This document shows, one piece after another, positions 1 through 59,455 of a stretch of 59,455 bases of DNA. A model generated the notes under the pieces. That model ran no database searches. It had not been told where the DNA came from and saw nothing but the letters and a program-made list of their open reading frames with translations. The position numbers and the translations under genes are program-made. How positions within the stretch are numbered: position 1 is the first letter of the stretch; the number at the start of each line of letters is the position of its first letter. The DNA is from a virus (lineage: Duplodnaviria > Caudoviricetes), in the IMG/VR virus record IMGVR_UViG_3300017911_002575, positions 1 to 59,455 of that record, one strand, 5' to 3'.

Positions 1-208
1 GTGTGAAATGGTTTTACAAATGGGTGGTAATGTTGCAGTTGTATTTCGCAACGAGTTGCCCGCAACTTGGAATGGTTATGAGGTTGTGAATGGTGACGAA
101 AATGATTTGCGTTTTCTTGACAAGAAAGGTGTGGTTGTTGGTCTTATTGAGAAAGGCATGGCAAAAAAAGATTTGACAGGATTTGTTCAAGAAGGTAGTA
201 TTGCATAA
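1..208 (+). CDS. C-terminal part of a GP88-like phage protein (5'-truncated by the window edge)
   Basis: NVAVVF..LP..WNG..VVNGDENDLRFLD..GVVVGL..KG.AKKD.TGFV resembles the C-terminus of phage GP88-family proteins (recognised from memory). Confidence 0.6.
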   Translation, partial: CEMVLQMGGNVAVVFRNELPATWNGYEVVNGDENDLRFLDKKGVVVGLIEKGMAKKDLTGFVQEGSIA

Positions 209-378
209 TGGACTATTACGAATCAGCAGAAGGAATTGAGATATCAAAAAAGCGAGCTTTATTGGAGCTAAAAAAACATGGAATTGAAAGTCAATTTGAT
301 ATTGACGATTTTTTCAAAGAGGTTGGCGACAAAGAGCGTTATGATGCTCAAGAGGTTCTCGATTGGTTAGGTTATTGA
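208..378 (+). CDS. small hypothetical phage protein (56 aa, MDYYESAEG...VLDWLGY)
   Basis: Translated by hand; its ATG overlaps the upstream stop (TAATG). Confidence 0.7.
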   Translation: MDYYESAEGIEISKKRALLELKKHGIESQFDIDDFFKEVGDKERYDAQEVLDWLGY

Positions 379-387
379 ATTAATTTC

Positions 388-435
388 TTGACCTATCCTG
401 CGGGGGGGCCCTCCGGTAGAATCGTGCAAAAACTT
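388..435 (+). repeat. dispersed GC-rich intergenic repeat, copy 1
   Basis: TTGACCTATCCTGCGGGGGGGCCCTCCGGTAGAATCGTGCAAAAACTT. Confidence 0.9.
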
Positions 436-450
436 AGTAGAATATTAGCC

Positions 451-478
451 TTGACTTTGATTCGGTTTCTGTCATAAT
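451..478 (+). promoter_or_regulatory. sigma70-type promoter upstream of the tRNA-like RNA
   Basis: TTGACT-N16-CATAAT with extended -10 TG; same layout as the promoters at 598-625 and 5205-5232. Confidence 0.75.
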
Positions 479-484
479 GATACT

Positions 485-587
485 TACCAACACGACCTAA
501 TCAAGCTGCAAATTGATGGAGGTGAAGAGAGGCATGATTGCAGTCAACGCTAAACTCTTGGGGGTTCGATTCCCTCCGTGTATGGTA
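485..587 (+). ncRNA. putative tRNA-like structured ncRNA (4-way junction, T-arm, kissing loops)
   Basis: Closing stem TACCA-ACACG (485-494) / CGTGT-A-TGGTA (577-587). Canonical T-arm GGGGG-TTCGATT-CCCTC (560-576). Two further hairpins whose loops (CTGCAA and TTGCAG) are complementary. Starts 6 nt after a -10 element. Confidence 0.6.
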
Positions 588-597
588 TGATTTTTAC

Positions 598-625
598 TTG
601 ACTTTCACACTCACTCTGTCATACT
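598..625 (+). promoter_or_regulatory. sigma70-type promoter, leaderless (ATG at 632)
   Basis: TTGACT-N16-CATACT, extended -10 TG, 6 nt to ATG. Confidence 0.75.
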
Positions 626-631
626 ATAACC

Positions 632-745
632 ATGATTAAGATTAGAAAAAAAATTCTCTTCACTAAGTCTCGACCACACAAGCTCAAGACAAAAGTGATT
701 CACAGAAAACTCAAACACAAGGAGGAATTAACTCATGTATATTAA
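632..745 (+). CDS. small basic peptide (37 aa, MIKIRKK...HRKLKHKEELTHVY)
   Basis: Translated by hand; ATG at the predicted +1 of the promoter. Confidence 0.55.
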   Translation: MIKIRKKILFTKSRPHKLKTKVIHRKLKHKEELTHVY

Positions 746-974
746 AGAAGATTATGACGATGGTGATATTCCAAGTTCACCAGAAATTGCAGATCATGTT
801 CTGAACATCATCGCTCAAGACATTATCAAACCTTTAATCAAAACAGGTTTGTTAGACGAGGATAAACAAAAAAGTTTGCTACTAATCAAAGATGCAGTTA
901 TAGCTTTATCTCAAAAAGCCTACGCATACGAAAAAATTTATCAAAGTAAAAATGAAAGTCACCTCCGCAACTAA
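735..974 (+). CDS. hypothetical protein
   Basis: ORF with AAGGAGG Shine-Dalgarno upstream. Confidence 0.7.
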   Translation: MYIKEDYDDGDIPSSPEIADHVLNIIAQDIIKPLIKTGLLDEDKQKSLLLIKDAVIALSQKAYAYEKIYQSKNESHLRN

Positions 975-1164
975 AAAGTATTTAATCACAAAAAGTAATG
1001 ATGGTTGTGTTGTTGCCTTTGAAGCAGAAAACAAGACACATCCTTCCGATGTATTCATCGGACAATCAACTATGCAAAAAAACATTGACAACAATGTATT
1101 TGTTCGTCATACTACATTAAGATACAAAAACAAACCATTATATATATATCATGAAGACCTTTGA
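952..1164 (+). CDS. hypothetical protein
   Basis: ORF overlapping both neighbours in an operon-like run. Confidence 0.6.
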   Translation: MKVTSATKKYLITKSNDGCVVAFEAENKTHPSDVFIGQSTMQKNIDNNVFVRHTTLRYKNKPLYIYHEDL

Positions 1165-1501
1165 TGATTTAACATTCACTCCTCACGCACACGCTCACGA
1201 CTTGGGCGTTCAAGCAAGTTTGACTCTTGACAATGGATACGCTTTCAGCGTTGTGGGCAACACCGATGGTGGTGACTTTTTCTATGGCAACCATCCGAAC
1301 ACTTACGAAGTTGCAGTATTCAATCAGCGTGGAGACTTTGTGCCACTCTCTGTCTCGGACGATGTGCTTGCTTACCAAGCTCCGCATCAAATCACTTCTC
1401 TCATGCGACAATTTCATCTTGATGGCGTATTGCACGAAAAATTGCTTGTAGATATGCGACACGACTTCAACGAAAAACGAGTTGCTAGTTACCAAGACTA
1501 A
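1151..1501 (+). CDS. conserved hypothetical phage protein
   Basis: LDNGYAFSVV...YEVAVF pattern resembles a recurrent small phage protein family. Confidence 0.7.
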   Translation: MKTFDDLTFTPHAHAHDLGVQASLTLDNGYAFSVVGNTDGGDFFYGNHPNTYEVAVFNQRGDFVPLSVSDDVLAYQAPHQITSLMRQFHLDGVLHEKLLVDMRHDFNEKRVASYQD

Positions 1502-1576
1502 ATACTTAAATAGCAAATAGAAATAGAACAAATAGAAATAGTAGAATAGTACAACTTTTACAATTGTATTATTTTA

Positions 1577-1625
1577 TTGACCTATCCTGTCAGGGGGCCC
1601 CCTCAAGAGAATTGGGCAACCTTTT
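1577..1625 (+). repeat. dispersed GC-rich repeat, copy 2
   Basis: TTGACCTATCCTGTCAGGGGGCCCCCTCAAGAGAATTGGGCAA. Confidence 0.9.
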
Positions 1626-1631
1626 AGGACT

Positions 1632-1817
1632 TTACTCCCATTGTGAGTGCCAACCAAAGTCAATGTCGGGCTGATCCTCAAATTCCAAAAGAGTCACTTG
1701 ATCTTCTAACTCACCAATTTCATTGCGTATTGCAACTCTTTGCGAGTCAGTCAAGATGCACTCTTTGAGTGCCTTGTGAAGTTCTGAGATTTCTTTTTGC
1801 ATTTCTGATTTAGTCAT
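1632..1817 (-). CDS. small coiled-coil early protein (MTKSEMQ...DFGWHSQWE)
   Basis: ATG 6 nt after TTGACT-N17-TATGTT promoter (1852-1824). Confidence 0.75.
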   Translation of the reverse strand: MTKSEMQKEISELHKALKECILTDSQRVAIRNEIGELEDQVTLLEFEDQPDIDFGWHSQWE

Positions 1818-1873
1818 ACAAAAAACATAGCAAGAAAGCGTATAAAAGTCAAGCATAACTTTCAACTATTTTA

Positions 1874-1910
1874 TTGACCTATCCTATCAGGGGGCCCCCT
1901 TGTCAAGGGG
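1874..1910 (+). repeat. dispersed GC-rich repeat, copy 3
   Basis: TTGACCTATCCTATCAGGGGGCCCCCT preceded by TATTTTA, as in copy 2. Confidence 0.9.
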
Positions 1911-1925
1911 AAAGTCAAACTTTTT

Positions 1926-2162
1926 TTAAAATTCCAATTGGTCGTGGTAGCCGTAGTCGAAGTCTTCGTAGGCATCATGCCAACGCTCTTCGTGGTTACG
2001 GTGAACCTCTTGCATTAAGGCTTGCTCTTCCAAGTAACGCTCTTCAGCAAAAGCCTGATTTGTGCGAGCGATTTCCCTGTTTATCTCTGCCATTTGGCGA
2101 GCTTGCTCATTTGCGAGAGCGACGTTATCATTGCGGTCGAAGTGCGAGTACTTGCTAATCAT
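1926..2162 (-). CDS. small coiled-coil early protein (...DFDYGYHDQLEF)
   Basis: ORF track; own promoter TTGCGT-N17-TATGTT (2199-2171). Confidence 0.75.
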   Translation of the reverse strand: MISKYSHFDRNDNVALANEQARQMAEINREIARTNQAFAEERYLEEQALMQEVHRNHEERWHDAYEDFDYGYHDQLEF

Positions 2163-2229
2163 ATATAAACAACATAAGGGATGTGGTAACGGAACGCAAG
2201 CTAATTCGCATTTATTTTTATTTTTTTTA

Positions 2230-2273
2230 CCTCCGGAGCGCGGGGGCCCCGCCGATAGAATTGTGCAAAAATT
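2230..2273 (+). repeat. dispersed GC-rich repeat, copy 4 (divergent left arm)
   Basis: GGGGGCCCCGCCGATAGAATTGTGCAAAAATT matches the right part of copy 1. Confidence 0.8.
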
Positions 2274-2411
2274 AAGGGGAAGTGGGCAAGCCCCGAATAC
2301 TCAGTGAATGCCCAACAACCCCTTGGAGGAAAAGTTAATTATTTAGGTAATTAAAAAACATTCGTGCAGAACTGGCTAGTAAACTAAGAACTAAAAAAGT
2401 TGTAAAATCCA

Positions 2412-2603
2412 TTAAGCAACAAGGCAAGGCTGACTTGCGACCAACTTCCTTTCTAACTCATGTATTTTTGAATCAAGTTCAATTTGCATTCCCTGTAAAC
2501 TTTTTGCTTGTTCGTGATCGCCTTCTCTAATCGCAACAAATTTTTGTTGTGTGATTTTTTGCAGACGATCTGCTAATGACTCTATTTTGCTTCTAATTTT
2601 CAT
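2412..2603 (-). CDS. small coiled-coil protein (MKIRSKIESL...)
   Basis: ATG 6 nt after TTGAAT-N17-TATAAT promoter (2638-2610). Confidence 0.7.
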   Translation of the reverse strand: MKIRSKIESLADRLQKITQQKFVAIREGDHEQAKSLQGMQIELDSKIHELERKLVASQPCLVA

Positions 2604-2640
2604 AGGTATATTATAACATTTTACGGCAAACAATTCAAGC

Positions 2641-2937
2641 TCAATCTTCAAAGATTGCTCGCATGGTTGGGCTTACTGCCTCCATGTCGTGAAGATTTTC
2701 GTCATTGTCGAAGTCATCGTCTTCATCAGCACGATCATCTTGACTTGCGAGTTGAGAAACTTCATCCTCAACATCTCTTTCGGTTGCTTCAAGCAAACCA
2801 TGCTCAACAACCAACTCTTCAGCGAGAAGGTCAGCTTTCAAGTCGTCAACAAAAGAAGAAAGAGCAGGAGAAAGCTCGATGGCGTTAGTATTGCTCGCCA
2901 TTTGGCGAATGATTTCTAATCTTTCAGATTCAGTCAT
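2641..2937 (-). CDS. highly acidic small protein
   Basis: About 30 D/E against about 6 K/R in 98 aa (hand count). Confidence 0.75.
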   Translation of the reverse strand: MTESERLEIIRQMASNTNAIELSPALSSFVDDLKADLLAEELVVEHGLLEATERDVEDEVSQLASQDDRADEDDDFDNDENLHDMEAVSPTMRAIFED

Positions 2938-2960
2938 AGTGTTTATTATGGTTATTTTTG

Positions 2961-3122
2961 TTATTGAGTCAAGTTTAATTTTAACTGATTTTGTTCTGCT
3001 TCAAGGATTTCGTCAAGCTCGATTTGTGCGTTAATCACAAGTTGCATAGCTTGAACATTACCTTCGTCAGCAAGTGGCGTGTGAATTCTAATGATTTCTT
3101 TGAGTTCTGCTTTTTTGTCCAT
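2961..3122 (-). CDS. small hypothetical protein (MDKKAELKEII...)
   Basis: ATG 6 nt after TTGCAA-N17-TATTCT promoter (3157-3129). Confidence 0.7.
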   Translation of the reverse strand: MDKKAELKEIIRIHTPLADEGNVQAMQLVINAQIELDEILEAEQNQLKLNLTQ

Positions 3123-3162
3123 AATGATAGAATAGGGAAATGGGTTGATCTTTGCAAGCTTT

Positions 3163-3330
3163 TTATGCAAAGAATGGATGTTTTTTTACTGAGGAAAGAG
3201 GAACTGCAACACGATCTTGCGAGCGATAAATTCTTGCCAAAACAAAAGTTTCAGCTCCATCTTTGTGGAAACCCTCGACTTGGAGGATTCTGCGTTTGTA
3301 ATCTACTACGACATCATTTTTCTTAATCAT
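3163..3330 (-). CDS. small hypothetical protein (55 aa, MIKKNDVVVDY...KHPFFA)
   Basis: Translated by hand; ATG 6 nt after TTGCTT-N17-TAATGT (3365-3337). Confidence 0.65.
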   Translation of the reverse strand: MIKKNDVVVDYKRRILQVEGFHKDGAETFVLARIYRSQDRVAVPLSSVKKHPFFA

Positions 3331-3385
3331 ACAATTACATTACCAAAAAAAATCAAAAAAAGCAAGAAAAAAGTTTCAAAACCGG

Positions 3386-3458
3386 CAACTATTTTATTGC
3401 ACTATTCTACTGCCGGGGGGCCCTCCGGGCCTAAACCCTTGATGATCAATTACTTACA
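3386..3458 (+). repeat. dispersed GC-rich repeat, copy 5
   Basis: CAACTATTTTATTG (as before copy 3) ...TGCCGGGGGGCCCTCCGG followed by TAAACCCTTGATGATCAATTACTTACA. Confidence 0.8.
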
Positions 3459-3605
3459 TGAGATGATCGGCAAATTCTTTTCGCGGGCTAGACGCTTAGC
3501 TACTGCCATAGCCTTAGCGTAAGACATTGCGTTGTCAATTAATTTACCGTTTAGTACAACATTGTACCATTGGGTAAAGTTTTCATTTCTGTGAACATTA
3601 ATCAT
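3450..3605 (-). CDS. small hypothetical protein (51 aa, MINVHRNENFTQWYNVV...)
   Basis: Translated by hand; start overlaps the end of the upstream gene. Confidence 0.6.
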   Translation of the reverse strand: MINVHRNENFTQWYNVVLNGKLIDNAMSYAKAMAVAKRLAREKNLPIISCK

Positions 3606-3837
3606 ATTTAATGGTCTCGCGAGTTGTGATTACATCGCTGAAACTCGCAGAGTCGCGAATGTCTTCCTCTTCTCGGAGGATAGTGTTAAGGTAAGGAGCG
3701 TTACCTGTACGCTTGTCGATACTCGCAATTCTCACACGAGGAGTTTCTTGATTGGGTCTTTCCCAAATCTTTACGCTATAGAATGTCGCCCTTTTGGTGA
3801 CATGGATTTTTTTTACAATTGGGTTAGTTAAGTACAT
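3598..3837 (-). CDS. hypothetical protein
   Basis: ORF track; TTGACT at 3873-3868 upstream. Confidence 0.7.
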   Translation of the reverse strand: MYLTNPIVKKIHVTKRATFYSVKIWERPNQETPRVRIASIDKRTGNAPYLNTILREEEDIRDSASFSDVITTRETIKYD

Positions 3838-3882
3838 AAGTTATATTATTAAGGATTAAAGGTTGAAAGTCAAACATTATTT

Positions 3883-4260
3883 TTACCAACCGCAAGGCAT
3901 AACCCCACGATCAAGAAACGCAACTGCTTCAGCAACCGAGCAACGCATGTCATCGCAGATGTCTGCCAGCTTTTGGTCACGAACACTATTGCGAGAAACA
4001 AAAGTTTTCTTTTGAAAGCGTGGATCTTTTTTGGTCATTGCCAACTCTTTAACTTCAGCGAACAAGTCCCAAGGTAACTTACCTTCTTTGCAAAGGTTGA
4101 AGACCGCTTGCTTGCGAGACACGCCTACGGAGGCAACTGACTCACATACGCTCTCTTCTGTTGAGAAGTACAAGTGAGCGGATACTTGGTTGTCATTAGT
4201 GGTGAAGAATATAATGTCGATAATTTTCATAGTTGTAATTGGGTTAATTGTTAAAGTCAT
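3883..4260 (-). CDS. hypothetical protein (start may be 4230)
   Basis: ORF track; TTGACT-N17-TAGATT promoter at 4308-4280. Confidence 0.7.
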   Translation of the reverse strand: MTLTINPITTMKIIDIIFFTTNDNQVSAHLYFSTEESVCESVASVGVSRKQAVFNLCKEGKLPWDLFAEVKELAMTKKDPRFQKKTFVSRNSVRDQKLADICDDMRCSVAEAVAFLDRGVMPCGW

Positions 4261-4411
4261 ATCTTAATCTTATATAAACAATCTAAACACAAAGTTAGCA
4301 AAAGTCAAATTTATTTTCAATTATTTTGCTTGCATAAAACACTATCAATCAAACACTTATATAAAACCGCGAAAAAAAGTTTAATTTATTTGCGATTATT
4401 TTTTGTTTTGT

Positions 4412-4474
4412 TGTAAGTGTATTAGTGTCAGTACTTTACGACACGACCGGGGCCCCCCCGGCAGGATAGGTCAA
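4412..4474 (-). repeat. dispersed GC-rich repeat, copy 6 (inverted)
   Basis: Reverse complement reads TTGACCTATCCTGCCGGGGGGGCCCCGG...CGTAAAGTACTGACACTAATACACTTACA. Confidence 0.9.
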
Positions 4475-4494
4475 CGCCGTAGTAGTATACTACA

Positions 4495-4794
4495 TCATCC
4501 GAAGGCTGGACCTTGATCCACTGCGAACCAGTCGGATGGGTCAATGATGTGCCCGTTTAGCATAGGTTCGAAGTTCTTCTGGTGAAAGCCTAATCCTGTT
4601 ATTCCGTTGACTCTTTCTCTTGTGGTTGGTGTGTTCCAACCTGCGAGGCTACCAAGTACAAGCCCGTCTTCGGTGCGTTGCACTATCTTGTTACCATGCA
4701 ACCAAACGGCGTTGCCGTCTGTCATTGTGTTGCCAACTGCCTTGGCTTCACGGCGTTCAAATGCGTCTTTAATTTGTTGAGTTACTTTTCTCAT
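4495..4794 (-). CDS. conserved hypothetical phage protein
   Basis: WLHGNKI...LAGWNTPTTRERVN motif resembles a recurrent phage family. Confidence 0.75.
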   Translation of the reverse strand: MRKVTQQIKDAFERREAKAVGNTMTDGNAVWLHGNKIVQRTEDGLVLGSLAGWNTPTTRERVNGITGLGFHQKNFEPMLNGHIIDPSDWFAVDQGPAFG

Positions 4795-5006
4795 TATAGA
4801 ATGCTGTTGTTTTTTTGTATTTGACGAAAGAATTTGTAAGCTTGCTGTACCGCATGAAGGGCTTCGAGTACGGACTCGCCTTGTGTGAAGGTTGCCATCT
4901 CAACTTCAGCAAGGAATTTTAAGTTGCCTTCTGCTTTGGCAAGTTGCTCGATCAAGTCGATGCTTGGGAATTTACTTTCTTGTTCTTGTGTTTCGTTCTT
5001 AATCAT
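4794..5006 (-). CDS. hypothetical protein
   Basis: ATG 6 nt after TTGACT-N17-TAGATT (5041-5013). Confidence 0.7.
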   Translation of the reverse strand: MIKNETQEQESKFPSIDLIEQLAKAEGNLKFLAEVEMATFTQGESVLEALHAVQQAYKFFRQIQKNNSIL

Positions 5007-5049
5007 ATACTTAATCTATAGAATTTTTTCGTAAAAGTCAAACTTTATT

Positions 5050-5163
5050 TTAGTTTTTTTTGCTTACATCTTCGAACAGATCAATGCTCTTTGAAGTTAA
5101 ATCTTTGTAAGCAACAAAGAAGACGAGGCTGAAGTTGGCGATGAATAGGATTTCTAGTAACAT
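5050..5163 (-). CDS. small membrane peptide (37 aa, MLLEILFIANFSLVFFVAY...)
   Basis: Translated by hand; hydrophobic N-terminus; promoter TTGACT-N16-CATACT at 5232-5205. Confidence 0.5.
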   Translation of the reverse strand: MLLEILFIANFSLVFFVAYKDLTSKSIDLFEDVSKKN

Positions 5164-5474
5164 GATTTTTTATGTGTTATTAATTGTTATTGTTTATAAT
5201 GTAGAGTATGACAGAGAAAAAAGAAAAGTCAACCCCTAAAAGAAAAAAAAGACCCTACCCATTAAATGAATTCATTTTAGAATCAAAACGCTGTAGACAA
5301 CCGGGGGGTGCCTTTTTTCAATATGAAATTGATTTTATAAATTTTAATACATATGTTCGGATCAAAAAAAATCGGCGGCTCTGTAGAAAATAGTAAAAAT
5401 TATAAGTAGAGTAAACAAAAAACCGCCAAAAAACATTTAAAAACAGTGTACATTAACATAATATATTTTATAAC

Positions 5475-6203
5475 ATGCCTCGACGCAAGAAAAAACCAGA
5501 GATCGTGAATGAGGACGAAATTGAAAAAATTCGTAAATCATTAACCAAAACAAACATCAAGCTTAAAAAAATTGCATTAACAGACAAGCAAAAACACTTA
5601 TTAAAAATTATCTTTGACAATGATAGTAAAATAATATTCATAAGTGGCCCTGCTGGAACCAGTAAAACATACGTAGCAATATACGGCGCTCTGCAGCTTT
5701 ACAACATGAACAACGAGCGTGGTATTACATATGTCCGCACGATCGCAGAGAGTGGCGAAAAAAGTCTCGGCGCGCTGCCTGGCGAAATGGCCGAAAAGAT
5801 CAATCCGTATATGATGCCAATGAACGAAAAATTGGATGAATTATTGATTCCTGGACAAGCCAGTATATTAAAAGATAAAGAAATAATAAAAGGCATGCCT
5901 ATCAATTATCTTCGTGGCGCAAGTTGGCGCGACGAAATAGTAATCGCAGACGAAAGTCAAAATTTTACATTCAAAGAACTGACCACCTTGATGACCCGCC
6001 TTGGCGAGGGCAGCAAATTGCTTATCTGCGGTGATCCCATGCAAAGCGACATCAATGGCAAAAGCGGATTCGCTGACATGTACTCACTTTTCAATGACGA
6101 AGAAAGTAAAGAAAAAGGAATACATACATTTCATTTTGGAGCGGAAGATATCAAAAGAAGCGAAATACTAAAATATGTAATACAAAAAATACAAAAAAAA
6201 TAG
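5475..6203 (+). CDS. phoH: PhoH-family ATPase
   Basis: GPAGTSKT Walker A, LGALPG, YLRG, IADESQN, TRLGEGSK..CGDPMQSD. Confidence 0.92.
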   Translation: MPRRKKKPEIVNEDEIEKIRKSLTKTNIKLKKIALTDKQKHLLKIIFDNDSKIIFISGPAGTSKTYVAIYGALQLYNMNNERGITYVRTIAESGEKSLGALPGEMAEKINPYMMPMNEKLDELLIPGQASILKDKEIIKGMPINYLRGASWRDEIVIADESQNFTFKELTTLMTRLGEGSKLLICGDPMQSDINGKSGFADMYSLFNDEESKEKGIHTFHFGAEDIKRSEILKYVIQKIQKK

Positions 6204-6217
6204 TGTAATACTATTGC

Positions 6218-9200
6218 ATGGCCGAAGTATCAAAATTACCTGGAGATGGTGAATCTGTAGGCGTCAATCAAATTCGCAATAAAGTCAATGAAATAATTGA
6301 CCGAGGAGTTGGAGGCGGAAGTGGTGCTTCTATTGATGTTGGAATCGCTGGAGATTATGGAAACAATTTGGCCAACCAGATAGAGGTTTCTCCCTCGCCT
6401 GGATCAATATCCAATGAGGGATTGCGAAACACTAGCACTACTTATATTCCAAATGGAGGCACTGAGAGGATAGCCGACTTTCCGATTCATCAAAATCGTA
6501 TAACCGATGAAACAGGAATCAATATGTTTGCTATTTTAGTGAATGGAAAATTATATACCTCTACAGGAAACTTGCAGCACGGAAGTGATGCTGTGTTTGT
6601 TGGCTCTGGAACAAATTCCTCTGTGCGTCCTGGCTTGGAAAATATGCGTGAATTTCATATGGGAGGATATTACAACAATAAACCTGATGTTCAAGTACTT
6701 GATTTTTATCTTGGTTTAAGTTTTTCTGCAGTTCTAATGAGTGATGGCGTTTTGTGGGGCTGGGGACCAAACAATCATGGTCAACTTGCTCAGGGCAATA
6801 CCACAACCTACTATCATCCAGTTGTAATTGATACAAATGTTATAAGAATGTGGGCTCCCAAAGGAACTCAGCAATATATGACTTCTTACAATAGACACGC
6901 TTCATTGTATTGGAAAACTTCCAAGGATTATTATTATCAAATACGATGCGCGGGATATAATGGTAACGGTGTGCTTGGAGACGGAACAACAACAAACACT
7001 GGCACTAGTTCGAAACCATATGTAATTACACAATGGAATCATTTGCATCAGTATACTGATTATCGATTAAAAAACGTATACAATTTTAGCGGTGCCGGAG
7101 GTTTCGTTTTTATTGTTTTGCAGCATAATCAAGATGCGCGCGTGCAAAATGTTATTGCGTGCGGATACAATGACAAAAGTAATTTGGGGATCGATTTGTA
7201 TGATTCGCACACGAGTTTCGGTCCTTCCAAAAACTCCCAAAATAGCGGTTTTCCGGTTATCATGCCATCCGCTACGGTGAACGTTAAGAAATGGTTATGG
7301 TGTCTAGATAGCCAGGGAAATCCAAGCTGGACTCCAACTTGGCGTTGTTTTCTTGATAGTTGTTTGATAGAAATCATGGGTTTTTTTGGGGGCTTTCATC
7401 ATGGATCTGGTACTGGCAATTTCAATCCATGGGCTATGTGTTGGAGTCGTGTTTGGACAGGTTATGGAAATACACAGGGCGACTTTTTAAGAGCGGCTGG
7501 CTCGAATGAATATAGTCAACTTGGAGCTTTAGAAAAAGGCTTCGGAACAACATCCGCAAAAAGCACCAACTATAAAACTTTTAAATATATTGCTCCAAAA
7601 ACCGGCGGTTATACATGGGATGAAGCTTTAGCAGACGTTGTAAATAATGGTATTGCATCCGCAAAGCTTGCAGCTCCATCAAGTCGATCAGATTGGAACC
7701 GTATGAGTGTTAATATTGCTGAGAATTTTTCTCTTCCAGGATCACAAGATTTGCATCATGGTTGGTTGGCATTAACTGATGAAGAAGGAGAAGGTTTTTG
7801 GAAAAATTATCACACCAACATACAAGTTGATAAAAGCATGATTCCTTGGTCCAGACCCCAAGCAGATGACTCGGGCTCCTCAAAATATTTCCAAGGTTAT
7901 GCAGAATATGTTTATTATGCTTTAGGACAAAATCTTCGAAAAGAAGCTTTTACTGAGTCTACATATCAAGGTTCCGGAGAAGCAGATGGAATTCGAGCTG
8001 ATAACTACTTTACTAATTCTACTCATCGTGTTGGCAGAGGAATGCATGATATGATATCTATTGGTAGAGGAGAAACAACTAGTAAAAATTATGTTTTTGT
8101 AGCAGACACTCATTGCACCAACACAACAATACCAACTTTTAAAACTAGAATATGGAGATCAGAGTCTACTACTTCAAGAGGTAGTTATGCAGATGTATCT
8201 ATAGAAAGTAATTTCAGTGTTAGCAATATTCATACGTTCTGTAATTCGCAAAACGGATATAAATTGCATTATGTGAATCCATATATTGGTAAATTTGTTC
8301 ATTTGGATGATATTGGAGATCTTGTTTATATTAGTTGGCACCACGATAACAATCAATTGGTATGCGCAAGAACTGCGGATCTAGGAAGTAATTGGACATA
8401 CAATTACTCTACCATAGAAGGAGCATGGGGTCAAAGAAGTGCAGATGCGAATATAAACGTCGCCGCACCTGGTGTGCATACAGATGGAGGCGTCACATCT
8501 GCTGTTTATTTGGGTCAAGGAGTTATTGTTGCCGCATTTGGAGGGGCGAACCCTTATTCTGCACGAGGATTAATGGAAACAAACCCCAACCAAGCTTTAT
8601 TGGTTAGAAGTTTTGATTATGGAAAAAATTGGCACATGATTGGAGACGCAGATATGCAGTATACATTTTCAAACTTAAACCCCAAAGCATATACGACAAG
8701 TCATTTTCATGTCGGAAGATATCACGATGTTCTCAGCAACAAATATCGTTTAATATGTTTTGCTGGTTCTGGTGGAACAACTGGACAAGGTTATTATCAA
8801 ACGCATGCATTTGGTTGGACAATTCCTACAGGTGCGTATGCTCTTGCATACAGCGATGATTTTGGAGACAATTGGAATTGGTGCACGACAAATGGTGATG
8901 TTGAGGTAAATTATAACTTTCTTGATAGTCAAGCATGGCCAGACAATAATTTCTTTCGCGGAGATTCTATACATTTTTGCGAACAACAATCAAAAGTATA
9001 TGCTGTTAACACTTCATTCAAGCAAGCCGAAGAGTGGAACGCTTACGGACAAACTAGGCCAAACTGGGGCGAGCGAGCCCAGGCTTGGACTTTTATTAGC
9101 AGTGACGGTGGAAAATCTTTTGTGGACACCATGAGTTCTGATCATGGCATTATTCAACAAAATGGTGTTTACAACAAGGGAGGTGGGGACTTGCATCGAA

Positions 9201-10618
9201 CAGGAGTTTCTGGAGAAGAAGCTCTTCTTGCAAAGTCTTACAGAAATATAATGAAATTAGAACCTTTTGGAACAGACGGAGTTTTAGTATTTTGGCAGAG
9301 AAATAGTGACCAGGAATATCAAGGTCCAGGGTATGGTACTGGACTTGACAATAGTTCGATCCCTGTTGTAAATTATAGAGATATAGTAACAACCTATGGA
9401 AGTGCTGCTCAACAGCCAGAACACAGAATCACGGCCATATATGATATCATGACCCCAGAAGTTGTAAGAAATGGTCCAAATGTTGCTGATTATTTTTTGA
9501 ACCCATATCATTATAGTTGGGCATCAAATAATACATATAAAAGATTATTTAATGAAGGATCATTTGTGCTTGGTGCTCAACTTGCAAATGGAGACATTAA
9601 TTTTGTGCAAGGTGGATATGGAAACTTGAACACAGGCTCGACTATAGTTGCTTATGCTAAAAAATTTGATCAAACGTTGATCGGTTTCACTCAAGGAGAA
9701 CATTTTGCTCATACAATGGCTGGATCTTTTGTAGGATATGATGAGTGGAGAGATCTAAGCAATAAATCTAGTAACAATCAATTTATATTTCAGGCAGGAG
9801 GAGCTTTATATCCCTTATTGAATGATATAGGAGGTCCATCAACCACAAGATCTTGGGGGGCATATATTGGAAACACAAGATATTTTGGTTATTGGATAGA
9901 AAAAGAAGTAAATATAGATGGTGCACATGGAACTAAATATCTTGCCCGAGATAGTGCAGACGGAAAACCTTGTGTTGATGTTTCAATTCCTGAAATTAAT
10001 AGATTTACAAGTCCAACTGTATCTGCTTCATATACAGATCTTTTTGATGATCCTGTAACTCAAATACGAGACATTCGAACTCATGCCAGCGGTGCTGGAG
10101 GAGTTATCGTTACTTTAAGCAATGGAAAAGTATGGTCAACTGGATACAATGGTTTGAGTCAGCGAGGTAACGGATATTATACAAACGGACTTGTTTTAAC
10201 GACAAATTTGGATTATCCAGTGATGATTCCTTATCCCAGCAAAACTACCTCTGTTGCTGGTTGGGATAAATGCATGTTGGCTATTGCACCTTATGGCACG
10301 CACGATCATTATACTAGTATACTCATGCGAGATCAAGATAATCAATTATGGGGCTGGGGATACAATGCTCATGGAGAACTCGGTGCAGCAAACGATACTC
10401 AACAATCTTTTCCGGTTAAGTCTCTATTACCTGCAAGTGTATTCCCTAGCGTTATGGGTCAAATGTCAACCACCAGTAATGGACCATCTAGTATTATTAT
10501 TTCAACAGAAGGAGATATGTACGCAGCAGGCTACAATGGTCACAATTCTATTGCAGAGGGAGAGGGATGCCCAGCTGAATACAATATATTCATACCAATC
10601 AGAAATCCTTTGCCATAA
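6218..10618 (+). CDS. large tail fibre/receptor-binding protein with RCC1 repeats, C-type lectin-like and Asp-box (BNR) regions
   Basis: RCC1 repeats (LWGWGPNNHGQL, LWGWGYNAHGELG), four Asp-boxes (S/T-x-D-x-G-x-x-W/F), CLECT-like motifs; followed by a fibre chaperone gene. Confidence 0.75.
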   Translation: MAEVSKLPGDGESVGVNQIRNKVNEIIDRGVGGGSGASIDVGIAGDYGNNLANQIEVSPSPGSISNEGLRNTSTTYIPNGGTERIADFPIHQNRITDETGINMFAILVNGKLYTSTGNLQHGSDAVFVGSGTNSSVRPGLENMREFHMGGYYNNKPDVQVLDFYLGLSFSAVLMSDGVLWGWGPNNHGQLAQGNTTTYYHPVVIDTNVIRMWAPKGTQQYMTSYNRHASLYWKTSKDYYYQIRCAGYNGNGVLGDGTTTNTGTSSKPYVITQWNHLHQYTDYRLKNVYNFSGAGGFVFIVLQHNQDARVQNVIACGYNDKSNLGIDLYDSHTSFGPSKNSQNSGFPVIMPSATVNVKKWLWCLDSQGNPSWTPTWRCFLDSCLIEIMGFFGGFHHGSGTGNFNPWAMCWSRVWTGYGNTQGDFLRAAGSNEYSQLGALEKGFGTTSAKSTNYKTFKYIAPKTGGYTWDEALADVVNNGIASAKLAAPSSRSDWNRMSVNIAENFSLPGSQDLHHGWLALTDEEGEGFWKNYHTNIQVDKSMIPWSRPQADDSGSSKYFQGYAEYVYYALGQNLRKEAFTESTYQGSGEADGIRADNYFTNSTHRVGRGMHDMISIGRGETTSKNYVFVADTHCTNTTIPTFKTRIWRSESTTSRGSYADVSIESNFSVSNIHTFCNSQNGYKLHYVNPYIGKFVHLDDIGDLVYISWHHDNNQLVCARTADLGSNWTYNYSTIEGAWGQRSADANINVAAPGVHTDGGVTSAVYLGQGVIVAAFGGANPYSARGLMETNPNQALLVRSFDYGKNWHMIGDADMQYTFSNLNPKAYTTSHFHVGRYHDVLSNKYRLICFAGSGGTTGQGYYQTHAFGWTIPTGAYALAYSDDFGDNWNWCTTNGDVEVNYNFLDSQAWPDNNFFRGDSIHFCEQQSKVYAVNTSFKQAEEWNAYGQTRPNWGERAQAWTFISSDGGKSFVDTMSSDHGIIQQNGVYNKGGGDLHRTGVSGEEALLAKSYRNIMKLEPFGTDGVLVFWQRNSDQEYQGPGYGTGLDNSSIPVVNYRDIVTTYGSAAQQPEHRITAIYDIMTPEVVRNGPNVADYFLNPYHYSWASNNTYKRLFNEGSFVLGAQLANGDINFVQGGYGNLNTGSTIVAYAKKFDQTLIGFTQGEHFAHTMAGSFVGYDEWRDLSNKSSNNQFIFQAGGALYPLLNDIGGPSTTRSWGAYIGNTRYFGYWIEKEVNIDGAHGTKYLARDSADGKPCVDVSIPEINRFTSPTVSASYTDLFDDPVTQIRDIRTHASGAGGVIVTLSNGKVWSTGYNGLSQRGNGYYTNGLVLTTNLDYPVMIPYPSKTTSVAGWDKCMLAIAPYGTHDHYTSILMRDQDNQLWGWGYNAHGELGAANDTQQSFPVKSLLPASVFPSVMGQMSTTSNGPSSIIISTEGDMYAAGYNGHNSIAEGEGCPAEYNIFIPIRNPLP

Positions 10619-10619
10619 A

Positions 10620-11273
10620 ATGAGCCAATATATAAAAATAAATAACGACAATACTGTTATATTCCTTGGCAACAAGTTGTTTGATGAAAATCAGAAATTT
10701 GATGTTTTTTATACTGGAGATATTCCAAATGGAGATTTTTTTATTTGGGATAAAGCTTCAAATAGTATTTTAGAGGATTGTGATACCCGTAGAGAAAAAG
10801 AGTTGGGTTATATTCGTGATGCACGAAATCAACTCCTCAAAGATACAGATTGGATCATTGTAAAATCTCTAGAAAGCGGAGAGATTGATCCAGAATGGAT
10901 CGAGTATCGACAAGAGCTTAGAGATTTACCTTCCCAATATAGTTTAACAGGTTTAATAGATTTTCCGAACCCTCCAATTAGTGGTTTACATGACTCAATA
11001 AACGTTCGAGAATTGCAGCCACATACGGCGCAGATTATTGATTATGATTCTAAAACGAATCAATCAGGCAAAGAAGATTGGGGAGATTGGGAAGGTTTAG
11101 AACAAGAAGTTGAGGAGACCATATCTGGGTCAGGAGTATTTCTTGATAAATACGACTTGATTCCATCTGGAGTCACTGAAGATTTGATGCCTGAATTTTT
11201 AAAAATGTCAATCTGGAACGAACATCTTCAACAATGGATATCAAAGCCAATGCGTTATGAAATTGAAAATTGA
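10620..11273 (+). CDS. tail fibre assembly chaperone
   Basis: IRDARNQLLKDTDW...WIEYRQELRDLP signature; true start likely MSQYIK at 10620. Confidence 0.8.
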   Translation: MSQYIKINNDNTVIFLGNKLFDENQKFDVFYTGDIPNGDFFIWDKASNSILEDCDTRREKELGYIRDARNQLLKDTDWIIVKSLESGEIDPEWIEYRQELRDLPSQYSLTGLIDFPNPPISGLHDSINVRELQPHTAQIIDYDSKTNQSGKEDWGDWEGLEQEVEETISGSGVFLDKYDLIPSGVTEDLMPEFLKMSIWNEHLQQWISKPMRYEIEN

Positions 11274-11571
11274 ATCTGAGCTTAGCACTCCTCCTAGCGA
11301 GGTTTCTTGCTTTAGAGATGTAACATTATACGCAAAAAATTTTGTGTTTGATGATGTTATTATGGTTTGCCCCCCTGGTACTCGCACGATGTATTGGAAT
11401 TGGCTAAAAACTTATGGAGCACACGATTTTATAAGTTATCTTATGCGTTCAGACGAAAAAGAGCCCGGATATAGCATGGGAACTACTCCGGGCTCTAATA
11501 TAGTAACAGACCGTATCGCCTGCTATAACCTAAACGAAATTATTGGTTTGTTGAGGCAGGTTCGTTGCTAA
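11257..11571 (+). CDS. hypothetical protein
   Basis: ORF track; overlaps the upstream gene. Confidence 0.65.
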   Translation: MKLKIESELSTPPSEVSCFRDVTLYAKNFVFDDVIMVCPPGTRTMYWNWLKTYGAHDFISYLMRSDEKEPGYSMGTTPGSNIVTDRIACYNLNEIIGLLRQVRC

Positions 11572-11851
11572 CCTGATCAACTGCTTGCTGCGCAGCATTT
11601 TGAGCCTCTTCTTGCTGCTTTTTTGCTGTTTCAAGTAATTCCTTAACTTCTTCATCATTCATGCTTCCAACTTGATTCTCGGCTTGCTCCATGGCTTTGT
11701 TTTGAGTTAGCTGAATTAGTGCATTTAGTGATACTTGAGCTAGCGCTTCGGCAAGATTGGTTCTTGCTAATAATTGATTTGCAATAAGAATTTGCGCGTC
11801 TTTGCGTTCAGGCGATACTGTTTGTTTTGATGTTTGATTTTCGTTTGTCAT
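11540..11851 (-). CDS. hypothetical Q/E/A-rich helical protein
   Basis: ORF track; TATAAT 5 nt upstream of ATG. Confidence 0.7.
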   Translation of the reverse strand: MTNENQTSKQTVSPERKDAQILIANQLLARTNLAEALAQVSLNALIQLTQNKAMEQAENQVGSMNDEEVKELLETAKKQQEEAQNAAQQAVDQVSNEPASTNQ

Positions 11852-11879
11852 GTTATATTATATGGGGTTTTTCTATTTT

Positions 11880-12086
11880 TTAAATTGGATTATCGTTATT
11901 TTTATAGTATCGATTATATTTTTCTGTCTTTAGTTGTTTGATGATCACCATATCATAAAAAGATTGTACTTGTAGTTTTTGTATTTCTTGTTTTTGGTTT
12001 TCTATTAGTTTGTGCTGATCCCACATAAACCATGCCATGTAAAAAATGAGCAACAAAATACTCGTTCGAATTAATGATTCATTCAT
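11880..12086 (-). CDS. small membrane-anchored coiled-coil protein
   Basis: N-terminal hydrophobic helix followed by heptad pattern. Confidence 0.6.
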   Translation of the reverse strand: MNESLIRTSILLLIFYMAWFMWDQHKLIENQKQEIQKLQVQSFYDMVIIKQLKTEKYNRYYKNNDNPI

Positions 12087-12134
12087 AACGTATGATATTG
12101 TAGAAAATAAAAAATTAAAGTGTAAAATATTTTA

Positions 12135-12626
12135 ATGAGCAAAATGATTCATACATTACCTTTGTTGGACCCAGCAGAATTTAATCCTTCTACCGATTAT
12201 CTGATTATGCAGAAAATTAATGGGCCAACATACAAATGTAGGGGAACAACTTTTGTGAGAAAATCAGATTCTGGCTTAAAGTTTTTATCTACTCCTATAC
12301 AAATAGGACATGGTTCACGAGGGGCAGATATATCTCGTACAGTTACCGAATTGGATACTCCAGACCACCCGAATGCACACACAGCCTTATTATCGGTAAG
12401 GTCAGATCACGGATATTATCCGTCATGTACTTTTTATTATTATTCATCTAGCGAACATAGCGACGACTTTAAGCACGTTTTTACTTTACAGGACCAAGGA
12501 ACTTCTCAATCTCTGCATGACCAAATTTTTGTGCCGATAATTGATGGAAAGGTTTACTGGAGTCTTTCTCAAAGAACGCATCACAGCTGTAACTCTTGGG
12601 TTTACTGGCACGGGTATATGGTATGA
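12135..12626 (+). CDS. putative virion protein, paralogue 1 of 3
   Basis: Shares motifs with the next two ORFs (LIMQKINGPTYK, VPIIDGKVYW); GTGTA promoter. Confidence 0.7.
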   Translation: MSKMIHTLPLLDPAEFNPSTDYLIMQKINGPTYKCRGTTFVRKSDSGLKFLSTPIQIGHGSRGADISRTVTELDTPDHPNAHTALLSVRSDHGYYPSCTFYYYSSSEHSDDFKHVFTLQDQGTSQSLHDQIFVPIIDGKVYWSLSQRTHHSCNSWVYWHGYMV

Positions 12627-13150
12627 AAAAATCAGTCCAAGATTTACCTTTTGTTCCTGATGATTTTGATTTAAAAGATTATGCGTTTTTGTTTCATGAT
12701 TCAAATGGAGTTGCTAGATCATCAAAGTTATCGAATTACGCAACCGTACTTTCTGGCAAGCCTAAGTTTTTAGACAAGCGTCAATCTTTTCCTTTGCTTG
12801 TTAGTGACGATTCTGGGAATAATGATATCTATCATAACGGAAAGAATTTTGCTGTAGACTTAAGTGAACATGTTCCGCCTTACGCCAAGGTTGCGTTTTG
12901 TAATTTTTATTATAGTCATGATGGTACGGGCGGAAGTTGGATCAAGATATATTCAGATGCAACATATACAGATGGATATTTCGCAAAGGTTTCTGCGACA
13001 GGTGATAAATGGAAGTCACGCAAACATAGGTTTGGAATAAATGTTGAAGTGCCAATTATTAATCAGCATATTTATGTTTGGGTTAGAAGCCATGACTCCT
13101 ACTACGATCATAATAATAATGTTGCAGTATTTCTTCACGCTTGGATGTAA
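12623..13150 (+). CDS. putative virion protein, paralogue 2 of 3
   Basis: VPIINQHIYVW; ATGA overlap with the upstream gene. Confidence 0.7.
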   Translation: MKKSVQDLPFVPDDFDLKDYAFLFHDSNGVARSSKLSNYATVLSGKPKFLDKRQSFPLLVSDDSGNNDIYHNGKNFAVDLSEHVPPYAKVAFCNFYYSHDGTGGSWIKIYSDATYTDGYFAKVSATGDKWKSRKHRFGINVEVPIINQHIYVWVRSHDSYYDHNNNVAVFLHAWM

Positions 13151-13635
13151 TGAAAAAAACTATCGAAGAGTTTGAATCTTTTGAGGATTCCGGCACAGAA
13201 TTTATTGACACCAATCAGTATGTTCTAGTACAAAAACCAAACGGAACTTTATATAAAATGCTCTCATCTGCCATAATTCTTCAGTCGAGTAATGGAATTG
13301 AATATTTAAAAAATTCAGTTGAGGTCGCTAATGGCGTAGGAACATCTCAAGAGCATACGTTTTCTGTTGGTGGACTTTTTTCCAAAAACGTTTCTGCGGT
13401 AATGGCGTCTATAGAACTTGTTCCAAGCGCACATCCAAATACTTACTTGTATTTTTATACAAAAGCTGATCGATCTGATGAATCAAAGCATACTTTTCGT
13501 TTAAGTCAATCTGATAAAGCTCAACACAGTGGGCATTTTTTTTGGCTTCCTGTGATTAATGGTTCGGTATATATAAAGTATACCATGTCTCGAAGCAATA
13601 ACCGTACCTCAACCAAGTTGATTGCGGGTATTTAA
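13150..13635 (+). CDS. putative virion protein, paralogue 3 of 3
   Basis: VLVQKPNGTLYK, LPVINGSVYI; TAATG overlap. Confidence 0.7.
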   Translation: MKKTIEEFESFEDSGTEFIDTNQYVLVQKPNGTLYKMLSSAIILQSSNGIEYLKNSVEVANGVGTSQEHTFSVGGLFSKNVSAVMASIELVPSAHPNTYLYFYTKADRSDESKHTFRLSQSDKAQHSGHFFWLPVINGSVYIKYTMSRSNNRTSTKLIAGI

Positions 13636-13823
13636 TTTTTCTTACCTTTAATTCTTTTTATTTCGTCGGGCAATATCTTGATCACTTTGTCGGTCTTGTT
13701 TTCCATCATCAATTCTGCAGGTGTTGCTCCATTCAGTCGAGCATTTTCTGTTTTTAGCCAACATGTTGATTGATAGGAATTTAAATTTTTACTGAGTGTT
13801 TCAAGGATGTTTTTTTGTGACAT
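13632..13823 (-). CDS. Xre/MbcA/ParS antitoxin C-terminal-like domain protein (DUF2384-like)
   Basis: WLKTENARLNGATPAELM matches W(L)..PN..L.G..P..LL; GTGTA-N9-ATG supports the 13823 start. Confidence 0.7.
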   Translation of the reverse strand: MSQKNILETLSKNLNSYQSTCWLKTENARLNGATPAELMMENKTDKVIKILPDEIKRIKGKKN

Positions 13824-13875
13824 ATAGTATATTACACATTTTTTTTTATTTTTAAATTTGGTGTATACCATTTAT

Positions 13876-14310
13876 ATGGGTCCAATACTTAATACTATTA
13901 TAGGGGCTGGAATAAAGCTTGGTTGTAATTTGCTGAATTCGTGGCTTGAACAAAAGAGGCAAGATCAATTGGCGCTTGCTGCACGCGACGACAAAATGCT
14001 CGATGCGTTAATCAGAAGTCAAGCGGAAAATGCGAGCGATCCATTTGTAAAGGTTACTCGCAGAATATTGTTTATGAGTATAACATTTACTATGTGTTTT
14101 TTGATGATTTATTATGCATTCAATCCAGACATACAATACAATATAATTGTGCCAAAAGGAGATAGTGGTAAATTGGGATTTTTTAGTTGGATATTTGGCG
14201 GCAAAGACTGGGAGATGGTCACTATGACTGGCGGCTTGATGCTTGCATCGTTTATGGATCTTTGCTTTATGGTTGTGGGATTTTATGCAATCCCAAGTAA
14301 AAGAAGATGA
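13876..14310 (+). CDS. putative holin-like membrane protein
   Basis: N-terminal amphipathic helix, two hydrophobic segments, basic C-terminus (SKRR). Confidence 0.5.
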   Translation: MGPILNTIIGAGIKLGCNLLNSWLEQKRQDQLALAARDDKMLDALIRSQAENASDPFVKVTRRILFMSITFTMCFLMIYYAFNPDIQYNIIVPKGDSGKLGFFSWIFGGKDWEMVTMTGGLMLASFMDLCFMVVGFYAIPSKRR

Positions 14311-14537
14311 GGATTTTAATATTGTTTTGCTTGATGCTTGCTGGCTGTATGACCAAAAATTTAGATAATATAGATAATAAAAAAATAGAGTTAACTTCTG
14401 AGCCTATAGAGTTATCAGTAGCTGACTTGAAAGAATCCCAAAAGCATGATATCGAAACTCCTGTTAAATATTTTCTATATATAATTGGAGCAGTAATGCT
14501 TTTGAATTTCTCTTTAATATTTTTTAAAAATGAATAG
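14307..14537 (+). CDS. lipoprotein with C-terminal TM helix (possible unimolecular spanin)
   Basis: LAGC lipobox plus C-terminal hydrophobic helix. Confidence 0.5.
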   Translation: MRILILFCLMLAGCMTKNLDNIDNKKIELTSEPIELSVADLKESQKHDIETPVKYFLYIIGAVMLLNFSLIFFKNE

Positions 14538-15120
14538 CGGATTAGATATAATAAGCGTGTTAACCGGCGTTGTGTCTTGCGCAACTGCTGTTGTAGGTAT
14601 GTGGCTTAAGCTTAAATTTGACGAGCGTAAAAGCAAACAATTGAATTATGATCCAAACCTCCATGGAAGTGTGATTTCTGCATTAGAATTTACTATGTCC
14701 GAAACAGAAGCTGATAGAGTATATGTCATGGAGTTTCATAATGGAGAAAATTATTTTTCTGGCAAAAGTCAACAAAAATTAAGTTGCACTTATGAGGTTG
14801 TAAGCGAAGGTATTTCGTGCGAGTATACAAAACTTCAAAACATCAGAGTTTCTAATATGCATTCTATGGTGCAAGAAATTGCAAAAGAAAAACCTTTTCT
14901 GTGTGACTCTATCGATGGTTACAGTGAAGACATCTCTTTTAAATCATTTCTTCAAGAAAAAGGAGTAAAGAGTATGTTCGCTCAACCAGTCAAAAGTTTA
15001 AATGGTAAAATACTTGGTATTATAATTATTGAATATGTGAAGGAGCAAAGAGCTTGGGGAGATAATGCTCAAGAGTTTATGGAAAAACAGGCGCGAGTTA
15101 TAAGCGGTTATTTGATATAA
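14530..15120 (+). CDS. membrane-anchored GAF-domain protein
   Basis: N-terminal TM; ADRVYVMEFHNG...GVKSMFAQPV..LNGKILGII GAF pattern. Confidence 0.65.
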   Translation: MNSGLDIISVLTGVVSCATAVVGMWLKLKFDERKSKQLNYDPNLHGSVISALEFTMSETEADRVYVMEFHNGENYFSGKSQQKLSCTYEVVSEGISCEYTKLQNIRVSNMHSMVQEIAKEKPFLCDSIDGYSEDISFKSFLQEKGVKSMFAQPVKSLNGKILGIIIIEYVKEQRAWGDNAQEFMEKQARVISGYLI

Positions 15121-15150
15121 TTATATTTTAGGCTATAATATAAATATATT

Positions 15151-15528
15151 ATGGCTTTCTCATATTGTCCTCACTGTGGTTATAAAAATATGTATTCCTT
15201 GCAAGCTCCTAAATTTTGTGGAGGTTGTGGAGAAGGTTTAAGCATATTGTCTGCTGCTAAAAGCAGTCCTTCCAGCCCAACAACTGGAAAGAAATTAGTT
15301 CGTCGTCCTGCGCCTGCACGAAGTAGGTTCCAGGAAATAGAGGTTGATGATCCAGATGGAACAGATGTCTACCAGGTCCCCAGCATAACAAAATTGTCTT
15401 ATAGTATAGAGCAAGACAAAAATAAATTTGATTTAAAAGATGTAGTATCTTTAGAGCAAATTGAAGCTATGTCTAAATCCGAAGAAAAGAAACCTAAAAA
15501 ACGTGGCAGACCAAGAAAAAAGTCCTAA
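15151..15528 (+). CDS. zinc-ribbon protein with C-terminal AT-hook-like motif
   Basis: CPHCG...FCGGCG; KRGRPRK. Confidence 0.75.
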   Translation: MAFSYCPHCGYKNMYSLQAPKFCGGCGEGLSILSAAKSSPSSPTTGKKLVRRPAPARSRFQEIEVDDPDGTDVYQVPSITKLSYSIEQDKNKFDLKDVVSLEQIEAMSKSEEKKPKKRGRPRKKS

Positions 15529-16249
15529 TTTTACATACGAAGACAAAGCAGAAGAAATAGATATTGAAATTAAAAAAAGGAGGGGGAAATGGTTCCTAGA
15601 CTCACTTGCATGGTTTGACTTTGAAGATGTTGAGCAAATCATAAAAGCTCATATTTATAAAAAATGGCATCAATGGGATCAAAGAAGATCTTTAAAGCCG
15701 TGGATCAATAAGATTATCACCAATCAAATGAAAAATATTTTGCGTAACAATTACAGTAATTTTGTTAGACCATGCCTAAACTGTCCATTTAATCAATCCT
15801 GCGCCGCTAAAGATGGGGGTGAAGCCTCTCTATGCGGTTTCACTAAAAGTGGATTGCAAGACTCTTCTTGCCCACTGTACGCCAAATGGGAGAGAACTAA
15901 AAAACCAGCTTACGGAATTAAGATGGCTTTAGCTCTTGAAAATCATACGCATGAAGTTGGAGCTATGCAAGATAATAGTTTTGATATTGTGGCATCCCAA
16001 GAAAAACTAAATCTACAAATGAAGAAACATTTATCTCCAAAACAATTTGCTGTATATGATTTGCTATTTATCAAAAACTTAGACGAAGAAGAAGTTGCAA
16101 AAAAGATGGGATACAAGACTACTGAAAAAGGAAGAAAAGCAGGATATAAACAAATCAAAAATTTAAAAAAGATGTTCAAACAAAAAGCTCAAGAGATTCT
16201 TGAATCAGAAGACATTATTTCTGTTCGAAAACCTACATTATGGACTTAA
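15503..16249 (+). CDS. phage ECF-like RNA polymerase sigma factor with Cys-rich insertion
   Basis: Region-2-like DFEDVEQ..YKKW..WD....LKPWINKIITNQMKNILR; region-4-like LSPKQFAVYDLLFIKNLDEEEVAKKMG; CLNC..C..C..C between them; start uncertain (GTG 15503). Confidence 0.75.
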   Translation: MADQEKSPNFTYEDKAEEIDIEIKKRRGKWFLDSLAWFDFEDVEQIIKAHIYKKWHQWDQRRSLKPWINKIITNQMKNILRNNYSNFVRPCLNCPFNQSCAAKDGGEASLCGFTKSGLQDSSCPLYAKWERTKKPAYGIKMALALENHTHEVGAMQDNSFDIVASQEKLNLQMKKHLSPKQFAVYDLLFIKNLDEEEVAKKMGYKTTEKGRKAGYKQIKNLKKMFKQKAQEILESEDIISVRKPTLWT

Positions 16250-17292
16250 GCGAAGAACAAAAGCAAATTATCAGAGATAACTCTGGAGAAGTCTCTGACC
16301 TTTCTGAATTGACCGCATTAGTTTTTCCTGAAGCAGAAAACGTAGATGGAAGAACAAAAGAGGGTCGAGCAGTAAGAGAGTTTTTGTTGAAAAATAAAAT
16401 TGAATATGAAACCAAGCATGTATACCCTAAAGATGATATTGACTTGACAGAAGAGCAAAAATCATTTGTTGACGAGTCAATTACTCAAGGCATGACATGC
16501 ATGCAGGTTGCTACAATATTATTTCCAGAACAAAGATTGGTTCATACAAGCAAAGAATACCTTGCTGTATATAACTATGTTGACCAACATGAATTGATTA
16601 ACACCCCAAGCTCTGAGAGCGCTATTAATAAAAAATATTCTCCTCCAAAAGCTGCCAGTAAAATCATAAAAAAAATAAATGATTGTGCTCAAACCAGTAT
16701 CAATGAAAGTAAGCTTAGCCTTAATGAAAGAAAAGGTATGGAGGCTCTTGGCGGATTTTTATCTTCCCCAAGGTTTATACAGGTAATCAATACATACGAT
16801 AGTCAACAGGATCGTGATTTATTTGAGGCAGAATTTGTTCGTGCAACTTGGGACAAACCAGATTTAACAAGTGATGAAATTAATTTATATATCAATGTAT
16901 GCATGGACTATATTCATCTAAAGAATATACAAGCTGCAATCAATAAATTGAATAGAATGTTTGATGAAGCAGAAGATCAACAAGATCTAACTGTTAGATT
17001 AGCTGAACTATTAAAAACAAAAAGCGAGGAATATAATCAATGCGAAAAACGTATGGAATCATTGATTCAAAAGTTACAAGGTGACCGTTCAAAAAGAATC
17101 AACACAAAGCAGCAGCAAAATGCAAATATATTGGCTCTTGTTCAATTATTTCAAGAAGAAGAGGAGCGGGCTGTTATGCTGAAAATTGCAGAACTACAAA
17201 AACAATCTGCAGCAGAGGAAGCAGATAGATTGGAATCTATGCCTGACTGGAAGGCAAGAGTCCTTGGAATATCTAAAGAAGATGTCATCTGA
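16240..17292 (+). CDS. hypothetical protein with C-terminal coiled coil (possibly packaging-related)
   Basis: ORF track; lies upstream of the terminase. Confidence 0.7.
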   Translation: MDLSEEQKQIIRDNSGEVSDLSELTALVFPEAENVDGRTKEGRAVREFLLKNKIEYETKHVYPKDDIDLTEEQKSFVDESITQGMTCMQVATILFPEQRLVHTSKEYLAVYNYVDQHELINTPSSESAINKKYSPPKAASKIIKKINDCAQTSINESKLSLNERKGMEALGGFLSSPRFIQVINTYDSQQDRDLFEAEFVRATWDKPDLTSDEINLYINVCMDYIHLKNIQAAINKLNRMFDEAEDQQDLTVRLAELLKTKSEEYNQCEKRMESLIQKLQGDRSKRINTKQQQNANILALVQLFQEEEERAVMLKIAELQKQSAAEEADRLESMPDWKARVLGISKEDVI

Positions 17293-17965
17293 AAAAAAAG
17301 TTTTATACGGAAAATATTTTGCACCACAAGAAACAGAAGATGCAGAGTCTAAGTTTTATGGTAAAAATACCCTGGGCTTTGGTTGGAGACCTGGAGATCC
17401 TGAGTTTGAACTAGTAATTGATTCATGCACAATCGATGGTGGAGGAGTGGCAGAAGCCTTGAAGCTATCTTTTTGTAAAAATGTTACCGTCAAGAACACT
17501 CAAGTGTTCGGAGGGTATGAAGATTGTGTTGATATAGTGCGAGGAAGTAATATCACCTTTGAGAATTGTACATTTTTCGCAGGAGAAAAAACAAAACAAC
17601 ATATTACTTGCAAGGGAGGTGCGAAAAATATATTATTTAAAAATTGTAAATTCGTTGGATCTTTTAGAAATTGGTGGGACGGAGCATGTATAGATTTAGG
17701 CAATTGGACAGATTATGATGATGTAGAGCGACCTATGGTTAGAAACGTTCATATCATCAATTGTTCTATGCAGGATGTATCGTGTCCAGTTTTATATCGA
17801 AGATTGTATTCTGAGACTCCCTATGTTTCATACTCAAAAGGTTTCAAATTTAATATACCAAGATTATTTACAAAAGCTTTTTGGTTTTTGCAGCGAAAAG
17901 GCTTGATTGGCGAACGAAGAAGGTTTGACAATGAACTGCTTAAAATTTACGATATAGAAAAATGA
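17282..17965 (+). CDS. right-handed parallel beta-helix protein
   Basis: Repeated NVTVKN / EDCVDI / NITFENCTF / NILFKNCKF rungs. Confidence 0.75.
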   Translation: MSSEKKVLYGKYFAPQETEDAESKFYGKNTLGFGWRPGDPEFELVIDSCTIDGGGVAEALKLSFCKNVTVKNTQVFGGYEDCVDIVRGSNITFENCTFFAGEKTKQHITCKGGAKNILFKNCKFVGSFRNWWDGACIDLGNWTDYDDVERPMVRNVHIINCSMQDVSCPVLYRRLYSETPYVSYSKGFKFNIPRLFTKAFWFLQRKGLIGERRRFDNELLKIYDIEK

Positions 17966-18879
17966 ATACTTGTAAAATATGCTCCAAAGAATTCGAAACA
18001 GAGAAAAAACTGCATATGCATTTGCGGTCACATAAAATTACTCTTGCAGAATACTATACAAAATATTATCCAAGAAAAAACTTATTAACTGGAGATCCAT
18101 TACCATTTAAAAATAAAGAACAATACTTTGACCGGGATTTTTCGAATCGAAATCAATTGTTAAAATGGTGCGCTCAAAATTCAGATGATACTGTGAAAGA
18201 GTATATTCTTGAATTACTCAAAAAAAGAGTTGCCAGAAAAGAATTATCTTACGGCCCATCTCATTTAGAATTAAAAACAAGCGATATGCCAACTGTAGAT
18301 ATTTATCAAAAACATTTTGGTTCATATTCTAAAGCTTGCGAGCTAGCAGGTGTCAAACCTTTATTCTCATCAAAATTACCAGAAGAATGGCAAAATAAAG
18401 TTCCCGAAGATGCAAAAATATTTATTGATACTCGAGAACAACAACCTCTGACGTTTAAAAATTCAGAATCATTAAAATTAGATTTCGGAGATTATGCTGT
18501 AGCAAAAAAATATTATGATTATACATATGTTGACCGCAAAAGCGAAGGAGACTTTAAGTCAACGCTGAGCAAAAATAATTTAGAACGATTCAGGGCTGAA
18601 TTGCAAAGAACGAAAGATTTTGATAGTTATTTATTTGTTGTTACTGAAACCGATATGAGTACCATGGAAAAAAGAAATAGGTGGTCTCCCCATACATCCA
18701 ATATGAAATATATTTATCACAACATGAGAGTTCTTGCTCATGAATTTGCTGGACATTGTCAATTTGTATTTACTGGCGGAAGAAAACAATCAGAATATAT
18801 TATTCCAAAAATTTTAACTTTGGGTAAAAAATTGTGGAACGTTGATCTGCAGTATTACATCAGCAATAAATTAATTTAA
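17962..18879 (+). CDS. C2H2 zinc finger + ERCC4/XPF-type nuclease
   Basis: CKICSKEF...HLRSH; IDTREQQP, GDY, DRKS. Confidence 0.8.
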   Translation: MNTCKICSKEFETEKKLHMHLRSHKITLAEYYTKYYPRKNLLTGDPLPFKNKEQYFDRDFSNRNQLLKWCAQNSDDTVKEYILELLKKRVARKELSYGPSHLELKTSDMPTVDIYQKHFGSYSKACELAGVKPLFSSKLPEEWQNKVPEDAKIFIDTREQQPLTFKNSESLKLDFGDYAVAKKYYDYTYVDRKSEGDFKSTLSKNNLERFRAELQRTKDFDSYLFVVTETDMSTMEKRNRWSPHTSNMKYIYHNMRVLAHEFAGHCQFVFTGGRKQSEYIIPKILTLGKKLWNVDLQYYISNKLI

Positions 18880-20750
18880 TGGCTTGGGAAACAGGAAAAC
18901 AATTATCTCGAAGAGGAGATGACGATTTCAATAAGCAATTGAGTGAAGTCAAAGGTTTTATTGAAGAGAAAGAGGCTAAAATATTGTTGTATAAATTTCT
19001 GCGCGAGAATATTACATTTACTGCAGATTTAGTGAGCGGAGTACAACTGTTTCCATTTCAGCATATGGCAATCAAGGCTATGTTTAGCACCGACTACTTT
19101 ATGGGCGTTTGGAGCCGGGGTATGAGTAAATCATTTACTACGGCAATTTATGCATATCTGGATGCTATGCTCAATCAAGGAGTTGAAATAGGTATTCTCT
19201 CTAAATCTTTTCGTCAGGCAAAAATGATCTTCAAGAAAATTGAGGATATCGCTGCGAAACCTGGAGCCGCTTATTTATCACAATGTATTACCCATAAATC
19301 CAAAAGCAATGACGAATGGTTGCTTGAAATTGGCAACAGCAGAATTAGAGCTCTACCTCTTGGTGATGGTGAAAAGCTTCGGGGTTTTCGTTTTCATAGA
19401 ATCATTATCGACGAGTTTGCGTTGATGCCAGAACGTATTTACAATGAGGTTATCATTCCATTCTTGAGTGTTGTAGAAAATCCAACTCAACGAGAAGCTC
19501 TTCATAATCTAGAAACTGGACTCATTGAGAAAGGAGAAATGAAAGAAGAGGATCGTCATATTTGGAAAAACAATAAACTGATTGCTCTGAGTTCTGCTAG
19601 TTATAAATTTGAATATATGTACAAAGCATACGAGCAGTTTGAAGAATTAATTAGGACAGGAAGCTCCAAGCAGAGTGACGCTCATAGAGTGATCATGCAA
19701 TTTAGTTATGACTGCGCTCCACGACAACTGTACGATCAAAACCTTTTGAATCAAGCAAAATCTACAATGAGTCAGAGTCAGTTTGACCGAGAGTTTGGAT
19801 CGATATTTACAGATGATAGTAGTGGCTACTTTAAAACATCGAAAATGGCTGCTTGCACTCTAAAAGATGGAGAATCTCCAACGATAGAAGTTGCTGGAGA
19901 AATTGGCGCGAAGTATATTCTTGCATTCGATCCCAGTTGGGCAGAAAGTGAGAGTAGTGATGATTTTGCAATGATGATTTTAAAATTGAATGACGACAAA
20001 AAAACTGGAACGGTTGTTCATAGCTATGCTTTAAGCGGAACTAATCTAAAACAACACATTTTTTATTTTTATTATTTACTAACTCATTTTAATATTGTGA
20101 GTATTGTTGGCGACTATAATGGAGGCGTACAATTTATCAATGCATGCAATGAAAGTAGTTTGTTTAAGAAAAACAAAATGAACATCAAGTGCCTAAACAC
20201 AAACTTTGATGATCTCGAACACTATCAAGAAAAATTAATAGAAGGAAAAGGAGAATACAATCTTGACGACAAAACTATTTGTTATCTGCGAAAACCTACG
20301 AGTGCATGGATAAGATTGGCAAATGAATTGTTGCAAGCAAATTTTGATCACAATAGAATACATTTTGCAAGTCGAGCAATTGATGATGCATATAACGAGC
20401 AACGCAAAAAGAAAATACCAATTCAAGATATTAAATTCCTACGCACATCTCAAAGTTTAGAGCGGCAAACCGACGCTGCAAAAATGATTGACTTCGTGGA
20501 GCATCAATTTGATATGATGAACTTGATCAAAACACAATGCTCATTGATTCAAATTACAACCTCTGCCAGTGGCACACAAAATTTCGATTTACCATCAAAT
20601 CTAAAACGCCAAACTGGACCAGAAAAAGCGAGAAAAGATAGTTATTCTGCATTGGTACTTGGAAACTGGATGGTAAAATTGTATTATGATATGATGAACG
20701 CAAAAGCAGAAAAAGTAAATTATACTTTTGCTCCCATGTTTATAAAGTGA
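18879..20750 (+). CDS. terL: terminase large subunit
   Basis: LFPFQ, SRGMSKS (Walker A variant), LRGFR, IIIDEF (Walker B), FDREF, LAFDPS nuclease, KDSYSAL. Confidence 0.9.
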   Translation: MAWETGKQLSRRGDDDFNKQLSEVKGFIEEKEAKILLYKFLRENITFTADLVSGVQLFPFQHMAIKAMFSTDYFMGVWSRGMSKSFTTAIYAYLDAMLNQGVEIGILSKSFRQAKMIFKKIEDIAAKPGAAYLSQCITHKSKSNDEWLLEIGNSRIRALPLGDGEKLRGFRFHRIIIDEFALMPERIYNEVIIPFLSVVENPTQREALHNLETGLIEKGEMKEEDRHIWKNNKLIALSSASYKFEYMYKAYEQFEELIRTGSSKQSDAHRVIMQFSYDCAPRQLYDQNLLNQAKSTMSQSQFDREFGSIFTDDSSGYFKTSKMAACTLKDGESPTIEVAGEIGAKYILAFDPSWAESESSDDFAMMILKLNDDKKTGTVVHSYALSGTNLKQHIFYFYYLLTHFNIVSIVGDYNGGVQFINACNESSLFKKNKMNIKCLNTNFDDLEHYQEKLIEGKGEYNLDDKTICYLRKPTSAWIRLANELLQANFDHNRIHFASRAIDDAYNEQRKKKIPIQDIKFLRTSQSLERQTDAAKMIDFVEHQFDMMNLIKTQCSLIQITTSASGTQNFDLPSNLKRQTGPEKARKDSYSALVLGNWMVKLYYDMMNAKAEKVNYTFAPMFIK

Positions 20751-20765
20751 GTGTACAATCTGTAG

Positions 20766-22397
20766 ATGTCTAATTATAAATATACAACAACTTTTGATAG
20801 TGTAGTTTTTGCTTCTAGTGATATTGAGGAATCTAATATTAGCAAAGCTTCACTCGAGGCTTTGCGACCACTGATCCCTCAAAACATAAATCTAGATCGC
20901 AATATAGACTTGCTAGGAGTAGCTTTTAATGCTGCTGTGGTTAACAAATTTAATAAAAACGGAGATGGTATCAGCAGTGAATCTGCTGTAGCAATTAAAG
21001 ATTACTTCGTTCACAAACCAACCAACATCGAGCACGATCGAGATAGAATTGTAGGACATATTGTTTCTGCAGGTTTTTCAAAATACGATGAGTCTTCTGG
21101 TCTTATGAGTGATGAAGAGGCATTGATCGAAGAAGGTTCTTACAATATAGCTCTTGCTGCAGTGGTATATAAAACTGCAAGCAAAGAGTTTGCTGACTTG
21201 GTTGTCAATTCAACAGATGCTGATAGCGATTATTACGCAACTGTATCTGCAAGCTGGGAAGTTGGTTTTAATGAATATGTAATTTCTGTTGGAGGAGATG
21301 ATCTATATGAATCTACTATCATATCTGATCCAGAAGAAGTGAAAGCATATTCTCCGTATTTAAAAGCTTTAGGTGGAAAAGGAACTTTGCAAGATGGTCG
21401 CAAGGTTAATCGTTTGATTATTGGTGATATATATCCTCTAGGTATTGGGTTCACATCTAATCCTGCTGCAGACGTTAAAGGTTTGGTTGCACAACAAGGA
21501 GAAGAAAAGCCCAAGCAATCAAATCGCAATGAGCCTATTGATCGAATCATAACAAAAAGCAAAAAAATTTCCCATTCCTCTCAAGAAAATGTACTAAACA
21601 AAGAAACCAATAATAATACTATTATGGACAAAGAAACAATCATAAATGAATTCCGAGCAGCTTTAGATGAAAAGCTTGGCAGCCAAGATTTCTCTGAAGA
21701 GAGCGTCGCAAGTATCTCTAAAGTGTTTATCGAAGCTATCCGCGAGAAAGGCGAACAATATGTTGCCGACCTCGAAAAAGCTAAAGCTGAAAAAGAAGAA
21801 GCTGTTCAGGCTCAAAACTCCGTTCAAGAGAAAATGAGTGAAGTGGAACAGCAATTACAGGCCACTCAAGAAAAGCTTGCAGCTCTTGAAGAAGAGAATG
21901 CTGCTCGCGAAGCTGAAGTTCGTTTTAATGCCCGCATGGAGCTTTTAAACGAGATTTATCAACTTGATGAGGAGGATTCCAAAATTGTAGCATCTGAACT
22001 TTCTAGCCTTGATGAAACTGAAGAAAGTTTCGCAGGTTATCAAGAAAAGCTTGCTAAAGTTTGGAAACACAAAAACAAAGAATTTATTGCTGCTGAACAA
22101 AAAGCATTTGAAGATCGCGTAGCTCAAGAAGTTGAGAAACGTATCGCTCAAACTGCTGAAGCTTCAGAAGCACAAACAGAACAGATTGAAGAAAAATCTG
22201 AAGAACAAGTTGAAGTAGCAGAAGCTTCCGAAACTCAAGAAGAAGCTGAAGAGTCAGATGAAGTATCTGAAGCTTTAGAGAATCTTGAAGTAGAAGAAGC
22301 AGCTATTGTAAACAATAATGAAGGGTCTTCAAATGGAGAATCTCTTCGTGATCGTCTTTCCAAGACCTTCAAAGAATCTGTTAAAATTTCATACTAA
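20766..22397 (+). CDS. prohead protease/scaffold fusion
   Basis: NKNGD, KPTNIEH..DRIVGHI, SASWEV protease-like N-half; acidic coiled-coil C-half; position before capsid genes. Confidence 0.75.
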   Translation: MSNYKYTTTFDSVVFASSDIEESNISKASLEALRPLIPQNINLDRNIDLLGVAFNAAVVNKFNKNGDGISSESAVAIKDYFVHKPTNIEHDRDRIVGHIVSAGFSKYDESSGLMSDEEALIEEGSYNIALAAVVYKTASKEFADLVVNSTDADSDYYATVSASWEVGFNEYVISVGGDDLYESTIISDPEEVKAYSPYLKALGGKGTLQDGRKVNRLIIGDIYPLGIGFTSNPAADVKGLVAQQGEEKPKQSNRNEPIDRIITKSKKISHSSQENVLNKETNNNTIMDKETIINEFRAALDEKLGSQDFSEESVASISKVFIEAIREKGEQYVADLEKAKAEKEEAVQAQNSVQEKMSEVEQQLQATQEKLAALEEENAAREAEVRFNARMELLNEIYQLDEEDSKIVASELSSLDETEESFAGYQEKLAKVWKHKNKEFIAAEQKAFEDRVAQEVEKRIAQTAEASEAQTEQIEEKSEEQVEVAEASETQEEAEESDEVSEALENLEVEEAAIVNNNEGSSNGESLRDRLSKTFKESVKISY

Positions 22398-22420
22398 AAA
22401 ATAAATAGGAGAAAAGAATT

Positions 22421-23074
22421 ATGGCAAAAAAAATACTACCATACCGAGACTACAGCGAACATGACGTTCTTAACCTGTTCTCTCTTGACGTTGCTTCGTC
22501 TGACACGCTCACCGAGTGGGTTGAAGCTTCAAACGGCAAGTGGGACTCTGGCGTTGTTGTTCAAGTAAAGGCAGGAGATCTGCCCGGTGATCTGCCAGGA
22601 GAAGGTGGACTTAAAACCTCTGGAAAACTTAGAGCATATTTAGGTTCCGATCCTTCTAGCGCACACATCGGATTCAATGCATACCCTTCCAACGGTATGA
22701 CAGTAGAACCTGCAGACGACGCATCCGCAGCTATCGGAATCACTCTTCGTGAAACCTTGGCTTACGATGAAAATGGAGAAAAACTTCTCTATTACAAAAG
22801 AAAGCTTGATGAAGCTCAAGCAGTACTTCCTGGTCAAACAGTTCCTGTGTTAACTCGCGGAACAGTTACATTAACTGTTGGTACCGCTAATGCAGCTGTT
22901 ATTGACTCAGACCTTAGCAACGTAGTAGCAGGCGCAAAACTGACCGTTGGAGCAAATGGAGTCTTGAACATCGCTAATCCTGCATCTGATACAGTTGTTG
23001 GTTCAATCATTGCGATCGGTAAAGATTCTGACGTAGATGGAACCAGCAAAGCTCTCTGCCGCATCAACTTCTAA
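22421..23074 (+). CDS. capsid decoration/cement protein
   Basis: Position between scaffold and MCP; beta-rich; strong SD. Confidence 0.55.
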   Translation: MAKKILPYRDYSEHDVLNLFSLDVASSDTLTEWVEASNGKWDSGVVVQVKAGDLPGDLPGEGGLKTSGKLRAYLGSDPSSAHIGFNAYPSNGMTVEPADDASAAIGITLRETLAYDENGEKLLYYKRKLDEAQAVLPGQTVPVLTRGTVTLTVGTANAAVIDSDLSNVVAGAKLTVGANGVLNIANPASDTVVGSIIAIGKDSDVDGTSKALCRINF

Positions 23075-23091
23075 TCAAGGAATCTAAGAAA

Positions 23092-24219
23092 ATGAAAATT
23101 ACTTTAGAAAAAACCCCCGAGCAAGTCGAGCTTATCAAAGCTATGGCTTCCAAGAATCGTGATGTTGCTTATGAAGCTCAAACTGCATTGGCTGAATTTA
23201 TTGGCCCAGTTTTGGCTGAAGTTGTTAATACAGCTCCTACTGTTAGTAACATGTTCACATCTCTTCAGTTCAACAGTGACGAAAGCCCAAGTATTCCTTT
23301 GGATCTTTATCACGACATTACTGACGAAGATTACATTCAAGTTTGGAGTCAATCCGTTCCTGGCGGACTTCCTACCAACCAAGTTGCTCCTTCACAAAGC
23401 GAGATCAAGTTCACCACTTATACTCTCGACAGTGCATTGAGCTTCGACAAGCGTTACGCTTCTCGTTCCCGACTTGACGTTGTTAGCAAGACTTTCACAC
23501 GTATGGCTCAAGAAATTCTTCTCAAGCAAGAAAAAACTGCAGCAACTATGATTATGTCTGCTTTGGCTGGCGCTGAAACAAAAGCTGGAGACAAGCATGT
23601 TATTCGTTCTGCTCAGGCAAATCGCTTCTTGCTTTCTGACCTCAACAAATTGTTCACCCTGGCCAAAAGAATCAATACTTCTTGGACAGGTGGTACTCCT
23701 GCTGAGCGTCGCGGACGTGGAATCACAGACATCTTGGTTTCACCTGAAATCGTAGAAGAAATTCGTGGTTTGGCTTATAATCCAATCAACACAACCAGCA
23801 ACCGCGATGATGGCGGAGATATTGCTGGTACCGACAGCATGCGCGATGCTATCTTCAATAGCGCTGGAATTCCTGAATTCTATGGCGTATCCATTCAAGA
23901 ATATAATGAAATGGGCGTTAAAGGCAAATGGAATGATGTATTTGATACTGCGTCTTCTGATAATTACGCAGCTCATTATACTACCAGCGCTGCTGCTTCA
24001 GCTTTCGATGGAGATAATGAAGAAATCATTGTTGGTGTTGATCTTAGCCGCGAATCTATGATTCGTGCGGTAGCAACCGATTCCGAGTCCGGAGACGAGT
24101 TTTCTCTCGTAGCCGACGACCAATTCGTAACACGTCAATCCAAGATTGGTTATTACGGTTCTCTCGAAGAAGGCCGTATGATCATCGACGATCGCGTATT
24201 GCTTGGTCTTATCGTTTAA
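23092..24219 (+). CDS. major capsid protein
   Basis: 375 aa; synteny; highly expressed codon style; TDILVSPE and C-terminal IGYYGSLEEG..IIDDR; followed by a terminator. Confidence 0.8.
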   Translation: MKITLEKTPEQVELIKAMASKNRDVAYEAQTALAEFIGPVLAEVVNTAPTVSNMFTSLQFNSDESPSIPLDLYHDITDEDYIQVWSQSVPGGLPTNQVAPSQSEIKFTTYTLDSALSFDKRYASRSRLDVVSKTFTRMAQEILLKQEKTAATMIMSALAGAETKAGDKHVIRSAQANRFLLSDLNKLFTLAKRINTSWTGGTPAERRGRGITDILVSPEIVEEIRGLAYNPINTTSNRDDGGDIAGTDSMRDAIFNSAGIPEFYGVSIQEYNEMGVKGKWNDVFDTASSDNYAAHYTTSAAASAFDGDNEEIIVGVDLSRESMIRAVATDSESGDEFSLVADDQFVTRQSKIGYYGSLEEGRMIIDDRVLLGLIV

Positions 24220-24246
24220 TTTTAATCAAATTAACGTTTTATAAAA

Positions 24247-24280
24247 GGTCCACCTCAGGAAACTGGGGTGGATTTTTTAT
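24247..24280 (+). terminator. rho-independent terminator
   Basis: TCCACCTCAG-GAAA-CTGGGGTGGA + T-tract. Confidence 0.9.
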
Positions 24281-24334
24281 TTTATCAGTTTACTATATAT
24301 TAGTGTATTATCTATCAAGGAAAAAGGTATAATT

Positions 24335-24742
24335 ATGGCAAAGAAAAAAACAACCACGAGCAAGTCAACTGCTTCCAAAAAGAAGCAGCCCAAACTTGAA
24401 CAATTACAACAAACAAACGGAAAAACCTATGAAGAGCAAGTGGCTCGAGCAAGAGAGCTTGAAGATATTCTTGGTATTCCGCAAATCAATCCATTCAAGA
24501 CAAACGACAAAAACGTATTCAATGAAATGATCAAAGATATGAATCTTACAGATCTTCAGGCTTTTGCCGTAAAAGTTGGTGTTTTTCCCGCAGGAAATAA
24601 AACGGTTTTAAAAAACAAAATAAAAAGAGCTTTTGAATCTAGTTTGCATGGCAAGGGCTCTGTGCAAGTAATGGGTCAACCAAAACAATTAGATCCAAAC
24701 AATCCCAAGCATAAAAGTGTAATTGATTATTTAAAAGGATAA
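24335..24742 (+). CDS. hypothetical (likely virion/head-completion) protein
   Basis: ORF track; GTGTA at 24303. Confidence 0.7.
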   Translation: MAKKKTTTSKSTASKKKQPKLEQLQQTNGKTYEEQVARARELEDILGIPQINPFKTNDKNVFNEMIKDMNLTDLQAFAVKVGVFPAGNKTVLKNKIKRAFESSLHGKGSVQVMGQPKQLDPNNPKHKSVIDYLKG

Positions 24743-24745
24743 ACT

Positions 24746-25600
24746 ATGCACGGAGATATCGAACAAGAAATATCAAGCCTTCAGGTTGTATATGATAATT
24801 TAGATGCTGGATTATCGAGTCTTGCATATGAGGACTTTGATTATGATAAAGATATCTCTAGTTTAAGTGTTTATCAAGATGGCATTATCTCAAGTTTAGA
24901 ATATTTTGAGGCAGAAAATACTGGACAATATATAAATGATATTTCTAGTCTCCAAGTTGAGACTGGTTTTATTGGTGATGCTATATCCAGTTTATCATAT
25001 GAAGATGAATTGAATGATAATGAAATGGCTGTTCTCAGTGGCAAGATGCACGACCTCGCTGAGGACATCAATATCCTTAAATCATATTGGGATAATCACA
25101 AGCCATCCTCAAGAGTTCGTCAACTAGCTCAAAGAATATATGATGAAGAAATTGGTTTCGAAACAGGAGACGCAAGAACTACAGAAATTTCTTTGATTGG
25201 AGATTGGTTGGAAGGTCATCTTGGTGAACTAAATGCACTGATTTTCACATCATTTAGCGGTTACGACCCTCAAGGATTTAATCTTGAAGAGCAAGCAATA
25301 CTAAAAGAATTGTACCTCGCTGAATACAATCGCAAGGCTCACAGAAGAGTTTTGCGTGGTATTGACGGCAGCAACGGAGCTCCAGACTTTCAAGTGATTA
25401 AAGAAGGAGATTCTATGATTCAGAAATCAAATAAAAATGTAACCGCCAAAAGTTACAGAGAAGCATATCTTGATTCTCAGCAAAGAGTAAAAGATTTAGT
25501 GCATTCGTATAATCTATATGGTGCAAAACCAAGTCAAGTAGTTGGAGATGACGCTCCTGTATCTGGACAAAACTCTAGCATCGATAGGTATTACAATTAA
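24746..25600 (+). CDS. putative head-tail/virion protein with N-terminal (D/E)ISSL repeats
   Basis: About six xISSL-like units in the N-terminal third. Confidence 0.65.
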   Translation: MHGDIEQEISSLQVVYDNLDAGLSSLAYEDFDYDKDISSLSVYQDGIISSLEYFEAENTGQYINDISSLQVETGFIGDAISSLSYEDELNDNEMAVLSGKMHDLAEDINILKSYWDNHKPSSRVRQLAQRIYDEEIGFETGDARTTEISLIGDWLEGHLGELNALIFTSFSGYDPQGFNLEEQAILKELYLAEYNRKAHRRVLRGIDGSNGAPDFQVIKEGDSMIQKSNKNVTAKSYREAYLDSQQRVKDLVHSYNLYGAKPSQVVGDDAPVSGQNSSIDRYYN

Positions 25601-25619
25601 AATTGTGTAATAATTAATT

Positions 25620-26141
25620 ATGAGCGAATTATCAGAAAGCAACTTTAATAACAATTCCAATAAATTAGCTAAATCTCAGTTGTTTCATGTTTGGAAAAAA
25701 GCAAGAATAATGTATGAGATGGTTAATGACAATACGGAACTTGAAGATGTTGTGCGTAAAAATGTTGCCGAAGCATATGAAGCAATTGATCGTGCGTTAC
25801 AATACTTAGAGTACGAAAAAATCTTCCCAAGCAAACGAGAAGAAGCAGAGGAAGATGAAAAAAGCAAAAACAATTATCTAAGCAATGAAGACAAAAGGTA
25901 TCCTGTTCCTGTGGAGCAAGAAAATGGAGATCAATTTGTTACTCGATGTATACTAGATGCAAACATGAAAAAACGTTACCCTGTACAAGGAGATCGTTTT
26001 GCAGCTTGTATGTCAATTTACAATAATAAAACTTCTTCACCTAGCGAAAATTCTCATGATAATCCGGGAGAAAAATTTGAAGATCCTATGGCAACTAAAG
26101 ATCCTGAGCTGCCAGATCCTCCTAAGCCTCTTCTTCCGTAA
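25620..26141 (+). CDS. hypothetical protein
   Basis: GTGTA-N10-ATG; FVTRC...DRFAAC motif. Confidence 0.7.
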   Translation: MSELSESNFNNNSNKLAKSQLFHVWKKARIMYEMVNDNTELEDVVRKNVAEAYEAIDRALQYLEYEKIFPSKREEAEEDEKSKNNYLSNEDKRYPVPVEQENGDQFVTRCILDANMKKRYPVQGDRFAACMSIYNNKTSSPSENSHDNPGEKFEDPMATKDPELPDPPKPLLP

Positions 26142-28599
26142 TTTTGTACTGCATTTCTCCTTTAATCAAGGAGAATTTAATGCTTGAGCTTTCTGGCAAT
26201 TCTTTAGATAAAATCAGCGTGCTCAATTGATTTTCAATAAGTTTTTGCATGATTCTTTTGATTGGGCGAGCTCCCATTTTTTCTTGAATTGCTTTTGCGG
26301 CAATATATTTCATTGCTTTTGGAGTTGCAGATAATTTTATATTTTTATCTGATAATTTATCTGATAGTTTAGAAAGTTCAAGTTTTACAATTTTTACTAA
26401 GTGCTCTTCATTAAAATCATTGAATAATATTATTTCATTGAGGCGATTAAGAAACTCTGGACGAAAGAAGGTTTTGAGCTCTTGAAAGAGTTTATCTTTT
26501 GCTACTTGTTCGCTGTCACTTTGACCAAAGCCAATGTTTGGTTTTGCGGCTTTTTCGCTGCCTATATTACCAGTTAATATAATTATGCAGTTATTGAAGT
26601 ATACCTTTCTGCCAGAATTGTCTGTGACAACTCCCTCTTCCATGATTTGAAGAAGAATATTGAGCACCTCTGGATGGGCTTTTTCAACCTCATCAAACAG
26701 TATAACACTATAAGGGTTTCTTCTAACTCTTTCTGTGAGCTCTCCACCCTCTTCGTATCCTACGTAGCCAGGTGCAGCACCAATCAATCGAGTCGCAGAA
26801 ATTTTTTCGCTGTATTCACTCATATCGATTTGTATAAGAGTGTTTTTACTGCCATATATAAATTCAGCAATACATTTAGCTGTATAAGTTTTGCCTGTAC
26901 CACTTGCTCCTACAAGAAGAAAGCTGCCAACAGGTTTGTTAGGATCTTGCAAACCAGATTTAGATCTTAATATGGATTCTGATATTTCTTGCAGGGCTTG
27001 TTTTTGACCAATAATTCTTTTGTTTAAATTCTTAAATAATCCGAGCATTTTTTCGCTATCTTTCTTGCTCATGTCTTTGATGGGTACTCCAGTTCTAGAG
27101 CTTAATACTTCAAAAATATCTTGTGGCTTAACTGGAATCTTCTTTTTCATTGTTTTCTTTGCCCACTCAGATATGATCTCATCGTATTTTTCTAACAAAT
27201 CTAGTTGCTCATCTTCAATGTGCTCGTAAGAGTATCCTACAGATTGAAGCTTTGATTCTTTTAAGGCAAGCTGTTCGAGCTGATGTTCAATATCTTTTGC
27301 TTCTTGAGGTCGTTCGATATTTTTAATTTTAACTTTTGACCCAGCTTGATCCATGATATCAATTGCTTTATCGGGAAATTGTTTATCAAGAATATATTTG
27401 CCAGCAAGCTCAACAATAAGATCCAATGTTTCTGAAGGATACGATATGCTATGAAAAGATTCGTATTTATCTTTTACTCCCTCTAAAATTTGTCTTGTTT
27501 CTTTTTGATTTGGCTCGATAACTTTAACTGCTTGGAAGCGACGATCAAGAGCTCCATCTTTTAAGATAGTTTTTTTGTATTCTGCATGAGTCGTAGCGCC
27601 TATGCATTTAAGCTCTCCGCGCGCTAGAAGGGGCTTCAAGAGGTTTGCTGCATCCATGCTACCTTCAGCGCTTCCAGCGCCCACAAGCGTATGTATTTCG
27701 TCTACAAACAGTATGATATCTTTATTCTTTTTTGCTTCTTCAATGATACCCTTTAATCGTTCTTCAAATTGACCACGATATTTTGTGCCTGCAATCAAGG
27801 ACCCCAAGTCAAGAGAATAAATGACTTTGTTTAATAAAAAGTCAGAACTAGTGCCTTTGACTATGTTTTGAGCTAAACCTTCTACGATGGCAGTTTTGCC
27901 TACGCCTGGATCGCCAAGAAGTACAGGATTATTTTTGGTTCTGCGGCAGAGAATTTCTGATACATCGTATATTTCACTTTCTTTACCAATAATATTGTCA
28001 AATTTTCCTTGTTTGGCTAGAGCATTTAAGTTGGTGGCAAATTTTTCTAAATTTTGGTTCTTTGTTTCTTTAGGGGCGTTAGACTTTGTTTTATTTATGA
28101 ATTTTATTCTATCTTGTTTTGGAGGAGTCTGTTCTTTTGAAATATGCAAATATTCTCTCACTTCAGAAATTATATCATCTTCTGTTGCGTTGAATTGATC
28201 GAAAAAACTTGGTATGCTTGAGTGTTCGTATTTTAATAGAGCAAGAAGCATGTGTTCTATTCCTACATATTCATGCCCTAGCTTTTCACTGATAGAGGCT
28301 GCTACTTTTAATACAAGATGAAAATGTTCATCGTATTCTGCGTCTATATCTTCAGGTGAAAATGTTTGAGTTTCATCAAAATCAACAATGTAAAATGTTT
28401 TTTCGATCTCGTTTTTGAGAACTTCTTGATCTATTTGAAGTAGAAATAATATTTCGCTTAAAATTCCAGCGCTTAAGTCAACCATCCCGTAAAACAGGTG
28501 CTCTAAACTAATAAATTCATTTCCGAATTTTTTTGCTACTCTCTTGGCTTCGCTAATCGCTTGTTGCGCACGTGGCGTAAAGTTAGGTTTTGGAGTCAT
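26122..28599 (-). CDS. clpC: ATP-dependent Clp protease ATPase subunit, ClpC/ClpA type
   Basis: Clp N repeats (FTPRAQ..EHL), GDPGVGKT, AGTKYRGQFEERL, DALDRRFQ-like, GASGTGKT, PGYVGYEEGG, IGF loop; start 28599 or 28605. Confidence 0.92.
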   Translation of the reverse strand: MTPKPNFTPRAQQAISEAKRVAKKFGNEFISLEHLFYGMVDLSAGILSEILFLLQIDQEVLKNEIEKTFYIVDFDETQTFSPEDIDAEYDEHFHLVLKVAASISEKLGHEYVGIEHMLLALLKYEHSSIPSFFDQFNATEDDIISEVREYLHISKEQTPPKQDRIKFINKTKSNAPKETKNQNLEKFATNLNALAKQGKFDNIIGKESEIYDVSEILCRRTKNNPVLLGDPGVGKTAIVEGLAQNIVKGTSSDFLLNKVIYSLDLGSLIAGTKYRGQFEERLKGIIEEAKKNKDIILFVDEIHTLVGAGSAEGSMDAANLLKPLLARGELKCIGATTHAEYKKTILKDGALDRRFQAVKVIEPNQKETRQILEGVKDKYESFHSISYPSETLDLIVELAGKYILDKQFPDKAIDIMDQAGSKVKIKNIERPQEAKDIEHQLEQLALKESKLQSVGYSYEHIEDEQLDLLEKYDEIISEWAKKTMKKKIPVKPQDIFEVLSSRTGVPIKDMSKKDSEKMLGLFKNLNKRIIGQKQALQEISESILRSKSGLQDPNKPVGSFLLVGASGTGKTYTAKCIAEFIYGSKNTLIQIDMSEYSEKISATRLIGAAPGYVGYEEGGELTERVRRNPYSVILFDEVEKAHPEVLNILLQIMEEGVVTDNSGRKVYFNNCIIILTGNIGSEKAAKPNIGFGQSDSEQVAKDKLFQELKTFFRPEFLNRLNEIILFNDFNEEHLVKIVKLELSKLSDKLSDKNIKLSATPKAMKYIAAKAIQEKMGARPIKRIMQKLIENQLSTLILSKELPESSSIKFSLIKGEMQYKITEEEA

Positions 28600-28619
28600 C
28601 TTCATCAGTTTACACCTTA

Positions 28620-31181
28620 TTATTTGACGTCAGACATTTTCATGTATATCTTTTCATCCATTATATTCAAAGAATCCAAAAAAACAATATCTTCACCTTT
28701 TCTGCCATATACTACTATTATATTCTTTTTTGAGGGAGTTTTCTTGTTTGCTTCGAAATATCTGTCATAATAGTTACCTCTTCTAGAATTTAGAAGCATA
28801 GCGTCATATCTTCCATACTCGTCTGCAATAGATAATTTCATATATTTATTGCCGTTTCTAGAAGTTCTCTTAATACAATCTTCAACGACTCCGATAAATT
28901 TTCCTTTATCATCTGCTTGCATTAGACCAAGATCTCTAGAGTCACATAAAGACGTGTGAGAGTCTACAAAACAATCCTTTAAGTTGCAGCTATGACTATA
29001 GCCTAGCAATTCAGTTTCAAAATACCAATTAGCGAAGCTTTCATATTCTTTGTTTTTATCATAAATTGATTTATAAACATCATATTTTTTCTTGAATGTT
29101 TTAAAGCGAGACTCTTTCATAAGAGGTTTTCCATCGTCTCCAACCAAATCACCTTTCTTTGCGTCTGCAATACAATTCAAAAGTTTGTATTCGTATTTAT
29201 CTCCAAGAAGTATAAAGTTACGTTTTTCGCGATCAGTAAGAAGGTTAAAGGCTTGAGCTTCAAGCGCCATAAGTGACCTATTCTCCCCTTTACTTTGTAA
29301 GGCGCCAGCTTGAATTAATGCACTTAGAACACCTATGTTTAGGCCAGCCTGCTTTGCTGCAAGAAAAATATCATATTTTGTTGGAGTTTCGCTCGATCGA
29401 AAGTCACTCAGTGATTGCAGAGATTTTTCACTTACTCCTTTGATGCTGTTTAAACCAAACCTTATATCTTTACCCTCAATCGCAAAGTCCATGCTAGATT
29501 TTGCTAAATCAGGAGAGAGTAATTTAATATTGAATTTAGATAATTCTTTGCTGATTTTAGAAATTTCTTCTTGTGGGGCTGGTTCGTATTTAGTCATCTT
29601 TAACAAACTCAAGAAAAATTGCTGAGGATGATTAAATTTGAGATAAGTAGTCCATGCAGAAAGAACAGAATAGCTAAGAGAGTGTGATTTATTGAATGAA
29701 TAGTTTGCACTATCTTCTGCAACGCTCCAAAGTATAGTTCCAATGTCAGGAGATAGTCCATTTTCTTGGATCTTTTCGTCGATTTTAGCTTTCCAAGCAG
29801 GCATTTGGTCTACTTTTTTCTTGCCAACAATCCTGCGAAGTTGTTCCGCTTCGTCAAGCGTGAATCCTACCTTTACTGCCATTTGCATTAATTGTTCTTG
29901 GTACAATGGAATTCCACCTGTATAATCTAAAACGTCTGAAAAGAATTCATGGATCACTTGAGCTTCTCTAGTTTCGACATAAGTTGCATAACTGTCCAAA
30001 AATTCTAATGCGCCTGGCCTTCCAATTGCCACTACAGCACTAAGCTCTTCAAGGCTTTCAGGCTTGACTTTCTTGCAAACTCTATAGTTTGTATCAGATT
30101 CTAATTGAAACAAACCGTGAGGCGCTTTTAGAGTCTGTAATGGTTTGAAAACATCTGGGTTATGAAGATCTATTTCGTTACAGTCAATCCCAAGATCTTT
30201 ACAGACATCATAAATAACACTCAATGTTCTTAATCCTAAGATGTCAAACTTAACCATAAGTTCAGAAACCCAATTCATGTCGTATCCTGTCACCAAGGCT
30301 CCGTCATTTGATTTTTGAATTGGGCAAATATCTGTCATTGTGTCAAATGAGATGGCTATGCCACTAGGGTGAACTCCTGTGTTTTTATTGAGACCTTCAA
30401 GCTTTAAAGCGATATTAAAAACTTCTGCGTTTTGCGCGGCCCAATCAGTAAATTTTTCGCTCTCCTCAATAGCATTTCGTAAGGGCATAACTACTCCGAA
30501 GCGTTTGGGTATTGTGTCACTAACTTCATTTACTTGTTGTTCTGTAAATTCCCCCACAATCTTTCCGCATTCTTTTACGCACAGTTTGCCACTTAAAGTA
30601 TTGAGTGTCAATATTTTAGCTGTTCTAGCAGGATGCTTGCGCTCGATGTAGTCAATTACTTCTGCACGTCTTTCATATGCAATATCATTATCTACGTCTG
30701 CAAGTAAGCTACCATCAAGATAAGTGATTCCATCTTTTTCTATTTTGCGGGCCCTGCTTTTAGACACAAATCTTTCAAAGAAAAGATTGTATTCTACTGG
30801 ATCGACGTTTGTAACTCCAATCAAATACAAAACCAACGAACCTGCTGCACTCCCTCTTCCTGGGCCTGTTGGAATATCATTCTCATGACAAAAATTAAGA
30901 ATATCCCAATTCAATAGAATATAATCTACAAAACCTAAGTCTTGCAAAATATCCAATTCTGATTTTGCTCGATCAAAATATTCTTTCTTGTTTTTAAACT
31001 TATCTATTCCCCGGTCATATACTCCCTTGTGGCAAAGTTTGCGCAAAAATTCAAAGTTGCTTACGTCTGGTGAGCAATCAAGCATTTTATAGTATTTGTC
31101 TTCTATTGTAATATTTGGAAGGCGTACTCCTGCGGGAACGCAGTTATCGTAAGATGTAAAATTGTCTGTAAAGTTGCTCAT
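28620..31181 (-). CDS. dnaE: DNA polymerase III alpha catalytic part (lacks PHP domain)
   Basis: GPGRGSAAGSLV, DVDND, GVHPSG, KFDILGL, YQEQ.MQ, YSFNKSHS, FGLNSIKGV. Confidence 0.92.
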   Translation of the reverse strand: MSNFTDNFTSYDNCVPAGVRLPNITIEDKYYKMLDCSPDVSNFEFLRKLCHKGVYDRGIDKFKNKKEYFDRAKSELDILQDLGFVDYILLNWDILNFCHENDIPTGPGRGSAAGSLVLYLIGVTNVDPVEYNLFFERFVSKSRARKIEKDGITYLDGSLLADVDNDIAYERRAEVIDYIERKHPARTAKILTLNTLSGKLCVKECGKIVGEFTEQQVNEVSDTIPKRFGVVMPLRNAIEESEKFTDWAAQNAEVFNIALKLEGLNKNTGVHPSGIAISFDTMTDICPIQKSNDGALVTGYDMNWVSELMVKFDILGLRTLSVIYDVCKDLGIDCNEIDLHNPDVFKPLQTLKAPHGLFQLESDTNYRVCKKVKPESLEELSAVVAIGRPGALEFLDSYATYVETREAQVIHEFFSDVLDYTGGIPLYQEQLMQMAVKVGFTLDEAEQLRRIVGKKKVDQMPAWKAKIDEKIQENGLSPDIGTILWSVAEDSANYSFNKSHSLSYSVLSAWTTYLKFNHPQQFFLSLLKMTKYEPAPQEEISKISKELSKFNIKLLSPDLAKSSMDFAIEGKDIRFGLNSIKGVSEKSLQSLSDFRSSETPTKYDIFLAAKQAGLNIGVLSALIQAGALQSKGENRSLMALEAQAFNLLTDREKRNFILLGDKYEYKLLNCIADAKKGDLVGDDGKPLMKESRFKTFKKKYDVYKSIYDKNKEYESFANWYFETELLGYSHSCNLKDCFVDSHTSLCDSRDLGLMQADDKGKFIGVVEDCIKRTSRNGNKYMKLSIADEYGRYDAMLLNSRRGNYYDRYFEANKKTPSKKNIIVVYGRKGEDIVFLDSLNIMDEKIYMKMSDVK

Positions 31182-31822
31182 ATTTCTATTTCCCATATCA
31201 TTTTTTTAAATACTTCAAAATTGACATTAATGTCATACAATGCATCATGCAGTTTTTTCTCATCAAACTCAACATCAAAATCTTTACAACATTGTTTTAG
31301 GTTGCAACTAAGTCCTCTCTCAATGAGGTGGTTAAGTCTGTACTGCCATGCAAGGAAATCATCATCTTTATCTAATTTAATTCGCTTCTTGAGAGCCTTT
31401 GCTAGGCACAGTGTATCTACAAGATTTTCTGTATAGCTAAAATCAGATTCGGCTTTCGGGTCAACCAATTTGCGATGCAGATTATGCATGTAAACGTCAA
31501 AGCCAAGTAGGTTGTGTCCGACCTTGAGGTAACTGTCATCATAAAGATATTTCTCGAAGTGATCGAGTGCAGCTTTGGCGCATGTTGCTTTTTTCTTGTA
31601 TTTGGCTTCAGTGAAACCAGTAATTTTCGCGGCATCAGGTGATACATTCAGTTCGTCCCACTTGAGCCAATAATCTTTTGATTCTACGACCTTGTTGTTT
31701 TCTATAACAAGAAATGCTAATTGCCAGGGTTTATTGTTTTCAATTAAATTAAGATTACATGTTTCGTAATCAAATAATAAGTATTTTTTGTTTTTTTGAA
31801 ATCTAAGTAGTGATTCTTTCAT
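31178..31822 (-). CDS. DEDDh 3'-5' exonuclease (DnaQ/epsilon-like)
   Basis: FDYET, GHNLLGFD, HDALYD. Confidence 0.88.
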   Translation of the reverse strand: MKESLLRFQKNKKYLLFDYETCNLNLIENNKPWQLAFLVIENNKVVESKDYWLKWDELNVSPDAAKITGFTEAKYKKKATCAKAALDHFEKYLYDDSYLKVGHNLLGFDVYMHNLHRKLVDPKAESDFSYTENLVDTLCLAKALKKRIKLDKDDDFLAWQYRLNHLIERGLSCNLKQCCKDFDVEFDEKKLHDALYDINVNFEVFKKMIWEIEI

Positions 31823-32325
31823 TAAATATCGTTTCTTTGTGTGTTGCCGTAATTAATAAATAACTCTTCATCTTTAAAGACTTTTCTGTTTGTTTTAAAC
31901 CGAAAGCAAAAATCTTTATAATCTATCCTGTAATCTATATTATAATTTTCTGAGTGGTTGTATATCATACCATATCCTAGTACAGTAGCTGTGGAAAAAA
32001 TCTTGTTTAGGTCTTTATATCCAAGAGATTTAAGTTCTTGAATGAATGTATTTACAATTTCTTCATCGTCTACACGAAGCAAAAACTTGCTCCTAAAGTC
32101 TAGTTCTTGGTTTTTTTCTGATGTTATATCTTTATCATAAAACATAGAAAAAACGTATCGTTTAAGTTCTGCGTCTTGAATGTCAATTGGGCAGCCAGAT
32201 ATAATAAAATGGCACTCTTCAACAATTGTCCCTTTTTCTATATCTCGATCTGCAAATACCCCTCGACCCATGTCTTGAGTATTTCTGACAGAAATATAGT
32301 GCGGTTGAATAAGATTATCTTTCAT
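31822..32325 (-). CDS. SET-domain protein (putative lysine methyltransferase)
   Basis: GRGVFADRDIEKG, YNHS, EELFINYG. Confidence 0.85.
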   Translation of the reverse strand: MKDNLIQPHYISVRNTQDMGRGVFADRDIEKGTIVEECHFIISGCPIDIQDAELKRYVFSMFYDKDITSEKNQELDFRSKFLLRVDDEEIVNTFIQELKSLGYKDLNKIFSTATVLGYGMIYNHSENYNIDYRIDYKDFCFRFKTNRKVFKDEELFINYGNTQRNDI

Positions 32326-33079
32326 TATTTTCCTTCCAACTTTCGAAGCAAAATTCATTGCTACCGAAGTGATCTAAGTTTGGTTTACTTAATGTTTTGT
32401 TGCCGAATGTTCTGCCGGTAATACATTTGTATGTTTGTAGAGCAGTTACATCAGATTTATTTTTATAATAAATACTTTTTACTGATTCTGTTTCGCTTTT
32501 ATATTTTGTTGCATAATTTTTTACTTTTTGTTGTATAAATTGATCAAAAGGTAAAGAGTTGTTTTCAATAAAGAATACAGGTTTGCAGAAATTAAAGCTG
32601 GGTGTGCAGTTTGAGAACTTCATTAAATTATTGTATATAAAGCTATCATAAAAAGGAATTGCCAATAATAAGTTCTCTTTGTTCCAGTGTTTCTTCAGTA
32701 TCTTTTCATCAACACAGTTGTAATTTTTAGTGAAAGCCTCGCTGTATATACTATTTAAAAGTTTACAGCCTTCAGAGTTTTTTGAAAAGATAATTATCTT
32801 ATGCGAAGAGCTGACAGATTCGCTTTTTGGATCAATACTTGCATCCTCTCTCATATCTATGCGTAATCCAAAAATTAGTTTTAAATTTAAATTATCGGCA
32901 TTTTTTTTGGCCTGCAGAAACCCGGTGAGAGAATCTTCTACCAAAATAACTTCTTTGAGATTATTTTCTACAGCAATACTAAAAACACTATCTGATCCAC
33001 CCTCTTTATGTGTAATTGGATCATCCAGAGTTAATATACTTTTGCCGATTGAATAGTGGCTTTTAAATAAAGGTAACAT
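32315..33079 (-). CDS. stand-alone PHP domain of DNA polymerase III alpha
   Basis: KSHYSIGKSIL, LKLIFGLR, IIIFSKNSEGCKLL resemble the DnaE N-terminus; TTGACA-N17-TAAAAT-7-ATG. Confidence 0.8.
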   Translation of the reverse strand: MLPLFKSHYSIGKSILTLDDPITHKEGGSDSVFSIAVENNLKEVILVEDSLTGFLQAKKNADNLNLKLIFGLRIDMREDASIDPKSESVSSSHKIIIFSKNSEGCKLLNSIYSEAFTKNYNCVDEKILKKHWNKENLLLAIPFYDSFIYNNLMKFSNCTPSFNFCKPVFFIENNSLPFDQFIQQKVKNYATKYKSETESVKSIYYKNKSDVTALQTYKCITGRTFGNKTLSKPNLDHFGSNEFCFESWKENNER

Positions 33080-33190
33080 GCCAACTATTTTATCAAAAGT
33101 CAATGCGCTTGTCAAGAGCTAAAAAAGTTATCAACACCCTGTGATTTCAATTGACACAACCCCAACTAAATGTTATTATTTAAACACGAT

Positions 33191-35623
33191 ATGGATATAA
33201 AAGTAAAAAAACGAAATGGTCGTCTTCAAGACTTTCTAGTCGAAAAGATTAATGCTAATGTAGAACGCGCATGTGAAGGAATTTCAGATGTATCTGTGAG
33301 TGAAATTGTGCTAGATGCGCAACTTCAATTATATGATAAGATCACAACTCGAGAAATTGACACTGCCCTGATACTGAGCGCGAGAGAAAAAATAGAGAAA
33401 GAGCCCAGCTATAGTTATGCTGCAGCTAGACTATTATTAAATACTGTATACAAAGAAGTATTTAAAGAAGGTGTTGATAGCGACGCATTTAAGTTGCAAT
33501 ACCGCAAAAGTTTTATTCAGGGTATCAAAAAACTTGTGAAAAGTGGAAAGCTTAATAAGCGTATGCTTGATTATGATTTGAGTCAGTTATCTGAAGCGAT
33601 CAGTATTCGTCGAGACAATAGCTTCAAATATCTTGGCATTCAAATTCTCACTGACAGATATTTTATCCGAGAAGACGGTAAAATCATGGAGGCACCGCAA
33701 AGCTTTTGGATGCGCGTCGCTATGGGCCTTGCTCTCAATGAAGAAAACAAAGAAGAGTGGGCAATTAAATACTATGATATGTTTAGTCAATTTTTATACA
33801 CTTCTTCTACTCCTACCTTATTTAATAGTGGTACCGCACGTTCTCAATTGAGCAGTTGTTATCTGAATACATTTGATGATAGTATCGATGGAATTTTTGA
33901 TGGCGCATGGCAGGAAGCAAGAAAAAGTAAATATGCTGGCGGACTTGGTCTTGATGTTACTCCATTTCGTTCCACTGGTTCACACATCGAAGGTACAAAT
34001 GGTATCTCTAGCGGACTGGTTCCATGGTTAAAGATTTACAATGACCTTTTAGTTGCGGTAAATCAAGGAGGTAAGCGTCCAGGTGCAGGCTGTGCATATC
34101 TTGAACCTTGGCACCTCGATTTCGAAGACTTCCTTAATCTTCGTAGGAATACAGGCGATGATCGCTTGCGTTGTCACGACATGAATACTGCATCATGGGT
34201 TCCAGATGAGTTTATGCGTCGTGTCAAAAACGAAGACTCTTGGTATTATTTTGACCCAAAGGACACAGCCCTCGAAGATGGTACAACTCTTCACGATCTT
34301 TTTGGTAAAGATTTTGATCGCCGATACAACGAATTGTGCGATATGGCAGAAGCAGGAGAGATCAAAAATTATCGAGTAGTTGCCGCAAAAGATTTATGGA
34401 AAAAAATGCTTAAAGTGTTGTTTGAAACTTCGCATCCATGGAACACTTTTAAAGATCCATGTAATATTCGTTATACGAATCAACATGAAGGAGTTGTTCA
34501 TAGCAGCAATCTTTGTACCGAAATCACACTTCATACAAAAGCATCAAAATACGATAAGGGTTATAAGACTGAAATTGGTGAAACTGCTGTATGCAATCTT
34601 GGTTCAGTGAATTTACTTAATCATTTGAAAGATGATAATACTTTAGATTATGATAAATTAGAAACTACAATTCATACCGCAATTCGTGCGTTGGATAGTG
34701 TTGTTGATCTTAATTTTTATCCCACGAAAGAAGCGGAGAATAGTAATTTGAAGCATCGTCCTATTGGATTAGGTATGATGGCTTTGCATGATGTGTGTCA
34801 TCGAATGAATATTAATATTGATAGTGATGAAGCTGTTGAATTTAATGATAAGTTATTTGAATTTTACTCTTATCATGCGATTCTTGCAAGTTCAAAACTA
34901 GCAAAAGAAAAGGGTAAGTACGGTACGTTTGATGGTTCGTTATGGAGTCAAAACAAGTTGCCAATTGATTCATATAATGATCTAATGAAGTATAAAGGTA
35001 AGCGACCAAAGATTGACACAACTTTAAATTGGGGCATTGTGCGCGAACACATCCATAATCATGGCATGCGTAATAGCAATGTTATGGCAATTGCTCCAAC
35101 TGCTACAATTGGTTACATCAATGGTATCGAGCAGAGCATTGAGCCGAACTTTTCTGTATTATTTGTATATGAAAATAAAAGTGGTAATTTCTTTATTACT
35201 AATGAACATTTTATTGATGATATGAAAAAAGCAGGTTTATGGAATATAGAAATGGCTAAAGCCGTGAAGAGCGTTGATGGAGATTTGTCTGTTCTTGGCG
35301 ACGAAATTCCAAGCGAATTAAAAGCTAAATATAAAACGGCATTTGATCGAGATATGTTTAAATTAATTGAGTGTAATGCAGTTCGTCAGAAATGGATTGA
35401 TCAAGCGGTAAGTTTTAATCTATACAACAAGTCTACTTCATTAAAGTATTTAAATGATGTATACATGGCATGTTGGGAGGCTGGATTAAAAACAACATAT
35501 TACTTGCGCAACCGAGCTGCATCAAAAGTAGAAAAAGCAAACACTGAAACAAAAAGTGCTGAAGCTCAAGCTTGTAGTATCGAAGCAATGAAAAACGGTG
35601 AAACTTGCGAAAGCTGTCAATAA
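33191..35623 (+). CDS. nrdA: class I ribonucleotide reductase alpha subunit (ATP cone)
   Basis: VKKRNG ATP cone, TPTLFN, SSCY, SNLCTEI, APTATI, TTYYLR, C-terminal CESCQ. Confidence 0.95.
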   Translation: MDIKVKKRNGRLQDFLVEKINANVERACEGISDVSVSEIVLDAQLQLYDKITTREIDTALILSAREKIEKEPSYSYAAARLLLNTVYKEVFKEGVDSDAFKLQYRKSFIQGIKKLVKSGKLNKRMLDYDLSQLSEAISIRRDNSFKYLGIQILTDRYFIREDGKIMEAPQSFWMRVAMGLALNEENKEEWAIKYYDMFSQFLYTSSTPTLFNSGTARSQLSSCYLNTFDDSIDGIFDGAWQEARKSKYAGGLGLDVTPFRSTGSHIEGTNGISSGLVPWLKIYNDLLVAVNQGGKRPGAGCAYLEPWHLDFEDFLNLRRNTGDDRLRCHDMNTASWVPDEFMRRVKNEDSWYYFDPKDTALEDGTTLHDLFGKDFDRRYNELCDMAEAGEIKNYRVVAAKDLWKKMLKVLFETSHPWNTFKDPCNIRYTNQHEGVVHSSNLCTEITLHTKASKYDKGYKTEIGETAVCNLGSVNLLNHLKDDNTLDYDKLETTIHTAIRALDSVVDLNFYPTKEAENSNLKHRPIGLGMMALHDVCHRMNINIDSDEAVEFNDKLFEFYSYHAILASSKLAKEKGKYGTFDGSLWSQNKLPIDSYNDLMKYKGKRPKIDTTLNWGIVREHIHNHGMRNSNVMAIAPTATIGYINGIEQSIEPNFSVLFVYENKSGNFFITNEHFIDDMKKAGLWNIEMAKAVKSVDGDLSVLGDEIPSELKAKYKTAFDRDMFKLIECNAVRQKWIDQAVSFNLYNKSTSLKYLNDVYMACWEAGLKTTYYLRNRAASKVEKANTETKSAEAQACSIEAMKNGETCESCQ

Positions 35624-35676
35624 TACTGATCTTATTTTTTATTGACAACGTTATACATATTTGATATACTCTAATT

Positions 35677-36690
35677 ATGAATGATAAAACAGGAGAACTA
35701 CTTACCGAGAACATAGCAGGTGTTAATAGGATTTTACCTCATAAGCATAAATATGCGTGGGATTTATTTTTAAAGAGCTGTGCAAATAACTGGATGCCTA
35801 CTGAAATTAGTATGCAAAATGATATTAAACAATGGAAAAATGATGAAATTACAGAAGATGAGAAACTCCTCGTCAAACGATGTTTGGGATTCTTTGCTGG
35901 AAGCGAGTCTTTGGTTGGTAATAACCTGCTGCTTTCTGCTTTTCGATTTATTACGGATGCTGAGTGCCGTCAATACATTCTTCGGCAAGCTTTTGAAGAA
36001 AGCCTACACAATCTTACGGTAGTTTATGTATGTGATAGCTTAGACTTGAATATTGAAGAAGTATTTGCTGCATATGAAACTATTCCAAGCATCAAAGCAA
36101 AAGATGATTTCTTGATGGAAATCACAAACGATATTAGTCGTCAAGATTTTTCAACTAAAACGATAGAAGGCAAGCAAGAGCTTCTTAGAAACTTTTTAAC
36201 ATACTGGATAGTATGTGAAGGTACATTTTTCTTTAGTGGATTTGCTATGCTTCTTGCTCTTGGCAGACAGAATAAACTTCAAGGTATTTCTGATCAAATT
36301 AAGTATACCCTTCGGGACGAAAGTTCACATATTGCATTTGGAACATATCTGATTAATACTCTCATCGAACAAAACCCTGAAATTTGGACGAAAGAAATTC
36401 AAGACGAATTTGTTAGCCACATGAAAAAGGCAGTGGAGCTCGAGATTGCATATGCACACGATGTGCTTCCAACTGGTATTCTTGGATTGAATGCTGACAT
36501 GTTTGTTGATTATATGCATTATATCGGAAATCGTAGGCTTGAAGGAATTGGGCTTGATTATCGTTTTCCAAGCGATAAAAATCCCTTCCCTTGGCTTAGT
36601 GAAGTTGTAGACGTTCAAGCTATGGGCAACTTCTTCGAGCGGCGAGTTCGTGAGTATCAACAAAGCGGTGCTCTTGAAGATGATTTTTAA
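35677..36690 (+). CDS. nrdB: class I ribonucleotide reductase beta subunit, class Ic (R2c)-like
   Basis: FFAGSESLVGNN, QAFEESLH, EGTFFFSGF, RDESSH, NFFERRVREY; TTGACA-N17-TATACT-6-ATG. Confidence 0.93.
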   Translation: MNDKTGELLTENIAGVNRILPHKHKYAWDLFLKSCANNWMPTEISMQNDIKQWKNDEITEDEKLLVKRCLGFFAGSESLVGNNLLLSAFRFITDAECRQYILRQAFEESLHNLTVVYVCDSLDLNIEEVFAAYETIPSIKAKDDFLMEITNDISRQDFSTKTIEGKQELLRNFLTYWIVCEGTFFFSGFAMLLALGRQNKLQGISDQIKYTLRDESSHIAFGTYLINTLIEQNPEIWTKEIQDEFVSHMKKAVELEIAYAHDVLPTGILGLNADMFVDYMHYIGNRRLEGIGLDYRFPSDKNPFPWLSEVVDVQAMGNFFERRVREYQQSGALEDDF

Positions 36691-36745
36691 AACTCACTTG
36701 TTCAATACTTTATGAGTATTTCAATGACTCGTTTTAATCTTAATA

Positions 36746-36774
36746 GACCTCTCCAGTGATGGAGAGGTTTTTTT
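36746..36774 (+). terminator. rho-independent terminator after nrdB
   Basis: ACCTCTCCA-GTGA-TGGAGAGGT + T-tract. Confidence 0.85.
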
Positions 36775-36789
36775 GGCACGAAAATAGCA
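36773..36789 (+). promoter_or_regulatory. sigma54-type (-24/-12) promoter for hsp20
   Basis: TTGGCACG-AAAA-TAGCA against consensus TGGCACG-N4-TTGCW. Confidence 0.6.
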
Positions 36790-36866
36790 AATATAATAAT
36801 GTGAAAATCAAAAACATAGGGTTTTTGTGACACAGTGTCTCAAACAATTAAAATTAAATATACATT

Positions 36867-37262
36867 ATGTCTTACTTCTATAAAAAACACAATAACACTA
36901 TCGATGATCTTTTGAATGATCTTTTATTTTTTGATTATAATAAAGAGCAAACAGCAAAGTATAACATCATTTCTCATGATGATAAAACAGAGATACAAAT
37001 TGCTGCATTAGGCATTGAGAAAGAGAAGATTAAAATTGACATCAAGGACAATATACTTGATGTAGAATACAAAAATGAAAAACAAGATGAAGGTTTATCG
37101 TATATAACTCAAGAGATTTTTGATAAAAGTTTTAGAAACACTTTTAAGTTAAAATCATCAGTTTCTACAAAAGATATATCTGCATCTATGAGTAACGGAA
37201 TACTTAAAATATTAATACCAAAGAAAAAAGAAAAATCCGCAAGCAGAATAAAAATTAGTTGA
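36867..37262 (+). CDS. small heat shock protein (Hsp20/alpha-crystallin)
   Basis: GIEKEKIKIDIKDNIL, SFRNTFKL, ISASMSNGILKILIPK. Confidence 0.9.
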   Translation: MSYFYKKHNNTIDDLLNDLLFFDYNKEQTAKYNIISHDDKTEIQIAALGIEKEKIKIDIKDNILDVEYKNEKQDEGLSYITQEIFDKSFRNTFKLKSSVSTKDISASMSNGILKILIPKKKEKSASRIKIS

Positions 37263-37279
37263 CATTTTATTGTTCATTC

Positions 37280-37311
37280 AAGCCGCCTCAGAAATGGGGC
37301 GGCTTTTTTGT
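37280..37311. terminator. terminator between convergent units
   Basis: AAGCCGCCTCA-GAAA-TGGGGCGGCTT + T-tract. Confidence 0.85.
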
Positions 37312-37566
37312 TTACGGAGAGGGAGCTGTAAACCAACTACTAGTCGCTGTTTCAACTGTCTGATTATAATCTCCAAGCAATTCAGAATAAGGAACTATAT
37401 ATTTTCCGTCTGTCGCTCTTTGTTGTGGTGCAGACCAAGACTGAGTTGATTGAAGGTATAGATCAAAATGGCCATTTAAATCCTGATACAAAATATGGCT
37501 ATCGCTCAATTGCTGAGTATATTCTACGTCAGAAACCTTAACCAATGAAAATTGTTTATCGCTCAT
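37312..37566 (-). CDS. hypothetical protein
   Basis: ORF track; TAATG coupling. Confidence 0.65.
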   Translation of the reverse strand: MSDKQFSLVKVSDVEYTQQLSDSHILYQDLNGHFDLYLQSTQSWSAPQQRATDGKYIVPYSELLGDYNQTVETATSSWFTAPSP

Positions 37567-37856
37567 TATTCAATAAAATATTCTACTCCATCACTAAACA
37601 CTCCAATAGACTCAAATTTTTTGTCTAAAGTAAAAGAAGTTTCTCCATCTATCATGGTTCCAACAGGCGGAGTTAATACAACTTTTCCGTTGGGGCTAAC
37701 ATTTTTATGAATTGTTGTTCCTTCGTGAGTGTTTGAAATTGGAAGATGAACCGTAATTTGCTCTTCTGAATTATTTATGTGATTAACTAAAGCTTGATAA
37801 CTATCTGAGGTTAATTGGTTTGCTTCAGCTAATGTATCAACAACATAATATTTCAT
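37566..37856 (-). CDS. virion accessory protein, paralogous to the C-terminus of 41456-41899
   Basis: IDGETSFTL...ESI..FSDG..YFI shared. Confidence 0.65.
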   Translation of the reverse strand: MKYYVVDTLAEANQLTSDSYQALVNHINNSEEQITVHLPISNTHEGTTIHKNVSPNGKVVLTPPVGTMIDGETSFTLDKKFESIGVFSDGVEYFIE

Positions 37857-37857
37857 G

Positions 37858-40800
37858 TTATAGTAATCCAGGTATTAGATTAGTGTTCTTTTTGATTGAG
37901 TTCAAGTCGTCTGGTCCTGCAACTCCATATTCATTCATGGCGGCTGTAACTTGAGGCTGAATATACTGCAAGAACTCACCGGTATCATGGCTCAATGTGC
38001 CTGCTCCAGCTGGACCTTTAATTATAACAGTTTTATTGTCGTCTCGATACAATCTGGCTCCACTGATAATCATGTCGCTGGTACTTATATTTTGTATTTT
38101 TAAGTTGACTACGCTGGTGTTGATTCTGTAGTTGCTTCCATTTTCTGCCGTGATCGCTCCAAAGAATTTGTCAATACCTTCACTTGTGGTGATTAGGTAA
38201 GCGTATTTTGCATAAATTTGCTGTGTGGTTACAACTCCAGGGTCATCTGTATCTGAAACGTCAAGTTGAAAATTCGTGAAATCTGCATCAATTTCTAATG
38301 TGGAATTGTCGTAAGAATCTGCACTACCATCAATTGCATTATTATTGTAAATTGTATCGTCAACTTGGTTTGCCTTGAAACTGATTCCTGCCGTAGTTGC
38401 AACTCCAAATGATTCATATGGCAACAAAGCGGTTACTCCTGATTGACAGGTGATTCTCAGTCTAACTTCATCATCTGGATCTGCCAATGAATTTGAATAG
38501 GTTCCTGAATAGGTAACTTTTGTATCTGCAGTTCCTGAGACTACTGCATTTGAAATTTCATTGTCATCTGTGACATTGTAGAGTTGTACGGTACTACCTG
38601 CCTCTACGTTGGTAATTGTAAATGGTAATACGCTAATGTCTCCATAGCTTCCAACTATTTGTGCGTCTTTTAACAAACGGATTGTTCCGCCTGTAGTGGT
38701 TATATTTCCCACAAAAGTACTAGCTTTGATGGTTATTTTAGATCCATTAAAAGCAAATACCTGAGTTGCATCTGGGTTAACGTCTAAATCATAAGATCCT
38801 ATATTCACAGTTGAACCCTCTCGGCTAACAATAGTTGATGTTTCCCCTGCGTAATAATCCACTAAGTATGCTTTCGCTCTGTTGTAAAATTTCTCTGGGG
38901 TATCTATTTCTTGGTAACCATCCGTTATTTCTCTAGTGTCAGTAATAAGTTGGTCATCAAACAGAGTCCAATTAACTACGAGTTCGCCTAATCCTTTAAG
39001 GGCCTGAGCGGAGGAAGATAATGAATGTCCGTATGAACAAAACCGAAAAGTAAATTCGTCAGCATCGGTGTTATCATTACCTCTTCTGTCTACCTTGTAA
39101 AATCCACCAAATAAATCTGTATCCCAATGGTAATACTGCGCTTGCGCAGTCCAGCCTTGTGCTGTGTTTCCTGCCCCATCATCACTCCACCGACCATTAG
39201 ACATGCCAGGGATTGTGTATCCAAACTCTCCGTGGTATCTGTTTTCTGTTACTCCTTCAGGGAGAGTGGTATTGGGAAATATTGCATTTGAATCAGTAAC
39301 ACTATACTCAATCATTTGCACTCCTGTGGTAACACGGAATTTTTCCACATGACCATTTGTATCCGAAGTTTGAAGATAAGTAATTGGATTTGTATAGTCG
39401 TAAGTAACTGTGCCATCAGCATTCAAAACACCCAAGGTATTTCCTTTTTGTTTGGCGGTGTATGTTGTTGCAGTGTAATCATAACCATTCTGGGTAGGTA
39501 CTGGGTAAGTTGCCTTTTTGGCATAATCTGATGGATTGTCTTGTGTGTATACCTTGACTCCACCAATAGCTTGGTCGCTTGTGTTTTTGAAATTAAAAGA
39601 TACTTCCTTTGCCACAAAAACATTACCCATTTGACTTGGCTGATTTGTAGTGTCTCGCCACAATCCTTTAACGCTTGAGCCACTTGCTGAATTTATTGCC
39701 ACCCAATCCCTGTGGTAATAGTTTGAGCTTTTAGCGTGTCCAATATCAGTGCCATTTACATTACCTGTTACATCAAAGTCAAAAAGTTCAATTTCCTTGA
39801 AGTCCTCAGCATACACCTCCATTAGGTGGGCATCCTCAAGAACTAAACCCCTTTCCCATATTTGGTAGTGGTCAATGCCCTGAAAGTTATAGTTGATAAG
39901 CTTCACATTTCTCAATCTTCCACCACCTGCCATTCCACGGGACTCCATATTGCTAATGGAAAATATAGTGGTATCAATCCAATCATAACCCAATTGAACA
40001 ATATCAAGCGGTCTGGAAATGCAAATTGTTCCTCCACGGCACACCATAAGTCCACCAGACCCATCAGTACCGATAGACCCTCCATTATTATGGAAGTTGT
40101 TCTGATTAAGACCATTAATAAACAATCCGCAACCCCTAGATGTGCGAGTTCTTCCTGTAGACTCAGTAATTAGTTTGCCATAATGATAAGCAGGTTTTCT
40201 AAGAACCCCCCCACCAAATGGCACTCCCTCGGAGTATTCAGTCATTCCTAATGTAACTGTATCAGATGTAACCTCTACCACAGGTAACACCTTATCCCTA
40301 TACCACCCATGATTTTGGTTTGATACAGGAGGATTCTCTCCATTAACAGTAATTTGGTCTACTCCATTCACGACCCTCGCCATGTTCCTAATTTTCAGAG
40401 CATCACCAACCTCATATCCATGGTCAGAAAAGTCTGTTAAAACAATGCGGTTTTGTGAGTCTCTTGCAAAACCAAACCCACTTCCTTGGTTTTGCCACCG
40501 GAAATTACCATCGGTATTTCCGTCGGCTATATTCAATGCAAGTACCTCACCAGGACCTGCATAATCATGTCGCAAAATAAGTATTTCTTGTTCAGGGTCA
40601 TGAAATAAAGTACCCCTAACATTCATGCGTATATCGCTAGGCACATCGTAGGTGTATAAGCCTTGCAGGCTACCTTGTTTCTGTACGATATATTTAATTC
40701 CTGTATCTAACCAATCTGAATTTACGGATGGGTTATTCCCTCCACTTGCTACCTGAACTTTTGCTTGGTAAACTTTCTCATCATAATTAACAAGTGTCCC

Positions 40801-40911
40801 TTGTAGGTATGTAGTTCCACTTCCCCATGCAAGTCCAGCAATTCCTGACAAGTCAGTATCCCTTCCTGTCTGTGTTAATATTTTGGTAGAATCGTCGTAA
40901 GCAAAGCTCAT
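37858..40911 (-). CDS. large putative virion/tail-associated protein with N-terminal carbohydrate-binding-like module
   Basis: 1017 aa, G/T/S/N-rich; AWGSGTTYLQGTLVNYDEKVYQAK resembles CBM5/12-like modules. Confidence 0.6.
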   Translation of the reverse strand: MSFAYDDSTKILTQTGRDTDLSGIAGLAWGSGTTYLQGTLVNYDEKVYQAKVQVASGGNNPSVNSDWLDTGIKYIVQKQGSLQGLYTYDVPSDIRMNVRGTLFHDPEQEILILRHDYAGPGEVLALNIADGNTDGNFRWQNQGSGFGFARDSQNRIVLTDFSDHGYEVGDALKIRNMARVVNGVDQITVNGENPPVSNQNHGWYRDKVLPVVEVTSDTVTLGMTEYSEGVPFGGGVLRKPAYHYGKLITESTGRTRTSRGCGLFINGLNQNNFHNNGGSIGTDGSGGLMVCRGGTICISRPLDIVQLGYDWIDTTIFSISNMESRGMAGGGRLRNVKLINYNFQGIDHYQIWERGLVLEDAHLMEVYAEDFKEIELFDFDVTGNVNGTDIGHAKSSNYYHRDWVAINSASGSSVKGLWRDTTNQPSQMGNVFVAKEVSFNFKNTSDQAIGGVKVYTQDNPSDYAKKATYPVPTQNGYDYTATTYTAKQKGNTLGVLNADGTVTYDYTNPITYLQTSDTNGHVEKFRVTTGVQMIEYSVTDSNAIFPNTTLPEGVTENRYHGEFGYTIPGMSNGRWSDDGAGNTAQGWTAQAQYYHWDTDLFGGFYKVDRRGNDNTDADEFTFRFCSYGHSLSSSAQALKGLGELVVNWTLFDDQLITDTREITDGYQEIDTPEKFYNRAKAYLVDYYAGETSTIVSREGSTVNIGSYDLDVNPDATQVFAFNGSKITIKASTFVGNITTTGGTIRLLKDAQIVGSYGDISVLPFTITNVEAGSTVQLYNVTDDNEISNAVVSGTADTKVTYSGTYSNSLADPDDEVRLRITCQSGVTALLPYESFGVATTAGISFKANQVDDTIYNNNAIDGSADSYDNSTLEIDADFTNFQLDVSDTDDPGVVTTQQIYAKYAYLITTSEGIDKFFGAITAENGSNYRINTSVVNLKIQNISTSDMIISGARLYRDDNKTVIIKGPAGAGTLSHDTGEFLQYIQPQVTAAMNEYGVAGPDDLNSIKKNTNLIPGLL

Positions 40912-41007
40912 GCGTAATCCTTCGTAATTGATGAGGCATTACCATCTCCATGGTATGCTATTGTTTTAAAAATTAAATTCATAATAAACTTATATTATAT
41001 ACACTCA

Positions 41008-41424
41008 TTATGCATATGTTCTGGTAATTGTTTCTAAATTGCCATCTAAATCATATGTAAATGCTTTTGTTAAAGTGGAACTGTTTACATTATCGGTAAC
41101 AACTATTTGTGTTAAATTACCACTTGTTTCATCGTAAGTCAATGCTTTTGTAAAAAGTTTGGTTGTTTTTCCGCTATTTTCCCAGATGTCTATACTAGAT
41201 ACATTGTCGCTAGTATATGTTATTTCATGGTAATACGAAGAATAAGCTGCCTTGAAATCTAAATCTATAATATCTGTTCCGCCACTACTTGTTGCTAAAC
41301 TAGAGATGTCGCTATCAAAAACAAAATCTATAGCTTGCAAGCTTGAAATATCACTATCTATAGACTGTATTTTTTCTTCACTGTTTTGTGAAGCATTAAA
41401 AGGTGTTTTGATGGTATAACTCAT
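41008..41424 (-). CDS. virion accessory protein with DSDISSL and YD-like motifs
   Basis: DSDISSL twice; TYDETSGNL, TYDLDGNL. Confidence 0.65.
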   Translation of the reverse strand: MSYTIKTPFNASQNSEEKIQSIDSDISSLQAIDFVFDSDISSLATSSGGTDIIDLDFKAAYSSYYHEITYTSDNVSSIDIWENSGKTTKLFTKALTYDETSGNLTQIVVTDNVNSSTLTKAFTYDLDGNLETITRTYA

Positions 41425-41455
41425 AGCACTGTATTATCTATACACTTATACTTGT

Positions 41456-41899
41456 CTATTGTATGAAATAATTTGAGCCATCACTATACAATGTGATTGA
41501 CTCATATTGATCTGTTAGAGTAAACGAATTTTCTCCATCAATGGTATAAGTAGAGGGGGCGTTAAGAGTAACGTCTGCTGTGTTGCCAATTTTTTTGTGT
41601 TGAGTTACACTATCAACTGATACTGGATTTAATAGCGTGACATCAATTGCTTGTCCTGCAGTAGTATCATCATACATGAAGTGAGAAATTCCTGTCTCTT
41701 GAGTATAGGTTGCAGTGGTTACAGATTTTACAGAAACGGTTGACGAGCTACCCCCTCCACCGCCACTACTACCGTTTACCGTAGCAACTTCTTCATTTCC
41801 AATGTACAATTTACCTTCTACTTCTCGCAACAATATTTCTTTCTCACTATCGTTACTTGTAGTGAGTTTAATTGAATTGAAATTTTGGGTTCTTGCCAT
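41456..41899 (-). CDS. virion accessory protein
   Basis: Gly/Ser linker followed by a domain paralogous to 37566-37856. Confidence 0.65.
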   Translation of the reverse strand: MARTQNFNSIKLTTSNDSEKEILLREVEGKLYIGNEEVATVNGSSGGGGGSSSTVSVKSVTTATYTQETGISHFMYDDTTAGQAIDVTLLNPVSVDSVTQHKKIGNTADVTLNAPSTYTIDGENSFTLTDQYESITLYSDGSNYFIQ

Positions 41900-41902
41900 T
41901 AA

Positions 41903-43321
41903 TTATTTTGATTCTGGCTTTTCGTGGGTATAACCTTTATCTTTTAATTCAAGATGCTGTTTGTAAGTCTCTGCTTTTACGCTTTTTCCTGTTTTAGGGT
42001 CATACATCATATGAGGTTTGAACTCTTTTTCTTCGTCTGCAGACTGAGCTTTTTTCCATGCTTCTTTGCTTGGGCGATCTTTGCTGCCCGGTTTTGCAGG
42101 TTTGTAGTTTTTGCCCATGCGCTTTTTCTTTTTGCGAATATTTTCCCAAAGACCAGAGTCAGATTCTTCTGATGTTTTTCCTTGCTTTTTGAGAATTGCA
42201 TCTTGAAGGGGTTTGGGTAATTTCTTTTGTTGATCAGTTAATCCAGCTTCTCCCTGTTCATAAAGAGAGCTTTTCATTTTTTTATATTGCATTGAGCATG
42301 CTGCATAGGTTTTGTCTTTATCCATACCCGCTGTATTAACTAAATCTTCATCATAATTAGCACAATGATCCATGAAAGGTTTTTCCATATAATTGTCTTT
42401 TGATGCTTCAGAAGAATCTTCAAGATTTTCTTCTTCGTTGGATGCAGAACTCTCTTCTTCTCCTTTAGTTACTTTTGTAACACTTTTTTTGCTCCACATT
42501 TTACAACTCCAATAACGAGCTTTTGTTTTGGGCCCTGGGTTTTCGCAGTTATGACGAGCTCTAAAGTTTTTGCGGCGACCTGGGTCGTCTCTCTTAATTT
42601 CCATATTTGGATCGCCAAAGTTTACTTTGACCACATTACCCTTTTCATTCTTAACGTAAACAGAGAATTTTTTTGGCCCGCCTGGAGTGCGAAATGGCTT
42701 GTTTAATTTCTTACCTTTATTGGCTTCAGCGGCCCAGCTTTCTTCATCAATATATTCTTCGAACCCAAGTTCATCGACATCAATAAAAATTGTACTCCAC
42801 ATCTCATCTGTAAATTGGGGATCTTCTTGTAGTTGGTAATTGTAGATATCTAATTTTGCGGCAATAAAATCTTCTTCTGTGAATAAGTTTTTCTCGTCGC
42901 GAATTCCATCATCGATGAGTACATTAGCAGAGGCTTTAGCGACATCTTGGTCTGCTTTGCGGTAACTATCTTTTACTTTTCCTCCTCTAACCATTTTAAG
43001 GAACATGTTCACTCTGGCCATAGCCCATTGACCTCTGCTTTTTCCTGGTCGGTGACTAGAAGAAAATGCGCCAGCTCCTCTTCTGTATATTTTTTTCAAT
43101 TGAGATAACGTTACTTTTTTACTGTATTTTTCATTATGCTCTTTAACTTTACTTTTGAGCGATTCGAGTACTCGATCGGAAAATGTAATTTTACCCCCCT
43201 TTTCACCTGCGCTGCCAGGTTTATTTTTATCGGAACCCTTTTTTTGTTCTGATTTTTTAGCGGGAGTCTGAGCTGAACTCTTTGGTCCAGAGCGTTTTGA
43301 AGAATTAGATTCGTTTTCCAT
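41903..43321 (-). CDS. multi-domain basic phage protein of unknown function
   Basis: Recurrent phage motifs YRRGAGAF..SHRPG..QWAMARVN, KVNFGDPNM...FRARHNC...RYWSC, GLWENIRKK; GTGTA-N10-ATG. Confidence 0.75.
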   Translation of the reverse strand: MENESNSSKRSGPKSSAQTPAKKSEQKKGSDKNKPGSAGEKGGKITFSDRVLESLKSKVKEHNEKYSKKVTLSQLKKIYRRGAGAFSSSHRPGKSRGQWAMARVNMFLKMVRGGKVKDSYRKADQDVAKASANVLIDDGIRDEKNLFTEEDFIAAKLDIYNYQLQEDPQFTDEMWSTIFIDVDELGFEEYIDEESWAAEANKGKKLNKPFRTPGGPKKFSVYVKNEKGNVVKVNFGDPNMEIKRDDPGRRKNFRARHNCENPGPKTKARYWSCKMWSKKSVTKVTKGEEESSASNEEENLEDSSEASKDNYMEKPFMDHCANYDEDLVNTAGMDKDKTYAACSMQYKKMKSSLYEQGEAGLTDQQKKLPKPLQDAILKKQGKTSEESDSGLWENIRKKKKRMGKNYKPAKPGSKDRPSKEAWKKAQSADEEKEFKPHMMYDPKTGKSVKAETYKQHLELKDKGYTHEKPESK

Positions 43322-43330
43322 AGCTACTTA

Positions 43331-44383
43331 TTACACGAAATTTTGATATTTGATACGAGATAGTATCATATAGTCATTTTGATACATTTTTTCTACTAGT
43401 TTTTGAAAGTTAGTTTTTCTTTTCCACCCTATCTCTTTTTCTGCCAAAGAACAATCGCCGCATAATTCATGAACTTCTGCAGGGCGATAAAACTTTGGGT
43501 CTACTTCGAATATTAGTTTTCTGTCTAGAGTATAATATTTCTCGTTATCTTCTGATCCAGTTTTTTCAAAATCTATACGAGCGCATTTTAATGCTTCATC
43601 TAAAAATTCACGAACAGTGTGCATTTCTCCACTTCCAAGAACATAGTTTTTTGGTTTATCTTGATTAAGCATCAGCCAAACTCCTTCCATAAAATCTTCC
43701 GCATCGCTCCAATCTCTTTTCGCTTCAAGATTTCCAAGTTTTAAAATTGGTGGCTCAGTATTACTTTCTAGTGCTAATTTAATTTTGGCAACAGTATTGC
43801 TGATTTTTCTAGTCACAAAATCAAGTCCTCTTCTACTGCCTTCGTGATTAAAGAGCCAGCCTTGTGTTGCATACAAGTCATAAGATTCTCTATAAACTCT
43901 TACAATATGTCTTGCTGCACATTTTGCTGCTCCATAAGGAGATTGAGGGTTAAGAGGATGCTTTTCATCTTGAGGGCTATATTCTACGTCGCCAAATTCT
44001 TCAGACGATCCTGCATTATAAAATCTGCAGTGAGGGGCAAAACGCCTAATTGATTCAAGGATGTGAAGAACAGCGTTAGAGTCTGTCTCCCAGGTTTGAA
44101 TTGGATATTCCCAACTTCCAGCAACGAACGACTGCGCTGCGAAATTAATAAAGTAGTCGGGTTGCAAATCGATGATCACATCTCTCATGCTATGTGCATC
44201 ATTCAAGTCCATATTAATCAACTCAAATCGCGGCTCATTTTCTAGATGTAAGATGTTTTCATGATTTTTTACGCTCAACCTTCTTGCTGTACCATATATG
44301 TGATAGTTAGTATTCTTTAATAGATAGTCAACCATGTGACTTCCGTCTTGACCTGTAACTCCTGTGACTATAATTTTTTTCAT
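43331..44383 (-). CDS. gmd: GDP-mannose 4,6-dehydratase
   Basis: TGVTGQDGS, AAQSFV, SSEEFG, SPYGAAK, FNHEG.RRG.DFVTRKI, GNL.AKRDW, YRPAEV. Confidence 0.93.
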   Translation of the reverse strand: MKKIIVTGVTGQDGSHMVDYLLKNTNYHIYGTARRLSVKNHENILHLENEPRFELINMDLNDAHSMRDVIIDLQPDYFINFAAQSFVAGSWEYPIQTWETDSNAVLHILESIRRFAPHCRFYNAGSSEEFGDVEYSPQDEKHPLNPQSPYGAAKCAARHIVRVYRESYDLYATQGWLFNHEGSRRGLDFVTRKISNTVAKIKLALESNTEPPILKLGNLEAKRDWSDAEDFMEGVWLMLNQDKPKNYVLGSGEMHTVREFLDEALKCARIDFEKTGSEDNEKYYTLDRKLIFEVDPKFYRPAEVHELCGDCSLAEKEIGWKRKTNFQKLVEKMYQNDYMILSRIKYQNFV

Positions 44384-45033
44384 TTAGTTTTTAATTTATG
44401 TATTAATCTTAAGTTATTACAATCTGTTTTTCTAGTAGGATCATTAGATTTTACTCTAAAATGAAAATTTGAATTTATTGCTTCATATAAATTTGAGAGA
44501 TCAAATCTTGGAAGGGGGGTTGGTTTAATATGATCTTGATTTAAAAGTTTTGCGAAAGCAACGTCATCCAGTAGAGAATTGTCAAGCTTTTCTTTTTTAT
44601 CGAGAATGATTCTAATTACATCTTTGCTCATTAGCATACCCGCTCCGCTTGCAAATGTAATCCCCTGATGATGACCTATAAAGCCTTTGTAGCAATTCGT
44701 TGGTTCTATTTTGCTAACCAGTAAATAAAACAAATTTAAATCTATATACGATGATAAATTAGTTCGAAACATGAAATCAAAATCTAGATTATTTAATGCA
44801 AACTCAAACATTTTAATTGTTTTTTCTGTTATATTATTTTCTTTTTTTTCATTTAGTCCATCTTTGCATTTTAGATATAGTTCTTTGTTCTCTAACTTTT
44901 CTTCATTGCCTCCATAGTAAAAGATATAATCTATAAGAGGGTTGTTTATATTTAGCCAAGTTTCTTGACAAGCTTTCTCTAATTCAAGAAAAGGAGCTTG
45001 CTTAATAGAAGGAATAGATACAAGTAATTTCAT
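44380..45033 (-). CDS. GT31-like glycosyltransferase
   Basis: TW, EKT, RTNLSSY, FASGAG, DDV. Confidence 0.7.
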   Translation of the reverse strand: MKLLVSIPSIKQAPFLELEKACQETWLNINNPLIDYIFYYGGNEEKLENKELYLKCKDGLNEKKENNITEKTIKMFEFALNNLDFDFMFRTNLSSYIDLNLFYLLVSKIEPTNCYKGFIGHHQGITFASGAGMLMSKDVIRIILDKKEKLDNSLLDDVAFAKLLNQDHIKPTPLPRFDLSNLYEAINSNFHFRVKSNDPTRKTDCNNLRLIHKLKTK

Positions 45034-45827
45034 TTCTTGATTTCATTAAGCCAATAATTTAAATCTAGAGAATTAGATTGCATTGATCTATAACTATTTA
45101 AATTCATTAATAAAAAATCTTTTGTTATAAAGTTAAAGCTCTTCACGATCATTATTGGGTGACTAAGATAAAAGGAGCTATTTATTGATTGTTCAACAAT
45201 AGGTATTGCGCCCATTGAAATAGCTTCCCAAGTTCTATGACAATCTATTCCATTTCCACTTGGAGATAAAACATAGTGACTAGATTTAACATCTATAAGA
45301 TATTGTTTGAATGTTTTTCGCCCTGAAACATAAGCAAAGTCTTGACTTGAAAATTGATCGTAAAGTTGAGACCTGTTTGCATGGTTTGTCGAACTATCAA
45401 AATTACAATAAAGTAAATTTGTTTTTTTAGTTTGTAACGATTCAATTTCTTTAAAAATAGATACGTCTCCGTGATCCCATCTTGCATTAGCAATTCCGAT
45501 TGGAATAGAAGTTAATTTCGGATGATATATATCAACATTTTGAGCGTACCATTTTGTTAAATTAGGATGATTAAGTAAAGGTATATGATCTTCATTTATT
45601 GGTAGGTCGCTATTATGAGTAATCAGCTTAAATTTAAAATTAATATCTTTTGCAGTGTGTATAAAAAAATTATAAATAAGATCTGTTTTAACAAATATAA
45701 TTTGATTATCTTTTGTTATTTTACTTGCAGAATCTTGATGGAACTCGTCGTATATTACATCGCAATATTTTCTTAGCCCCATCCCGGTTATATAGGGCTC
45801 GGAGCTTTTAATTAAATCTGTCACCAA
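45030..45827 (-). CDS. exostosin/GT47-like glycosyltransferase
   Basis: LITHNSD, IPIG, VLSPSGNGIDCHRTWEA..GAIPIV. Confidence 0.7.
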   Translation of the reverse strand: MVTDLIKSSEPYITGMGLRKYCDVIYDEFHQDSASKITKDNQIIFVKTDLIYNFFIHTAKDINFKFKLITHNSDLPINEDHIPLLNHPNLTKWYAQNVDIYHPKLTSIPIGIANARWDHGDVSIFKEIESLQTKKTNLLYCNFDSSTNHANRSQLYDQFSSQDFAYVSGRKTFKQYLIDVKSSHYVLSPSGNGIDCHRTWEAISMGAIPIVEQSINSSFYLSHPIMIVKSFNFITKDFLLMNLNSYRSMQSNSLDLNYWLNEIKK

Positions 45828-46497
45828 GATGTTTTAAAATTAAATTAGAGGCAGATTTTTCATTAAACGGCCTTGGCATATGTGCATCGATTTTTATACC
45901 TTCAACTTGTGAGGTTTGCTTCCATGCTATTCTATCTATCCTGCCTTTTGCTATACCTTGATATATAAATCCTCTATTTATACTTGTTGGTCGTAATGGC
46001 TTTAGTCTTTCTGTAATTATATCTTGATCTACGTACCACCACTCATCAAATGTATTAGATTTAGATTGTTTATATTTTTCCAATAATTCTTTGATGGAGT
46101 TTTCATATATCACTTCATTCCATTTATTTTGCGGGGCACAAATATAGCATATTGGATAATGTTTATAATTAGTTAAATCTTCTCCATATACTGTCCAAGA
46201 GTTTTGATCGGGCTTCCAATAATCAGAAAGAGGGAGCATATCTACATCAGAAGTCATTATAAAACCTTCTGTATATTTTGCACCAAATAATCTAGACACT
46301 TGTAATACAGTAGCGTCTCTAAAACCCTCAATCGCATCGAGCTTAATGATTCGATTCTCTTTTGAGGATTGTAAATCTTGATCACCGATGTAAAATGTCA
46401 GTGTGTTCCAACCCAAAAGATTCCATGCTACTTGAACATATGGCAAGTAACCTAAATAATCTTTATTATCATCCGTGGATAATATTACTGTTTTCAT
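45808..46497 (-). CDS. putative glycosyltransferase (GT-A, DxD)
   Basis: QVSRL, SDVDMLP, YPICY, DQ, IDAH; cluster context. Confidence 0.55.
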   Translation of the reverse strand: MKTVILSTDDNKDYLGYLPYVQVAWNLLGWNTLTFYIGDQDLQSSKENRIIKLDAIEGFRDATVLQVSRLFGAKYTEGFIMTSDVDMLPLSDYWKPDQNSWTVYGEDLTNYKHYPICYICAPQNKWNEVIYENSIKELLEKYKQSKSNTFDEWWYVDQDIITERLKPLRPTSINRGFIYQGIAKGRIDRIAWKQTSQVEGIKIDAHMPRPFNEKSASNLILKHLGDRFN

Positions 46498-47155
46498 TGA
46501 TATATTTTTTGAGTGCGTCTATATGGGCTTGAACAGTGTTGTCGTTTTCGTCGAAAACTTGACCAACGAATTGATAATTACAACGAGAACTAGGAAAATT
46601 CTTGCCCGAGAAAAAAGGATCGTGAGTCATGATAGATTCTTTTGGTATAATGTTTATTAACTTATCAAAGAAATTATAATCTGTACCGTAACTATCTTTT
46701 TTTTGAAAGTTTTCACATAAATCTTTCATGTTGTCCAAAAGACCTTTTTTGATTCCAAACATACCCCCTAAAACATTGAAGCCATGATGGGGATGATCCC
46801 TCATGATGTGAAATTTTTTATCACTTTTTTCGAATTCCTCAACAGCTTCTGATTCTCTTTGATTCAATCTACTGTCACAATCTCTTGAAATAACAATTGA
46901 GACATCTGGATCAGAGATCGCTTCAAACCTCCAAAACATACCTGTCCAGTCTGCGGGGCGATTTTCAATACAAACTTCTACATTTTCAAGGGAAGAAAGT
47001 TGGTCAATGTATTGAGGTCTTACATTTTTATGAACATAAAATCTGCATATCCATTCTGGATAAAATTCACTTCTTATGCTTGCATTTCTGATTGCGCCTT
47101 CGCAATATTTTGGATTATCTCCCCATAAGGAGAAGGATATGATTTTTTTAGACAT
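46469..47155 (-). CDS. putative glycosyltransferase
   Basis: IISFSLWG..PKY, MFWRF, SRDCDSR, FHIMRDHP.H...GGMFG. Confidence 0.6.
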   Translation of the reverse strand: MSKKIISFSLWGDNPKYCEGAIRNASIRSEFYPEWICRFYVHKNVRPQYIDQLSSLENVEVCIENRPADWTGMFWRFEAISDPDVSIVISRDCDSRLNQRESEAVEEFEKSDKKFHIMRDHPHHGFNVLGGMFGIKKGLLDNMKDLCENFQKKDSYGTDYNFFDKLINIIPKESIMTHDPFFSGKNFPSSRCNYQFVGQVFDENDNTVQAHIDALKKYINENSNIIHG

Positions 47156-47882
47156 TGATCGGAGAGAGATATTGCATTTTCAAAATATTGACTTCCGCAA
47201 TAGCTTCTGCGAGATTATCTTCATTGGAAGAAATGCCATTTGGATTTCTGTAGTATAAACCGAGAGCTTCATCAATTTTATACATTTGAGATCCTTCGTC
47301 TGCAGCTCTTAGCCACATGTCGTAGTCAGCTGCGTACTTCAAAGTTTCATTAAAGTAACCGTATTTATCATGTATACTTTTTCTCCACATAGGTTGGCAA
47401 TGAGGAGAGTTTACTCTAAGTAAATTTTCTAAACTAAAATCTATACATGGGAATTCTTTTTTTGCGGAATTGCTTAGAAAACTTTCATTTGGTTTATCTG
47501 TTTCTAGGGTTCTATAATAGACTAAGTCTATGTACGATTTAGACTCTAATAGTTCAAACTGCTTTTGTAGTGCATTCCGTGCTCTTCTATCATCGATATT
47601 CGTATTCGTAACATATTGTCCTTGACAATTTTTAATACCTAGGTTCCAACATCCATATACTCCTGGATCTTTTTTGAGTCCGAAATCAGAAATATGAGTA
47701 TATTTTATATTTTTATATTTTAAATATTTTTTAAGTAAATGCTTTTCTTTTTTCTTGTTTGCGTCAACAATAAAAAGCTCGCATTGATCGAATATTGTTT
47801 GCTCTATCATATTTTCCATAAAGCCCTCAATATATTCTTTTGAATTGAATAAAGAAGTGATTAGTGATATTGGATATTTCAT
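47148..47882 (-). CDS. GT2-family glycosyltransferase
   Basis: ISLITSLFN, IVD, WNLGI, NIDD, MWRKS, DYDMWLR. Confidence 0.85.
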   Translation of the reverse strand: MKYPISLITSLFNSKEYIEGFMENMIEQTIFDQCELFIVDANKKKEKHLLKKYLKYKNIKYTHISDFGLKKDPGVYGCWNLGIKNCQGQYVTNTNIDDRRARNALQKQFELLESKSYIDLVYYRTLETDKPNESFLSNSAKKEFPCIDFSLENLLRVNSPHCQPMWRKSIHDKYGYFNETLKYAADYDMWLRAADEGSQMYKIDEALGLYYRNPNGISSNEDNLAEAIAEVNILKMQYLSPINV

Positions 47883-48289
47883 TTTAATTTTAATAAACTG
47901 TCTCTTGTCTCAGGGGTCATTGGGAGAGGAAGCGAGTTTTTACGAAGTTTAAAGAAGCCCCATTCTTCGTGCTCCACTGCATCAATAGCGTCACTACTGG
48001 GAAAAATTAAATCTTCGAGCTCCACGTAAAATAAAGCAAAAAAACCATCGTTGATAGTTTTAAAATCATTTAGAAAAAATATTTCTTTATGCAACTTAAT
48101 ACCTGTTTCTTCAAAAAATTCTCTCAGAGCGGCAGATTTTGGATCTTCTCCTTCATCAATTATTCCGCATGGAACTGACCAATGACCTGCTAGATTATGA
48201 CAATACTTGGATCTTCTGCCTAGTAAAACAAGATCGTTAAACTTTGCAGCTATGCCTGCAGCACAATATTTTTTAGTTGAGGAAGTCAT
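47879..48289 (-). CDS. NUDIX hydrolase
   Basis: GIIDEGEDPKSAALREFFEETG Nudix box. Confidence 0.9.
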   Translation of the reverse strand: MTSSTKKYCAAGIAAKFNDLVLLGRRSKYCHNLAGHWSVPCGIIDEGEDPKSAALREFFEETGIKLHKEIFFLNDFKTINDGFFALFYVELEDLIFPSSDAIDAVEHEEWGFFKLRKNSLPLPMTPETRDSLLKLK

Positions 48290-49349
48290 CTAGAACTTCC
48301 TTGTTTTGCCAATGTGGACAACCTTCATATTTCATTTTAACAATTTCATCTCCATCTTCAAGTTCAAGTTCATGTTTATTATCTAGGAAAGCTGTTTTTT
48401 TAACATTTCCTTCAGGATCTTTTAAGGCCCAATATTCTCTTGGTTTTCTGAAGGGACATATGAATGCTTTAATTGGTTCTCCGTTTTTATCTAAAACAGG
48501 CTCTCCTCTTGACATTTTATATCCATCTTTGCCGCATGCAAGAGGGCCTCCAAAAGTTCCGTCTCTTGGATATTCTTGTGTTGCTGCTAGATTGCTCTTG
48601 GCAGATTTTTCGTCAAAATTATCTAGATATTCCTGAAATTGAGTAAGTTGATATTCAAAGCCATCAAGTTCTTCTTTTGTAATTTTATCCATTTTCATTC
48701 TACCCTTGCCTGTATTTCCTAGCATGTCTGTTTCTAAATCGAAACGCAAAAAAAGAAATTCACTTTGAGGTTCTGTTTCTGGCATCAAATGTTTTACCGC
48801 TAGGCAATATATTAAATTCTGTAGATTGTCTGTTATTTCTTTTCCTTTGAATACAGATTTACTGCTTTTGAAATCTCGAATGATTACCGAGTTGTCTTTA
48901 TATACAAATAGTTTATCGATGTATCCGCGAATTGCATATTTAATTCCTTCTTCTGGTCGATCTATTTCAAGGTCAAAAAATCTTTCTGATTCTGCGGTTA
49001 CTGGTTTTTCATTTTCGTCTCCAAAAAAATCGCACCTCAAACCATTCACGATCATTTCATCAATAAGCTGTAAGTTCTCAGGATCATTTACAGATAATTC
49101 TTCGGCTTCTCTTTGAACTTGTGCAGCAACAACTGTAGTATTCCAGATGGTTCCGTCTTTAACAATTTTATTGAATTCTCTTTTGTGTTTATCTCCAAGA
49201 AGCTCAAATACATTATGACATATGGTTCCTCTACTTGAACCATCATTTCCTGCGTCAGGAAGTTTTAATTTATAATTGCACCAATAAGTCCAACTACATG
49301 TTTGCGCGGTTTTTATTCTGCTGGCAGACAGCTTTGTTAATTTACTCAT
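48273..49349 (-). CDS. PD-(D/E)XK exonuclease (RecB/Cas4-like)
   Basis: SASRI...C, GTICH, GYIDKL, DFKS, Q..IY, C-terminal Cys residues. Confidence 0.85.
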   Translation of the reverse strand: MSKLTKLSASRIKTAQTCSWTYWCNYKLKLPDAGNDGSSRGTICHNVFELLGDKHKREFNKIVKDGTIWNTTVVAAQVQREAEELSVNDPENLQLIDEMIVNGLRCDFFGDENEKPVTAESERFFDLEIDRPEEGIKYAIRGYIDKLFVYKDNSVIIRDFKSSKSVFKGKEITDNLQNLIYCLAVKHLMPETEPQSEFLFLRFDLETDMLGNTGKGRMKMDKITKEELDGFEYQLTQFQEYLDNFDEKSAKSNLAATQEYPRDGTFGGPLACGKDGYKMSRGEPVLDKNGEPIKAFICPFRKPREYWALKDPEGNVKKTAFLDNKHELELEDGDEIVKMKYEGCPHWQNKEVLDDFLN

Positions 49350-50376
49350 TGGTTATTATTTTTGTGTTTTTTAATAAAGTCTTTGGTAATGTTTTATGTA
49401 TTTCTTTAATTTTTTCCAGTATAAAATTTTGCTGAACAGAAGGTTCTATAGATGAGCATTTTTTATCCCAAGATTTAAAATCCGAATCATTCATATCTCC
49501 AAAGTCTTTTTTATTAGGCAAGCATATAGATATTTTTTCTGGGTTGTAATAATTTAATAATTTTAAATAATTTTTTATACTTGCTTCTAAGCCTCTGTTT
49601 CTCTCTGAGGTTTGGTCATTATTTAATCCTATGATAATTTTTTCAACATTCAAAGATAAGGTTGCACATACTAATTTAGTAGATATATCTAGCCCAAAAG
49701 TAACAAGTACATTTTTATATCCATGTTCATTTAAGTTGAGCAAGTCGCCAATACTTTCTACGAATATAATTGATTTTGTTTCATTGATGAATTGCTCTGT
49801 TTCTGGATTGGCATAAAGGGGGTATATCCAGCCTTTCTTTTTTCCTATATGCTTCCACTTTGGGCGACCTGCTAGATTACTCATATCACGACCTGAGAAC
49901 CCATGGATTTGCTTGTGTTCATTATATATCGGAAATATAAATCTGTTATTTAATTTGCCGCTTGTTGCATAACCTCCTTTTAGAGATGATAACGTTTCTG
50001 TAGAAATTCCTTTATCATTATAAAATTTATAATGAGGTAATAGCCTATCTAAACATTCTTCTGGGTATATTTCTTCCATTTCTAGTTTTTCTGAAAAAGT
50101 TAATCTGTTATAGTTTGATCCTAGGTCATCTTCATCTATGAATTCTTTTACTTGAGATTTATCGTTTGTGCCAAGGGTTATCTCTACAAGTCTCTGAAAG
50201 GGGGCAAACGAGCTGTTCTGAACATGATCTTTCCAGACTCCTGTATTTTTATAAATCTGTATAGCTGTTTTATTGTCTCCATTTCTAAATAGAGCATTAG
50301 TCTGCCAGTATGCACCTCTGTCTGCGAGTTTATAGCCAAGTCTTACTAATGAATCTTTAATTTTTTCTGGGCTCAT
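49342..50376 (-). CDS. DNA primase (DnaG-like TOPRIM)
   Basis: RFIFPI, GFSGR, PKW, IIFVESIGD, KDFGDM. Confidence 0.85.
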   Translation of the reverse strand: MSPEKIKDSLVRLGYKLADRGAYWQTNALFRNGDNKTAIQIYKNTGVWKDHVQNSSFAPFQRLVEITLGTNDKSQVKEFIDEDDLGSNYNRLTFSEKLEMEEIYPEECLDRLLPHYKFYNDKGISTETLSSLKGGYATSGKLNNRFIFPIYNEHKQIHGFSGRDMSNLAGRPKWKHIGKKKGWIYPLYANPETEQFINETKSIIFVESIGDLLNLNEHGYKNVLVTFGLDISTKLVCATLSLNVEKIIIGLNNDQTSERNRGLEASIKNYLKLLNYYNPEKISICLPNKKDFGDMNDSDFKSWDKKCSSIEPSVQQNFILEKIKEIHKTLPKTLLKNTKIITNE

Positions 50377-50378
50377 AA

Positions 50379-51893
50379 TTATAGGTCAGGGACTTCGTTA
50401 GCAGCTTGATGCAGAACTCCAACTCCTTCAGAATCCATGTGCTCTACCATATCTTGAAGGTCTCCTCTTTCTTGAATGCTAAAATTTTCCATATGCAAGT
50501 TGATGTAGTTTTTACGTTTGCTTCCATCGGGCATTTCTACAGGCTGCAAAGCTCTATGGACATCTTGTCCAAGCCATCGGTATTTTAGGCAAATGAATTT
50601 ATGAGTACCAAATCCATCTGGTTCATTTTGTATTTCATCCATAGTTTTTTGCCTTAATAAAAATAAATGCGAGCAAAATTGAGTGATTTGATCTGAGAGA
50701 GACACAATACTTTCATCGTCTACAACATTGTCAGAGTTTCTATTATTAGTAATACCAAGGCGATTACTCTGCACACTAGTTAACATTGCAACTGTAGGCG
50801 CTCCATTAAAACAAAGCTCCTTTTGAATTAACTGCTTGAATTTATCAACCATTCTTCCGACAGTTTCCCAGCTACTTGCTCCATTTTGACGCTCATAAGT
50901 AGTTTTGATATAATCAAAGCTAAAAATCATTGGATTCCCTCTTCCTACTTCTGAGTAGTAAAACCTACGAATTATATTTAGCATACTATCTATACTGTGA
51001 CCTGCAACATTATAATAATAGAATTTAAATTGTTTTACCCTTTTCCATGTAGATCGAACTTTATTTACTATTTCTTCCCCTGCCTGCCTCCATCTTCCTG
51101 TTTCAAGTAAATGCATGGGTACTCCTGAAAGAGCGGAGCATTGGCGAACTATCAATTCTTCTTTGCTCATTTCTCCGTTATCGAAATGAAGAATGGGGAC
51201 ATTGTTGTTGATTGATGATACTTTGGTACAAAAGTCCATACAGAATTGTGTTTTACCTACTCCTGCCCGAGCAACAACAACAGTAATATTCCCCGGTCTA
51301 AGCAGAGATCCATACAGCTCGTTAACTCGCTCATGAGGACCCATGAGTCCAAATTGATCAATTGGATTGTTTCCTCTTTCTTCGATAAAGTCTTCCATTT
51401 CATCAAATAAATTTTCAGGCTTATTCGATCCGATTTCATAGAGGTTCACTTTATCGTTGTAGATTTTATCTGCTTCGCTAACGATATCATCGAAGGTTGC
51501 GCTAGAGGATAAACTTTTCATGTTCTTTGCAACCTCAAGAGAAGAGTCATGAATCTCTCTTCTTACTGTAATCTTTTTTAGTTCTTGTGCCGCTTTTAAA
51601 ACTCCATCTTTTGATATTTGTCTCATAGACAAAGCTTTGATGTAGTCTGCTATATTAATATTGTCTTCAAAGGAGATATTTAAAGATTGTACTCTTTGCG
51701 CCAATAATACCTCGTCTAATGCATCTCCTGCTTCTAGAGCTTGCCTTAAAACACAGAAAATAGTTCTATTGACAATTGTGTTTTTATCAAAAAAATCGTT
51801 TTGATCTATAAATGCAGCGACTAGAGGATAACTCTCTGGATACTTAATTAATCCCGCTATTAAATGTTGTTCTAACTCATAAGAATATACCAT
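50379..51893 (-). CDS. dnaB: replicative DNA helicase
   Basis: ARAGVGKT, NGEM, FDYIK, Q.NR; TTGACT-N17-TAACAT-6-ATG. Confidence 0.88.
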   Translation of the reverse strand: MVYSYELEQHLIAGLIKYPESYPLVAAFIDQNDFFDKNTIVNRTIFCVLRQALEAGDALDEVLLAQRVQSLNISFEDNINIADYIKALSMRQISKDGVLKAAQELKKITVRREIHDSSLEVAKNMKSLSSSATFDDIVSEADKIYNDKVNLYEIGSNKPENLFDEMEDFIEERGNNPIDQFGLMGPHERVNELYGSLLRPGNITVVVARAGVGKTQFCMDFCTKVSSINNNVPILHFDNGEMSKEELIVRQCSALSGVPMHLLETGRWRQAGEEIVNKVRSTWKRVKQFKFYYYNVAGHSIDSMLNIIRRFYYSEVGRGNPMIFSFDYIKTTYERQNGASSWETVGRMVDKFKQLIQKELCFNGAPTVAMLTSVQSNRLGITNNRNSDNVVDDESIVSLSDQITQFCSHLFLLRQKTMDEIQNEPDGFGTHKFICLKYRWLGQDVHRALQPVEMPDGSKRKNYINLHMENFSIQERGDLQDMVEHMDSEGVGVLHQAANEVPDL

Positions 51894-51924
51894 TCTTACA
51901 TGTTAGCAGAAAACCCTCAAAAAG

Positions 51925-52206
51925 TCAAGGTGTTTCTTCGTCTCCGAAATCTTTAGGGAAATTAAGTTCTATTTCTTGAGCGGAAACTTGATCTAAATAT
52001 TGCTCTAAGGCTTTTCTTAGCCCCATTTCTACGATGGGCGAATTTGCTTTTGTGATAACTGAAGGTAAACCTTCTTGATTAACAAAAGATAAAATAAATC
52101 CACTGTCTCCTCCTGAGGATCCAGTAAATTCAAATAGTTGATTAATAATGTTTTCGGGCAAAGTAAATTTCCCTAAATTCTCGGGATCAATAAAGTCGTC
52201 GTTCAT
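51925..52206 (-). CDS. hypothetical protein (MNDDFID...)
   Basis: ORF track; start chosen downstream of GTGTA at 52225. Confidence 0.65.
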   Translation of the reverse strand: MNDDFIDPENLGKFTLPENIINQLFEFTGSSGGDSGFILSFVNQEGLPSVITKANSPIVEMGLRKALEQYLDQVSAQEIELNFPKDFGDEETP

Positions 52207-52228
52207 ATACAATATATTATTACACAAA

Positions 52229-52639
52229 CTATAATTTAACACCAAAACTTTCGAAAAGTTTTTCGCTTAATTCATCTCCATCATATATTTCAACAAGCTG
52301 TATATCGTTGATTTCGCAAAATTGCAGCTTGTCTCTATCTCTTTTTAGTTGATTAAGATAATTGATTTTATTTTTGCCATGAAAGAATGGAACATATTTT
52401 GTGTGTTGTTTGCCTTGAACTTCGACTGCGATTTTTTTATTTGCGTTATAAAAATCTAATGAGAGCTTAGTTCCTGCCACAGGAAACTCTTCAAACACAA
52501 TATGTTTGCTCCAGTATTTTTTTAAGAACTGTTTGGCATTGTACTGTATTTTACTCCTGCTTCCCGAATCCCATTCTATCAAATAATTTTTTGCTTTTTT
52601 AACAGTTCGTATTGATCCTGTTAGCGTTTTAAAGCGCAT
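52229..52639 (-). CDS. Vsr/DUF559-like endonuclease
   Basis: EEFP, LDFY, AVEVQGKQH, RDRDK..FC. Confidence 0.75.
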   Translation of the reverse strand: MRFKTLTGSIRTVKKAKNYLIEWDSGSRSKIQYNAKQFLKKYWSKHIVFEEFPVAGTKLSLDFYNANKKIAVEVQGKQHTKYVPFFHGKNKINYLNQLKRDRDKLQFCEINDIQLVEIYDGDELSEKLFESFGVKL

Positions 52640-53735
52640 CAGTTAATTTTTTAAAATCTTCGTAAAGAAAGTCTGAAAGTTTTTCATTGTCTTCAAGGAA
52701 GTCTATTAGTCTCTGTTCTCCTTGAAATTTTTCATTAATTTCTAATTTTTTAGCAGAAAGCTCTTTGATTAGATCTTCTGAAACAGATATCCATGCTCCT
52801 TTTTTTTCTATTAAATTAAATAGATAGAGCATGTCTAGTATCTCTCTAGCTCTCCAAACAGACTTTCCATTTTTTTGTCCGTATTTGATTGGGTATCTAA
52901 CGGTCGATCCTGTTTTTTCGTTAACAGTTTTACGAAAACGAATTTTACAATAGTGCCCTATCGGTTCCCCTTTGTCTTCAAGTTTCGTTGCCGTTGGGTT
53001 TTTAAAAATATAATCTGAATTATACCTTTCTTCAAACTCTAAAATAAAATTAGCATAATGTTTGATTGCATTTCCGCCAGCTTGCTTTACTTTTGGCCCT
53101 CCACGAGCAGCATATGGGTTGGTTGCAACTTCTACGCGAACTTGACTGGTAAGAATCATTGTATGGCCCATTTTGCTAATTGGTAGAACCATCTTTTTTA
53201 AGAATACAGATGTAATCAGTGCCCCGCCTGCTACTTGCTCGCTCTCTGCAAAAGGTTTATCAATATCTCCTACCCTGCAAAGCGCGTCCACACTATCAAT
53301 AATAAACATGTATTTTTTGTCATCTTCATTATTGAAGACTAACTCCCGGATTAACTCAAATACTTTCTCGAAGATATTGCAGTCAAAGCAAAAAAATCTA
53401 TCTGGACTAGTATCAATACCTGACCTCTCAATCATTTCAGGACTAAATCTTCCTTCGCTTTTGATATATATAATCATACCTTTTTGGCCAAAATGCTTTT
53501 GAAAGTTTTTGGCAAAGGCCATAGCGCAGCTAGTTTTTCCTCCTTCGTTGATTCCCGTAAATCTGTGCGCTCCACTAGGCAATCCTCCTCCTAGGGCAAT
53601 ATCTAAATTTAGGCTGCCGCTTGGAATTTTGTATTCTTCGCCTTCGTGATAATTGTAGTGGTATTTTTTATTATCTTTATCTGCAAGAAATTTTGCAATT
53701 TGATCTGTTGTCTGAATGTCTTTTGTTTTACTCAT
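52629..53735 (-). CDS. recA: RecA/UvsX-like recombinase
   Basis: SGSLNLDIALGGGLP.G, GGKTS, IIDSVDAL, SQVR, GGNAIKHYA, KKGAW. Confidence 0.9.
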   Translation of the reverse strand: MSKTKDIQTTDQIAKFLADKDNKKYHYNYHEGEEYKIPSGSLNLDIALGGGLPSGAHRFTGINEGGKTSCAMAFAKNFQKHFGQKGMIIYIKSEGRFSPEMIERSGIDTSPDRFFCFDCNIFEKVFELIRELVFNNEDDKKYMFIIDSVDALCRVGDIDKPFAESEQVAGGALITSVFLKKMVLPISKMGHTMILTSQVRVEVATNPYAARGGPKVKQAGGNAIKHYANFILEFEERYNSDYIFKNPTATKLEDKGEPIGHYCKIRFRKTVNEKTGSTVRYPIKYGQKNGKSVWRAREILDMLYLFNLIEKKGAWISVSEDLIKELSAKKLEINEKFQGEQRLIDFLEDNEKLSDFLYEDFKKLTDAL

Positions 53736-54060
53736 CTATAAATTGTCGTATTGTTTTAGGTTTTTTCGAAATTATTTTATCTTCTCCTGTTTTTTCTCCA
53801 AGAGGAATTTCTATCTTTTTAGGGATTTCATAAGTGAATTCCAAATACAGTTTTTTTAGTTTTTGCATACCGTATTCAGATCGTAAAATTGCAAGCGATG
53901 AAACTTTATCAAATGTCATTCTTTGCCAAAAGTCTTCTCTTGGGAAAATGCCCATTAAATCGTTGAGCAATTTCATTTCTCTTGCCCAAAAAATTCTTTT
54001 TTGTTTAGTGGGTTCGATTACAAGTTTTTTTATAAGATCGCGCTTGTTTATTTTTTTCAC
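53728..54060 (-). CDS. hypothetical protein
   Basis: GTG start 6 nt after TTGACT-N17-TATACT (54095-54067). Confidence 0.7.
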   Translation of the reverse strand: MKKINKRDLIKKLVIEPTKQKRIFWAREMKLLNDLMGIFPREDFWQRMTFDKVSSLAILRSEYGMQKLKKLYLEFTYEIPKKIEIPLGEKTGEDKIISKKPKTIRQFIDE

Positions 54061-54091
54061 TCAAAGAGTATAGCGCATTTTATCTAAAAAG

Positions 54092-56059
54092 TCAAGATGT
54101 AAATTTATATTCTGCTTTTATTTTTTTAAAGGATTTTGCGTCCATTGTAAAATCAATCTTCTCTTTAATAATCTGATTATAATGATTCAGTAAATTCTTT
54201 TGATCTGATTCTTGATCTAGCGTTTCGGATATAGACTGATAAAAGTTTATATTATCATCTTGAAAGTTACCTTCTTTAGTGAAGCAGTGATATCCGTTGT
54301 GTTTGTGAGATCTTATTTTAAGCTCAAAGCTTTTCGGGCTTATTTGCTTGCATAATAAATAGGAGCTAGATTTTTTAAGGTTAAGGTTTTCTTCTAATAG
54401 TTTATTTTTTTGATTGATTAATTCGTCTAGTTGTTTATGGTCGGTATTTAAGTTATCTTTGTTTGACTCTATTTGCTTTGACAATTCTGCGTTTTGATCT
54501 GACAAAGCTTGAAACTGGGTTTTGAGTTTTTGGAAATCTTCTAAATTTATAGATATTTCTGTTTTCAGTTCTTCTATTTTTGCTTTGTGTTTATTGTGAT
54601 CTCCGAGTACGGTTTTGATTTCTTTGGCGCTTTGAATTGTTTCTTCTGCTCTGCTTAGTATTTTACTTTTTTCTTGTTTAATGTCATCAATTTCCTTTGA
54701 TACATTTTCTTTTTGCTTTATTAATTCTTCAAGTTCTGCTGTAATAGCAGAAGTATCTTCTTGTTCAAGTAATTGTTTTTGTGCGTCTAATTTAATTTTT
54801 CTTAAAGCTTCTTTATTTTCAGAGATTTCGTTTTGGTATTTTTTGATTTGATTTTCATTGAGCTCTAGTATTTTCTTCTCTTGTTCTAAGTCCTTTTTTC
54901 GCTCTTCTATTTCAAGATTTTGCTGTTCTAGCATTTTATTTTGAAGCTCTATTTCTGCCATTTTTTCAAAAGCAATAGTTTCGTCCTCCATAACTTTAGG
55001 GAATTTTTTACTTAAGCTAATATGTGCAGCAAGAACAAGTAAGACTGCGAGTGGATCGAATACAAAAATCAATATAATTATTACTATTCTTACTGCTTTA
55101 CCGATATCAAAGTTCATGCCCGTAAAATCTGCAATCAATTCGGCTACATATTTGATTGGACCAACTTCCGCTTCGAGTTGACGAGATCCATCATCTAAAT
55201 CAAATTTCTCTACTTCTAGTGCATCAATCTTTTCTTGCGCAGATGCAATATTAGAATTATATTTTTCTATTTTTTCTTCTGTATCTTCTGGCTTATCAAA
55301 TCCTATGTTCTGATATTCTTGTATACGTTTGCGAATATCAGATATAAGTGTGGATGTTTCGTTTCTGTATTTTGATATGCGGTCTTCAATATCTTTTTTC
55401 TTTGCGGCAAGCTCTTCTCGCTCACCTGCCTGTTCGGCGATTTTGTTTTCTACATTTTTCTTTTTGTTTGAGAATAATCCGCCAGGTTTGTTTTGTATTT
55501 CGTTAAGTTCTGTGTTGAGTTGATTGATTCGTTCTTGAATTGGCGCAAGCATTTTACTGTCTAGAGCAATATCTTTTTCGAGCTGGGCTGTAAGTTGGTC
55601 TATTTTCTTTTGTTCAAGATCAATATTCTCTGCGCTTTTGTCGCTACGGTTTTGATTTTTATCTTCGCTTTGTTGTATTAGTTCTTTCTGGCGCTCAATA
55701 TATTCTCGTTCACGGTTAATTTTGGTTTCTACTTGAGCAACAAGTGCTGCAGCTTTTTCGGCGTGCTGCTCGTGTTCGATATGAGACTTTGAAAGAAATC
55801 CAAAGATTCCCATGCTGGTTATACCCATCAACACAACAATTGCTCCAAAAAGATATATTCTTAATGTTGTTGGAGCTGTCTTCCAGTTTTTATGCAACCA
55901 AATCGCAGCAACAATTTTACCAATTTCGAGCGCGGCGCCCATTGCAATAACAGCTTCAATCGAGCCTGGAAATATAGTCGCAAGACCAATTATACTAAAA
56001 TACGCAGCAATAACAGAAATGCTTAGCGCAGACACTAAGGTAAGTAAGGCAAAAATCAT
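54092..56059 (-). CDS. membrane protein with long coiled coils
   Basis: AAYFSIIGL..LEIGK..ITSMGIFGFLSK..EVGPIKYVAE..IFVFDPLA, a conserved large-phage membrane family. Confidence 0.75.
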   Translation of the reverse strand: MIFALLTLVSALSISVIAAYFSIIGLATIFPGSIEAVIAMGAALEIGKIVAAIWLHKNWKTAPTTLRIYLFGAIVVLMGITSMGIFGFLSKSHIEHEQHAEKAAALVAQVETKINREREYIERQKELIQQSEDKNQNRSDKSAENIDLEQKKIDQLTAQLEKDIALDSKMLAPIQERINQLNTELNEIQNKPGGLFSNKKKNVENKIAEQAGEREELAAKKKDIEDRISKYRNETSTLISDIRKRIQEYQNIGFDKPEDTEEKIEKYNSNIASAQEKIDALEVEKFDLDDGSRQLEAEVGPIKYVAELIADFTGMNFDIGKAVRIVIIILIFVFDPLAVLLVLAAHISLSKKFPKVMEDETIAFEKMAEIELQNKMLEQQNLEIEERKKDLEQEKKILELNENQIKKYQNEISENKEALRKIKLDAQKQLLEQEDTSAITAELEELIKQKENVSKEIDDIKQEKSKILSRAEETIQSAKEIKTVLGDHNKHKAKIEELKTEISINLEDFQKLKTQFQALSDQNAELSKQIESNKDNLNTDHKQLDELINQKNKLLEENLNLKKSSSYLLCKQISPKSFELKIRSHKHNGYHCFTKEGNFQDDNINFYQSISETLDQESDQKNLLNHYNQIIKEKIDFTMDAKSFKKIKAEYKFTS

Positions 56060-56295
56060 GATGGTTTATAATTTGAATTTGGTGGCTGTTTTTTGTTAGC
56101 AGGATCTACTGTTGAAATATCGTCTCTGTTTGAGTTTGCGAAATATCCTCTATTGTCGTTTGGATAATAAGTTCTGCTTCCCTTTTTAGCAGTAAGGTTT
56201 ATCTTTTGTTGAGAAGGGTAATCCCATTCTTCGGGAGAATTGGTTCGATTATCATTAGGGTATCTAAAATTGGGATCTGATGTATGTTCGCTCAT
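56056..56295 (-). CDS. hypothetical protein (YPNDNR twice)
   Basis: GTGTA-N11-ATG. Confidence 0.65.
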   Translation of the reverse strand: MSEHTSDPNFRYPNDNRTNSPEEWDYPSQQKINLTAKKGSRTYYPNDNRGYFANSNRDDISTVDPANKKQPPNSNYKPS

Positions 56296-56312
56296 AGTAA
56301 ATGTCTTACACT

Positions 56313-56492
56313 TTATTCTTCTATTATCTCTGACATTTTAACTGTCAAAATTTGTCCATTGTCTAAATTAATTACGGCGAATATCGCTCCGTCATCTGGG
56401 CCTCCTATTTCTTCGTATTCATTGACTATGTAGCCTTCTATTTCTCCATTTTCGGTGTATACTTTGCAGCGTCTTTTTTTATTGTTGGACAT
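56313..56492 (-). CDS. small hypothetical protein (59 aa, MSNNKKRRCKVYTENG...)
   Basis: Translated by hand; GTGTA-N9-ATG. Confidence 0.65.
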   Translation of the reverse strand: MSNNKKRRCKVYTENGEIEGYIVNEYEEIGGPDDGAIFAVINLDNGQILTVKMSEIIEE

Positions 56493-56598
56493 AACTTATT
56501 ATACACGTATTAAAATAAGTGCGCTCTAAAATCTAAAAGTTAAAAGTTAACTTTGAACTTTTGTTAGACTTTACTTTAACTTTTGTGTACCATAAAGG

Positions 56599-58590
56599 AT
56601 GAGCAAAAGAAAATATACAAAGCGCTCTGATTATTGGAACAAGTTCAATAAAGAGTCTAAGGCTAATTTAGAGTCTTTGATTGATAGTTCCTTCATTGGC
56701 CCCTCCTCGTCTGGAGAGCCTTATTATAGTGAATCGATTGCCTCTTCTTATTCAAGAAGTCAATCTGGATCTGAAGAATTTGCTTCTAGGAGAAATTATG
56801 CTCATAAATCAGATAAAAAACATAGATTTTCAAATATAGCCAGCGGAATGCTCCCGTATGTTTACAATAGTGAAGGAGTAAACTTAAGAGAGACTATTGA
56901 ACTTTGCCAAAAAGCTTATGCGAATATTTCTGTATTTAGAAACGCAATAGACGTTATGTCTGAATTTGCTAATTCGAGTATTTATCTTGAAGGAGGCACA
57001 CAAAATTCTAGAGACTTTGTATATAAATGGTTTGAAAGAATAAACTTGTGGAATTTAAAAGATCAATATTTTAGAGAATATTACAGGTCTGGAAATATTT
57101 TTCTTTATAGGGTAGATGGAAAATTTACTCAAAATGATTTTGATAAATTAACTAAAATTTATGGATCTACATTATCTTTAAAGCCTGGTAAGTTACCAGT
57201 AAAGTATATTTTGCTTAATCCTTATGACATTGTCGCTGCAAAAGGTTCTTCTTTTGATACTGCTTTGTATGAAAAAATATTGAGCGAGTATGATATCGAA
57301 CGACTTAAAAACCCTAAGACGGATTATGATATTCAGGTTTTTGAAGCTCTTGATAATGATATAAAGGAGAAAATAAAAACAGGTAAATATAATAGCGACG
57401 GAATCAGAGTAAGACTTGATCCAGGGCATCTTGTATATTCATTTTATAAAAAGCAGGATTACGAGCCATTTGCTGTGCCTTTTGGTTATCCTGTGTTGGA
57501 TGATATAAACTTTAAACTAGAATTAAAACAAATAGATCAAGCAATTTGTAGAACAATTGAAAACGTTATTCTGCTTATTACAATGGGCGCAGAGCCAGAC
57601 AAAGGGGGTATTAACCCTAGAAACATGGAGGCAATGCAAAACTTGTTTAAAAACGAAAGCGTTGGACGTGTTCTTGTTAGCGATTATACCACAAAAGCTC
57701 AATTCGTTATTCCTGATATAGGTAAAGTGGTTGGCCCCGCAAAATATGAAGTTATTAATAATGACATTAGAGACGGACTTCAAAACGTAATAGTTGGAGA
57801 TGAAAGATATAGTAATACTCAAGTTAAGGCTAAAATATTTCTTGAAAGATTAGAGGAATCAAGAAACGCTTTTATTTACGACTTTCTTCAACCTCAAGTA
57901 AAAATGATTTGTCAGAATCTTGGTTTTAGGAAATATCCGACTGTTAAATTTGAACAAACAGATATCAAGGATGAAGTACAATTACAAAGAGTCGCCACTA
58001 GACTAATGGAATTAGGAATTATAACTCCAGAACAAGGTATGAATGTTTTAGAGAAAGGGGCTTATCCTAAACCTGAAGATATGACTGAAGCGCAAGAAAG
58101 GTATATCGAGCAAAGAAAAGAGGGTATGTATAATCCTATTGTTGGCGGAGTACCTATGATTGCTCCTGAAATTGGAGGTGATGAACCTCAGACTTCAGAA
58201 GTTAAACAGGAGGTTGGTAGGCCCGTAGGAACATCTGATGTTCCTCAGGAAAAACAGTCTTCTGCGAAGGAATTAATTTCCAGAGAAAATTTACAAAAGA
58301 TAATATATTCCACAGAAAAACTTAGAGACGTGGGTTATAAATGCATGCGAAAAAAATTAAATAAAAAACGCTTGAAAGATAATGAAAAATCGATGGTTGA
58401 TGAATTGTGTGAATCGATCATAATAGCTTCTCATGAGGATAAATGGGAAGATCTTTTAAATAAATGCATGTCCGACACAAATCATATAGATTTGTTGGGC
58501 ATAATGAATAAAGTTCGGGAAATGTCTCTTGCTCATAATATAGACTTATATTGCGCTGCGCTTTTATATCATAGTAACAGGAGGTCTTAA
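56599..58590 (+). CDS. portal protein
   Basis: 663 aa; AY....FRNAIDVM, REYYRSGN.F.Y, LNP, KKQDYEPFAVP, pattern typical of large-phage portals; GTGTA-N9-ATG. Confidence 0.7.
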   Translation: MSKRKYTKRSDYWNKFNKESKANLESLIDSSFIGPSSSGEPYYSESIASSYSRSQSGSEEFASRRNYAHKSDKKHRFSNIASGMLPYVYNSEGVNLRETIELCQKAYANISVFRNAIDVMSEFANSSIYLEGGTQNSRDFVYKWFERINLWNLKDQYFREYYRSGNIFLYRVDGKFTQNDFDKLTKIYGSTLSLKPGKLPVKYILLNPYDIVAAKGSSFDTALYEKILSEYDIERLKNPKTDYDIQVFEALDNDIKEKIKTGKYNSDGIRVRLDPGHLVYSFYKKQDYEPFAVPFGYPVLDDINFKLELKQIDQAICRTIENVILLITMGAEPDKGGINPRNMEAMQNLFKNESVGRVLVSDYTTKAQFVIPDIGKVVGPAKYEVINNDIRDGLQNVIVGDERYSNTQVKAKIFLERLEESRNAFIYDFLQPQVKMICQNLGFRKYPTVKFEQTDIKDEVQLQRVATRLMELGIITPEQGMNVLEKGAYPKPEDMTEAQERYIEQRKEGMYNPIVGGVPMIAPEIGGDEPQTSEVKQEVGRPVGTSDVPQEKQSSAKELISRENLQKIIYSTEKLRDVGYKCMRKKLNKKRLKDNEKSMVDELCESIIIASHEDKWEDLLNKCMSDTNHIDLLGIMNKVREMSLAHNIDLYCAALLYHSNRRS

Positions 58591-58593
58591 GTA

Positions 58594-59455
58594 ATGGGTG
58601 CGTTTGAACTTTTTGTTAATGCTAATTTAGGTATTCGCAAACCTTTAATTACTGATGCAGGTCATCCTTCTCAAAGTACTAAGGCGGCAGGTATTATAGG
58701 TTCTCATTATATTGATTCTGAGACAAATTTTTTATACGAAAAAACTGGAGAAAACAATGTTGAAGATTGGGTCTTTTTAAGAGAGCTTGGGTACAGCTTA
58801 GATCAAGAAACTAAAGAATTAAGAGAAAATGTCTCTAGTCTTAGTTTTAAAGATAGAGACGTTGATAGTGACTTGTCTAGTCTTCATTTTAAATCGGATG
58901 ATTTAGATAGCGATTTGTCTAGTCTGTCGTTTAAAGATTTTGATTTAGATAGTGACCTTTCGAGTTTAACTTTTAAAGATGTAGATGTTGATAGCGATGT
59001 TTCTAGCCTTCAGTTTAAGGATGAGGATCTCGATAGCGATGTCTCAAGCCTTCAGTTCAAAGACATTGATACTGACAGCGATCTTTCAAGCTTAGCTTTT
59101 AAGGATACAGATGTTGACAGCGATGTCTCCAGCCTTCAGTTCAAGGATGAGGATTTAGATAGCGACATCTCAAGCCTTCAGTTCAAGGACGAAGATTTAG
59201 ATAGCGATGTTTCTAGCCTTCAGTTTAAGGATGAGGATCTCGATAGCGATGTCTCAAGTTTGCAGTTCAAAGACATTGATACTGACAGCGACCTTTCAAG
59301 CTTAGCTTTTAAGGATACAGATGTTGACAGCGACATCTCCAGCCTTCAGTTCAAGGATGAGGATTTAGATAGCGACATCTCAAGCCTTCAGTTCAAAGAC
59401 GAGGATTTAGATAGCGATGTTTCTAGTCTGCAGTTCAAAGATATTGATACTGATA
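58594..59455 (+). CDS. repeat-rich fibrous virion protein (3'-truncated by the window edge)
   Basis: Open from ATG 58594 (MGAFELFVNANLGIRKP...) to the window end; 14-aa repeats DSD(V/L/I)SSL(Q/A/S)FKD(E/I/T)D(L/V/T). Confidence 0.85.
   Translation, partial: MGAFELFVNANLGIRKPLITDAGHPSQSTKAAGIIGSHYIDSETNFLYEKTGENNVEDWVFLRELGYSLDQETKELRENVSSLSFKDRDVDSDLSSLHFKSDDLDSDLSSLSFKDFDLDSDLSSLTFKDVDVDSDVSSLQFKDEDLDSDVSSLQFKDIDTDSDLSSLAFKDTDVDSDVSSLQFKDEDLDSDISSLQFKDEDLDSDVSSLQFKDEDLDSDVSSLQFKDIDTDSDLSSLAFKDTDVDSDISSLQFKDEDLDSDISSLQFKDEDLDSDVSSLQFKDIDTD
58828..59455 (+). repeat. coding 42-bp tandem repeat with 210-bp higher-order period
   Basis: About 15 units; TTCTAGCCTTCAGTTTAAGGATGAGGATCTCGATAGCGATGTCTCAAG occurs at 59001 and 59211. 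Confidence 0.95.

Follow-up and report, generated by a model that had tools for sequence, protein, structure and literature searches.

Between positions 388 and 4474 of the phage sequence analyzed here, six copies of a palindrome with a G-run/C-run core separate groups of small genes, which raises the question of what kind of element these repeats are and whether they move the genes between them. The window, i.e. the whole stretch of DNA that was analyzed, comprises 59,455 nt of an uncultured aquatic phage (Caudoviricetes; IMG/VR IMGVR_UViG_3300017911_002575) and covers approximately 45% of its genome. The core hexamer GGGCCC was found eight times where 2.09 occurrences were expected (sd 1.45, largest value 5), and none of 100 shuffled sequences contained at least eight. 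Six of these occurrences (406, 1595, 1892, 2244, 3418 and 4450) form the array and all six are intergenic, as an earlier note on this DNA had claimed; the other two (30749 and 42530) lack the flanking motifs. The left-hand motif that the note assigned to four copies was recovered as exact matches to TTGACCTATCCT at 388, 1577 and 1874 on the + strand and at 4463-4474 on the - strand, while a reversed control pattern gave no match. Both versions of the right-hand side were also present: copies 1, 2 and 4 carry AGAATCGTGCAA, AGAATTGGGCAA and AGAATTGTGCAA, and the TAAA-N16-ACTTACA version occurs in copy 5 (+) and in copy 6 (-). The motif is confined to this region, as a profile derived from 36 distinct copies in the window and its relatives matched, within the window, at these six places only. 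The intervals between copies 2 and 3 and between copies 3 and 4 each hold one promoter and one gene; three to five small ORFs lie in each of the remaining intervals. Fifteen of 19 small proteins scanned from the region had no PHROG match.

The two sides of the core are related to each other. AGAATYGKGCAA is the left arm in inverted form, so that each site is a single imperfect dyad of about 43 bp. A core of G3-7/C3-7 is present in all six copies (E1 to E6), whose arms are described here as distal or proximal with respect to the promoter. E1 (388..429, + strand) lies within the + strand gene block and consists of the distal arm TTGACCTATCC, a G7C3 core and the proximal arm AGAATCGTGCAA. The dyad of E2 (1577..1619) is located where the + block (ending at 1501) and the - block (ending at 1632) converge. 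The remaining copies were assigned to the - strand. E3 (1874..1918) is a TTGAC...GTCAA dyad around a G5C5 core, and E4 (2226..2268) combines the distal arm TTGCACAATTC, read on the - strand, with a degenerate promoter-side arm (TTTACC on the + strand). E5 (3397..3458) contains the proximal arm TTGCACTATTCT (+ strand), a G6C3 core and TAAA-N16-ACTTACA as a distal module, which overlaps the end of the gene at 3450-3605. E6 (4402..4474) comprises the distal arm TTGACCTATCC on the - strand, a G7C4 core, a degenerate proximal arm and then TAAA-N16-ACTTACA. Given the dyad symmetry, this last copy is not clearly inverted, as the earlier note had described it; its TTGACCTATCC is simply the promoter-distal arm.

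Alignment of the copies revealed that the dyad is part of a larger composite which, in the direction of the gene, consists of the distal arm, the G/C core, the proximal arm, an AT-rich tract, sigma70-type -35 and -10 boxes and an ATG. The consensus proceeds from the distal arm and the core to the proximal arm GGATYGTGCAA, and the AT-rich tract TAAAAT-AGTTGAAAG-N6 separates this arm from the -35 box TTGACT in most copies. In a set of 33 copies from the window and the relatives L009, L010, L021, L028 and L029, the strict pattern TTGnnn-N16/17-nAnnnT-N6-8-ATG with an ORF of at least 30 aa was found at +44 to +58 in 20 copies; positions drawn at random from the same regions gave 76 of 2000. The ATG, often as ATGATTAAG, follows the -10 box by 6-8 nt, too closely for a Shine-Dalgarno sequence to fit between them, and the predicted mRNAs would be mostly leaderless. 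In the window, E3, E4 and E5 carry the strict pattern. The promoter of E3 (TTGACT-17-TATGTT, 1824..1852, - strand) is followed after 6 nt by the ATG at 1817 of a 61-aa gene of family F1 (1632-1817), and the two make up the cassette between E3 and E2. The promoter of E4 (TTGCGT-17-TATGTT, 2171..2199, - strand) precedes by 8 nt the ATG at 2162 of an orphan 78-aa gene (1926-2162), and that of E5 (TTGCTT-17-TAATGT, 3337..3365, - strand) precedes by 6 nt the ATG at 3330 of a 55-aa gene of family F4 that begins with MIK (3163-3330). Downstream of E1 by 21 nt lies a sigma70-like promoter with a TG element (TTGACT-16-CATAAT, 451..478, + strand), followed by a non-coding tRNA-like stretch without an ORF. 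When the pattern was applied to the array copies, E2 had no promoter after it and E6 no adjacent one; the closest promoters to E6 are about 100-140 nt further on (4348-4320 and 4308-4280). Sigma70-like promoters that lack the G/C core are also present in the same block on the - strand (2638-2610, 2972-2945, 3873-3845, 4308-4280, 5041-5013 and 5232-5205), so the hairpin part belongs to some transcription units only. These predicted promoters may be active early in infection, and the array genes are putative early or host-takeover genes. In a 140-kb relative, the promoter-proximal motif was found at 3.2-7.4 kb only, next to PhoH.

Related IMG/VR contigs contain four to ten copies of the element, and entire cassettes are permuted, replaced or duplicated among them. 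With E denoting an element and parentheses enclosing the genes of a cassette, the window reads (F24 F11) E (u125 F12 F13) E (F4 F14 F3 F25) E (u78) E (F1) E and the relative L010 reads (F12 F13) E (F29 F24 F11) E (F61 F20) E (F53 F14 F3) E (F31 F1) E. L029 has the single-gene cassette F34 at two element-bounded places, and L028 has it at one. These two genomes can be aligned over 99% of the flank, compared with 80-85% of the array. It had been predicted that breakpoints between relatives would map to the repeat, and this was true for half of them: six collinear HSPs have ten internal ends, of which five fall no more than 60 nt from an element in L028 as well as in L029, although zones of this kind make up approximately 15-17% of the region, and the other five lie elsewhere. 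Of seven off-diagonal HSPs between the same genomes, five end within an element. Selection alone would also leave surviving breakpoints between genes.

Rearranged junctions were searched in assembled contigs, and the best-supported joints are reported here. One independent contig, from the metagenome run X4, connects position 1593 with 1890; its two sides measure 110 and 150 nt and contain one mismatch each. The cassette of 296 bp that separates copies 2 and 3 is thus absent from it. The joint falls inside a 14-nt core common to both copies, and the contig thus represents a natural recombinant of E2 and E3. Among the joints listed, further contig breaks were located in the E5 core (3420) and in an E1 arm (424), and promoter-to-promoter joints connect 456 to 613 and 2969 to 3155. 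As to the circular junctions that the earlier note had asked about, the joints in contigs that go back (455 to 1 and 4327 to 1937) have short sides and are ambiguous. The contigs also showed that the lengths of the G and C runs differ between strains. Breaks were distributed over several points of the composite, namely the core, the proximal arm, the -35 box and the -10/ATG junction, which fits homologous recombination and not site-specific acquisition.

On these observations, the array probably consists of PeSL-type (promoter-early stem-loop) repeats, composite in structure and regulatory in function, in a phage that is not T4-like. In this explanation, a stem-loop-capable G-run/C-run palindrome with two similar flanking arms would be joined through an AT-rich, UP-like tract to a sigma70-type promoter, and the predicted promoter would drive the next small, mostly leaderless gene. 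The repeats would thereby split a variable ORFan region into self-expressed cassettes, which the general recombination machinery of the phage (RecA/UvsX-like, nucleases) could delete, insert, swap or duplicate while neighboring expression stays undisturbed. With 35-130 bp of near-identical sequence at the cassette borders, phage recombination should be able to move cassettes. A RecA/UvsX-like recombinase (52629..53735, - strand) is the candidate enzyme that may recombine the repeats, and a PD-(D/E)XK exonuclease (48273..49349, - strand) is a possible partner. No integrase, serine recombinase or transposase was detected among the 40 window ORFs with 150 aa or more (the window represents about 45% of the genome) or in the arrays of the relatives. 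The proposed cassette shuffling and acquisition system is partly supported, in that the repeats delimit cassettes of differing content and order and some breakpoints fall in repeats, but no dedicated recombinase was found in the window. The least secure step is the role of the hairpin, which may serve as an insulator, an attenuator or a 3'-end structure. Judged from its gene content, the phage is not a T4-type myovirus. Its replicase is a Pol III alpha, its terminase is at most about 27% identical to that of any isolate (the nearest isolates overall reach at most about 27-32%) and the protein at the portal position had no match. The sole T4-related match was a weak one to the Pfam T4-type terminase N-terminal domain (E 1.1e-07), and no T4 core structural genes were found in the window by Pfam or PHROGs.

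The earlier note had also considered an array of protein-binding sites. The dyad TTGMCCNATCC ... GGATYGKGCAA would then be an operator at which a sequence-specific phage or host protein regulates the adjacent early promoters, perhaps by switching them off, or organizes the DNA, with shuffling as a by-product. This reading is compatible with the PeSL-type explanation and has several features on its side. The outer arms do not covary, as they pair in 62.4% of cells and column shuffles reach 64.6%. Both arms hold to a consensus instead, with no compensatory changes, and 25-26 of 33 copies leave two positions of the 11-bp arm pairing unpaired. The spacing between the proximal arm and the -35 box downstream is fixed at 21 nt, this arm is conserved even in distant relatives without the G/C core, and the arm-to-arm span is nearly constant at 43-45 bp in the copies measured by eye. 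However, about one third of the aligned copies have no recognizable distal arm, the arms of L042-type relatives are 4 nt apart and not about 21 nt, which is at odds with a single dimer geometry, the G- and C-run lengths differ between strains and no candidate DNA-binding protein was identified. An operator array is thus considered rather unlikely.

Alternatively, the hairpins could act purely as RNA structures, either by terminating convergent or antisense transcription or by serving as sites for RNase III-type processing or 3'-end stabilization, and the cassette differences would reflect generic recombination filtered by selection, in which the repeats play no causal part. The position of E2, exactly where two gene blocks converge, would suit such punctuation, as would the long hairpins (about 20 bp) with conserved internal mismatches, the terminator geometry with a U-run on the antisense strand of 19 of 33 copies and the canonical terminators that the phage uses elsewhere (37280-37305). 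In contrast, folding was not distinctive. The predicted window hairpins range from -11.5 to -18.6 kcal/mol, and on both strands the six copies folded no better than dinucleotide shuffles (z -1.28 to +0.77); RNAalifold returned no consensus structure for the copies. A hairpin as the selected structure is therefore poorly supported. The better-folding strand is also inconsistent with gene direction: in the + block it is the antisense strand for 6 of 7 copies, in the - block the sense strand for 18 of 29. On the sense strand, T-rich 3' flanks were found in 0 of 33 copies, which makes a sense-direction terminator role doubtful here, and a terminator scan of the window called none of the six copies. 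As the X4 joint lies within the core shared by E2 and E3 and other contig breaks fall in cores and arms, an exclusively RNA-based role is judged decidedly unlikely.

It is highly unlikely that a hairpin of DNA or RNA, folded from the conserved arms and the expandable G/C top, is recognized by a putative dedicated phage protein, which would target cassette exchange or couple it to early-promoter control. If true, this would be an integron-like, structure-guided cassette system in a lytic phage, with terminators facing incoming antisense polymerases. A site-specific system in the strict sense, in which a phage recombinase recognizes the folded palindrome and moves cassettes at a fixed point, could draw on the imperfect palindromes at cassette borders, the repeated element-bounded placement of F34 and the two breaks at the core center (1593/1890 and 3420), but it is extremely improbable in view of the negative recombinase search described above (about 45% of the genome and the arrays of relatives), the predicted promoters of the cassettes and breakpoints that occupy several positions of the composite, with half of them outside.

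Comparison with known systems places the array closest to PeSLs. Integron attC sites and cassettes share the imperfect palindromes that border small mobile gene units. However, integron cassettes are promoterless and cross over at one fixed position, whereas the cassettes described here have their own predicted promoters, with the element fused to the promoter, and several crossover positions, and no IntI-type tyrosine recombinase was found among the 40 window ORFs that reach 150 aa, in about 45% of the genome. Intrinsic (Rho-independent) terminators likewise combine a GC-rich hairpin with an adjacent A or T run, and E2 at its convergence point resembles bidirectional ones, but the U-run is on the other strand (19 of 33 copies) and never on the coding strand (0 of 33). 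In the early region of T7, the host RNA polymerase transcribes early genes that are separated by RNase III processing sites, which are long imperfect hairpins with internal mismatches. The elements analyzed here would also form long imperfect hairpins between presumed early genes, but most cassettes have their own promoter and folding does not exceed that of shuffles.

The earlier note saw no resemblance to PeSLs, but the layout does match. PeSLs of T4-type phages (RB49/phi1, T4/PST and KVP40/nt-1) combine a G(n)-loop-C(n) stem-loop with a sigma70-like promoter that has an AT-rich tract upstream, and they mediate indels by recombination (Arbiol et al. 2010, PMC2839356; Comeau et al. 2014, PMC4122927). 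So far they have been described in T4-type myoviruses only. For one PeSL of RB49, termination of transcription arriving from upstream was measured by reporter assay, and mini-circles produced when flanking copies recombine are a further PeSL feature, for which the ambiguous joints that go back are the only candidates here. Several features differ. The phage analyzed here is not T4-like, its stem-loop lies upstream of the AT-rich tract and not mostly between or over the -35/-10 boxes as in RB49, conserved 11-nt arms flank the stem-loop to give the dyad of about 43 bp, and the terminator geometry is on the antisense strand. PeSLs also have a Shine-Dalgarno sequence and a start codon at the 3' end, whereas predicted leaderless mRNAs without a Shine-Dalgarno sequence are found here. 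Shared are the sigma70-like promoter with an AT-rich tract upstream of the -35 box and a stem-loop-capable G-run followed by a C-run, the clustering of the repeats among the ORFans of a variable (hyperplastic) region, indels or replacements between relatives at or near repeats (here five of the ten L028/L029 collinear breakpoints) and a recombinant of two neighboring copies minus the intervening gene (here the X4 contig with copies 2 and 3). Promoter/stem-loop cassettes of the PeSL type are already known from T4-type phages; new here is a probable PeSL-like system outside the T4-like phages.

GGGCCC occurs eight times in the window against 2.09 expected, a count attained in none of 100 shuffles. 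Six of these occurrences lie between 406 and 4450, and the remaining two (30749 and 42530) have no flanking motif. As the earlier note had described, the six belong to G-run/C-run sites that all lie outside genes (copies or elements E1 to E6, 388-4474). The left-hand motif that it assigned to four copies, TTGACCTATCCT, was found exactly four times in the window as an exact match (388, 1577 and 1874 on the plus strand, 4463-4474 on the minus strand), copy 5 carrying the related TTGCACTATTCT; with up to three mismatches allowed there were 45 matches against 50.9 expected, which is no excess. Both right-hand versions are present as listed in that note, and its remark that the motif was not seen elsewhere in the window was borne out by the profile scan it had proposed: a profile combining 36 distinct copies, taken from the window and from relatives, matched no part of the window other than the six sites. 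The window is estimated to cover about 45% of the complete genome. The exact pattern TTGACCTATCCT-N3-8-GGGGCCC was detected in no other IMG/VR contig.

Since the right-hand motif AGAATYGKGCAA corresponds to the left-hand one in inverted form, each site represents one imperfect dyad of ~43 bp, in which two 11-nt arms surround the G-run/C-run core. In the output of a repeat finder, copy 6 when reversed aligned with the right-hand half of each of copies 1, 2 and 4. Copy 6 had been described as inverted and does carry TTGACCTATCCT on the minus strand, but because the dyad is symmetric TTGACCTATCC is simply its distal arm and an inversion is not clear. Copies from the window and five relatives were aligned in the direction of the neighbouring gene, which yielded a composite of an often present A-run 5' of the distal arm, the distal arm TTGMCCNATCC, the G/C core, the proximal arm GGATYGTGCAA, TAAAAT followed by AGTTGAAAG and six bases, a putative sigma70-type promoter (a -35 that is mostly TTGACT, 16-17 bases often including TGn, and a -10) and an ATG 6-8 bases after the -10, often as ATGATTAAG. 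A strict pattern of promoter and leaderless ORF was found at 20 of 33 copies, compared with 76 of 2000 positions drawn at random from the regions that contain the copies. E3, E4 and E5 satisfy this pattern, E1 has a putative promoter followed by a non-coding stretch, E2 has no promoter and marks the convergence of the plus- and minus-strand gene blocks, and the nearest promoters of E6 are located 100-140 nt further on. Genes from 8 to 1501 are encoded on the plus strand and those from 1632 to 5232 on the minus strand, most of them behind sigma70-like promoters. For most first genes, among the minus-strand starts at 1817, 2603, 2937, 3330, 3837 and 5006 and in the relatives, the ATG follows the -10 by 6-8 nt. 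With so short a distance most promoter-first genes would be leaderless, transcription being predicted to start at the A of the ATG, and because many starts read ATGATTAAG (Met-Ile-Lys) the first codons belong to the repeated module. A distal module, TAAR-N16-ACTTACA, recurs across genomes (window 3431-3458 and 4402-4430; ~6421-6450 and ~7540-7575 in the relative L028) and often holds a small palindrome, TTGAY-N-RTCAA, resembling a direct fusion of the two arm ends that leaves out the core. The combination TTGACC-N23-TAGAAT within the element was ruled out as a promoter owing to its spacer of 23-24 nt. N4-type phages use hairpin promoters that are read by a virion RNA polymerase; this reading of the elements was dropped, as sigma70-type promoters follow them and no giant polymerase is found in the window.

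The phage is distant from isolates. Megablast of the first 6 kb (1-6000) against isolate phages gave no match, nor did the protein at the portal position match any isolate, and identities to isolates reach at most ~27% for the terminase, ~32% for Pol III alpha and ~29% for the RecA-like protein. Relatives were found with the PhoH-like gene (5475-6203), which retrieved 252 IMG/VR stretches, 80 of them kept. Arrays of 4-10 G/C-core elements lie upstream of PhoH in nine of the 80 loci (L009-L011, L021, L028-L031 and L033), and no such elements were detected there in the others. Distant relatives (e.g. L036, L038 and L042) retain the proximal arm, AT-rich tract, promoter and leaderless ATGATTAAG, with no adjoining G/C core; in L042 a canonical sense-strand terminator is located ~170 nt upstream, followed by the same two arms just 4 nt apart. 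Core-less relatives contain a repeat of ~200 bp in two to three copies per locus (L042 5678-5880 and 8486-8690; also L036, L038, L044, L050 and L054). Read on the gene strand, it consists of a canonical terminator with T6, both arms 4 nt apart, a conserved spacer of ~135 nt with CAACGACTTAC, and then the proximal arm and a promoter that leads into an ATG without leader. The promoter-proximal motif is confined to 3.2-7.4 kb in a 140-kb relative. A 93%-complete relative has no G/C-core elements and lacks the promoter-proximal motif save for one match with two mismatches far from PhoH. A longer promoter-proximal search pattern added two contigs to those already known. Between the divergent promoter and PhoH, window 5251-5460 is 75-80% conserved in relatives (e.g. 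L009 from 9778, L028 from 9843). An element acting in regulation or as RNA may be located here; the one ORF that overlaps the stretch (61 aa, 5208-5393) is doubtful. The partial first ORF (8-208, plus strand) belongs to the GP88 family in relatives.

To compare cassette content, the ORFs of five regions that reach 35 aa or more were grouped into families by blastp and ordered in the direction of transcription. The window reads [F24 F11] E [u125 F12 F13] E [F4 F14 F3 F25] E [u78] E [F1] E, where E is an element, F numbers are families and u78 is the orphan 78-aa gene at 1926-2162, and L010 reads [F12 F13] E [F29 F24 F11] E [F61 F20] E [F53 F14 F3] E [F31 F1] E. Comparison of these orders indicates that two modules are swapped and others gained or lost. 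Identity between L028 and L029 is ~87-92% where they can be aligned, and the two differ by whole cassettes; a single-gene F34 cassette occupies two element-bounded places in L029 and one in L028. Their breakpoints were derived from 13 blastn HSPs that span 150 nt or more, six collinear and seven off-diagonal. Of the 10 internal ends of collinear HSPs, five are no more than 60 nt away from an element in both genomes, and one further end is that close in a single genome. Such zones make up ~15-17% of the region; five of the seven off-diagonal HSPs end within an element. The expectation that cassette content varies with breakpoints at the repeat was thus upheld for content, order and half of the collinear ends, but not for the remaining ends, which are 126-673 nt from an element or near one in a single genome only. 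The alignable share of L028 and L029 is 80-85% in the array and 99% in the flank. The corresponding comparison of array and right flank between the window and its relatives is uninformative because that flank is a hypervariable tail-fibre gene. PhoH is followed by a 1466-aa protein with RCC1/beta-propeller repeats (6218-10618, plus strand) and then a tail-fibre-like protein, a flank that is itself highly variable among relatives. A 99-aa cassette protein (4495-4794, minus strand) matches Pfam Kyano_Gp96, a small cyanomyovirus protein (E 9e-08), and thus hints weakly at genes shared with cyanophages.

Parts of the region are contained in 20 public runs, none of them recorded as RNA. Contigs of four runs were compared with window 1-6300; these are assembled contigs, several joints have short matching sides, and only the best-supported cases are described. 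One contig of X4, a metagenome run from another study than the runs that cover the region best, matches 1484-1593 and then 1890-2039 with one mismatch per side. Its junction connects copies 2 and 3 within their shared stretch, and the 296 bp that carry the promoter and gene of F1 are missing. Exact identity between the two copies extends over 19 and 14 nt at most, less than the 31-letter index words. Promoter-to-promoter joins were found in two contigs, one running from 456 to 613 and thereby skipping a tRNA-like stretch that L009 also lacks, the other from 2969 to 3155 and skipping the F14 gene. Further contig matches end within the E5 core at 3420, continuing with a different arm, within the E1 proximal arm at 424, and at the F1 -10/ATG junction (1818/1819). 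Six of the 12 indels of 1-2 bases listed for the 6.3-kb stretch fall in G or C runs, in five of the six cores; run lengths differ by 1-2 bases between metagenome contigs at 408, 2241, 3414, 3420 and 4448. The tRNA-like stretch (480-590, plus strand) is non-coding, lies 3' of the promoter at 451-478 and between two similar promoters (450-476 and 597-623), and contains a T-arm-like GGGGGTTCGATTCCCTCC and a possible acceptor-like pairing, ACACG/CGTGT. Its presence in L010 and absence from L009 and the X4 contig with the join at 456 suggest that it behaves as its own cassette. ARAGORN predicted no tRNA in the window, neither ARAGORN nor Rfam found anything at 480-590, and Rfam at E<=1 returned just two chance-level eukaryotic snRNA/snoRNA matches in 1-6300.

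Recombinases were searched with Pfam or PHROGs among all 40 window ORFs of at least 150 aa, in the ~45% of the genome that the window represents, and among the larger proteins of the relatives' arrays; no integrase or transposase was found in either set. The scan did identify a RecA/UvsX-like protein (52629-53735), a PD-(D/E)XK nuclease (48273-49349) and an ERCC4-like nuclease (17962-18879, plus strand). The gene of the last of these immediately precedes that of the large terminase; besides a zinc finger, the protein contains a homing-endonuclease-associated repeat. Given these proteins, the lack of an integrase or transposase in the scanned set and breakpoints scattered over several positions of the composite, the simplest and most economical mechanism would be general homologous recombination between repeats, by which the cassettes would be reshuffled.

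The weakest step concerns what the palindrome does. Compared with dinucleotide shuffles, the six window copies show no better folding, whichever strand is taken (z from -1.28 to +0.77), RNAalifold gave no consensus structure, and pairing across the 11 arm positions holds in 62.4% of cells compared with 64.6% in column shuffles; slid registers give 29-49%, so the register is right. In none of 33 copies is the sense strand T-rich at its 3' flank, and an A-run precedes the distal arm in 19 of 33, so that the geometry of hairpin and U-run exists only for polymerases travelling in the opposite direction. Canonical terminators are in use elsewhere in the phage and its relatives. Terminator geometry that faces the antisense strand is a specific puzzle. 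A strand test based on G-U pairs found better folding of the minus strand in 24 of 36 copies, inconsistently with gene direction. The arms are 4 nt apart in L042-type relatives and ~21 nt apart in the window, which favours a hairpin with an expandable top over a fixed dimer operator. The palindrome may serve in insulation against antisense transcription, in RNA processing or in protein binding. GC-rich inverted repeats (AAGGGG ... CCCCTT) also occur in a 135-nt non-coding gap (2276-2411) between the gene at 2412-2603 and copy 4.

The promoter-early stem-loops (PeSLs) of T4-type phages offer the closest comparison. In the reports on them, PeSLs are placed between ORFans of hyperplastic regions (PMC2839356), the stem-loop type is given as 'GN-loop-CN' (PMC4122927), recombination between PeSLs leads to indels and mini-circles, one stem-loop terminated transcription in a reporter, small patches of homology are considered sufficient for the phage recombination system, and a protein recognising GGGG...CCCC is speculated upon (PMC2839356, PMC4122927). 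The opinion that the motif resembles neither PeSLs nor integron attC sites was therefore mistaken with regard to PeSLs, which as described there are likewise promoter/stem-loop modules between ORFans with recombination-borne indels. Of the earlier interpretation, cassette borders and reshuffling stand, whereas the supposed novelty and a dedicated acquisition recombinase, none being present in the scanned ORFs, do not. PeSL phages are T4-like and the window phage is not, as it encodes a Pol III alpha replicase and DnaB/primase; its sole T4-related match is a weak one to the Pfam T4-type terminase N-terminal domain. Unlike in the PeSL phages, the window stem-loop lies upstream of an AT-rich tract and bears conserved arms, and no Shine-Dalgarno sequence follows the composite. 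Descriptions of PeSL-type cassettes have hitherto been confined to T4-like myoviruses; among the retrieved papers that could be judged by title and the beginning of the abstract, those on PeSLs concern T4-like or jumbo phages and none describes PeSLs in a non-T4 phage. On balance, the composite is probably, though by no means securely, a PeSL-like module of putative promoter and palindrome at cassette borders outside the T4-type phages. It provides a compact set of predicted leaderless promoter modules. PeSL logic, here a portable and putatively strong promoter with a G/C palindrome at ORFan borders, cassettes reshuffled among relatives and one natural recombinant from metagenome data, in an unrelated clade of uncultured aquatic phages suggests a general or convergent strategy of large lytic phages, in which a pool of self-expressed orphan genes would be kept exchangeable.
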